From Mantamonas sphyraenae STR306 (Eukaryota > Protista > CRuMs), in assembly GCA_026936335.1 (NCBI GenBank), contig JAPMXV010000063.1, forward strand, positions 1 to 64,000: a stretch of 64,000 nucleotides of DNA. The letters are read 5' to 3'. Made by a program: the position numbers and the translations under genes. Shown here in pieces: positions 1 to 64,000 of the stretch (within the stretch, counting starts at the first letter, position 1; the number at the start of each line of letters is the position of its first letter). Below the pieces are notes generated by a model, which had not been told where the DNA came from, searched no databases, and saw nothing but the letters and a program-made list of their open reading frames with translations.

Positions 1-10730: not shown

Positions 10731-11906
10731 TCACAACCCCAAAAAGTCCGTCACGTCATCCACCTCTCGGATCCGCGCCTGCTTGTGTGCCCACCTGCTT
10801 TCGTGCAGCTCCTGGTCCGTGTTGATCTTGCGCAGATACAGCTTCTTCTTGCACGCTGGGCACTTTTTGCCATCCTTTGGGAACGGCGGCCGTGCCAGAT
10901 ACTCCTCCAGACACCCGATGTGAAACAGGTGTCCACAGTACACCTTTTCCACCTGCATCGCTTTGGGAGGGTCCTGGTCTGCTTCGCTCGGCTCTGCCGG
11001 AAAGATCAGCTCCTCGCAGTACTGGCACGGTTCGTGCGGATACTGCTGCACCACCTCGTACACGTACTTGACCATATCAAACAGAGACGCCCTGGCCTTC
11101 CACTCCTCCGCCCCGCTCACGCTCGCACTCGAACTCGAACTCCCGCTTGACGAAGAAGAACTCGAGCTCGACGATCCTCCGCCACTGCTCTTCCCCTTGC
11201 CCTTCTCTTTGCCCGCCCCGCCACGTGTAAACCTGCTCGGCTTTGTCGTAGCCTTCCGCCCAACCTCTACCGTCTTGCTTACAAACTGCGTCACAAACAG
11301 CTCCGGAAAGTTCCCGTCCTTCACCTTTACCTTTGGCGGCTTGCTTGGGTACTCGTCACCCACTGTAAACTGCACCACAAAGAAATACTTTTCCTCTTCA
11401 AACCGCACCGTCACCGTGCCCTTCTTCTCACTCAGCTTCACCCGTTCCTGCGCCTCCCCTGCAAACAACTCCTCCACAATCCGCCGCACCTCCGGGTACG
11501 CCGTCACGAGTAGATTCGTTTCCAAACACTGCGGCATGCATGCATCGTGTCAGCTCCACCCTAACCCTTCCAGCCCTTTCTTTGCCCTCTTTCTCCCTAC
11601 CTTGCGTGCCGCATCCACACACGCCAGCACCTGCCCCTCTCCCGCTAGCCGCTCTGCCGTCAACTCGCACAGCTTCAGGATCTTTGGCAGCAGTTCTTTC
11701 GGCAACACCTTGCTTTTCACCTGAACAATCACCACCTCCTCCGGGTACCCGTCTGGAAAGTGTAGCAACACACGCAGCTTCTTGTGCTCGTTCAGCGACA
11801 ATGCCACACACGTGTACGACCGCGTGCATGTCTCCAGCTCCTCCTCGCTCAACACTTCCTTCAGTCGAGCAAGCTCATCTCCGAGCACATCCTCGCTCTC
11901 GCTCAT
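10731..11906 (-). CDS. RWD-domain (probably tandem) plus RING-H2 protein, putative E3 ligase; exons 11906-11601 and 11528-10731
   Basis: RWD-type loops FPDGYPE and VGDEYPSKPP; RING CQYC...CGHLFHIGC...CPAC. Intron 11600-11529 (GTAGGG...GCTGAC...GCAG) removes the in-frame TGA. Confidence 0.82.
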
Positions 11907-11998
11907 CTCTCTGACTTTGTCCTGGTCCGCCCTCCGCCGAACCGGCCCCACATCCCCCAACCTTTTCACCTGGCTGTTGCGGCTACCCCCGTCCCACC

Positions 11999-13354
11999 AT
12001 GCCTTCCATCCTACAGAAGCACAGGGTGCAGCTCACTGTCAACCTCCACCCGCGCTTCACCTCAAACATCAAGGATGGCGTCGACGCCACCCTCCGCAAG
12101 CAGCTCATGAAGTTTTCCCCGCAGCTCAAGGGCGTCGTCGTTGCCTACGACAACGTCCAGCCCGTCCACAAGGCAGGACGCATCATCGACGATCGCATGT
12201 ACATTCACTTTGACGTCCGCGTCACCTTTCTCGTTTTCTCCCCTATCGTCGGCCAGATTCTCGGTATGTCATCCTCCCTGCGTCGCCCCACCGCTTCACA
12301 TGGCCCCACCTCTCTGCCGCCCCCTCCTCTTTGCCTCCCCATGCCCTCCCTCCCGTGCCCACGGCGGCCCCGTCGCATGCACGTCCGCCGCTCCGCTCCT
12401 CACACCTCCTCCACGCCCACATGATCCTCCTGCTGCGCACACCCTCCCCCCAAAGTTGGTACTGTCAACCAGGTATCCTCCGACCACATCGGCCTCCTCG
12501 TCTTTGGCACCTTCAACTGCTCCATTGCCGCCGCAGACTGCGGCGCATTTGTCTGCGACGAATCCGGCTACGACTCCCGCTGGCTCGACCGCGACGACCC
12601 CGAGCTCGAGCTCACAGTCGACGCAAATCTCATCTTCCGCGTCAAGCGCGTCATGGTTGCCAACGACATGATCTCCATCCACGGCCAGCTCGACAAAGAC
12701 GACGACGACACGGGGCTCGTCCTCTCCCCAGCCATGCAACAGGTCTGGCCCGCCTATTCCTCCTCCACCACAGCATACACCTCTCCCAAGAAGTCATCCT
12801 CCTCCTCCTCATCATCATCATCATCCTCCTCCTCCTCCGCCGACTCGGACTCCGACTCGGACGCCAGCAGCAGACTCGATCTCCACCGCGGTGACTCGGA
12901 GGCCGAGAGTGATGACACCGTTGGCGCACGCGATGCCCTCTACCGAACCGGTCTCACCTCTGCCAGCAACTCGGATGCGGAAGACGGCGCCTCCACGCCC
13001 CGGTCCAACAAAGCCCGCAAGCAGGCCCTCAAGCAAGCCATCAAGGGCGACCCCAAACTCCTTGAAGCTGCTCGCAAGAAGCTCACTGCAGCTGCCACAC
13101 AGTCCATCCAGCGCAACCACTCTGCCTCCAAGCAATCCAAGCGCAAACGCAAACTCCCGTCCTCCGACGACGCTCAATTGGGCTACGAGAGCGACCGTGA
13201 GGCCTGGGACGATGACAACGACGCCGCCACTGCCGCCGCCACCGCTTCCACCACCAAGAAGCGCAAGAAGGACTCGTCCGACAAAAAGGCCAAAAAGGCC
13301 AAGAAGGCTGCCTCCAAGAAAAAGACCAAAAAGACCAAAAAGAGCAAAGAATAG
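11999..13354 (+). CDS. RPA43: RNA polymerase I subunit RPA43; exons 11999-12263 and 12456-13354
   Basis: LMKFSPQLKGVVVAYDNV...FLVFSPIVGQIL|VGTVNQVSSDHIGLLVFGTFNCSI is the RPA43/RPB7-like OB signature, followed by a Lys-rich tail. Intron GTATGT...AAAG. Confidence 0.88.
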
Positions 13355-13374
13355 ACATTCCACACATCACAGAC

Positions 13375-13404
13375 CCTCTCTTTCTCTCTCTCTCTCTCTC
13401 TCTC
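13375..13404. repeat. (CT)n microsatellite between convergent stop codons
   Basis: ctctctttctctctctctctctctctctc. Confidence 0.8.
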
Positions 13405-13420
13405 ATCCAAACCACCCGCT

Positions 13421-14583
13421 TCACTTCTTGCGGCGACGGCCAATCTGCGCCGAGTAACCGCTCTTGATCGGTGCCACACTGCGGCTCGAGTTGCAGGTCT
13501 TGCACTCCACAAAGTGCAGACGAGTCACCGGGTTTCGCGTCAGAAGTGTGTCGGGCGACTTGCAGATCGCACACGTCACGTACTCGGTGATGTACGCCCG
13601 CAGCAGCGTCTCGATCTGCTTTGCCTGGAAGCGGCCCTTGATGATCAGACGCCCGTTGCCGTCTGTCGATCCGCTTGTGCCCAGTTCCGTAAACATAAAC
13701 GCAATCACGTGCTCCACCGGCCGGTGCATGGTCTCGCAGATCTCCGGAAAGTTCTGCCACGCCGTCTTTTTCGCTCCCTGACGGATCACATCAGGCGGCT
13801 TCATGGCAATGCGCTTCTTGTCCTGCGTCCTGCTTCCGCTTCCGTGCATCGTCTGGTACAGCCGCTCCAGCAGCTCCTCGTATTTGTACCCGCCGGCCAT
13901 TGCCACCTCTCCCTCCTCTTCGTTGCCCTTGCCCCCGGCCGTGTCCATCTTGATGCCCAGCGACGACACGCCTGCATCGTCGTCATCTCCCTCTTCCTCA
14001 TCCTCCTTGTTTCCGTCCTCGCTCTTCTCGTTCTCCCAGTCCTCGCTTGTCTCCTCCTTCTTGCTGCTCTTCTTCGACCCCTTCTTCCCGCCCTTCTTCT
14101 TCTTCTTCCCTGCAAACAGATCCGTCAGCTCCGCCGCTGTGTGTGTTCCACCCCATCCCATCCCTGTGTCAGTCACCCTTTTCTCTTCCACAACCCTCCC
14201 ACCTCCCCTTTTGCCACCACCCCCGTTCCTCTCCCGCTTTCTCGGAAATTCGCATGTTCCCCATCCGCCTCTCCCTCCTTGCCCATCGACCCCCACCCTC
14301 CACCCACCTGTCTCTGCATCTGTCACTGTGCTTTCCTCCTTCTTGTCCCCCTTGCTCTTCTTCTTCTTCTTCTTCTTCTTCTTTGTGTCGAACAGTGCGC
14401 TCTGCCATTTCCGATCAAACCCCCCACAAACGTCGTCAGCCCCGCGCGTTCCAAAACACTCTCCCCCGTCCCCTCCCTCTCCCCCACAGCCTCCCTCCCA
14501 AACAACCCTCACCCCCCCCCGTCAACCCCACCACTCACCGTATCAATTTCCTCGCCTTCCGGCTTGGTCTCTTGGTCACTCAT
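13421..14583 (-). CDS. EIF2S2: Translation initiation factor eIF2 beta; exons 14583-14539, 14401-14308 and 14136-13421
   Basis: Poly-Lys boxes, YEELLER, NFPEICETMHRPVEHVIAFMFTELGTSGS, zinc ribbon CAICKSPDT...CKTC. Introns GTGAGT...GCAG and GTGGGT...ACAG. Confidence 0.95.
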
Positions 14584-14611
14584 TTTTGTTGATTTGCCCG
14601 TCGCTCCCCCG

Positions 14612-16165
14612 TCAATACAGAAACCCATCCTCAGCCTTCACATTGAAACTCCTCTTTGTCAACGACGTCACAACGTTGCCCGTGTACGACCCGGGACCCG
14701 GGATCTCATCTCGCTTCTGCTTCCGAAACCGCTGCTCCTTCACCACCCACCGCCCACCGGGTTTCTGGCCCATTTCAAACGTGCTCTTTGTGTAGCTGCC
14801 CGGTCCTGGTGTGTAGCTGTTGGCCAGTGTCGTCTTCAACTCTCGCCGCGTTGTGCTCAGAAACACCTGCTTGTCGCTCTGCCGCCGCGGCGTCTTTTTG
14901 ATCCACTCGTTCCGGTCCACGTTGTAGCTCCCGGGCGGCGGCACCTCGTTCTTCTCGCGTGCCTTGTACACAGCGTCCCTTTTGGTGCGACTGCGGAACG
15001 CTGCACTCTCCTTGCTGCGTTGAAAGTCGTCTGTGCGCAGTTCCTTCACCGCGTGCGACTCGTAGCTCCCGGGCCCCGGTTGATCGTCCCGTTCGCCATG
15101 CCGTCCAAACCGGTTGCTCGTCGTGCCAAATCCCACCGACGACACACCCAGTTGCGAATGGTACGGCGTACGCGACGCCACATCCTTTGCCAGACTCACG
15201 CTCTCGTGGTTGTCGTACGCCCCTGGCCCGGGCACACTCATGCGCCTCGGCTTGTCGAACCGCGGTGCACTCGAGTTGAACGAACGCCCACGTTCCGTCA
15301 GACGAAACACCGGTTTGCTTGTGAACGAGCTCATGGCCTCGTACGACCCGGGTCCCACTGCCGCCTCCTGCCGTCTCGTCCTCCTCCCACTCGTCGACGT
15401 GCTTGCCACCACCCCACGCCGTGTGCTCGACCCAAAGTTTTGCAACTCCCTCGGCACACGCTTCACCTTGAACGACGACGGCGCATTGTACTCTCCCGGC
15501 CCGGGCAGTTCCTCCTTGTCTCGCTCCGCTTGTCCTCCCCACCGCCGTGTACTCGATGCAAACGTCGCACTTGGACGCACCTGTTCCTCTGCACGTCCCA
15601 CTGCCATCACCTCGGACTTTCGCTCGCCAGCCCCTGTCGTCTCGTACGCTCCAGGGCCCGGCGTGTTCAGTAGCTCCCCGACCATGGCTTTCGGGTCGCT
15701 TCGCTTCGTCTTGCTCCGAGCAAACAGTGCTCCTCCACTCTTCTTCAGCGACGACCGCGTGCTTCCCAGTTCTCTCTGTGGTTCCATGTGTGTCAGTGTG
15801 TCCGCACGCACGCCCCTGGTCCCTTTCTCCTCCGTTTCAAGAAATCTGGCCGTTACCCACCTCGCTGCTCCGATCTTCGGGCGCCGCTTGAGCACGCATC
15901 CGCCCGGTCTGCGGATCCACCTCATACCCAAAGCTCTGGTTGCGTCCTGGGATCGCTGGCGGCGTCTGCACAGGCACCCATGTCACTCGCCCGTACGACA
16001 CCTGGCCCTCGTTACTCCCTTTGCTCTTCCTCGGTTTGCTCACGCTCGGTTTGACCCACGGCTGCACCGTCGAGTATTGCCCCGGATCCGGTCCGTCCGA
16101 CTTGACCCGTCCAAACCGTTGTGCGCTGCTCATGAACCCTCCGCGTCCGCCTCCCACTCGCCCGT

Positions 16166-16197
<32 letters not shown>

Positions 16198-16493
16198 TTG
16201 TGATTCCCTCCCAGGCCCGTCCTCACACGCCCTCCCTTGCTGCTCCGCCTTCCTTGACCCCCACCACGGCTGCTCCGTCCAAACGAAGACACCTCCACGT
16301 TGTACTCCCCGGGTCCTGGTCGCCACACCTCCTCCTCCTTGACCCCGCTTTCAAACCTCGGCGCTGTCGATGCAAACGGCGCTGCGTTCCCACGCACTTT
16401 CTTCTCCGCTGCCACATACGATCCGGGGCCCACATTGCTCCCCGTCTGTGCGTTCACCATCGTCACCTCTCGCTTCGCTTTCGTCGTGAACAT
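14612..16493 (-). CDS. Sperm-tail PG-rich repeat (ODF3/STPG/SHIPPO-like) axonemal protein; exons 16493-15861 and 15775-14612
   Basis: More than 10 PGPGxY motifs, each preceded by F.S...RF. Intron 15860-15776 (GTGGGT...CTGAC...ACAG) joins the two ORFs in frame. Confidence 0.85.
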
Positions 16494-16550
16494 CCTGCCG
16501 CGGTTTGTCTTTGCCTCCGCCTGCGCCAGCTCGACCAACACACACCACCC

Positions 16551-17342
16551 ATGCAATCTCTCTCCACCTTTGCCCACGCCTCTCTGACCCGTGGCCAGGC
16601 TCCTCGCAGACTCCTCTTCTTCGCCTCCATGGCTACTGCCCTCCTTGCTGCGCTCTCCTTTGGCCAGCTCCTCCTCCACTTTTGGCGCCAAACTCCCGTC
16701 GACCCGCTTGCCGCCATGCTCATCTCTGCCAACAAGACTGCCCTCATTGTCGATCTCTTTCTCCTTGTCCTCCTCAACCTCCTCACCCAATGGCTCTCCT
16801 CCTCCCCCTTCATCACCTCCCGCCTCCCCGCGGCATTTGTCCCCAGCCTCCCGGCCCTCGCCTACGCCCTTGCCATGCAGCTTCTCCTTCGCTTCTGGCT
16901 CCCCATCGACACTCTTCTCTGGTCCCACCTCGACTTGCCCCACTCGCTCCTCCCCTGGCTCCAGACCATCCGCCGCTTCGGCCTCCTCCTCCTTGCCGCC
17001 TCCGCCCTTGTCTTCAACCAGCTCCGCATTCTCGGTGTCCAGGCCGCCTGGTCGCATCTCTGGTTTGACGACACTCCTGTCCCTGCTCCCTCCCATGCCC
17101 AACACCTCCCTCTCGCCCCGACCACCCGTGATCCCGCACGAGCCGACGTGTCCACCCTCCTTGCCCTCAACCTCTTTCTCTGGGCCACCCCGTCCATGCC
17201 TGTCGACCGTGCCCTCCTTGCAACCTATCTCCTCTTCCAGCTTGTGGTCCATGCACGCACCCTTGACCTCGACCACGCCTCAAACATCAAAACAGAGCTC
17301 GCCGGCAAACGCTTCCGCGCCATTGTCTCTGCACGCCCGTGA
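16551..17342 (+). CDS. NRM: Nurim-like multipass nuclear-envelope membrane protein
   Basis: Several TM helices; the C-terminal LWATPSMPVDRALLATYLL...LDLDHASNIKTELAGK resembles the nurim C-terminus. The start could instead be 16629. Confidence 0.6.
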   Translation: MQSLSTFAHASLTRGQAPRRLLFFASMATALLAALSFGQLLLHFWRQTPVDPLAAMLISANKTALIVDLFLLVLLNLLTQWLSSSPFITSRLPAAFVPSLPALAYALAMQLLLRFWLPIDTLLWSHLDLPHSLLPWLQTIRRFGLLLLAASALVFNQLRILGVQAAWSHLWFDDTPVPAPSHAQHLPLAPTTRDPARADVSTLLALNLFLWATPSMPVDRALLATYLLFQLVVHARTLDLDHASNIKTELAGKRFRAIVSARP

Positions 17343-17369
17343 CCCATCATCAATTTGTACAATACATTT

Positions 17370-20300
17370 TCATCTCGACTCTGTCTTTGTCAACCCACTT
17401 GCCTGTCGAAGTGTGTTGGCCATGTACATCCGTCCGCTTGACGACCGCCGAAGATCCCCGTCCCCAATCCCCCTGCTTGCACTCGACGACCTCCTGATCC
17501 CACTCGACGACCTCCTCAACCCTCCCTCCCCACCCTTTCCCCCACTCGACGACCTCCTCAACCCTCCCTCCCCACCCTTCCCCCCACTCGACGACCTCCT
17601 CAACCCTCCCTCCCCACCCTTTCCCCCACTCGACGACCTCCTCAACCCTCCCTCCCCACCCTTTCCCCCACTCGACGACCTCCGCAACCCTCCCTCCCCA
17701 CCAACCTCCTCCTTCGGACTCCTCGGACTCCTCGGACTCCTTGGACTCCTCTTCCTCCCCCCCACCATCCCCAACTCCCCAATACCCAACCGAAACCGCT
17801 TCTTCACCCCTTTCAACGCTTCCTCCACCTGTCGCAACTTGTGCTTGTCCAGCCTGTACCCGTCCTGCCTCTGTGCAACCCCACTTCCGTACACAAAGCA
17901 CACGTCTGCATGCTCCAGGTACAACTCCACGTTCTCCGCGTCCAACACATCTTCCCCGCCCACTCCCAGATGACACGCTGTGCCCAACGACCGCCTCAAA
18001 CGCAGCAAATCCTTGGGCAACCCACTCGTCACCACCAGATCTGCATAGGCCAGCGTCTGCATCACCACCTCCTCCACCGCATCCCGTCCCACCTTCCGCT
18101 CCCCTGCATACGCTGCCCCAGCAAAGTACAGTCCTTGCCACTTGCTCTCCTTCTTCGCGCTTGCAATCCTCGCCGCAAATCGCTGCAGCTTCTCCCCTGC
18201 ACGCACACCGCTGTCTCCAAAGAACACCGCGTCCACCACATGTTGCGGACGCAACAGCACCTCAAACACATCCTCCGACGGTTCCCCACTCGAGTAGAAC
18301 CCCACAAATGCCTCTGCCCCAACCTTGTTTTTCACCTCGTCGTACATCTCCGCCAGCGACTCCAACCCAAACTCCACGTCGTACAGAAACACCCCGTCTG
18401 CGCCATGCTCCAGCGCCTCCTCCACCCCGCGCACACATTGCGACACGCTCTTTCACCGGCAACACCACAAAGTACACTCCCGTCGAACTTCCAAACCGCT
18501 TCAGAAACACATTCCGCGTCCGTTCGTTGCCCAGAATCGGCACGCGTCGCCTTCGCTCTGAAATCCCTCGCGAAAGACTCGACGCCATGTGCGCACGCAG
18601 CCTATCTCCACCACTGCTGCTGCTCCCCACCCCCATCGACTCCTCCCCGCCATTCTCATCCTCCCACCCATCCTCGTCCACAGCGCTCACCTGCCCATAC
18701 CCGGACGATCGCCGCCCGTCTGGCCGCTCGATCATGCTCACCATCTCCCTCTCCAGCCGCTCCAACTCCTCCGACACCGCTTTCAGCTCGCTCGGATCCA
18801 CCGTACCCATCTCCTCGTCGTGCACCATCAGCACAAACATACACCTGCACACACGCGCCATCTCCCGCGCATTCCGTGCCGTCACACCCGTGGACAAACT
18901 CAGCCACGTCTCTTCTCCCAGCCCCGCCTTGAACACGTCCATTTGCTCCACCGTCGGTGCCTCCAACGACCGTGTCTGCACTGTTGCCACGTCCACAAAC
19001 CGCGGCAACAGGCCGCTCAGCTGCAACAGCGCCTGCTGCGAGATGGCTCGGCTGTCGTCCAACACCACCCCTGCAAACAGCAGCCCTTCCCATCCAGATG
19101 CCTTCCGTGCACGCAACACCGCCTCCGCCGTGTCCTGGTAGCTCACGCTGCCCAGCTCCAGTTTCAGATCGGGTACCCACACGGCAGGCACGTCCAACTT
19201 GCTCGCCACAATTACCTGGAATACCGCCGTGGCATGCACGTCCCAGAACCCCACTCCGATCCATGCATCCGGAAACTGCAGACGCATGGCACGCGTGATC
19301 GACACCAGATGGTCTCGTCCGCTGTCAAAGTTCACCAGAAACACCCCACGCGCACGGTTCGCCAACGCAACCTCAATGTCCAGCCGAGTCTGGTTCACAT
19401 CGCCCACATTGATCACTGCCAGCAGGTTTGTGCTCACGTGGCCCGGCAGGCTTCGCGACAATTGCCTCTGGATGCCCATTCGCGTGAACCGCCCTGCGTC
19501 ACGGTACTCTCGAAGCCGTTCGCTGATCCCCATCAGCTCCTCACGGTCAAAGTCCGCCGTCAACGCCTTGTTCTCCTCTGCGTCATTCACCACCATGAAA
19601 AACTGGGCGTACGCCACATACTTCAGCACGTTGGCCGCTGTGACCCCGGCCGAAATCGCCACCGGTGCCCCCGCTGCCCCTTCGCAAATGCTGTGCACCT
19701 TTTGCAGACTTGGCGCATCCCCAAACCCATTCCCTGCCGTCGCCACCACGTCCACATACGACGCCCCCACACGCCCGGCCGCCTTGTACAGCGCCGCACT
19801 TACTTTCTGCCCATGCGATGCCACGTTCCCAAACACCAGACCCGTATACCCTGTCTTTTTCAGCATCCGCATCCACAGCCCCGCTTTCTTCGGGTTTGCA
19901 CTCTTGCCCGTAATGTGCGTCGTCTCCAGCCACACCGCATCCACAGGTTCCGGCGCCGTGTGAACCCACCGAAACACCTCTTCGTTAGCCACGGTAGGCA
20001 TGCACACCCCGAGGAACAGGCCCGGGTGGTCCCTCTTCATCTTGGCGTGCACCTCCAGCAGCTTCTTTGGCAACATCCCGTTCGACTTGAGAAACACGCC
20101 CGTGGCGCCGCATTCCAGCGCAATCGCAATGTTCCTCCGCACCTGCGACGTCGAATCCACACGCAACACAACCACGAGGTGGTGATCCTTCTCCGGGAAA
20201 CACTCGCCCAGCTTTTCCCGCCGTTTCCGTGGTAGCTGGATCTTGGCTCGGTCGTACTCGTGGATCACCAGCGCCGCCTCTTCCATCAGCTCCCCACTGA

Positions 20301-22413
20301 GGTCAAACTCGGTTTCCAGAACACTTTCACCAAAGATGTGCACCTGTGTATGAGGCAGAAACCGGCTCAGCTGAGGCCCCGTTGCTTCCGACCCGTCCAC
20401 CAGCGCAAACCACCCATTCTTGCCCAGACCCTGCGCAAGTTGCCTCGAGTGTGTCGCCACATCCGCTGCCCACTCTTTGTTCTGTGAATACATGCTGCTT
20501 GTCACCACATCGCAGTACTGTACCGCCATGGCCCCGATGCTGCTCAGAGGCAACGACTGCAGACGCGCAACACCCTCCTGGTCCGACAGCACGCCTCCAA
20601 ACACAAGTCCCTTCCAACTGGTTTGGAACCGTTCCCGCATCATCATGCGCGCAAGCACGTTGCTGTCCGTGTCCGCCTCCAGCTGCAGTTCCATAATCCA
20701 CACCGCATCCACCCCACATCGCACCGTCTCCAGCTGCTCAAACATGCCCACACTGCCCACCTCCACACCAATGCCCACCCACGCATCACGGTGCTTCTCT
20801 TTCACCATTTCCACGCACGTAATCAGCTCCTCCAAACTCATCTCCCCGTTGCTCACAAACAGGCCGTCCATCCCTGCCCCCAGTGCCACGCCTGCGTTGT
20901 GCAACATCTGTTTGTGTGTTGCCACACGCACGTGCGCCAGTGCCACTCGCTCCCGCCCGCCAAAGCTGGCACGGAGCGTCTCCTGCACCCACCCGCTCTT
21001 GTTGTACACCCGCCGCACCAGATTGTGCATAAACGTCGCACGCTCCAACACCGCCCGTGTATCCACCTCTGCAAACGGGCCGTACATGATCACGTTGCAC
21101 ACCTCCATGTACGGCTGCAGACACTCCGTGTCAAACCGTTGGCTCATGCATGCCAGCAGTGCATCCTTGCTCATCCCCTGTCGCATGTTTTTCAGTTTCT
21201 GAATCGATGGCAGCGTGTTGCGTCGTGCTCCACTTGTCATCACCACGTCGCACAGTGGCTGTGCAAGCCGTGCCGCAAACGGCACCAGCTTCTTTCGCAC
21301 ACTCTCCCCACTGTACAGCGAATCCACCGCTCCAAACACCATCCCATCCCACATCGACTCCATGTGTGCCAACATTGCCTCGTGTGCCTCCAACTGCCGT
21401 TCCTCGTTCCCTGGCGCCCCGTAGTTCAGCAGAAGATCGTCCACAACCACTCCGTCCACAAACTCCTCACTGCTCTCCAGCAGAGAGAACAGATCCACAA
21501 ACGACACCGTGTGCACAATCAGCCCAATCCATCGTTTCCGAAAGGCACCTTTCACCTCTGCAAACACCTCCAGCAGGGCCTCCCCACTCATGTGCTTCTT
21601 GTTGTCCAGCAACACCCCATCTGCGTGTCCTTTGAATGCCGCACGCACTGCACGAGTCGTTTGGCTCACATTCTCCACCTCCACCACCACCAGGAACACT
21701 CGCTCGTTCTCCTTGCCAAAGTGCTCTGCCCACTTGTTTGCCAGCTGTTGTGACTGCAACAGTGGTCCCTCCTCCTCCCCATCCATCGTCAGTTGCTCCT
21801 TGTCCAACCCTTCTTCGAACGATTCTTCACGTTGCAGTGGCGACGACGCAAAGTCCAGCGACCCGGTGAACGATTCCATCCGCCGCAACACCCTGTCGTC
21901 TGCATCCTCGTACGTCGTCGCTGCGTCGATTTCGTCACGTGACTCCTCGTACAATGTCCGCCTGTCCGATTCTGCCATCAGCGAGCTCATCGACATCGCA
22001 GGGCGCAGTGGAGGCGTCGCTGTCGGCGTTGAGGATTGGCGCTTCAACGTTCGCTTCGTCTCCTCCTCCCCACTGCGCCACGACGACGACGACGCCAACC
22101 CACGACGTCCCTCTGTTTTCCATGACGACGATGAAGACAGTGTTCGTGTCGATGATCCCACCATCTCCTCTTCTCGCGAGATACGCCTGCCTTTGCTCTT
22201 ACCGCCCGTTGTCGACGACAACGAAGACGACGACGAGCGCCGCAGGGACGTGCTCTTTGTGCTCGACTCCTCTCCACTCCGCCTGCGACTGCGCTGACCA
22301 TGCTCCTCGCCACTCTCCTTGTGTCGACCCAATTTAGATGCCTCATCCTGCCACAACTGATTCGAGTACGTGTTCGACTCGAGGTCAAACTGCACCCCTC
22401 GCCTCGACGACAT
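17370..22413 (-). CDS. Large protein with five tandem BtpA/SgcQ-like TIM-barrel domains and Ser/Arg-rich termini; +1 frameshift at 18451-18453
   Basis: Five repeats of Vxx.Q...AxxxGADGVFL...WIG...VDAVW...WxGLxFxG...DVVxTSG...GVTxxNV. Removing one T at 18451-18453 joins ORFs 18262-22470 and 17370-18446 as LPVKSVSQ, matching VEVENVSQ of repeat 1. Confidence 0.75.
17501..17700 (-). repeat. 42-bp tandem repeat (~5 copies) encoding GGKGGEGGLRRSSS
   Basis: Units start at 17501, 17543, 17585, 17627 and 17669. Confidence 0.93.
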
Positions 22414-22543
22414 TGCTTCCCTTTCTTTTGCATCCACGTGCGCACCCACCCCAGCAACCCCAACCCCCACCCTTCCCCCCTCCCCCTCCCTCTCCCCTCT
22501 CTCCCCTCACTCACAGATCCCCCGCCTCCCCCAACACATCCCA

Positions 22544-24283
22544 ATGGCCGACTCCGACCCACAAAACCAACTGGCCATCCACCAACTCCAACGCGATCAT
22601 GAGATCGAGCGTGACGCCATGCAGCGAGAAATCGATGCCCTCAAGGAACAGCTGCAGCGTGCAGAGGAACACGTTGCCCTCGTCGAAAACGAGAATCGAG
22701 GCTTGCAGAAAATGGCCGCCGAAGCCATCACCGGCGCAAACACACGCCAGGCCGATCTCCAACGCCAACTCGCAGACAAGGACCGTATGGTAGCCACTCT
22801 CACCGCACAACTCAAGGCCATGCAGGAGCAGGCCGACTCCAAGGTGCAGGCCGAGGTTGAAGTCGAACGCACCCAGCAACAGGCCCTCCTCGAGTCCCAA
22901 TCCAGCGAGGACGACCACGCACGCATGGAGAAGCTGCTTACCGACGAGTTGGAAGCCAGCAAGGCCAAGATGCGCACCCTCAAGGAGTATGTGCGCAAAA
23001 TACGCGCCGACAACCAAGTGCTCGTCGACAAACATTCGGCCCTCAGCGCAAAGTTGCAGCTCCTGAAGCAGGAGTACCACAAAGTGGTGCAGGAGAGGGA
23101 CGAAGCACGTGCCACCGCCCAGGCAACACACACGCAACTGGAAGACAGTCAGCAAACCAATGCCACCCTCACCACAGACCTCAACGACGCCAACGCAAAG
23201 CTCGCTGCCTCCCACAAGGCCAACGATCTGTTGCAGAGCGACAGGCAGACTCTCGCCTCCAAACTGGGCGACGCTGCCACCGAAATCCAACGGCTCAACA
23301 AAGACCTGGACGCTCTGCGCTTGCGCGAGAAGGATCTCGAAAAGGCCCTGGCCGAGGTCACCGTCCGCTTCAACACCATGATGATGGATCAGGCCAAACA
23401 GCAACAGCAGCAGCAGCAGCAGAAGAAGAAACAGTCGAATGGCACGGATACCGACGACGCCGAACAATCGCAGGAACAGGTGCTGCGCGACGTGTTTGCC
23501 TTGCCAGACTCGGATCACCTCGAGCACTACGTTCGCTGCGAACACTCCTCCTCCTCCTACCTGCCCTACAACGGCACTCTGTACATCACCACCAACCACC
23601 TCTGCTTCTACGCTCCCTCTCTCACAGGCATGCTGGCAGAGGTCAAGCTCACCTGGGCCTGGTCCGACATTGCCATCGTCGGCAAGACCAGCAAGGGATG
23701 GGGCTTCATGAGCAACTGTGTCGAACTCCAACTCCACAACGGATCTGTCGAATACTTTTCCTGGTTTGCAGACATCGACGACGTCATCCAACGCCTTGCC
23801 GAACACGTCCACGCTGCCGCCGCCTCTTCCTCCTCCTCCACCTCCTCCTCCTCCGCCACCATCAATGACACAGACTCTGTGGGTTCCCACGCTTCCGACG
23901 ACGGCGAACACAATGTCCTCTATGCCAAGGAACCCAACATCGACGTCCACGCCGTCTTTGACCTGCCAACCAGCGAAAGCGTACAACACCGCGTCCCCAA
24001 CGTCCAACTCCATCGCAATGGTGACGTTGTCCCAGGTACCCTCTTCATCACAAATGCCCATGCTTGCTTCCTCGCCTCTGGATCGGAACTCATCCTCAGC
24101 AAGATTGCCCTTTCCGACGTCCAACACGTCCACAAGCGCTCCACCTCCTCCTTCTCCTGGACAGGCGATGCCATCGAACTCACCACTCCCAACCGCTCCA
24201 TGTTTATCCAACTCACCGATCGCGACAGCGTCTGGCGTGTCCTCCGCGACGCCGTCGACAAATGGCAAGCCGAAGCCCAATGA
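22544..24283 (+). CDS. Coiled-coil protein with two C-terminal GRAM domains
   Basis: Heptad-rich N-terminal half; twice FxLPxSE...GTL[YF]IT.NH.CF (GRAM signature). Confidence 0.85.
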   Translation: MADSDPQNQLAIHQLQRDHEIERDAMQREIDALKEQLQRAEEHVALVENENRGLQKMAAEAITGANTRQADLQRQLADKDRMVATLTAQLKAMQEQADSKVQAEVEVERTQQQALLESQSSEDDHARMEKLLTDELEASKAKMRTLKEYVRKIRADNQVLVDKHSALSAKLQLLKQEYHKVVQERDEARATAQATHTQLEDSQQTNATLTTDLNDANAKLAASHKANDLLQSDRQTLASKLGDAATEIQRLNKDLDALRLREKDLEKALAEVTVRFNTMMMDQAKQQQQQQQQKKKQSNGTDTDDAEQSQEQVLRDVFALPDSDHLEHYVRCEHSSSSYLPYNGTLYITTNHLCFYAPSLTGMLAEVKLTWAWSDIAIVGKTSKGWGFMSNCVELQLHNGSVEYFSWFADIDDVIQRLAEHVHAAAASSSSSTSSSSATINDTDSVGSHASDDGEHNVLYAKEPNIDVHAVFDLPTSESVQHRVPNVQLHRNGDVVPGTLFITNAHACFLASGSELILSKIALSDVQHVHKRSTSSFSWTGDAIELTTPNRSMFIQLTDRDSVWRVLRDAVDKWQAEAQ

Positions 24284-24303
24284 ACACTGCAACTCACCAA
24301 CGT

Positions 24304-26811
24304 CTATTCCACCTGCCGCCCTGCACTCGCTGCTGTCGGCATGCTCAGCCGTGTCACCATCTCTTGTCTTTCTCGCGGTGTCAACACCTTTGGCAGTTCC
24401 GCCGTTTCCTTGTACGGCGTCCCTACATCCACTTCCACCACCCGCTTTCCTCTCCTCTTCCCTTTCCCCTTTGTCTTCCTGCCCTTTCCCTTTTTCTTTC
24501 GCTGCACAGCCCACCGACAGTGAGGATCCTGCATGGCGTCGTACTCCGCACGCAATGGTGTCCCATCCTCGGCCGGTGCATGCCACTTCGGCTTCTCCAG
24601 CCGCGTCAGCTTGGCTTCCCGTTGTGCCACAGCCTCCAGCTCCTCCTGCAGCTCCGCCAGTCCGTGTTCCACTTCCATCGCCATGTCCTGCCATTCCCGC
24701 TCCGCACACGCCTCCAACCGCTCTTCCATGCTCCACATGGCCACCTCCTCCATGGCCGCGTGTACCTCTTCACCCACGTCCTCTGCATCCATCCACACCT
24801 GCACACTGGGGTTGTAGAACTGCATCAGCTCCAACACCATCTCCCCACAGCCATCATCAAGCGTCGGATTGTTCCGCAGGTCCACCACTGTCACCGTGCG
24901 CTGATGACGCAAACAGCGACACAGCGCACGCACGCTCCTCCGCGTGAGCGTCACGTTGTGTCTCAAATCCACGTGATGCAGCATCACATGGTTCGGCACA
25001 AGCTCTTCAAACAGCCACCGGATCCCGCGTGTCCCCACTGCGTTGTCTGCCAACACCAACCGCTCAATCCGATCCCATCCCACCGTTTGCAACTCCACCA
25101 GCGCCTCGGCGTTCACTCCCATGTTGCTCACGTCCAGCACGCCGTCAAAGCTTGATCCGTTGGCACGGTGCACACGCTCGTGGAACCTCTCGTCCAACGG
25201 CACCTTCCCTGTGCGCATCAAATGGTCTTTGTGGTTTTGCTCTCTGTGCGGATCCTCATTCAAGCCTCGGATCCGCTGCAACGTCTCTGCAGAAATCCCA
25301 TCGTTCCCCTCCAACGACACGTGCACCCACGGATTCCCGTGGTGCAACACGTCCACGAAAGCGTGTGCCCCCTCCTCGCCAATCACATTGTCGTCAAGGT
25401 TCAACACACGCAGCTTCTTGTTCTCCAGAAGCATCTCGGCGAGGTAGCCAGCTCCAGCATCGCCGATCCCGTTTCCTGCCAGGTTCAACTCTTCCACGTA
25501 CGTCACTCCACGCAAAGATTGCGCCACTGTCCACGCTGCATCGTCTTCCAGATGCTCGACGTCGTTCCAATGCAACACCGGCTGCACATGCAACGAATAC
25601 TCCCCACCCGCCTCTTCGTCCTTCTCCGCCGCCATGTGTTTGCAAAACATCACAATCGACTCAAACCGCCGTTGTGTCGCACTCATGGCCGTCACTTCGT
25701 TCAGGCGTCGCTGCACACCCTTGTTCAGCCGTGGCCACACTCGTGGATGCGTGCACGTCTCAAACAACGCATCGTCCTTTCTGTTCTCTGCCATCCCACT
25801 GGCACTGTCCACACGCACCTCAATGTGTGCATTCAGTGCCAACAGCCCCTGCACAGCCTTCAGCACCCTGTTTGTCACAGCCTCCAAGTGCTGCAGGTCA
25901 ATCCACTTGATCCGCAGGTCTTCATGCAATGCTTCCAGCACTGCCACCACGCCGTCCTCCGTCACCAGAGGCAATCGGGACAGCACAATCGCACCAATGT
26001 TGCTTGGACGGTACCGTTCGATGTGACGAGCCAGCCCACGCAGACCTTCGTCCGTCACCGCATTCCCCTGCAGATCCAGCGTGTACCCACCCCCCACCTT
26101 GCTTTCGTCTCCCCCGTGCTTCTCCAACGCCGCCGCATGCTTCACACGTGCCCCATGCAAAGCACGCAACATTCGTGCGTCGTCCAGGCCCAGATTGCCC
26201 AACTCCTGCACGTACGCCACTTCCCCTGCCTCCAATGCCTCCTCCAAAGCCTGCCACTCCTCTGCATCCACCATGTCACGTCCGTTGCGGATTCCCTTTT
26301 CCATGTACAAACGCACACGCCGAGCTCTGTCTTCAGTGGCCTCCTGCAGCGCCTTGCGTGCTTCAGGCGTCACGAATTTGCATCCACTCAGACTGAACTC
26401 CACGTCTGGGTTGTCCACAGTGACCACGGTGCAGAGCAGGTTCACCTGTTCGTCGTGGATGCGAGTGTGGTTCAGGTTCACCTGTCGAATGGCTCTGTTC
26501 TTGCGCAGCAGGAGCTGCAGTAGAAACGCGCTGTGGCGTCCCACCCCTGTGCGTGACAAATCCAGAGCATTCACATAACCACACGTTCCCACCAGCAAAT
26601 TCACAAGCATGCCCAGTGCGTGGTCGTCCACGTAGCTCTGACCTCGCAGATCCACCGCAAACCCGCTCAACTCCAGCAAGCCGTTGGGCTTCGCCTCTTT
26701 TGGGTACGCGTGCAGTTCCTCCAACACCAATTCCAGTCGGCTCTTTTCCCTTTCAAACATCCCAGCCGTGCGTCTCCGATCCCCTTCCCGCTGGCTTCCT
26801 GCACTGCTCAT
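24304..26811 (-). CDS. RI-type leucine-rich repeat protein with several LRR clusters
   Basis: LDLSRTGVG, LDLQGNAVTDEG, LNLAGNGIGDAGAGYLAEML and LNLDDNVIGEEGA repeats. ATG at 26811 chosen to avoid overlap with the divergent gene. Confidence 0.8.
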   Translation of the reverse strand: MSSAGSQREGDRRRTAGMFEREKSRLELVLEELHAYPKEAKPNGLLELSGFAVDLRGQSYVDDHALGMLVNLLVGTCGYVNALDLSRTGVGRHSAFLLQLLLRKNRAIRQVNLNHTRIHDEQVNLLCTVVTVDNPDVEFSLSGCKFVTPEARKALQEATEDRARRVRLYMEKGIRNGRDMVDAEEWQALEEALEAGEVAYVQELGNLGLDDARMLRALHGARVKHAAALEKHGGDESKVGGGYTLDLQGNAVTDEGLRGLARHIERYRPSNIGAIVLSRLPLVTEDGVVAVLEALHEDLRIKWIDLQHLEAVTNRVLKAVQGLLALNAHIEVRVDSASGMAENRKDDALFETCTHPRVWPRLNKGVQRRLNEVTAMSATQRRFESIVMFCKHMAAEKDEEAGGEYSLHVQPVLHWNDVEHLEDDAAWTVAQSLRGVTYVEELNLAGNGIGDAGAGYLAEMLLENKKLRVLNLDDNVIGEEGAHAFVDVLHHGNPWVHVSLEGNDGISAETLQRIRGLNEDPHREQNHKDHLMRTGKVPLDERFHERVHRANGSSFDGVLDVSNMGVNAEALVELQTVGWDRIERLVLADNAVGTRGIRWLFEELVPNHVMLHHVDLRHNVTLTRRSVRALCRCLRHQRTVTVVDLRNNPTLDDGCGEMVLELMQFYNPSVQVWMDAEDVGEEVHAAMEEVAMWSMEERLEACAEREWQDMAMEVEHGLAELQEELEAVAQREAKLTRLEKPKWHAPAEDGTPLRAEYDAMQDPHCRWAVQRKKKGKGRKTKGKGKRRGKRVVEVDVGTPYKETAELPKVLTPRERQEMVTRLSMPTAASAGRQVE

Positions 26812-26896
26812 TGTGGCGGAAGCAACCTTGTTCTGCATGCCCGCGCGCACCAAACCTTTTTCTCCCTCCTGCTCGTCTCGACCCGTTGCACAGACC

Positions 26897-29800
26897 ATGA
26901 GTGAGGACTCCGCTGAAGGCAGTATGGGCATGGAATCCCAGTCGGATGCCCAAGTACAGTACGAGCAAGACTCGGCCTCAAACACCAACAATGCTTCCAG
27001 TCGCCGTTCCGCAAGCAACCGCGTCGCCCCTCAGCAGCAACAACCTGCCAACCAGACCTCCGACAATTCCAACGAAGCGCTCATGGTTGCTGCCGGTGCC
27101 GCTGCCGGTGCCGCCTTTGCCGCTGCCATGGCTGAGGAGGAGCAAAACAACCGCGAAGAAGCCGACGAGGAACCCGCCGAAACAAATGCTTCCGCCGCCA
27201 CCGCCAAACCCGCCGCCAAGGATGACGTCACCATTGTGCCCATTGGACCCGTGGGTGCGGTCGAAGAAGCCAAGTAAGTGCCTGGGACCATGCCCCTATC
27301 CCCCCTTTGCCCCTTCAACTCCACCCTCCACCATGTGTCCGCCTCCAGCCCCGGAAAAACCGTTTCCTGACATCATCCACCGCGCCACCGGGTGTCGACC
27401 CAAAGACCGCCCATCAAACTGGCCGATTTGAGCAAACTCAAGGTTGGGATGGGACAGCGACGACGCAGGTACACGCGTGTGGCCACCCTTGTGCTTGTGC
27501 TCGGCCTGCTGCTTGCCGTCTGGTTGCTGGTCGGCCTGCTCTCCTTCTTCCCTCTCGTGGCCAAGTACAGTGGCACGCTGGTCATTGTGCCCACCGGGTG
27601 TGATGTCACCGTGCAAAAGGGCGATGCCAACACGGTCAGCATGGTTGGCCTGCGATCTCGTGGCGTCAGCTTTGACCTGCAGTTCAAGGCCAATCCCGCC
27701 GACGAGTTGAAGAACCTGATTGCCAAGAACCCTGACTGTGTCAACATGCCGCGACAGAGCTGTCGTCACGCGTGCCACATTGTGGTCAATGTCAAGGCTG
27801 GCACAAACCCAGACATCCAAGTGTTGCAACCCAGCAGCGACGAGGCTCCCGTGCTCAAGGTGGTGCTCAACAAGGGGGTCACTGTGGGTGACCTGCGCCT
27901 TCGTGGTCCTTCCGTGGAGTTTGAAGCTGCAGAGGCCACTGTCACCGGTGCCATCAGTGCCTGGCTCAACGCAGGACGCATCTACCTCACCGACGTCGTC
28001 TACGGCAGCGCAGACCTGCGCTCCACACGCAACTCGGTCACCGTCGTCGACACTGTGCGTCGCAATGTCACCGATCGCATCACCTATCGCAACACCGAAC
28101 ATCGTGTCTGTGTGCGTGCCGAAGGCGAGGGCCGCACCACTCCCGATCCCGATCCCTGGAGCGAATGCCCCTTCACCAACAGCTTCTACACCACACGTGC
28201 CATCTCCCTCTACGACACCAACAGGGACTTTCGCGTAGATCAGAACGAGTTCCTCGAAGGCGTGGCCAAGCTGCCCCGTTGCTGCGGCTCCTTCTGTCCC
28301 TTGCGATCGCTGTGTGGCGGCCTGGCTGCCGATGTGTTTCCCGTAGACACGTCGTCCACTGCTCGTCAGGGCATCCTCAGTGACGCCCAGTTCCTCAACA
28401 ACATCAAAGCCACCAACGACACCGCACTCATGCCTCTGTGCTTGCGCAGACTTACCACCGCCCCCACGGCCACCTCGGCCACCCAATCCTCGCGCAACCT
28501 CAAGATCATTGCCGATGGTGAGGTGCGTGTGGTGCGACCCATGCCCACGGGCAACACAGAGGCGGTGGCGCACGACTGGGCCCCCGGAGGCGCCATCCCA
28601 GGCCTCAAGCTCCTCCAGCAGGACGCCAACCGCCTTATGGAGCTGCGTGACAAGTACGGTCCTCTGGAATCCATCGAACACATCTACGTGGTCATGGATG
28701 TGCAGGCCAGCTACGGCGTTCCTGCGGGACGCTGGGTGTGGAGCACACGCGAGGTGTACATGAACCTGGATCCGGTGCATCTGCAGGCCCTCAGTGCAGG
28801 CATGCTTGTGCCCCAAACCCTCTATCTCAAGGTACGCTTCACCAACGGCTATTGCGAGGATTTCCCTCGTCTGCTTTCCAACGCCACCGCCGAGGAGACC
28901 CAGGCCTACCTCGATGCACGCCGCATCGAACAGTACACCGCCCTGCGTGACGCCCTCACGCCCCGTGGCCAGTTTTTCACGCGTGGTGTCATTGCCTACC
29001 TGCAGAGCAACCACACGCCCAGTGATCCTGCAAAGAAGATGTTTGTGCAAGACTTTGGCACGGGCGAGGTGATCATGACGGACCTCAAGGTGGGCGACCT
29101 GCAATTGACACGCATTGTCGTCTACCTCTCGCTGGGCATCGGCGGTCTGTTTGGACTGCTTGTCACCATCAGCTTCTTCATGTGCACGCGTGCACGCATG
29201 ATGCAGCTGCAGCGAGCCGCCGAGGTGAAGGAGAAGTTGGACATGCTCGAGGCTGGCATCGACCCCAAGGACGTGGACATCGATCCCGAACAGGTGGCCA
29301 AGACTCGCAGTGCCCTCTCCAACCCCTTTGTGTACCCGTTCCAGGTCATTGAGCTGTTCATCATCACTCCCCTGCGCCAGCGCATCGTCAACTCGCTCGT
29401 GCAGTTTGTCACCCAGCGCTGTGTGGTCCTCGACGCCCTCGAGCGTCGCGAGACACACAACCAGCACGTGCAGCTCGACATGGATGTGTTTGAGGCCGCC
29501 TACTCCCAGTTCTGCTACCAACAGGGGCTCACTCCCGTGGTCGGATCAGCCAACATCTCGTCCACCCTCATCAAGGAGTACGATCTCCGTGTGCGTCAGA
29601 CCAACCATCGCATGCTGCGTGGTGCACGCTGGGCGGCCGGTGAGGCTCCCTCCCAAGAGGAGGTCATGCGTCACAGCGCCGGTCTCACCCATCTGGCCGA
29701 GGAAGACACCCTGACACTGCTGAGGGAGTTCAACGACCGTTGGGTGGAACTGACTCTGAATCACAGCGATTCCATCGAGTTCAAAGGGGGCCGTCTTCGC

Positions 29801-31186
29801 TTCGAAGGAGGCCTGCGCAAGGACGACAAGGCCCACGGCCAGGCCGTCAAGGTGCGTGGCTACCGCGAGGTGTTTCAGGACTTTTGCAACGGCTTTGATC
29901 GCATCACTCCGGAGATCACAAACGAACAGCTGGCCCACTTGGGCATCAAGGTCACCAACCAAAAGGTGCGCATGATCCGTGGCCTGCGTCTCCGTGAAGT
30001 CGGCCAGGGCGAGCGCATCGACCTCAACGCAAGCTGGTACGTGCTGCAGATGATTTCCGTCATCGTGCACATGGCCATCCTCTTCCTCGTCCCGCTGCTC
30101 ATGATCAACGTGGCCCTCAGCCTCCAGTTCCTGTATGTCAACACCACAGGTCAGGGCGACACATTCACGTCGTTCGATCTCATGCAATTCCCACCCAACG
30201 TGGCTGGCAAGGACATCCTCGTCGAAACCGAAATCATCAGCCTTGTGTCGCTGGTCATGCTTGGTTTGGCCCTGCTGCGTCTCATGACCGAGTATCTGCA
30301 GCTCAACCCTGGTCAGGGTGGCATTGTGACCAAAGCCATCAACTATGCCTACGGGGCCGTGCTTCTGCTTGTGTTTTACGTCATCACGGCGTATGTGTGC
30401 GTGTTTGGCACGTGGATGCTGCTTGCCGCCCTGCTGGATCCCACCAACTTTCTGCCGCAAGGTGCAGCCGTTATGGCAGTCATTGTGCTGGGCAGCCTCA
30501 CCTACAAGAAACTCAAGGCGGCAGCACAGCTGGTGCGCAAAAAGTTCAAGGAGGCCATGAGTGCGTTTGTGAAAAAGACGCTGGACACGACCAAGAAGCT
30601 GATGGACGAGACCACCAAGGCCAGCAACGAGGTGGGCAGTGCACGTGCGGCCGATCAGGACGCCGTCAAGACCACGAGTGTGGAGGAGAGTGCACAGGAG
30701 ACCGACTTGGGCGATCTCTTCCAGATGCTCAACTTGGATGGCGACGAGAACCTGGACTACGAAGAGTTCTGCATGCTGTTTGACAAGCTGGGCTTCAACG
30801 TCAGCGACCTCAAGAAGGCGCAGATGTTTGCCTTTGCCGACAAGGATGGCAGTGGAGAGATCAGTGTGGGTGAGTTTGAATCCGCCTGGGAATACTTGGA
30901 GGAAGAAATGATGGAGGCTGCCATGGAGGGGCTGGGTCTGACCGATGCAGCAATCAGCTTCATTGTGGCCAGCCTGGTCAGCATGACGGTCCTCGTCTTT
31001 ATCTTCCTCTTCCTCGCCCTGGCCATCTGGACCAACGGTGGCTCCTTTGAGGCCGTGATCCAGACCATGCTTGTCAGTGGCACTGGTTTCGCCATGAGCG
31101 TGGCTCGTGGCCAGAGCCTTGGCGAAAGCATGTCCGACGAAGAGCTCGACGGCGCCGTCAAGGACAACGTGGCCACGCTGGGATGA
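26897..31186 (+). CDS. Large polytopic membrane protein with an extracellular domain, EF-hands and putative winged-helix repeats; exons 26897-27273 and 27406-31186
   Basis: Intron GTAAGT...CTGAC...AAAG; N-terminal TM; EF-hand loops DTNRDFRVDQNE, NLDGDENLDYEE and DKDGSGEISVGE; about 9 hydrophobic helices. Confidence 0.8.
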
Positions 31187-34100
31187 AGATCCAAGACGGT
31201 GATGGCGTGGTGCGAATACATGGCGTATTTCTGTTTTCATTGGAAAGCGTTGGTGTGTGTGTGTGTTGTTTGTGTGCTTGTGTGGTGCGCACATGGCGAA
31301 GAGCGACAGCGGTGGAGTGATGATCGGATATCGGCATTGTGTGTCGGTGGTGTCGGAGGGGAGGGAGAAGCATGTAACGGTGGCATTGCAAAGGATTAGG
31401 GGTTCTTTCCGGTCACATTTCACTCAGTTCCATATCATCCAGCCCCTCACGTCTGCTGTTCTTCCTTTGCCTGTTCTTTGCCCGGGTGACTACCGAACTG
31501 TGCTCATGCTCATCCAAACCTCTGACGAGCCAACCCAACCACTCGTCGTCCTCGTCGTCCGAAACCACTACATCTGCCGCTACTGCGCCCTGCCATGCAG
31601 GTGTCACCACCTTTAACACCGCACGCACCACATCCTGCCTTGTGCTTCCGCTCCCTGCACGGATCCTCATCACCTCTTTGCCGAGTGTGTTCACTTGATC
31701 AACAGACAGATCGTACAGTGCCTCCCGTGCAGCGTTCAAGTGGTCGGCATGCAACAGCCCATTCAGATGCTGCAACGAGCCTTCCACCGCTTCCTGAAGC
31801 TCCTTTGAGTACATGCGGTCAAGTTTGTGCGTTTTCACCTCTCGCCACACGTCCACTGCAGCGAAAACAATGCCAATGACGAGAATGGACACCGCCAACA
31901 CCACAGTGAGTGCCTCCCACCACTCATGACCTGATGTTTGTGTGCTCCCTGTCGCAAATAGCATCCCGGCCACAAGAAGCAGAACAGACTCGCACAGAAC
32001 CACGGTCTCCAGTCGGTTTTGCATGCTTGTGCGGTACGGCTGCTTGCCATATTGTACCATTGCCGCCACCCCAAGCACCAGAATGCCCACCATGGCTTGG
32101 ATGGTCGGTAGCGATGTCGCAAACACTTTCACACACACCACGGCCGCTTTGCGGAGCAGAACCATCGATTCGAACCAGTACATCTCTGGTGTAAACTTGC
32201 CAAAAATCGACGAGAAGCGTTGTACAAACGACTTCTGTGAGCGAGTCCGCACGTCGCGTCCGCTCCACATCACCGCCAGAAACAAGCACGGGATCCCAAG
32301 GACATACACAACTGCAAACACCCATGCTGCAGGGACGAGTCTGCTGTGAAGCCCCCCGTCTACCCAGCACTGCTCATTCGGTACTGCATCCATGACATAC
32401 ACACCATCGCCAATGTGTGTGCAGTCAAATACAGAGAGCACCCGGCTGCACAGCGTGATGTACAGAAAGCTCAGAGTCAGCATGATCTCGTTCATCAAAT
32501 ACCGGAACGTGTCCTGATCCACCACTTCAGCGCGTGTGAACAGCCCGGCAAACCTGTATCGCACAAGTTGCAGTGCAAAACCTATTGTCGAATCGCTGTC
32601 TGGCTCCGCACAGAGCCTCGGGTGGGCTGTCGAAAAAGCATATCCATGTGTGCGCACCCAAGAGCTGTGTACAAACTGGAGCACAACACGCAACACCAGA
32701 ACCACAGCCAGAAACGCGGGCAGCACCATGGCCAGCCAAAATTGCAGCTCATACGTCCACATATCGCCCAACGAGCACTCTGGCGCGGTGACACCCACTT
32801 CCAAGTTGCTCACTCCAAACACACTGTACACTTGCTGCACGGAACTGGGCCACTGCAAGCGAAACTCGGAGAACATGGACAGCACCTGCATGTGTGTTAC
32901 CAGAACACTACCCGTCTTGGCGAAACCAGTCACACGTGACCGTCGCACTGACGAGCGCACCCAGCCTACAAAGAGCACCAAGGCCACAATGAGCAGCAGC
33001 GCGTTGAGATTGCCAACTTGTGCTTCCTGGCATGATTCACAGCTCTTCCCAAGTCTGTAGAACCCATCCTCGCATTGACCACATAACAGACCAGTGTATC
33101 CCGCCCGGCAAGTGGAGTTCCCTCCACCCAGGCAGGCGGATAGAATTGGACATCGTGTGAAAACTAGCGACCCACCCTCGTTGCCACTTTGTGGTGGCAA
33201 AGAAACCCGGCTGGGGGACTGGTTGGACTCGTCCGCCTGCACAGTCGGCATTGGCAGGACAGGGAAGGCATGGCTCACTTGCAGGTTGGCCTGCAGGAAG
33301 GTAGAACCGAGCACGACACACACAGTCATCTACGCTTGTGCTGGCTGGCGAGGTTGGAACTGCGTTCTCCGGACACACCAGCGAAGGAGAACGCACAGAG
33401 AAGCTCACCGTCGCGTTGACACTTCCACTCCAGTGCTGGCCATCGTCCAACGACACTTCTACCCGATACAGGCCAACCGTGTGGTCTGCAGTGGACAAAA
33501 CCTCCAACTCCGAGTCCGAGACGATAGTGGGCGCAAACGTGCTTCCCATGCGAACCAGCATAGCGCCAGTGTCCACAAAACCACTCCCGCGGAGTTGCAC
33601 GCGTGTGGTGTCTCCGACAAGCTTGTTTGACGGCTGCACACTTGACACCCGTGGCTCATTCACGTACAAAAGGTCCAGGCCAAGCTGTTGGAACTGCTGC
33701 CCACCGTTCAGAGACACATACAGTGGGTACCGACCCGATTCACTTGAAGGCATCTCACACAGCAACTCGGAGGAGTTGGCGTGCAAACAGGTTGTACGGG
33801 GACCAGACAGTCCAACGCGCACAATGGCTTCTTTCGGGTCATCGAAGGAACCTCTCAGACGCACGGTGGTACCACCCGACGCGTAAGCACAAGCGGGCGT
33901 TGCACGCAACGCTGTCGGCAGAGAATACACCTTAAACAGGGTCGACGTCGCACTGAACGTCGACCCATTGTTCGTCGACACTGCCACGGCCACACTGCCC
34001 ACCATCAGACCGCTTGCAGGTGTTCTCACAACAATCTCACTCGCACTCATCACCTGTGTCACTCCACGCACATCCACCCCGCCAAACCGTACCACAGTCT

Positions 34101-37100
34101 CGTCCTTCCCACTCACATACCCACTTCCGAACACATGCACCTCCGTGCCACCACTCACCGGACCGCTGCTAGGTGTCACCCCAGTCACAATCGACCCCAC
34201 AGCTTGCACTGTCACACCAGACCCGCGTGTGTACTGCTTCCCGTTCACGCTCACCTCCACACCCGCCGTCTGCGTGCTCAATCCGTTCACGCTGCACCTG
34301 CTACGTGATCCGTTCACCATTTCACAGTCGTACTCGTTCTCCCCTACACGAACACGCATCACACTGCCAAACCCATCCCATCCTTGCACATCCACGACAC
34401 ACACAAACGGCAATGCTGTCGCAACCACCGCCGGCGTCACTCTGCTCACTGTTGGTTGTGTGTACAACAGCAGCCGTGTCGTTCCCTCCACATACTGTTG
34501 TCCGTTCAGAGCCACATACACACTCGCGTTCACCTTGCCCACGCCAGCTCCCAACACAGGGCTCTCCACACGAACCAAGCTGCTGCTCACGCGTGTGCCC
34601 ACAAGCTCCCCACTGCTCCACCCGGTCCCGTTCAACACCACACGCACCGTGTCCCCCGTGGTCACACTTCCGAACGACCCCACCAGACTCACTGTTGTCG
34701 ACTCACTCCCCACAACTCCTCCTTGTGGTACCGTGCTTGCAACCACCCCTTCCCCTTCTCCGTACACCACAAATGTCGCCCCAGTCGCACTGAACGTCGA
34801 CCCATTGTTCGTCGACACTGCCACGGCCACACTGCCCACCATCAGACCGCTTGCAGGTGTTCTCACAACAATCTCACTCGAACTCATCACCTGTGTCACT
34901 CCACGCACATCCACCCCGCCAAACCGTACCACAGTCTCGTCCTTCCCACTCACATACCCACTTCCGAACACATGCACCTCTGTGCCACCACTCACCGGAC
35001 CGCTGCTAGGTGTCACCCCAGTCACAATCGACCCCACAGCTTGCACTGTCACACCAGACCCGCTTGTATACTGCTTCCCGTTCACGCTCACCTCCACACC
35101 CGCCGTCTGCGTGCTCAATCCGTTCACGCTGCACCTGCTACGTGATCCGTTCACCATTTCACAGTCGTACTCGTTCTCCCCTACACGAACACGCATCACA
35201 CTGCCAAACCCATCCCATCCTTGCACATCCACGACACACACAAACGGCAATGCTGTCGCAACCACCGCCGGCGTCACACTGCTCACTGTTGGTTGTGTGT
35301 ACAACAGCAGCCGTGTCGTTCCCTCCACATACTGTTGTCCGTTCAGAGCCACATACACACTCGCGTTCACCTTGCCCACGCCAGCTCCCAACACGGGGCT
35401 CTCCACACGAACCGAGCTGCTGCTCACGCGTGTGCCCACAAGCTCCCCACTGCTCCATCCGGTCCCGTTCAACACCACACGCACCGTGTCCCCCGTGGTC
35501 ACACTTCCGAACGACCCCACCAGACTCACTGTCGTCGACTCTTTCCCCACAACTCCTCCTTGTGGTACCGTGCTTGCAACCACCCCTTCCCCTTCTCCGT
35601 ACACCACAAATGTCGCCCCAGTTGCACTGAACGTCGACCCATTGTTCGTCGACACTGCCACGGTCACACTGCCCACCATCAGACCGCTTGCAGGTGTTCT
35701 CACAACAATCTCACTCGCACTCATCACCTGTGTCACTCCACGCACATCCACCCCACCAAACCGTACCACAGTCTCGTCCTTCCCACTCACATACCCACTT
35801 CCGAACACATGCACCTCCGTGCCACCACTCACCGAACCGCTCCTAGGTGTCACCCCAGTCACAATCGACCCCACAGCTTGCACTGTCACACCAGACCCGC
35901 GTGTGTACTGCTTCCCGTTCACGCTCACCTCCACACCCGCCGTCTGCGTGCTCAATCCGTTCACGCTGCACCTGCTACGTGATCCGTTCACCATTTCACA
36001 GTCGTACTCGTTCTCCCCTACACGCACACGCATCACATTGCCAAACCCATCCCATCCTTGCACATCCACGACACACACAAACGGCAATGCTGTCGCAACC
36101 ACCGCCGGCGTCACTCTGCTCACTGTTGGTTGTGTGTACAACAGCAGCCGTGTCGTTCCCTCCACATACTGTTGTCCGTTCAGAGCCACATACACACTCG
36201 CGTTCACCTTGCCCACGCCAGCTCCCAACACGGGGCTCTCCACACGAACCAAGCTGCTGCTCACGCGTGTGCCCACAAGCTCCCCACTGCTCCACCCGGT
36301 CCCGTTCAACACCACACGCACCGTGTCCCCCGTGGTCACACTTCCGAACGACCCCACCAGACTCACTGTCGTCGACTCTTTCCCCACAACTCCTCCTTGT
36401 GGTACCGTGCTTGCAACCACCCCTTCCCCTTCTCCGTACACCACAAATGTCGCCCCAGTCGCACTGAACGTCGACCCATTGTTCGTCGACACTGCCACGG
36501 TCACACTGCCCACCATCAGACCGCTTGCAGGTGTTCTCACAACAATCTCACTCGCACTCATCACCTGTGTCACTCCACGCACATCCACCCCGCCAAACCG
36601 TACCACAGTCTCGTCCTTCCCACTCACATACCCACTTCCGAACACATGCACCTCCGTGCCACCACTCACCGGACCGCTCCTAGGTGTCACCCCAGTCACA
36701 ATCGACCCCACAGCTTGCACTGTCACACCAGACTCGCTTGTGTACTGCTTCCCGTTCACGCTCACCTCCACACCCGCCGTCTGCGTGCTCAATCCGTTCA
36801 CGCTGCACCTGCTACGTGATCCGTTCACCATTTCACAGTCGTACTCGTTCTCCCCTACACGAACACGCATCACATTGCCAAACCCATCCCATCCTTGCAC
36901 ATCCACGACACACACAAACGGCAATGCTGTCGCAACCACCGCCGGCGTCACACTGCTCACTGTTGGTTGTGTGTACAACAGCAGCCGTGTCGTTCCCTTC
37001 ACATACTGTTGTCCGTTCAGAGCCACATACACACTCGCGTTCACCTTGCCCACGCCAGCTCCCAACACAGGGCTCTCCACACGAACCAAGCTGCTGCTCA

Positions 37101-39336
37101 CGCGTGTGCCCACAAGCTCCCCACTGCTCCACCCGGTCCCGTTCAACACCACACGCACCGTGTCCCCCGTGGTCACACTTCCGAACGACCCCACCAGACT
37201 CACTGTCGTCGACTCACTCCCCACAACTCCTCCTTGTGGTACCGTGCTTGCAACCACCCCTTCCCCTTCTCCGTACACCACAAATGTCGCCCCAGTCGCA
37301 CTGAACGTCGACCCATTGTTCGTCGACACTGCCACGGTCACACTGCCCACCATCAGACCGCTTGCAGGTGTTCTCACAACAATCTCACTCGAACTCATCA
37401 CCTGTGTCACTCCACGCACATCCACCCCACCAAACCGTACCACAGTCTCGTCCTTCCCACTCACATACCCACTTCCGAACACATGCACCTCCGTGCCACC
37501 ACTCACCGGACCGCTGCTAGGTGTCACTCCACTCACCGCAGCTCTCACCGCCGTAACGCGTACGGTGCTCCCAAGTGAGTACTGCTGTCCACCGTTCAAT
37601 GACACGCTCACAGCATGACTACCAGCTTCCAGACTTACTTCGGCGCTGATGAGGCTGTTGTTCACATACCCGCCGCTCGCTTGTATCGTTCCAACCTGCA
37701 CGACGATTGCTCCCGTGTCCACGAATCCCGTGCCCAGTACAGACAGCTGCTGAGTCCTTCTTTCCGCCACAGTCTTTGGAGAAAGATCATTCACCGTTGG
37801 CAGAACACTCACGTTCACACGCATGTCGGAACTTGAATCCACTCTGCCGTACACCTCCCCGTTTGTCGTCAATCCGATGCCATACTCGCCGCTGTCAACA
37901 TCGGCAAACTTCACTGTCCTACACCGCACCTCAGTGTACGAAACATACGTGCAGCTCACCTCTTGCACACTGCCCACCCTGCATCGGATCTTCCCTGTGC
38001 TGTTGAAACCAACGCCCCGTACCGTCAGCTCGGTGCCTCCTAGCACACTTCCCCATCGTGGTGTCACCGTGTCTGCGCGAAACAATGTCAATCTTCGTGG
38101 TCCTGCGTACTGCTGTCCGTTCAAGGACACGTACACGTCCACATTTCCAACCATCCCCGTGGCGTTCATCTCCACACGTATGATTGCACTGTTCACAAAC
38201 TCTGCCTTTGGCTCAACCATCAACCCGTCTTCTGCTCGCACCACTTGAACGCGAAGTCCACTCCCAGTGTCTGCGAAAAATTTTCCACTCGCAGGAATCA
38301 ACTCCACACCACCACTTCCATCCGGCATACTTGGCATCGTGTTCGGGACGACCCCTCCCAGCCCATGGTCAGCAAACACCTGTCCTGTCGCACTGGCACC
38401 ACTTTCAAACTGCACCCCATTCGGTGCCACCTGCACTTGCATCTGCGTCACCTGACCATTGCTCACCGCCACAACACCCTCCAGCAATCCCAACCGGGTT
38501 TGCACCGAGCCACCCGTTCCAGTTCCTGCGCTGCCCACAAACACACCGTCTCGCTCTTGGACCACCAAACCCCCAACAAGCACTCGCACTTTTGGTATGT
38601 CTTGTGTTTCCGTCAGCCCAGCACCACTGATGTTCACGGTTGCTTCTGCGTTGCGCTGAATGGCCTGTGGGAACGCCACCATGCTACCCGTCACGTTGTA
38701 CACATACACCACGCTTCCTGTGCTCTCATACTGTTGCCCATTCATCGTCACACTCACAGAGTACTGCCCAATCTTCGTCAAAGAGCCGGTGGTGCACTGC
38801 AACCTCGTGCTGTCCACCACTGCTGCCATCATGTATGCCACACTCCCGTCTGGCCCTGTCAAGCGACATCGTGTCACAACTGAAACGTCATTTCCCACGC
38901 TTCCGTTGACCATTCCACTTCCAGATACGTTCAGAAGAGTGCCCCCCGAGGTCGGCCCGCTCTTTGGCCGAACAGACACAAAGGACACGGTGTACACCAG
39001 AAATGAGACGTTGGCCATTGAATACACGCTTTCTGCGCGTAGCTGGACCACTTCCTGCCCATCAACAAGGTGAGATAGAGGCGGTGTCCGGCAGACAATG
39101 GACGAGCTCGTCAAAGGGTCGCAATCAACCAACGCCACCTGGCCACCATCTTTTGCAACCAAGGTGAGGTTGACTCCTGCAAGGTGCAAGTTGATGCCAG
39201 AAACCGTGATAGATGTGTTTCCAGTGACTGGTCCGAGCGTGGGCTGTACAGATTGGACCACAGGAAAGGTGATGTTGCAGGCCGTGTTGCCTTCGCCCAG
39301 AGATGTGCTTCCAGGTGCGCAAGGCGTGCAACTTAA
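31005..39336. repeat. Left arm of a large inverted repeat (partner 42326-50671)
   Basis: Paired coordinates sum to a constant (39336+42326, 37618+44044 and 33968+47694 = 81662; 31413+50248 = 81661). Near-identical apart from the arm-specific modules, scattered SNPs and a 15-bp indel in the 3' UTR. Confidence 0.95.
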
Positions 39337-40727
39337 ACTGCCACTGTATGCAGTGTACGAGTTAGCGGGGCATATAGTGCAGTTGGGAAGCCCTGTTGGG
39401 ATCGCCGTGAGGGCCTGCAGTGTTTTCGTTCCGGGAGGACAACCATCAACCGCCTCGGTCAAGAAGGGGCCACCAAAGCGAATCGTGCCCCCAACGAATA
39501 CACGCCCTGACGGCGAAACGGACACACCCGTTACCGTTTCTTCCTGTGAGACGCCCCACTGTGTTGAGGTTTGCAAAGAGAAGGTCTCCATGTCAACACG
39601 AGCAAGAAAGTTGTCAAAGTCACCCACGTTCGGACCCCATGCACTTCCTTGTGTGCCTCCAGTGACAAGTGCAGTATTTGACGACTCAAGGGCCAACTTT
39701 CGTGGTTGGTCATTGCTTGACGAGCCGAATAAGAGAGATTTCTCGGTTGACCCAGTTGTTGCGTTGAGCAGGAGCAGGACAACATCAGACCCCCCCAGAG
39801 GGGCGTATCCTGATACACCCGCGCTTGTGCTGTAGGCATGCACAATCCCAAGTTGCGTGGGAAGTACTAAAGCATTGAAATCTGCTTGAGCGGACCCCAG
39901 CTGGCGAGAAATTACTACTTCACCGTTGTGCGCTGCAAGAACGGCCACCCAAGTGTCGCTGGAGCCAATGGACGTGCCCCCGTTGAAATTCCCGCTCGTG
40001 GTTCCGCTGAGAAGGATGCGATCATTCATATCAAAGGCAATGCTTTGCGGGGTGCTCGATCCCGTTGCTGATACTTGAACTTGCCAAACGATGGAGCCGT
40101 GAACATCCAATAATGCCACGAAAATGGGATTATTACCAGTGAATGGTTTCCCTACGACTGCCACACGCGTGCCGGCACCGTTCAACGCAATTCCTGCCAG
40201 CTGGTCAAAGGACGCTGTTCCCATCTGAGTCCACCACATAATGGTTGAACCATTCGCCGCCAAACGCGCTACCACATAGTCAGAGAATCCGGCATTGGTG
40301 GAACCTGCGTAGACACCAGATGATTCGCCAGCGACGATAACGTCGCCGGATGGCAGGGACACACAATCTCGTACGGTGTCGTCTTCTGTGGTCCCGAACT
40401 GGCTTGTTCGCATCAGGGTACCGTTGTATGCGAACATGGACACGTACATATCCTTCTTCCCGACACTGGTGGTTCCTGGGAACACGGCACCGCTTCCTGT
40501 GAGAGTGCGAGCTGGTAAGGGAGGGTCTGTGCACGGCACCAAATCGGACATCTCCGGAGACACCTACCCGTCGTCCCGCAAACAGCGACCAAGTCTTGCT
40601 GGGCCGATGGCACACTTGTTTCTGCGCTGGATCCCCATGTGGCCGTCCATAGTGCAAGGGTGAGCGGAACGACCGTCAGCAGTGTCACAACTAGCTCGAG
40701 ACGTAGTTTCGAATTCGGACGTTTCAT
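31413..40727 (-). CDS. Giant surface receptor L: signal peptide, SBBP-like propeller head, IPT/TIG repeat stalk (module A), Cys-rich region, ~7-TM C-terminal domain; intron 40567-40497; +1 frameshift at 33188-33190
   Basis: Exon 1 MKRPNSKLRLELVVTLLTVVPLTLA... spliced (GTAGGT...ACAG, phase 1) to ORF 33037-40563. P.SGP..GGT.V.V.G.G IPT motifs. ORF 31413-33329 supplies the TM part, almost identical to the right copy. Confidence 0.85.
33946..37530 (-). repeat. 837-bp (279-aa) tandem repeat array, 4 full units plus a partial unit, each with module A
   Basis: Shadow ORFs recur every 837 bp (34173, 35010, 35847, 36684). Module ATALPFVCVVDVQGWDGF...VGSIV occurs four times. Confidence 0.95.
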
Positions 40728-40915
40728 TGTCAAAACGGCCGCACCGCACCTTGTCCTGTTCGAACACAACGCATGCACGCACGGTCAACACCCCATTCAC
40801 CACCCGCACCATGTAGTTGCTTTCACCTCATACGTCCCATTCAAGATCGTGGCAGCACATGTCAACATCCCGTCCCAATGCAATTTGCGCCGAGCTCACA
40901 ACTTTTTTGTTCTCC
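40728..40915. promoter_or_regulatory. Putative bidirectional promoter of the two receptor genes, containing the palindrome axis (~40831)
   Basis: 188 bp between divergent ATGs at 40727 (-) and 40916 (+), each opening a signal peptide. Position-based inference only. Confidence 0.65.
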
Positions 40916-43900
40916 ATGAAGTTGCAACCGAACTTGTTCCTTGTGCTTGTGTTTGCCCCATGTGTCCTTTGTGCTTGGACAAAAGTGCTACCGTACACGG
41001 CGAACCAAATCCCGCCAGCTTCTGTGCTGAGTATGGTGCTTGACAGGACCAACGGCAGCCTCGTGCACACGGCATCGCCTTTTTTGGGTACGTGGGCCGT
41101 GCACTTGAAAACACTTGCGCGCCATTGTTGTCGCTGACTCAGAACCATCGACACAGACTTCGGAACAAACAATGACTTGAGTGGCTCTAAAATCACATCT
41201 TTCACGCTAGACGGTGATATTGTGCGCGTTGTGGCGTTTCCCAGCGACTACGGGGAGTTCGCCTCCAGCGTTGCTTCTCTTCCGAACGGCGAGCTCCTCG
41301 TGTGTGGCACCACCTCTGCTTCAAAAACAACGACTTTTGATGGCTCCACTGCTTCGGTCCCATATGTACAAAAGGATCTTTTCATGGCCAGACTGTTTGC
41401 CAATGGCAGCAAAGCCTGGGTTGCCTTTGCGAACTGCTCTGGCTGTGGACAGCTCAGCCATACCGTCATTGATACATCGAGCACTCGAGCTGTGCATTGT
41501 GGTGTTCAAGGCAAAGAGCAACCTTTACTCCCAAACATTGGAGGAGATTTGGACATCCTTTGCATTTGCCGGGCTCTAGATGGAACACTGCTCTGGCGCG
41601 CTGTGGTCGGCAGTGTCAACACTGATAATGTTGGTAGTGTCATCCTCGATCACGATGGAAATGTGCTGCTTCTTTCCAACTCTGGATCATCAGCATACCT
41701 TCGTCGTCTCAACATATCCACAGGAGAGTTACTCTCTGCGCAGGAGCTACTGGCGGCTGATGGTTCGCCATTTGCGTGGTCGAGCTTGACTGAGCCTCTG
41801 AGCCCGCCAATGTCTTCATCCTTGATCCATGGTGAAAATTCAAGCATCGTGTACATCGGCGGGAGGGTGAACATTGAGAGCCGCCAAGTGGCAATTCTGA
41901 TCAAACGAAACGCAAACGCGACGTTGTGGACAACGCTCTATCCAGAGAGGTTGCAGAGTAGTGGCTTTCACACATTGTCGCAAACGAATAGTTTTGTGTA
42001 TGCTGCCGGGTTCTACGGTCCGACAGCATCGCTTACCCTACAATCAACCCAGGCAATTGTGTGCCAGATTGCAAAGCATGACGGCCGCATCAACGATTGT
42101 CGCAGAACGAGTCCATCGCCTTCATTCTACGCAGCTTCGCTTCCAGTCGACGATGTTCTCTTTGCAGCTGGGGGGTGGCGAACCGACGAGCTACGGCCAG
42201 TTCTTCGTCGTGCTTGGGATGCCTGTGAAGTTGGAACAACGGCAAACGGTGGACCAAACGCTTCCCCATCACCCTCTACATGCACCCCATGCCCTTCCAA
42301 CGCCTACAGCAACGTGACTGGCGCCTTAAGTTGCACGCCTTGCGCACCTGGAAGCACATCTCTGGGTGAAGGGAACACGGCCTGCAACATCACCTTTCCT
42401 GTGGTCCAATCTGTACAGCCCACGCTCGGACCAGTCACTGGAAACACATCTATCACGGTTTCCGGCATCAACTTGCACCTTGCAGGAGTCAACCTCACCT
42501 TGGTTGCCAAAGATGGTGGCCAGGTGGCGTTGGTTGATTGCGACCCTTTGACGAGCTCGTCCATTGTCTGCCGTACACCGCCTCTATCTCACCTTGTTGA
42601 TGGGCAGGAAGTGGTTCAGCTACGCGCAGAAAGCGTGTATTCAATGGCCAACGTCTCATTTCTGGTGTACACCGTGTCCTTTGTGTCTGTTCGGCCAAAG
42701 AGCGGGCCGACCTCGGGGGGCACTCTTCTGAACGTATCTGGAAGTGGAATGGTCAACGGAAGCGTGGGAAATGACGTTTCAGTTGTGACACGATGTCGCT
42801 TGACAGGGCCAGACGGGAGTGTGGCATACATGATGGCAGCAGTGGTGGACAGCACGAGGTTGCAGTGCACCACCGGCTCTTTGACGAAGATTGGGCAGTA
42901 CTCTGTGAGTGTGACGATGAATGGGCAACAGTATGAGAGCACAGGAAGCGTGGTGTATGTGTACAACGTGACGGGTAGCATGGTGGCGTTCCCACAGGCC
43001 ATTCAGCGCAACGCAGAAGCAACCGTGAACATCAGTGGTGCTGGGCTGGTGGAAACACAAGACATACCAAAAGTGCGCGTGCTTGTTGGGGGTTTGGTGG
43101 TCCAAGAGCGAGACGGTGTGTTTGTGGGCAGCGCAGGAACTGGAACGGGTGGCTCGGTGCAAACCCGGTTGGGATTGCTGGAGGGTGTTGTGGCGGTGAG
43201 CAATGGTCAGGTGACGCAGATGCAAGTGCAGGTGGCACCGAATGGGGTGCAGTTTGAAAGTGGTGCCAGTGCGACAGGACAGGTGTTTGCTGACCATGGG
43301 CTGGGAGGGGTCGTCCCGAACACGATGCCAAGTATGCCGGATGGAAGTGGTGGTGTGGAGTTGATTCCTGCGAGTGGAAAATTTTTCGCAGACACTGGGA
43401 GTGGACTGCGCGTTCAAGTGGTGCGAGCAGAAGACGGGTTGATGGTTGAGCCAAAGGCAGAGTTTGTGAACAGTGCAATCATACGTGTGGAGATGAACGC
43501 CACGGGGATGGTTGGAAATGTGGACGTGTACGTGTCCTTGAACGGACAGCAGTACGCAGGACCACGAAGATTGACATTGTTTCGCGCAGACACGGTGACA
43601 CCACGATGGGGAAGTGTGCTAGGAGGCACCGAGCTGACGGTACGGGGCGTGGGTTTCAACAGCACAGGGAAGATCCGATGCAGGGTGGGCAGTGTGCAAG
43701 AGGTGAGCTGCACGTATGTTTCGTACACTGAGGTGCGGTGTAGGACAGTGAAGTTTGCCGATGTTGACAGCGGCGAGTATGGCATCGGAGTGACGACAAA
43801 CGGGGAGGTGTACGGCAGAGTGGATTCAAGTTCCGACATGCGTGTGAACGTGAGTGTTCTGCCAACGGTGAATGATCTTTCTCCAAAGACTGTGGCGGAA

Positions 43901-46900
43901 AGAAGGACTCAGCAGCTGTCTGTACTGGGCACGGGATTCGTGGACACGGGAGCAATCGTCGTGCAGGTTGGAACGATACAAGCGAGCGGCGGGTATGTGA
44001 ACAACAGCCTCATCAGCGCCGAAGTAAGTCTGGAAGCTGGTAGTCATGCTGTGAGCGTGTCATTGAACGGTGGACAGCAGTACTCACTTGGGAGCACCGT
44101 ACGCGTTACGGCGGTGAGAGCTGCGGTGAGTGGAGTGACACCTAGCAGCGGTCCGGTGAGTGGTGGCACAGAGGTGCATGTGTTCGGAAGTGGGTATGTG
44201 AGTGGGAAGGACGAGACTGTGGTACGGTTTGGCGGGGTGGATGTGCGTGGAGTGACACAGGTGATGAGTGCGAGTGAGATTGTTGTGAGAACACCTGCAA
44301 GCGGTCTGATGGTGGGCAGTGTGACCGTGGCAGTGTCGACGAACAATGGGTCGACGTTCAGTGCGACTGGGGCGACATTTGTGGTGTACGGAGAAGGGGA
44401 AGGGGTGGTTGCAAGCACGGTACCACAAGGAGGAGTTGTGGGGAAAGAGTCGACGACAGTGAGTCTGGTGGGGTCGTTCGGAAGTGTGACCACGGGGGAC
44501 ACGGTGCGTGTGGTGTTGAACGGGACCGGGTGGAGCAGTGGGGAGCTTGTGGGCACACGCGTGAGCAGCAGCTTGGTTCGTGTGGAGAGCCCCGTGTTGG
44601 GAGCTGGCGTGGGCAAGGTGAACGCGAGTGTGTATGTGGCTCTGAACGGACAACAGTATGTGAAGGGAACGACACGGCTGCTGTTGTACACACAACCAAC
44701 AGTGAGCAGTGTGACGCCGGCGGTGATCGCATCGGGGCTGGAACGCCTGGTGCGTGTGGACGGCCACGGGTTTTTGGATCTAGGAGCGACGGCAATGTCA
44801 TTCTCGGGAAGTACAAGCAAAGGGTGCACGTACATTTCGCCAACGCGAGTGGAATGCAGTATTGGGCCGCTGGAGGATGCAACGGGCAGTGTGTCTGTGG
44901 CCCTGAATGGGGTTCAGTTTGTGGCTGGGGAAGGAGCGGTGATGCAGGTGGTTAGCGGGGTGGTGAGTGGAGTGACACCTAGCAGCGGTCCGGTGAGTGG
45001 TGGCACGGAGGTGCATGTGTTCGGAAGTGGGTATGTGAGTGGGAAGGACGAGACTGTGGTACGGTTTGGCGGGGTGGATGTGCGTGGAGTGACACAGGTG
45101 ATGAGTGCGAGTGAGATTGTTGTGAGAACACCTGCAAGCGGTCTGATGGTGGGCAGTGTGACCGTGGCAGTGTCGACGAACAATGGGTCGACGTTCAGTG
45201 CGACTGGGGCGACATTTGTGGTGTACGGAGAAGGGGAAGGGGTGGTTGCAAGCACGGTACCACAAGGAGGAGTTGTGGGGAGTGAGTCGACGACAGTGAG
45301 TCTGGTGGGGTCGTTCGGAAGTGTGACCACGGGGGACACGGTGCGTGTGGTGTTGAACGGGACCGGGTGGAGCAGTGGGGAGCTTGTGGGCACACGCGTG
45401 AGCAGCAGCTTGGTTCGTGTGGAGAGCCCCGTGTTGGGAGCTGGCGTGGGCAAGGTGAACGCGAGTGTGTATGTGGCTCTGAACGGACAACAGTATGTGA
45501 AGGGAACGACACGGCTGCTGTTGTACACACAACCAACAGTGAGCAGTGTGACGCCGGCGGTGATCGCATCGGGGCTGGAACGCCTGGTGCGTGTGGACGG
45601 CCACGGGTTTTTGGATCTAGGAGCGACGGCAATGTCATTCTCGGGAAGTACAAGCAAAGGGTGCACGTACATTTCGCCAACGCGAGTGGAATGCAGTATT
45701 GGGCCGCTGGAGGATGCAACGGGCAGTGTGTCTGTGGCCCTGAATGGGGTTCAGTTTGTGGCTGGGGAAGGAGCGGTGATGCAGGTGGTTAGCGGGGTGG
45801 TGAGTGGAGTGACACCCAGCAGCGGTCCGGTGAGTGGTGGCACGGAGGTGCATGTGTTCGGAAGTGGGTATGTGAGTGGGAAGGACGAGACTGTGGTACG
45901 GTTTGGTGGGGTGGATGTGCGTGGAGTGACACAGGTGATGAGTTCGAGTGAGATTGTTGTAAGAACACCTGCAAGCGGTCTGATGGTGGGCAGTGTGACC
46001 GTGGCAGTGTCGACGAACAATGGGTCGACGTTCAGTGCGACTGGGGCGACATTTGTGGTGTACGGAGAAGGGGAAGGGGTGGTTGCAAGCACGGTACCAC
46101 AAGGAGGAGTTGTGGGGAGTGAGTCGACGACAGTGAGTCTGGTGGGGTCGTTCGGAAGTGTGACCACGGGGGACACGGTGCGTGTGGTGTTGAATGGGAC
46201 CGGATGGAGCAGTGGGGAGCTTGTGGGCACACGCGTGAGCAGCAGCTCGGTTCGTGTGGAGAGCCCTGTGTTGGGAGCTGGCGTGGGCAAGGTGAACGCA
46301 AGTGTGTATGTGGCTCTGAACGGACAACAGTATGTGGAGGGAACGACACGGCTGCTGTTGTACACACAACCAACAGTGAGCAGTGTGACGCCGGCGGTGA
46401 TCGCATCGGGGCTGGAACGCCTGGTGCGTGTGGACGGCCACGGGTTGTTGGATCTAGGAGCGACGGCAATGTCATTCTCGGGAAGTACAAGCAAAGGGTG
46501 CACGTACATTTCGCCAACGCAAGTGGAATGCAGTATTGGGCCGCTGGAGGATGCAACGGGCAGTGTGTCTGTGGCCCTGAATGGGGTTCAGTTTGTGGCT
46601 GGGGAAGGAGCGGTGATGCAGGTGGTTAGCGGGGTGGTGAGTGGAGTGACACCCAGCAGCGGTCCGGTGAGTGGTGGCACGGAGGTGCATGTGTTCGGAA
46701 GTGGGTATGTGAGTGGGAAGGACGAGACTGTGGTACGGTTTGGCGGGGTGGATGTGCGTGGAGTGACACAGGTGATGAGTGCGAGTGAGATTGTTGTGAG
46801 AACACCTGCAAGCGGTCTGATGGTGGGCAGTGTGACCGTGGCAGTGTCGACGAACAATGGGTCGACGTTCAGTGCGACTGGGGCGACATTTGTGGTGTAC

Positions 46901-49900
46901 GGAGAAGGGGAAGGGGTGGTTGCAAGCACGGTACCACAAGGAGGAGTTGTGGGGAGTGAGTCGACGACAGTGAGTCTGGTGGGGTCGTTCGGAAGTGTGA
47001 CCACGGGGGACACGGTGCGTGTGGTGTTGAACGGGACCGGATGGAGCAGTGGGGAGCTTGTGGGCACACGCGTGAGCAGCAGCTCGGTTCGTGTGGAGAG
47101 CCCTGTGTTGGGAGCTGGCGTGGGCAAGGTGAACGCGAGTGTGTATGTGGCTCTGAACGGACAACAGTATGTGAAGGGAACGACACGGCTGCTGTTGTAC
47201 ACACAACCAACAGTGAGCAGTGTGACGCCGGCGGTGATCGCATCGGGGCTGGAACGCCTGGTGCGTGTGGACGGCCACGGGTTTTTGGATCTAGGAGCGA
47301 CGGCAATGTCATTCTCGGGAAGTACAAGCAAAGGGTGCACGTACATTTCGCCAACGCAAGTGGAATGCAGTATTGGGCCGCTGGAGGATGCAACGGGCAG
47401 TGTGTCTGTGGCCCTGAATGGGGTTCAGTTTGTGGCTGGGGAAGGAGCGGTGATGCAGGTGGTTAGCGGGGTGGTGAGTGGAGTGACACCCAGCAGCGGT
47501 CCGGTGAGTGGTGGCACGGAGGTGCATGTGTTCGGAAGTGGGTATGTGAGTGGGAAGGACGAGACTGTGGTACGGTTTGGTGGGGTGGATGTGCGTGGAG
47601 TGACACAGGTGATGAGTGCGAGTGAGATTGTTGTGAGAACACCTGCAAGCGGTCTGATGGTGGGCAGTGTGACCGTGGCAGTGTCGACGAACAATGGGTC
47701 GACGTTCAGTGCGACGTCGACCCTGTTTAAGGTGTATTCTCTGCCGACAGCGTTGCGTGCAACGCCCGCTTGTGCTTACGCGTCGGGTGGTACCACCGTG
47801 CGTCTGAGAGGTTCCTTCGATGACCCGAAAGAAGCCATTCTGCGCGTTGGACTGTCTGGTCCCCGTACAACCTGTTTGCATGCCAACTCCTCCGAGTTGC
47901 TGTGTGAGATGCCTTCAAGTGAATCGGGTCGGTACCCACTGTATGTGTCTCTGAACGGTGGGCAGCAGTTCCAACAGCTTGGCCTGGACCTTTTGTACGT
48001 GAATGAGCCACGGGTGTCAAGTGTGCAGCCGTCAAACAAGCTTGTCGGAGACACCACACGCGTGCAACTCCGCGGGAGTGGTTTTGTGGACACTGGCGCT
48101 ATGCTGGTTCGCATGGGAAGCACGTTTGCGCCCACTATCGTCTCGGACTCGGAGTTGGAGGTTTTGTCCACTGCAGACCACACGGTTGGCCTGTATCGGG
48201 TAGAAGTGTCGTTGGACGATGGCCAGCACTGGAGTGGAAGTGTCAACGCGACGGTGAGCTTCTCTGTGCGTTCTCCTTCGCTGGTGTGTCCGGAGAACGC
48301 AGTTCCAACCTCGCCAGCCAGCACAAGCGTAGATGACTGTGTGTGTCGTGCTCGGTTCTACCTTCCTGCAGGCCAACCTGCAAGTGAGCCATGCCTTCCC
48401 TGTCCTGCCAATGCCGACTGTGCAGGCGGACGAGTCCAACCAGTCCCCCAGCCGGGTTTCTTTGCCACCACAAGTGGCAACGAGGGTGGGTCGCTAGTTT
48501 TCACACGATGTCCAATTCTATCCGCCTGCCTGGGTGGAGGGAACTCCACTTGCCGGGCGGGATACACTGGTCTGTTATGTGGTCAATGCGAGGATGGGTT
48601 CTACAGACTTGGGAAGAGCTGTGAATCATGCCAGGAAGCACAAGTTGGCAATCTCAACGCGCTGCTGCTCATTGTGGCCTTGGTGCTCTTTGTAGGCTGG
48701 GTGCGCTCGTCAGTGCGACGGTCACGTGTGACTGGTTTCGCCAAGACGGGTAGTGTTCTGGTAACACACATGCAGGTGCTGTCCATGTTCTCCGAGTTTC
48801 GCTTGCAGTGGCCCAGTTCCGTGCAGCAAGTGTACAGTGTGTTTGGAGTGAGCAACTTGGAAGTGGGTGTCACCGCGCCAGAGTGCTCGTTGGGCGATAT
48901 GTGGACGTATGAGCTGCAATTTTGGCTGGCCATGGTGCTGCCCGCGTTTCTGGCTGTGGTTCTGGTGTTGCGTGTTGTGCTCCAGTTTGTACACAGCTCT
49001 TGGGTGCGCACACATGGATATGCTTTTTCGACAGCCCACCCGAGGCTCTGTGCGGAGCCAGACAGCGATTCGACAATAGGTTTTGCACTGCAACTTGTGC
49101 GATACAGGTTTGCCGGGCTGTTCACACGCGCTGAAGTGGTGGATCAGGACACGTTCAGGTATTTGATGAACGAGATCATGCTGACTCTGAGCTTTCTGTA
49201 CATCACGCTGTGCAGCCGGGTGCTCTCTGTATTTGACTGCACACACATTGGCGATGGTGTGTATGTCATGGATGCAGTACCGAATGAGCAGTGCTGGGTA
49301 GACGGGGGGCTTCACAGCAGACTCGTCCCTGCAGCATGGGTGTTTGCAGTTGTGTATGTCCTTGGGATCCCGTGCTTGTTTCTGGCGGTGATGTGGAGCG
49401 GACGCGACGTGCGGACTCGCTCACAGAAGTCGTTTGTACAACGCTTCTCGTCGATTTTTGGCAAGTTTACACCAGAGATGTACTGGTTTGAATCGATGGT
49501 TCTGCTCCGCAAAGCGGCCGTGGTGTGTGTGAAAGTGTTTGCGACATCGCTACCGACCATCCAAGCCATGGTGGGCATTCTGGTGCTTGGGGTGGCGGCA
49601 ATGGTACAATATGGCAAGCAGCCGTACCGCACAAGCATGCAAAACCGACTGGAGACCGTGGTTCTGTGCGAGTCTGTTCTGCTTCTTGTGGCCGGGATGC
49701 TATTTGCGACAGGGAGCACACAAACATCAGGTCATGAGTGGTGGGAGGCACTCACTGTGGTGTTGGCGGTGTCCATTCTCGTCATTGGCATTGTTTTCGC
49801 TGCAGTGGACGTGTGGCGAGAGGTGAAAACGCACAAACTTGACCGCATGTACTCAAAGGAGCTTCAGGAAGCGGTGGAAGGCACGTTGCAGCATCTGAAT

Positions 49901-50248
49901 GGGCTGTTGCATGCCGACCACTTGAACGCTGCACGGGAGGCACTGTACGGTCTGTCTGTTGATCAAGTGAACACACTCGGCAAAGAGGTGATGAGGATCC
50001 GTGCAGGGAGCGGAAGCACAAGGCAGGATGTGGTGCGTGCGGTGTTAAAGGTGGTGACACCTGCATGGCAGGGCGCAGTAGCGGCAGATGTAGTGGTTTC
50101 GGACGACGAGGACGACGAGTGGTTGGGTTGGCTCGTCAGAGGTTTGGATGAGCATGAGCACAGTTCGGTAGTCACCCGGGCAAAGAACAGGCAAGGGAAG
50201 AACAGCAGACGTGAGGGGCTGGATGATATGGAACTGAGTGAAATGTGA
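40916..50248 (+). CDS. Giant surface receptor R: signal peptide, divergent propeller-like head, IPT/TIG repeat stalk (module B), Cys-rich region, ~7-TM C-terminal domain; exons 40916-41087 and 41157-50248
   Basis: MKLQPNLFLVLVFAPCVLCA signal; intron GTACGT...GCTGAC...ACAG (69 nt, phase 1) joins in frame to the uninterrupted 3023-codon ORF. Confidence 0.88.
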
Positions 50249-50671
50249 CCGGAAAGAACCCCTAATCCTTTGCAATGCCACCGTTACATGCTTCTCCCTC
50301 CCCTCCGACACCACCGACACACAATGCCGATATCCGATCAACACCGTGAAACTTTTGCCTCCACCGCTGTCGCTCTTCGCCATGTGCGCACCATACAAGC
50401 ACACAAACAACACACACACACACCAACGCTTTCCAATGAAAACAGAAATACGCCATGTATTCGCACCACGCCATCACCGTCTTGGATCCTCATCCCAGCG
50501 TGGCCACGTTGTCCTTTACGGCGCCGTCGAGCTCTTCGTCGGACATGCTTTCGCCAAGGCTCTGGCCACGAGCCACGCTCAAGGCGAAACCAGTGCCACT
50601 GACAAGCATGGTCTGGATCACGGCCTCAAAGGAGCCACCGTTGGTCCAGATGGCCACGGCGAGGAAGAGGA
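42326..50671. repeat. Right arm of the large inverted repeat (partner 31005-39336)
   Basis: Reverse complement of the left arm, including the 3' UTR and the last ~180 bp of the EF-hand membrane gene. Confidence 0.95.
44132..47716 (+). repeat. 837-bp tandem repeat array, 4 full units plus a partial unit, each with module B
   Basis: Shadow ORFs recur at 44530, 45367, 46204 and 47041. Module IASGLERLVRVDGHG...VVSGVV occurs four times. Confidence 0.95.
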
Positions 50672-51110
50672 CTGCAGCACTGCACGCCTGTTGATCCATG
50701 TCACGGCCGAGAAGGGTGAGGCAGAGGGCCATGTCGCCCTGGGAGAGTGGAATGTTGCCCAGAGCGAGCTGAATCTGTCGGACCAGCGTGGCCATTGTGC
50801 CATGGCAGACCACAACACGCGCCTGCAGAGTCATGAGGTCGGGGATGTTGTCAATGGGATGCTCGTTGGCCAAGTTGTGCATGTGGTTCAGCAGTGCCGT
50901 GTGTTTCTTCTTGTTGCTGTGCATGCGCTCGCTCTTGCGTCAATACGTCCAGCCACTGCCCATAACACCATCTGGCAACTTATTCGTCATCTTCACGCCT
51001 GCTTTCTTCCGTGCGCTGTTGTCTCCGTTCTTGGCCCTCCTGGCCCGTTTGCTCGACGTTCCTGTCTCCGTGCCATTGCCGGTCGTGACCCTGCGCCTGC
51101 GCTGCCTCCT
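50490..51110 (-). pseudogene. Chimeric fragment: a piece of the telomere-adjacent gene family fused in frame to a duplicate of the EF-hand membrane protein C-terminus
   Basis: 51110-50672 matches 1650-2075 and 2899-3195, with TGA at 50940-50942 where the paralog has TGG. 50671-50490 matches 31005-31186. Confidence 0.85.
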
Positions 51111-51233
51111 ATACATGCATCCTCGCTCGAGCGATCGGCGAACAAGATCTCCGTGTCCTGCCAACTTCATCCAACAATAGTCTCGAACTCCCCCTCCTTC
51201 AGGTTCCTTTCCCTCAGCATCAGCATCAGAGCA

Positions 51234-52193
51234 TCAGCAGAGTGCAGGCCATTCGTCGTCCAGTTGCATGAGTTCTTCAGCATCTGCCAGCCCCAAGGAC
51301 TCCATGTCTTCGTCACGGGGACTCTGGTCACCGGCATGGATGTCCTCCTGCGTCTGCCATGCTCGATGGGTCTTTTTCAGCACCAGCTCGTCGACGTCCA
51401 CCTGCGTTTCGTCCCCTTCCTGCTCATCCTGCTCATCCTGCTCATCCTCTTCTTCCACAGGCACCTCCTCCACCTCCTCCTCCTCCTCCACGTCGTCCAG
51501 CTCCAGATCGTCGGAATGCTCGTCCTTCCAGCGAGCCAAGGCTGTGTGGAAGCTGTCTCGGAATGCCTCAACCTTGTCCAGTGCCTTCATCAGGCGCTTC
51601 ACAGTGGCCTTGCGGTGGGGACGCACAGCAGCGCCCTTGATCGAATCCGTCTTGAGCAGAGCCTGGGTGAGCTCCTCCTCCAACTGGAACACGTCAGGGG
51701 ACAGCTTGCCCTGTTCCACATGGTATGGACTGCCCACATCCAGCACCGTGTCCATCTTGTTCACCAACGAGTCTACCGTCGAGTTGATCACAACCAGCCG
51801 ACGCCATGCCTCCAGTGGCTTGGTGCGTCGCACCATGTGTCCACGGTACAAAGACTGGATGCGTGTGGCCATTGTGTTGGCCTTGGCCAGCAACTTCTCT
51901 CGTCGTGTGTCCTTGTTCACGGGAATTCGACGGGTCGCACGGCCAGTGGCAGATTCCGTTTCCGGCCGGCGTTGCTCAGCAACCACCCGTTGCCGCTTCA
52001 GAGCCTCCTGACGCTGCAGCGCCTGTTCATATGCTTGTTCACGCAGGTACTTTTCATACAGGGCGCGCTTGTACAGTTCACGCTCACGTTGCTGCCTGTA
52101 CGCCGCTTCACGTCGTCGCTGCTCCGCCAGACGGCGCTGGCGAGCAACCTGCATCTCGTACGGATCGGAAAAGAGTGTGTTGTCCCAGAACAT
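51234..52193 (-). CDS. IQ-motif plus BAG-domain Hsp70 co-chaperone
   Basis: ATRIQSLYRGHMVRR (IQ) followed by EEELTQALLKTDSIKG...VRPHRKATVKRL...LDKVE (BAG helices), then an acidic tail. Same layout as plant BAG5/6/7. Confidence 0.82.
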   Translation of the reverse strand: MFWDNTLFSDPYEMQVARQRRLAEQRRREAAYRQQRERELYKRALYEKYLREQAYEQALQRQEALKRQRVVAEQRRPETESATGRATRRIPVNKDTRREKLLAKANTMATRIQSLYRGHMVRRTKPLEAWRRLVVINSTVDSLVNKMDTVLDVGSPYHVEQGKLSPDVFQLEEELTQALLKTDSIKGAAVRPHRKATVKRLMKALDKVEAFRDSFHTALARWKDEHSDDLELDDVEEEEEVEEVPVEEEDEQDEQDEQEGDETQVDVDELVLKKTHRAWQTQEDIHAGDQSPRDEDMESLGLADAEELMQLDDEWPALC

Positions 52194-52287
52194 GCTTGTC
52201 TTTTCTTGACTTTGCGGGTGAGTGCTTTTCGCAATTGTTGGTCGAACCGGCGCAATCGCAATCATCCTTTTAAAGCTGGCGCTCCTC

Positions 52288-52324
52288 GGAGGATTCCCGA
52301 GAAAAGATGGATCGAGAAGATTCG
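52288..52324. promoter_or_regulatory. Putative heat-shock elements in the BAG/DnaJ bidirectional promoter
   Basis: ATCgaGAAgaTTC at 52311-52323 and GAGgaTTCccGAG at 52289-52301 fit inverted nGAAn arrays with mismatches. Confidence 0.5.
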
Positions 52325-52506
52325 CTGCAACTCTCCAAAGAACCTCACAAACCACCAAACCGACGCCACAGCCTGCCTTGGACACGCCCAGCCATCATGG
52401 AACATCCTTCTCTGCTGGCCCATTCTTTGAAACGGTTGCGCACGGTATTTATGGGCAATTGTCGGTTGCGCGCCGCTCACCAACACAACTTTTTCGCACA
52501 AAAACC

Positions 52507-53798
52507 ATGGGAAAGGACTTGTACAAGATCCTCGGTGTGAGCAAGTAAGTCACACTCCAGTGTGTGCGTGTGTGTGCATGCTCCTGTCCCCTTCCCTTTG
52601 CACACATCTGCCTTCCCCACCTAGTTGCTCACACGCGCACAAAACCCGTTTCGCACTCAGGAATGCCGACGAAAAGGAGCTGAAGAAGGCATACAGGAAG
52701 CTGGCCATGAAATGGCACCCGGACAAGAATTCCAAGAACAAGGAAGAGGCCGAGAAGAAGTTTAAGGACATTGGCGAGGCCTATGAAGTGCTCACCGACG
52801 AGAAAAAGGTACGGACGGAAAGTGGCGCATCGTCATCATCACGGAAAAACCAACACATTGCCACACACGGTCACTCACACACTTATTCGCAATCCCACAC
52901 CCCGACATACACACACACCCAACAGCGCCAAATCTACGACAAGTACGGCTACGACGCCCTGTACAACAACGGAGGCGGCGGCGGCGGCGGCGGTGGCGGC
53001 GGAGGCTTCTCAGGCGGAAACTTCGGCGGCAATGGCGGCACGTTCAGCTTCAGCAGCAACGGCGGAGGATTCAGCAACGACGACGCAGAACGCATTTTCC
53101 AACAGTTCTTTGGCGGCATGGGTGGCATGGGTGGCATGGGTGGCATGGGTGGTGGAGGCTTCAGCTTTGGGGGCATGGACGGAGGCGACCCGTTTGGTGG
53201 CTTTGCCTCGTCGTCCTCGTCGTCGTCGCAGCGACAGCGTCCACGCAAGGGCAAGCCTGTGACCCACAACCTGGCCATGTCCTTGGAGGACCTGTACGCA
53301 GGTACGACCAAGAAGATGAAGATCACCAAGAAGATCGTCGACGGCGAGAGCGGACAGAGCACACGCGTGGAGAAGATTCTGGAGATCAACGTCAAGCCTG
53401 GATGGAAGAAGGGCACAAAGATCACCTTTCAACGTGAGGGTGACGAGTATCCTGGCGTCGAGCCCTCGGATATCATCTTTGTCATTGACGAGAAGAAGCA
53501 TCGCTTCTTCAAGCGCGAAGGCAACGACCTCGTGTGCACCGTGCGCATCTCCCTGCTCGATGCCCTTACAGGCTCCACCGTCAAGGTGCCCACCCTGGAC
53601 GGACGCACCCTCTCGGTCGAACTCGACCAAGTGGTGTCGCCAGACCAAACAAAGGTCATCAAGGGCGAAGGTATGCCCATCAGCAAGAGCAACGGCCAGC
53701 GCTTTGGCGATCTCATCATCAACTTTAAGATCACCTTTCCCAAGAAGCAGGTGCAGGACCGCGACGCTCTCAAGCAGCTGCTCGGCGACGCAAACTAA
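52507..53798 (+). CDS. DNAJB: Class B (type II) Hsp40/DnaJ, DNAJB1/4/5-Sis1-like; exons 52507-52544, 52661-52808 and 52926-53798
   Basis: [18 protein letters not shown]-domain, G/F-rich linker, no zinc finger, [13 protein letters not shown]-domain. Two GT-AG introns. Confidence 0.95.
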
Positions 53799-53920
53799 TG
53801 ACTCCCAACCAACCCTAAACTATGACATGTCTGCGCTCATGGGGACCACAGACGCACCCAACAAAACAAACAACCAACGCTTTTCCTCCACCGCCTCCTC
53901 CATCCACCATCTCTCCATCC

Positions 53921-55382
53921 ATGTCGCTTGAACAAGGGGCAATCGTCGACACAAGCACCACAGCCCACCCAGACCCCAAAGAGCCTTGGGCAGAGGTACG
54001 ACATCATCGTTGCAAACAAACAAAGGCTGTCCCACAGCATCTCACACAATCCCCTCCAGCTTGTGGCTACCTCCTCCACACACACAGATATACAATTGGT
54101 CAACACGACCATCCTCCTCGATGGCACTGGCGTCGTGGACAATGACAAGTACGCACGAATTCCCTCCCCCGGGCCCTTCCTTCCCTGCTCCTTCCGTCTG
54201 ACACCCCGTCACACCACACACAGCAACGCATTGTGTCGTGTCATCCGCTCCACTTCCGAAGGTGGTTTGACACACGTGTTTGCAGATCCTGTGGCAGGGA
54301 AGGGTGTGTCCGTGAATGATCGTGCCCTTTCCACACGCCAGCTGCTGCACCATGGTGACCAGCTGGCCATGGCCACGTCGTCAACCTCATCCACGACCAC
54401 GGGAGGCACGGCCCAGTGGGTGCTGCACCTCAACGATGTGGCTTCAGAGGACGAGGACGACACCGACGGGGATGAACTGCTGTGGTGTCCTCGCTGCAAC
54501 GAGGGCTCCCTGCTGGAGGACATGGTACACACCCAGTGTGCTCATCACTACTGTCGCGAATGCTGGGCAGAGTATGTGATGGAACTGGTGCAGGCAGGGC
54601 ACAGCAAAGTTGTACAGTGTCCACACCCACAGTGTGACCTGTGTGTGCATCGCACCCTCCTCGAAACCATCCTGGATGATTCCACTCTTCAGGCGTACGC
54701 CGACAGTGTGCTGGAGCTGCCTGTGTCTGATCTGGTGTTGCCCTTGGACGACAACAGCGTGATGGCACACGCACGCACGCTGTACTACCACTACAACGTC
54801 CTCCACGACAACGACTACGGATGGGGATGTGCCTACCGCTGCCTGCAGATGATCCTGAGTGTGCTGACCCCGCAGCAGGTGCCCAGCATTCTCGAGCTGC
54901 AACAACACATGGCCACCCAGGGCATCCTGGCTGCCTCGGACGTGGGAAGCAGCACTTGGATTGAGCCCTCCCACGCCACAAAGTATCTGAACACCCATGG
55001 CATGCAGGCAGAGTACCAGGAGCACCAAGCAGCAGCCAAGGACACCCGTTCAGCCCTTCAATCGGCCATTGAACAACACCTGCGCACAGAGGGCACTCCC
55101 ATCATGATTGACGATGCCATCAAAGCCTATGCCCTTGTTGGATTCCATCCTGCCGATGACACACACGACCAACCCCACCTACTTCGCTTCGACCCCCACT
55201 ACACAGGGTCCCTGGACACCACACACCTCACCACCTCCCTCCAAGACATCCTCTGGCATCCTGACATCTCTCAACCCTGGTACATTGAGTGTGGTGTCCA
55301 ATGGCTCTCCTGGGACGACGTCTTCTACGGCGCCCCTTCCAAGACCTGGATGTTCTGCTTCCCGCGCTCTACCCCGCCATAA
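53921..55382 (+). CDS. FHA-like plus RBR-type RING plus UFM1-specific peptidase (C78/UFSP) fusion; probable exons 53921-53995, 54060-54148 and 54224-55382
   Basis: DNDYGWGCAYRCLQMILS (catalytic Cys), SSTWIE and FDPHYTG (Asp/His) are UFSP motifs. RING is CPRC...CAHHYCREC...CPHPQC. PWAELV and GVSVND...LHHGDQL are FHA-like. Confidence 0.8.
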
Positions 55383-55815
55383 ACCGCCTTGCCATCCTCT
55401 GCACATCGTTCAGTGACATCTCTTGCACCATTTGCACGTGTGCCTCTTCCACTCCCTTGCGCACTGCCCTGCGACTCCTTCCCTTTACCCCCTGCGATTC
55501 CAGCCACCCCTCCAACTCCTTCCAGAACAGTGTCTCGTCGTCCTCCACATCCCTCAGTGTTGCCAATGCATCCATTCCCCATGTTTGTCCTGTGCCCTTG
55601 TCCCCCTCTTCCAGTGTGCCATCTGTGCTGCTCCCATGGTGGCTGCTGCTGCTGCTGCTGCTTTCCTCTTCCGTCTCCGCCCTCCCAACCTTGACCCCAC
55701 TCTCTTCTGACCCTTGGTCCTGTGGCAATGCAAACACAGGCGGGTGTCCCACAAACGATGCATCGCGCACCTTTGTGTACTTGGCCAGCTCAGCCTCAAA
55801 GGTCTCCCTGTCCAT
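55369..55815 (-). CDS. Small uncharacterised protein (148 aa)
   Basis: Protein-like ORF MDRETFEAELAKYTKVRD...FWKELEGWL...EMSLNDVQRMARRF filling the gap between two plus-strand genes, with G-ending codons like neighbouring minus-strand genes. Confidence 0.6.
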   Translation of the reverse strand: MDRETFEAELAKYTKVRDASFVGHPPVFALPQDQGSEESGVKVGRAETEEESSSSSSSHHGSSTDGTLEEGDKGTGQTWGMDALATLRDVEDDETLFWKELEGWLESQGVKGRSRRAVRKGVEEAHVQMVQEMSLNDVQRMARRFMAG

Positions 55816-55869
55816 GCGTGCTGAGTTGCGCTGCCTCCACATGCGCATCCACACCCAACAACAGCATCC

Positions 55870-56901
55870 ATGCCCCGTGTGCTCCTCTGTGGTGGCACTT
55901 CCATGGTGGCCCAATCCATTGTGGAACAACTCAGTGAGGCCTCATGGAGCACAGAAGACCCCTTGGACCTCACCCTCACCTACTTTGCCAACGCCCAGAC
56001 CGCCGAGGTGCGCGCCAGCAGCGTTGCCCAAGGCCACGCCGTCTCTATGGACATCACTGACGCCGACAGCGTAGCCAAGGTGGTGGCCAAGGCACAGCCT
56101 CAGGTGGTGATCAACTGTGTGGTCGTCCAAGCGGGTCTTTGCGAGCAAAAGCCAGACCTGGCCCAGGCCGTCAATTGTGACGGGGTGGCCACCCTGCTGG
56201 CCCAGCTCCCACCCAACACCCACTTTATCAACCTGTCCACCGACCTTGTGTTGGATGGCGAACACGCTCCTTATGACGAAGACGCAGAGTGTGCCCCTGT
56301 CACTGTGTACGGTGCCACCAAACGAGCCGCCGAACTGCTGGTCAGCGACAGCGCCAGCAGCGACGAACGTGTGTCATCCAATGCCATGACTGTGTCCCTA
56401 CGCTGTGCCCTGGTTGTGGGCACCGGTGGCTATGCCAAATGGGTCCACACACACCTTGTAAATTGGCTGCAAGCGGGAGACGACACCCAACCACAGCCCA
56501 TCTCCTTGTTTGCAGACGAATACCGCACCCCTGCCTACTCACGTGACATTGCACGCACTGTCCTCCGTCTCATCCAATCCCCCTTGCACCCATCCATCTC
56601 TCTTCTCAACTGCTCTGGCCCCGAGCGCATCAACCGCGTCGACTTTGCTCGTTTGATGCTGGCGGCCATCCGTCCCGACGACGACGACGACACACGCGAC
56701 GCCCTTCTGGCCGACGCCGTCACCGAAACCAAACTGGCCGACTTTAGCACAGGCTACCCTCGTCCCAGGGATGTGTCCTTGGACACAACTCTGTTGCAGA
56801 GCCTGGATCTGGGCTTCACCACGACTCCTCTCGCACAGGCTTGCCAGGAACTCCACGCCCAGTGGCAATCTTCCTCCTCCTCCTCCTCCTCCTCCTCATG
56901 A
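55870..56901 (+). CDS. RmlD-like extended SDR (dTDP-4-dehydrorhamnose reductase / MAT2B family)
   Basis: VLLCGGTSMVA, DIT, VINC, LSTDLVLDG, PYDED, YGATK (YxxxK), DEYRTP and RPRDVSLD motifs. Confidence 0.88.
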   Translation: MPRVLLCGGTSMVAQSIVEQLSEASWSTEDPLDLTLTYFANAQTAEVRASSVAQGHAVSMDITDADSVAKVVAKAQPQVVINCVVVQAGLCEQKPDLAQAVNCDGVATLLAQLPPNTHFINLSTDLVLDGEHAPYDEDAECAPVTVYGATKRAAELLVSDSASSDERVSSNAMTVSLRCALVVGTGGYAKWVHTHLVNWLQAGDDTQPQPISLFADEYRTPAYSRDIARTVLRLIQSPLHPSISLLNCSGPERINRVDFARLMLAAIRPDDDDDTRDALLADAVTETKLADFSTGYPRPRDVSLDTTLLQSLDLGFTTTPLAQACQELHAQWQSSSSSSSSSS

Positions 56902-57004
56902 ACATAAACACACCCTTCCTCCCCATCCCCATCCATCCTATCCCCCTCCCTTCCCCCTCTCCCTCCCTCCTCCCCGCTCTCACCACCACAACAAAACAAC
57001 CCCG

Positions 57005-59470
57005 ATGTCCGCCGACCTCTCCTCGTTTGCCGAGGCCGAGTTTGACGTGCGGGCGTGGATCAACAGCACACTGGCGCAACAGGAGCAAGGGGTGGGACCA
57101 GAGACGATTGCCAACCTGGAAATGAGTCTGTTGGGACAGGCGAGGCAGCTGGGGGCGGAGCTGGAGCAGACGGAACAACGCCTGCTCAAGAGTCTGCCAC
57201 GCACCCTGCGGGAAATCTCCAAACTGCGCAGGGACACAGAGGCACTGAACAGCCAATTGGAGGTGATTGCGGGGGCATTGGAGGAGTTGGAGGCAGCAAG
57301 CAGTCACTCGGTGGAGACGATTGCGCGGTTGGAAAAGGTCAAAGAACGCATCCAAACGTGCCGTGCCACGTTGCAAGAGGCAAGCAACCTGGACAGCCTG
57401 CAACGTAGCATCCAGAGTGAGTTTGACAACGCATCCATGGCCAACTACGCAAGCATTGCGGACAAGTTGGGTGATTTCGAACACAGTGTGGGTGTGTTGC
57501 AGCACGTGGAGCAGTTTGCCAGCGCCAAAGAGGAGCTGGCACGCTTCCAGACCCAACTGCAGGAGCTGCTCATGCCACAACTGCGTGAGGCATTCAGCAA
57601 CCAAAGCACACAGCTGGCCATGGAGCTGATTGACATCTGCACCCAACTGGAGAGGCAAGAGGAGGTGGAGACACAGTACCTGCATGCTCGCAAGGTGCCC
57701 ATCCTCAAGTACTGGGCTCTGTTTGACCAACACGATGCCATGTTCCACGAATGGTTGCCAGGTTTCTACGACCATGTGCTCATGCTGCTGGACAAGGAGA
57801 AGGCATGGACCGCAAACGTGTTTGCACAGCCACAACACGACACCATGGTTGCCTCCCTCCTCATCGACACCCTCTCTTCCATCTACAAGGCATTCCGCAC
57901 ACGTGTCAGTGCCCATCTCGAGGGCAAGGGTGCACAGGCCCTCCATGCCCTCCTGGAGCTCTATGATCTCACCCAGGGATTTGCCACCAATGTCAAGGTG
58001 TTGCTGGGCACCCAACACATGGATGCCACTGTGCAACATGCCCTCCACATGGCCATCTACAAACCCTTCTTTGATTACCAGGCTGCCTATGCCCGTCTGC
58101 AAAAGGTGGCCCTGCAGATGGCCACCAAGCGTCTCCGTGACATTCCCGTGGGCAAGAGCTACCAGGATGCCGTGTCCCATCTCTTTGAACTCGCCGACCA
58201 GGCTGTGGACCATTGTGTCAAGCTCACAGCCACCACAGAGAGCGTGGGACTGGTCCAGAGTCTTAGCGACGTCTTTGTCGAGTTTGCCCAGCTTCTGACC
58301 AGCAAACTCAAGCAACTGGAGCAGCAACAAACACAACAGGAGAAGCAGCAACACATGCAATCACAACAACAGCAGCAGCAGGGCTCACAGGAGGATGATT
58401 CGGGCAGCAGCAGTGTGGATGAGGATGAACGACACGCTGCCCAGGTGCAACATGCCCTGGAGCTGCTCCTGGGCAGTGCTCGTCTCGTGGATAAGTTGCG
58501 AAGCTTCCAGCAGAGTCTGGTCCTTCAGTTGGGGTCGTATCGTGCAGAGGTATTGGATGTCCTCAGTGCTGCATCGTCATCATCATCATCATCATCATCA
58601 TCGGGCACCACACGCATGCTGGGGGTGCACAACAAGTCTCATCCCGAGGCCATTGTGTCTGGTTGTCTCCATCTCTCTCTCAATCCCAAACTCATCCCTG
58701 TCCTCCGCGGCTTCCTCCAACAATTGGGCAATCTCGACGACGCCGACTCTTCCTCCTCCTCCCACTTCACCCACCTCAGTGCCGCCCTCCGTGCCTTTCA
58801 TGCCTACAACGACACCCTCCGGGCCTATGTCCTTGACGTCATGATGCGACCCATGCGTGCCAAACTCCTCACTGTCCCGTCCCTCCCCGTCTGGCAGGAC
58901 CAAGAGGCTGACAACCCTCTCCAGCTGCCTACCTTTGACCCTGTGGCCTCATCCTACGTCACCAGCATCGGAGAGCACCTCATGAACGTGCCCAAGCTCC
59001 TCATCCACTTTGCCGACGCAGGCAACTCCATCATCTCTGCAGACCCGTCTCTCGTCGACATGCTTGTGCCCACAGACGCACCCACCACCCATACCTCCTC
59101 CTCCTCCACCGCCGCCACCACCACCGGTGATGCCGACGACGACGCCTCTGCTGTCCCCGCCGCAGCCTCCGAGGACTTTGCCTTTCTCTGGGTCGACTCG
59201 GTGGCCCGTGGCATCACCGCAACCTACACAGAACGTATCTTGCTCATCAAGCGTCTCTCCATGCCCGGTTGCAGGCAGCTCGCTGAAGACATTCTCTACT
59301 TTGGATCCGTGCTCACCGCCGTTGCCGTTTCCGACGACGGCATTCTCTCTGACATCGGCGCCCTTGTCGCTGCACCTGCGGACCAGTTCCAGGATGTCCT
59401 GGCAGACTGCGAACATATCGACGCATCGCGCGCCAACGTGGTCGCGAGAATCCGCGGAATCGAGGCATAA
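57005..59470 (+). CDS. COG7: Conserved oligomeric Golgi complex subunit 7
   Basis: N-terminal DLSSFAEAEFDVRAWIN; LPTF...SYVTSIGEHLMNVP; C-terminal QLAEDILYFGSVL, all matching COG7. Confidence 0.88.
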   Translation: MSADLSSFAEAEFDVRAWINSTLAQQEQGVGPETIANLEMSLLGQARQLGAELEQTEQRLLKSLPRTLREISKLRRDTEALNSQLEVIAGALEELEAASSHSVETIARLEKVKERIQTCRATLQEASNLDSLQRSIQSEFDNASMANYASIADKLGDFEHSVGVLQHVEQFASAKEELARFQTQLQELLMPQLREAFSNQSTQLAMELIDICTQLERQEEVETQYLHARKVPILKYWALFDQHDAMFHEWLPGFYDHVLMLLDKEKAWTANVFAQPQHDTMVASLLIDTLSSIYKAFRTRVSAHLEGKGAQALHALLELYDLTQGFATNVKVLLGTQHMDATVQHALHMAIYKPFFDYQAAYARLQKVALQMATKRLRDIPVGKSYQDAVSHLFELADQAVDHCVKLTATTESVGLVQSLSDVFVEFAQLLTSKLKQLEQQQTQQEKQQHMQSQQQQQQGSQEDDSGSSSVDEDERHAAQVQHALELLLGSARLVDKLRSFQQSLVLQLGSYRAEVLDVLSAASSSSSSSSSSGTTRMLGVHNKSHPEAIVSGCLHLSLNPKLIPVLRGFLQQLGNLDDADSSSSSHFTHLSAALRAFHAYNDTLRAYVLDVMMRPMRAKLLTVPSLPVWQDQEADNPLQLPTFDPVASSYVTSIGEHLMNVPKLLIHFADAGNSIISADPSLVDMLVPTDAPTTHTSSSSTAATTTGDADDDASAVPAAASEDFAFLWVDSVARGITATYTERILLIKRLSMPGCRQLAEDILYFGSVLTAVAVSDDGILSDIGALVAAPADQFQDVLADCEHIDASRANVVARIRGIEA

Positions 59471-59528
59471 ATTTTGATTCACACCAAAAATCACAAATGT
59501 AGTCGTTGAACACGGATTTATACATCAA

Positions 59529-60959
59529 TCAAAAATTCTGCCGGTAGATCACCTCGGGCATTTGCACACCGTCACCGTCACCACAATGCGCGCTGCACGT
59601 GTACACCGCGAGCGTACCAAAGTCGGGAGAGGCACCTGCGTCCACTCGGGCCAGGATTTGTGGCATGACCTGAAACTCAAACTGGCGTTCGGCCCCGCAG
59701 CGCTCACATGCCGCGGGCGCCCATTCGTCGCCAGGTTGGTTGTTGTCAGAGACCCACAATGGAGTGCCGCCGAGACTGTATCGCACACACTCGTCGACAG
59801 TGCGACGTGTAAACGCGTCGAATTGCTTGTCTGTGTGTTTGGCGGCATCGGGCAGCTCCTGCTCCACACTCTTCCAGTCCTCCTCACTCACTTTGTCTGT
59901 GCCATCCCGCTCCTCCTTGGCCTTTTGCATGAGCAACGCCTTTGCTGTCTCCAAATCCTGCTCGTCGTCGTCGTCGTCGTCATCCTCCTCGTCGTCGTCG
60001 TCATCTTCTGCAGCGTGTTTGGCCTCTGCCTCTGCATCCCATTCCTCCTCCTCAATGACCAGCGCCCATTCGGGAAACACAAGCCGGGAGCGTTTGTCGA
60101 CGTCGGCAAACAGCTGTGCAATGGCAGTGGCATCCCCCTTGGCCTGCTGCAACTTTGCACACTTGTGCCTGTGTGCCCTCTTCCAATCATCCACCTGGTG
60201 TCTCTTGCAACAGTAATGGACAGCGGTGCATGCGGCACACGTCTTTGTGGCCAATGCACCACACACCATACACATGTGCAAGCCATGGCTCTCTGGGTGC
60301 CACGGCTCCCCGTTCCCCGACGCCACCGCACAGGCATACACAGCCCCATACCCATACACCTGTGCCTCTGCCTCCACCTGACTGTCATCCTGCAGGGCAT
60401 ACGGTTCCACACCGTAGTATGTGTTGTGCAGCGGCAACTGCGCACGGTACACGGCCATCCCGTTGCACCCGGGCTGTGTGCACACCCACAGACTCAGAGT
60501 GCGATGGAATGCCTCATCCACACCAGGCACAGGTGCATACAACTGCACAAGGAAACTCAACTGTCGTTCGCCACACTCTTGGCACGCAAGCGTGTCCGCG
60601 TCCAAAAGTTGGTCGGCCGCAAGCCAGGCCTGGAGTGTTCTCGGGTCAGCACTCGTCCATCTCCATGCATCCAACCACACACACACACACCACACCACAC
60701 ACACACACACACACTGGCTGTGTGTCATGTCATCCTTCGATCTCCCCTCCCCTGCCCCTCCCCCTTCCTTCCTTACCGGGTGTCCGCCCACTTTGGACGG
60801 CAAGTACTTTGCAATCAAGGGCGGCGTGTCGTAGTCCACGTCGCCTGCAGGCTCTGCAAACCCCAGACGCACCACCTCACTCTGCCCACTCGCCCCAGCG
60901 TCCGAATCATCCGTCGATGATGAGGATGAGGATGAGGATGATGATGATGAGGATGACAT
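59529..60959 (-). CDS. PDCD2: Programmed cell death protein 2 (zf-MYND plus PDCD2_C); exons 60959-60777 and 60629-59529
   Basis: VRLGFAE, SKVGGHP|AWL, FLVQLYAP, FHRTL, MYND finger CMVC...CAAC...YCCKRHQVDDWKRAH, CERCG.ERQFEFQVMPQ, DFGTLAVYTC. Intron GTAAGG...GCTGAC...CCAG. Confidence 0.92.
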   Translation of the reverse strand: MSSSSSSSSSSSSSSTDDSDAGASGQSEVVRLGFAEPAGDVDYDTPPLIAKYLPSKVGGHPVRKEGGGAGEGRSKDDMTHSQCVCVCVVWCVCVWLDAWRWTSADPRTLQAWLAADQLLDADTLACQECGERQLSFLVQLYAPVPGVDEAFHRTLSLWVCTQPGCNGMAVYRAQLPLHNTYYGVEPYALQDDSQVEAEAQVYGYGAVYACAVASGNGEPWHPESHGLHMCMVCGALATKTCAACTAVHYCCKRHQVDDWKRAHRHKCAKLQQAKGDATAIAQLFADVDKRSRLVFPEWALVIEEEEWDAEAEAKHAAEDDDDDEEDDDDDDDEQDLETAKALLMQKAKEERDGTDKVSEEDWKSVEQELPDAAKHTDKQFDAFTRRTVDECVRYSLGGTPLWVSDNNQPGDEWAPAACERCGAERQFEFQVMPQILARVDAGASPDFGTLAVYTCSAHCGDGDGVQMPEVIYRQNF

Positions 60960-61028
60960 TTGGTCCTGCTGGCCAGGCAAGCGGGGGCGGAAGGAAACCA
61001 ACCCATCCCCCCTGTTTCCAAAAACGCA

Positions 61029-61919
61029 ATGCACCCATCATCCACGCAACCAAGGTCCCATGGACTTGTGGTGGCCATGGTGGCAGTGTGTTTGGTTGCG
61101 TTGTGCACACCCACGTGTGCATGGGAGGTGCACCTGAACTCTGAGCAACGTGTGGACGACGGGCAACTCCACACAGCGCCACAGGCATGCACCCTGGCCG
61201 GCAACCAGGTGACATTGCATGATAGCATCAATGGGAGCAGCAGCAGTGGAAGCAGTGGAAGCAATGGAGGCAACACACGGACACTCAAATACACTCTGGT
61301 GGGCATGCCAGCCGGTGTAAGCTGCGAGGTGGTGTTTGTGCGAACGTCACCCACCACACGTGTGCTGTGGGTGCGTCTCACAGGCAATGGAGACGCCGAT
61401 GTGCAGGTGCGGTGGTCCATTGCCTCATGCGACGTCAACGCACGCCCCAAGTTTGGCAGTGTGGATCCCAGCGCCTGCAAACCCCTGGGCTTGCCATCCC
61501 TCCAACCGGGTCTCTACTTTGCCTCCCGTGACGAGAAGCAGCCGGCCTCACGCCCCTGCGACCAGTTCCGTGACGTCGACTGCATCTACCAATGTGGTTA
61601 TTCATTGTGTTCGGCACTGGAACAGTTCAAGTACCAACTCATGTTCACCGCAGACGACACTCGCACCGCACGGCTCTCCCAGCAGGGCTTGTGTCAGTTT
61701 GCGCCGGGTGCCCACTTTCCCACCTTTGACCAAACCGTTGCGTTGAACATTGCCAGTGGCGTGTTTGCCAAACCAGACCAGACCCCGTCTTGCTCCTCAT
61801 TGATTGAGAGTGCTCCCCGTGCAAGCCTTGCCTCCTCCACATCATCGCCCCTCTCCTCCATTACTATCCTCTCCTCCCTACTTCTACTCTCTTTCCTGCT
61901 GCTGTGGCCCTCCCATTGA
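61029..61919 (+). CDS. Secreted, probably GPI-anchored Cys-containing protein of unknown family
   Basis: Signal-like LVVAMVAVCLVALCTPTCA; Ser-rich spacer followed by the hydrophobic C-terminal ITILSSLLLLSFLLLW. Confidence 0.65.
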   Translation: MHPSSTQPRSHGLVVAMVAVCLVALCTPTCAWEVHLNSEQRVDDGQLHTAPQACTLAGNQVTLHDSINGSSSSGSSGSNGGNTRTLKYTLVGMPAGVSCEVVFVRTSPTTRVLWVRLTGNGDADVQVRWSIASCDVNARPKFGSVDPSACKPLGLPSLQPGLYFASRDEKQPASRPCDQFRDVDCIYQCGYSLCSALEQFKYQLMFTADDTRTARLSQQGLCQFAPGAHFPTFDQTVALNIASGVFAKPDQTPSCSSLIESAPRASLASSTSSPLSSITILSSLLLLSFLLLWPSH

Positions 61920-61979
61920 TCAGTGGTGGTGGTGGTGGTGCCCGGGAACAGAACAAACGATGCTTCTTCATTTTCATCT

Positions 61980-64000
61980 TCAATCTCGCCACTTGGATTT
62001 GCCCTTGCCCTTGTTCTTGAACAGAGACGATTTGAGGGAAGACACAAGCTTGTCCATGCCCTCCTGTCCCCCGCTCTTTCCTCCTTTCCCTCCCTTGTCC
62101 TTTCCACCGTTCTCCTCCACACGCCGTCGTTTCCTGTCTCCTCCCTCGCCTGCATGAGCACCACCCCTTCCACCACCCCTTCCACCTCGTCCACCACCCC
62201 TTCCACCTCGTCCACCTCCTCGTCCACCACCTCGTCCACCACCTCGTCCACCACCCCTTCCACACCCTCCCACCACCCCTTCCACCCCTCCCACCACCCC
62301 TGCCACCACCTCGTCCACCCCATCCACCACCCTCTTCCCTCTCCTCCCTGCTTCGTTTCCTCTGCGCCGCTCGCTTCTCCATGATCTGCTCCCGCACGTA
62401 CAACGCCTTGCGGTTCTCCACCGAAAACTCCATGATGGGACGCCACTGGTCACCCAACACATGTGGGTTGTTGTTCAACGCACGCAACACCGCCAATGCC
62501 TCCTCGTGACTGCCACAATCCACAAACCCAAACCCACGTGCCTTGGCCTTGCCCGTGGTTTTGTCCTTGCGTCGCGGATCCCTCTCCACCTTGGCCTCCT
62601 TCACCTGTACAGTGAACCCCTGCTTCTCCGCCACGTCCTGGATAAGATTGCGCATTCCCTGTTCGTCCATGTCTCGCGGCAGATTCCTCCACGACAGACG
62701 CGTGGGCGACACAAAGAAGTTGGGGTTGCCCAGCTTCTCCATCTTGCTCTTCTGTGCCCGCATGCGCTTCTCCATGTACTCCTGTGGCAGAGATTGACCC
62801 AATTCACTCTGTGGATCGATGTTGCCCTCGTCGGCCAGGTACAGGTTGCGTTTGTCCTGTGCCTTGCGCTTGTTCTTGCCCGTGGCCTTCAGTTCCGCCG
62901 CACGTTCCCGATCCACAGCAAGCACCACCGACAGCACACGTCCACCCAATCGAATGCCCCCATCTGCTCCTGCGTGTTCCACCGTCTGTGCTTTGACTCC
63001 CTTTTCCTCACGCTTGCGCCGCAGCTTGTTCATCTTGCTTTGGAACCCGTCCTCCTCCTCATCCTCCTCCTCATCATCATCATCATCATCCTCATCCTCA
63101 TCAGCGTCATCAAAGCGACTGTGTTGCTTGCGTGTGCTCCTCCCCTCTGCCTCTGCCAGACACGCCTCTACACCGTCTTTGTTGGCAAATTGCACAAAGG
63201 CCATGCCCCGGGAACGCCCGCTTTCCTTGTCCACCAACACCTTGCACAGCTTGACCCGGCCAAACTCTTCAAACGCCTCTCGAACCTCCTCTTCACTGTT
63301 GTCATACGACAGATTGCGCACAAACACCGTCTGGCCTTCGTTCACATCGTTGTATCGCTTCTTCTTGTGATCGTCGTCCTCATCATCCTCATCATCCTCG
63401 TCCTCATCCTCATCATCCTCATCATCCTCATCATCCTCATCATCCTCCTCATCCTCATCATCCTCCTCATCATCCTCCTCATCCTCATCATCGCCTTCGA
63501 TGGCCATATCCCCCTTCTTCTTCTCATACTCCTCGCGTGCAACACACCAATCCACCGCAATGGGTCTGCTCTTCAACTTGGCCCCATTGAGCTTGTTCAG
63601 TGCCTGGATGGCATCCTTCATGACCGCAAACTGCACAAAGGCAAACCCTCGAAACAGGCCCCGGGCATCCTTGGGCATGACAATCTCGCTGATGTACCCA
63701 AACCGCCCAAACAGGGCCTGCAACTGTTTCTCCTTGACCCGAAAGGCCAGGTTGCGCACAATCAAACGACACTTCTTGGGTTTGGGTTCCTCCATGAAGC
63801 GTACCGTCACCTTGTTGCCTCCAAACGTCTTGCCATCCATGCGTTCCCACGCCGCACGTGCATCCGCAATGCTATCGTACTCCACCACCGCCTGGTTGGG
63901 TGAACGTCGTTCCATACTCACCACCTTGACCCCTCCCTTCTTGGCCCTGTTTTCCACTGTTTTGTCCTTTGTCTTGCGTCCCATGCCGTCAATCACCAGC
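61980..64000 (-). CDS. RBM28: Nucleolar multi-RRM protein RBM28/Nop4 (5' end outside the window); frameshift near 62261-62267
   Basis: RLIVRNLAF...GFAFVQF...RPIAVDW, acidic linker, TVFVRNLSY, DKRNLYLADEG, NPNFFVSPTRL, ALNNNP...RPIMEFSVEN. The RGG tail and KSKWRD terminus lie in the adjacent frame (ORF 61980-62462). Confidence 0.92.

Follow-up and report, generated by a model that had tools for sequence, protein, structure and literature searches.

The clustered protocadherins of fugu are adjacent surface paralogs that are more than 99% identical in their membrane-proximal parts and divergent in their N-terminal recognition parts, with regional gene conversion among them (PMC1852091). Y-chromosome palindromes such as human P6 consist of large inverted arms, homogenised by conversion between them, on either side of a unique spacer (PMC3723533), and known palindromes often undergo conversion and seldom inversion (PMC3723533; PMC9731477). 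The Saccharomyces flip/flop region lies between Centroid genes, an inverted repeat of homogenised paralogs through which homologous recombination can invert the enclosed segment, and is stable on laboratory timescales (PMC9731477). The Dictyostelium genes tgrB1 and tgrC1 lie head-to-head with a common promoter, are co-expressed, encode IPT/TIG ectodomains and belong to a large family with conversion and rearrangement; strain polymorphism and binding have been demonstrated, and the Tgr proteins are ligand and receptor, with neither a propeller nor a multi-pass tail (PMC13648343, PMC12745789). Finally, DUF7630/PF06011 (fungal Pkd2/FLC-like) proteins of protists, algae, sponges and cnidarians have a membrane module in common and varied ectodomains.

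A locus of Mantamonas sphyraenae STR306, in a window that covers the first 64,000 nucleotides of contig JAPMXV010000063.1, resembles each of these systems in several of the respects just given, and differs from each. Protocadherins are vertebrate tandem arrays of single-pass cadherins with proven recognition, whereas here there are pairs, some of them inverted, of propeller/IPT/multi-pass genes in a unicellular protist, with an additional internal island of divergence (module A/B, below). The P6 arms are more than 99.9% identical and contain whole identical genes; here the 5′ ends of both genes lie in the spacer, and each gene thus combines a unique portion with a shared one. Inversion is rare in P6, and a pairing homolog is possibly absent here too. 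Flip/flop inversion is documented between strains and carries 15 whole genes with it, whereas here no second orientation was seen and a flip would exchange stalk modules only. We did not find an SBBP head, a long IPT stalk and a paired, converted arrangement described for the DUF7630/PF06011 relatives. The locus is probably a pair of old head-to-head paralogs homogenised by arm-to-arm gene conversion, with the heads and module A/B as islands of divergence. The palindrome has the following parts:

31005..39336, minus strand: left palindrome arm (left-gene stalk, tail and 3′ flank; self-BLAST)
42326..50671, plus strand: right palindrome arm (self-BLAST)
40728..40915, no strand: divergent promoter spacer of 188 bp, transcribed in both directions (RNA)
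37537..39336, minus strand: inner shared segment, left copy
42326..44125, plus strand: inner shared segment, right copy
27392..31186, plus strand: left neighbour, an EF-hand membrane protein gene with its final ~60 codons within the left arm
50490..50671, minus strand: truncated copy of the 3′ end of the EF-hand neighbour, outermost in the right arm
50680..51104, plus strand: piece of a genome-wide subtelomeric repeat, adjoining the right arm

The ~19.7-kb palindrome of two diverging genes in the original prediction is real, as seen by self-BLAST and in short-read DNA contigs, and its placement near a chromosome end is corrected to 31–51 kb inward of the telomere, on a contig of 225,577 bp. 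Self-BLAST gives inverted arms (31005–39336 and 42326–50671) that are 98–99% identical and flank a unique centre (39337–42325), so that their description as near-identical is borne out except in four 237-bp modules that differ (A versus B); outside this one IPT domain the arms are ~99% identical. The inner shared segments have 12 differences in 1800 bp, nine of them synonymous. Arm identity breaks off within a Cys-rich domain, and there is no short crossover site at the boundary.

We established the structure, splicing, co-expression and domain content of both genes, searching the spliced models for domains with exon 2 and scanning the two frames of the left gene separately:

31413..40727, minus strand: left receptor gene, with signal peptide, SBBP propeller, Cys-rich unit, IPT/TIG stalk (four A modules), DUF7630 and multi-pass tail; frame broken as assembled
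40916..50248, plus strand: right receptor gene, with the layout of the left gene but four B modules; 3087 codons, intact
33188..33190, minus strand: T run with one surplus base, which disrupts the left frame
40497..40567, minus strand: left intron, 71 nt, phase 1, spliced (RNA run X3)
41088..41156, plus strand: right intron, 69 nt, phase 1, spliced (RNA run X3)
39337..40727, minus strand: left head, an SBBP seven-bladed beta-propeller, ~30% identical to its best genome paralog
40916..42325, plus strand: right head, a strongly diverged SBBP-like propeller

The start codons at 40727 (minus strand) and 40916 (plus strand) confirm the predicted 188-bp spacer, and RNA run X3, which derives from a bulk culture and not from single cells, confirms a single ~70-nt phase-1 intron in each head and answers the earlier question of joint or exclusive expression: both genes are spliced and co-expressed in one culture. 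Two ~3000-residue products had been predicted; the right gene agrees, but the left gene as assembled reaches a stop at 33037 after 2539 codons. This 1-bp frame break is probably an error of the unpolished long-read assembly, a reading made from the assembled sequence.

The heads had been described as very different, and at 21% identity they are, but they are distant relatives of one fold and not unrelated cassettes. They align colinearly (E 9e-9) and have same-phase introns 386 and 389 codons ahead of the junction, which argues for common descent; an intron at this place is absent from most other family heads examined. Word-based protein searches returned distant bacterial SBBP proteins at most and otherwise nothing useful, and a single-sequence fold model of the right head (pLDDT 34) was not used. 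A different origin would start with a recent inverted duplication of the left gene and its 3′ flank, after which another family member supplied a replacement head and one replacement IPT module. The right end of the palindrome fits such an event, as the right arm ends with a fragment of the left neighbour's 3′ end, and at least this end was thus copied from the left, and then adjoins the subtelomeric repeat; moreover, the identity boundaries lie near domain edges, and in the pair on contig C25 identity stops just past the predicted signal peptide. However, the assembly contains no donor copy of either head (the best matches are ~30% for the left and 26–31% for the right) or of the repeat unit, both heads have the intron at a nearly equal position, and module B would need to have reached precisely four units on the right and none on the left. 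We regard shuffling of this kind as unlikely. A right junction that mirrors the contig's own left end was likewise not supported: the repeat piece is 84–89% like the contig's own left copies and up to 90–92% like copies on contigs C29, C50 and C76.

The stalks contain the second island:

33947..37536, minus strand: left array of four 837-bp units (600 bp shared plus a 237-bp module A) and a fifth partial unit, as assembled
36700–36936, 35863–36099, 35026–35262 and 34189–34425, minus strand: module A copies
44126..47715, plus strand: right array of four 837-bp units (600 bp shared plus a 237-bp module B) and a fifth partial unit, as assembled
44726–44962, 45563–45799, 46400–46636 and 47237–47473, plus strand: module B copies

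Modules A and B, each one IPT domain, share 36% identity in DNA and 27–29% in protein. The four A copies all lie in the left array and the four B copies in the right one, unmixed, a split with a chance of 2 in 70. The variants of the 600-bp shared blocks are mixed across the arms, with a mean of 8.4 differences within an arm and 9.25 between arms, figures in which the assignment of variants to copies relies on an assembly consensus polished inside repeats. No donor of the repeat unit was found in the genome, and smaller DNA pieces of the locus have no copy outside the window. We note that A and B are equal in number (four) and in length (79 codons), for which drift alone is no explanation.

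Both genes end in the same multi-pass tail, with at least eight helices and 100% identity over the part compared:

48449..50245, plus strand: DUF7630 Cys-rich unit and PF06011-like multi-pass membrane module (left copy 33191–31416)

DUF7630 scores above its cut-off ahead of the multi-pass module. PF06011 is matched by 26 of 64 homologs; the window protein falls below the cut-off, as does the paralog C15b (score 28.1, cut-off 28.5). Eight tail helices are clearly hydrophobic and about nine are long in the model (pLDDT 93.5, 8–9 membrane helices). In the PDB the model has no significant match to a GPCR or other solved fold (best Z 7.8); the lack of a match does not show that such a fold is absent. 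The module has an Atlas TM-score of up to 0.83 and 6436 relatives, with close ones in Mantamonas plastica and Anaeramoeba. The proposed parallel to tgrB1/tgrC1 is therefore sound for the layout and the IPT domains but not for the membrane parts, both proteins here having a multi-pass tail instead of being a distinct single-pass ligand and receptor. Tgr proteins are single-pass, and TgrB1 and TgrC1 are not known to be near-identical.

The assembly draws on error-prone long-read data from a heterozygous diploid (PMC10492846), and single-base breaks recur in its duplicated tracts; both would favour a misassembly of two haplotypes, raised in the original prediction as an alternative, or a fold-back read artefact. 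We consider this very improbable. In DNA runs X1 and X2, which may be the assembly's own data, a single 3049-bp short-read contig matches 39307–42355 with zero differences, covering both heads and entering both arms in two libraries. In addition, each head is present in the reads, as are the two alleles at most positions where the arms differ, and the depths of modules A and B are equal in X2 (70.1 and 68.4). The sequence data with this DNA come from a single study. Two loose read-contig ends had seemed to indicate further near-identical paralogs; these were chance 21–22-base matches to an unrelated IPT gene on contig C70, which we reused as a rough depth control.

Measured against this one unrelated locus, for which the control contig matched over 21–22 bases, depth at the centre is about half (0.51 and 0.53). 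The centre shows no variant in three runs, and arm depth is 1.84 and 1.63 times that of the centre, where 1.83 is expected if there are two copies in all. This indirect depth evidence suggests that the locus is present on one homolog only. It would also suit two strongly diverged alleles of a single recognition gene, long kept in balance and then captured side by side on one chromosome, with a different arrangement on the other homolog and a role in self/non-self or prey recognition. Allelic recombination would likewise homogenise all but the selected parts, the assembly includes 6.4 Mb of associate contigs (PMC10492846), and duplication and inversion are seen at the tgrBC locus of Dictyostelium (PMC12745789). 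Against this stand the dependence of the depth calibration on a single control and the like pattern of tandem pairs and housekeeping palindromes, which requires no such history, and an allelic origin seems to us improbable.

The original prediction proposed that crossover in the shared segments swaps heads between stalks. The inverted shared segments are suitably placed, and an in-frame flip is geometrically possible: a recurrent crossover in the inner shared 2.4 kb would flip the heads and the promoter and give four head/stalk combinations per population. Inverted repeats can flip in eukaryotes without a dedicated nearby recombinase, as in the yeast flip/flop region (PMC9731477) and in the Ogataea MAT inversion (PMC5720833). 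As predicted, no recombinase gene is present, with zero family matches among 20 window ORFs; this also weighs against a switch, and an active one is not supported by RNA phasing, module shares or the arrays. At nine of nine independent variant clusters, out to 43790, the RNA contig has the left-arm variant (p=0.004; DNA 11 of 18), a phasing by contig depth and majority alleles that is a poor measure and leaves room for flipped copies at up to roughly a quarter. Module B makes up 0.36–0.39 of the RNA (0.36–0.46 when corrected by the DNA share) and matches the right-head share of 0.37, whereas an even mix would give 0.5. Indirectly, these two results speak for a single orientation and fit a fixed head/stalk pairing. 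If crossovers took place in the 600-bp blocks, modules A and B would be intermingled; the arrays are pure. Both promoters are active and both genes expressed, so a flip would alter no expression state and turn nothing on or off. A recurrent switch is thus quite unlikely, and we think it likely that a flip is at most a rare evolutionary accident.

Homogenisation of old paralogs by conversion accounts for several further features. There are tracts near-identical at synonymous sites beside tracts of high dS, and variants are shared in a patchwork. The non-coding outer flank is more diverged (6 of 408 positions) than the tail (7 of 2532; p=0.005), which indicates that the coding part was homogenised later. 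In the proposed mechanism two old paralogs of a giant propeller/IPT/multi-pass family would use the common 188-bp promoter and be expressed together, and the arms would align with each other and trade sequence through non-crossover gene conversion, holding the stalk, membrane module and 3′ flank at about 99% identity. The ligand-contacting propeller and one IPT domain may be too diverged for copying, or may be kept apart by selection, and so persist as islands. Because the heads and one IPT domain stay divergent while the bodies are alike, the cell would make two receptors with different tips and one signalling body, in a fixed pairing of the left head with the A stalk and the right head with the B stalk. 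Judged by domains only, these most likely sense or grip surfaces or bacterial prey and would be coupled to the Pkd2/FLC-like module.

The pattern extends to the family. A search of the genome with the tail gave about 100 matches, and the paralogs that had been sought are thus many. Five more adjacent family pairs have tails that are 95–100% identical and divergent heads; those on C25 and C15 are inverted, and those on C31, C58 and C55 are tandem. Where alignable, head dS is 0.1–2.8 in these pairs versus a stalk dS of about 0.04 or less. GC3 is higher in the putatively converted tracts in all four pairs, but an unpaired gene on C72 also has a low-GC3 head with the same step, so that the step does not by itself speak for conversion. 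The housekeeping RPL8 genes also form a head-to-head inverted pair, with identical scores. M. plastica transcripts are 27–44% identical and have no head match. Positive selection on recently duplicated heads was rejected, as dS exceeds dN where the heads align.

The locus looks like a site of receptor diversification, as had been predicted, and near-identical bodies with divergent tips are an already known route to receptor variety that recurs across this family. A more specific proposal appears doubtful, namely that the paired loci serve haplotype-specific diversification, with stalk and channel bodies as recombination handles for variable propeller tips, homologs and strains differing, and occasional inversions or crossovers creating new pairings for self/non-self or prey recognition. 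The receptor family is uncharacterised, and Mantamonas sphyraenae is a deep-branching single-celled protist; evolution with a constant body and a variable tip, known in vertebrate protocadherins and immune receptors, is here seen at six loci of a lineage near the base of Amorphea. These Pkd2/FLC-like membrane proteins, a large family whose propeller heads are of bacterial type, provide candidate surface or prey sensors, and if the locus is indeed hemizygous it would be a candidate balanced recognition polymorphism in a single-celled predator.

The inverted arms found by self-comparison of the window (31005-39336 and 42326-50671) flank a unique centre of 2989 bp and bear out the palindromic head-to-head pair of the original prediction. 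The window, which begins with telomere repeats, covers the initial 64 kb of the 225,577-bp contig C63 (other contigs are numbered likewise). The two giant receptor genes diverge from the centre.

40727, minus strand: left gene start, 188 bp from the right gene start
40916, plus strand: right gene start (3087 codons)

Each arm consists of a 1.8-kb inner shared segment, four 837-bp units with an incomplete fifth, and a further shared stretch on the outside. In each 837-bp unit, 600 bases are shared and the remaining 237 bp form a module, A in the left arm and B in the right, each encoding one IPT-like domain (27-29% protein identity between them). At its outer end the right arm duplicates the final ~60 codons of the gene that neighbours the left arm, and a subtelomeric repeat fragment follows; this end was therefore copied from the left. 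The left gene as assembled carries an additional base within a run of T (33188-33190) that creates an early stop. Of the five other pairs analysed, three (C25, C15 and C55) likewise contain a single one-base indel within a near-identical tract, and we infer that these indels and the extra base of the left gene are unpolished long-read errors where short-read mapping is ambiguous.

Elsewhere in the window there are leucine-rich-repeat genes at 6615-8480 (minus strand; about 11 tandem 84-bp units) and 24304-27018 (minus strand), a tandem 42-bp unit at 17499-17702 (4.9 copies, 98% matches), and, to the right of the palindrome (51234-59470), ordinary genes (BAG domain, DnaJ, UFSP-like peptidase C78, RmlD-like, COG7). 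Subtelomeric repeat copies in both orientations also occur deep within the longest contig (751,365 bp; C29:80606-96976), possibly because two chromosome ends have fused or because the contig was misjoined.

The genome of the diploid CRuMs protist Mantamonas sphyraenae was read on PacBio RSII and Illumina platforms and assembled with FALCON, with associate contigs totalling 6.4 Mb (PMC10492846). We compared contigs assembled from three read runs (X1, X2 and X3) with window positions 39300-44960. A single 3049-bp contig in DNA runs X1 and X2, which may be the assembly's own data, spans the centre without a difference and reaches both arms, which rules out a misjoin of the head-to-head core. Although X3 is listed as 'DNA?', it skips both introns (71 and 69 nt) and is therefore RNA. 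Both genes are expressed in this one culture (left 46.5, right 27.5), so at the level of the culture they are co-expressed.

Matches to the left head include Pfam SBBP and bacterial SBBP proteins, the CylK propeller among them; the right head has a weaker SBBP match, yet aligns end-to-end with its left counterpart (21% identity, E 9e-9). The introns sit 386 and 389 codons upstream of the junction in the two genes. No close copy of either head is present in the assembly. The head is followed by a Cys-rich unit, a long IPT/TIG stalk, DUF7630 and a membrane module, whose model is confident (pLDDT 93.5) and has 8-9 membrane helices. There is no significant match to the module among solved structures, and it resembles predicted structures of DUF7630/PF06011 proteins (TM up to 0.83) with varied ectodomains from algae, ciliates, sponges and cnidarians. 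PF06011, the fungal TRP-like family that includes fission yeast Pkd2, is matched by 26 of 64 homologs. The closest relatives are in Mantamonas plastica and Anaeramoeba, and the domains suggest a role in sensing or adhesion.

SBBP sequences also occur in a subtelomeric Cys-rich gene lacking the IPT stalk (window 4294-6123, minus strand), as SBBP-like hits close to the ends of contigs C47 and C64, and in open frames of 3,800-10,900 codons with many SBBP propellers (C25:180446-207529, C67:7370-24082, C26:135544-164094, C1:65949-87193 and C30:25453-42093). The hit patterns of the first two of these frames correspond, which suggests a possible recent duplication.

The original prediction also proposed that inversion of the centre could exchange head-stalk pairings, and such a switch was not borne out. 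Contig depth is a poor measure and the phasing and module shares are therefore indirect, but in the RNA contig all 12 inner-segment arm differences show the left allele (9 independent clusters, p=0.004), such that as far out as 43790 left alleles remain with the left head, the more expressed of the two; the DNA contigs carry the left allele in 11 of 18 cases. Module B accounts for 0.36-0.39 of RNA and 0.42-0.49 of DNA, where 0.37 is expected under fixed head-stalk pairing and 0.50 under an even mix. The B share would accommodate a flipped minority of up to about a quarter, although a flipping switch is unlikely; the locus matches a programmed switch in geometry, but there is no recombinase family among 20 window ORFs, and with both genes expressed, orientation does not decide which copy is active.

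In the shared blocks, variants occur in patches across the two arms (on average 8.4 differences inside one arm and 9.25 from arm to arm), yet the modules are fully sorted, four A on the left and four B on the right. Crossovers within the 600-bp shared blocks would have mixed A and B, whereas non-crossover conversion halting at diverged sequence gives just such a pattern. The arms would exchange sequence by non-crossover conversion, with copying stopping at the diverged heads and modules. The outer non-coding flank has diverged more than the tail (6/408 versus 7/2532, p=0.005), a difference that homogenisation of the coding part later than the duplication would produce. GC3 is raised in the near-identical tracts of all four pairs analysed, although the unpaired C72 gene shows a similar step.

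The locus is probably hemizygous, present on one homolog only, and the depths bearing on this are likewise indirect. An unrelated C70 contig, recovered because 21-22 bases happen to match, puts the expected depths at about 57 (X1) and 41 (X2, two bins), roughly double those of the centre (29.4 and 21.8). The reported Illumina coverage of 115x (PMC10492846) fits the higher figure, provided both libraries are included. The ratio of inner arm to centre depth is 1.84 (X1) and 1.63 (X2), where two copies in all would give 1.83. The protein encoded at C70:194182-197991 has IPT/TIG repeats together with inserts that are acidic and rich in lysine; X1 and X2 disagree there at one base, as would fit a diploid locus that is heterozygous.

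Genome-wide searches (25,061,354 bp in 78 contigs; exon 2 only as query reference for intron-containing genes) located the further paralogs anticipated, with tail matches at about 100 places. Six adjacent pairs, whose tails are 95-100% identical, hold 12 of the 27 closest matches: the window pair, C25 and C15 are inverted, and C31, C58 and C55 are tandem.

Family pairs outside the window; the first four have near-identical stalks or tails and divergent heads
C15:305621-310955, inverted pair
C31:265903-278120, tandem pair
C58:349158-360089, tandem pair
C55:328055-342640, tandem pair
C25:130667-149155, 18.5-kb tail-to-tail palindrome of the same family

Serial assembly of allelic haplotypes could, in principle, account for the tandem pairs. 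Heads of C31 and C58 have dS of 0.1-2.8 with lower dN, and for the stalks dS does not exceed about 0.04; dS is saturated for the C25 heads. At the C25 locus, identity is 99.5% across the predicted signal peptide and the 2.5 kb upstream, which contain a duplicated ORF, and stops at the start of the mature propeller; two-propeller heads follow. Identity returns, at 99.4%, in the end of the stalk and the membrane module, and the cytoplasmic tails differ. An older head-to-head pair on C45 has 67% identity along its whole length. Possible dispersed recent duplicates with similar scores are C43:86508 and C26:245342 (frames 1263/1263), and C54:330728 and C61:308443 (6823/6812). Inverted duplication is a trait of this genome beyond the receptors: positions confirm a head-to-head RPL8 pair (C3:346885-351445, identical profile scores), which serves as a housekeeping control for palindrome formation, and a weaker GATA-like inverted pair on C56.

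Regional conversion works alike in the protocadherins (PMC1852091), and human palindrome P6 offers a similar setting, with frequent conversion and rare inversion (PMC3723533). The yeast flip/flop region is an example of such repeats inverting over evolutionary time, yet with no change across about 53,800 mitoses (PMC9731477). The likeness drawn to Dictyostelium tgrB1/tgrC1 (PMC13648343) holds for layout and IPT domains but not for membership, as both window genes bear the same multi-pass tail. We found no description of pairing in this receptor family in the literature. The structure is real and striking, and is best explained by a known process, conversion, acting repeatedly on a previously undescribed receptor family in a deep-branching protist.
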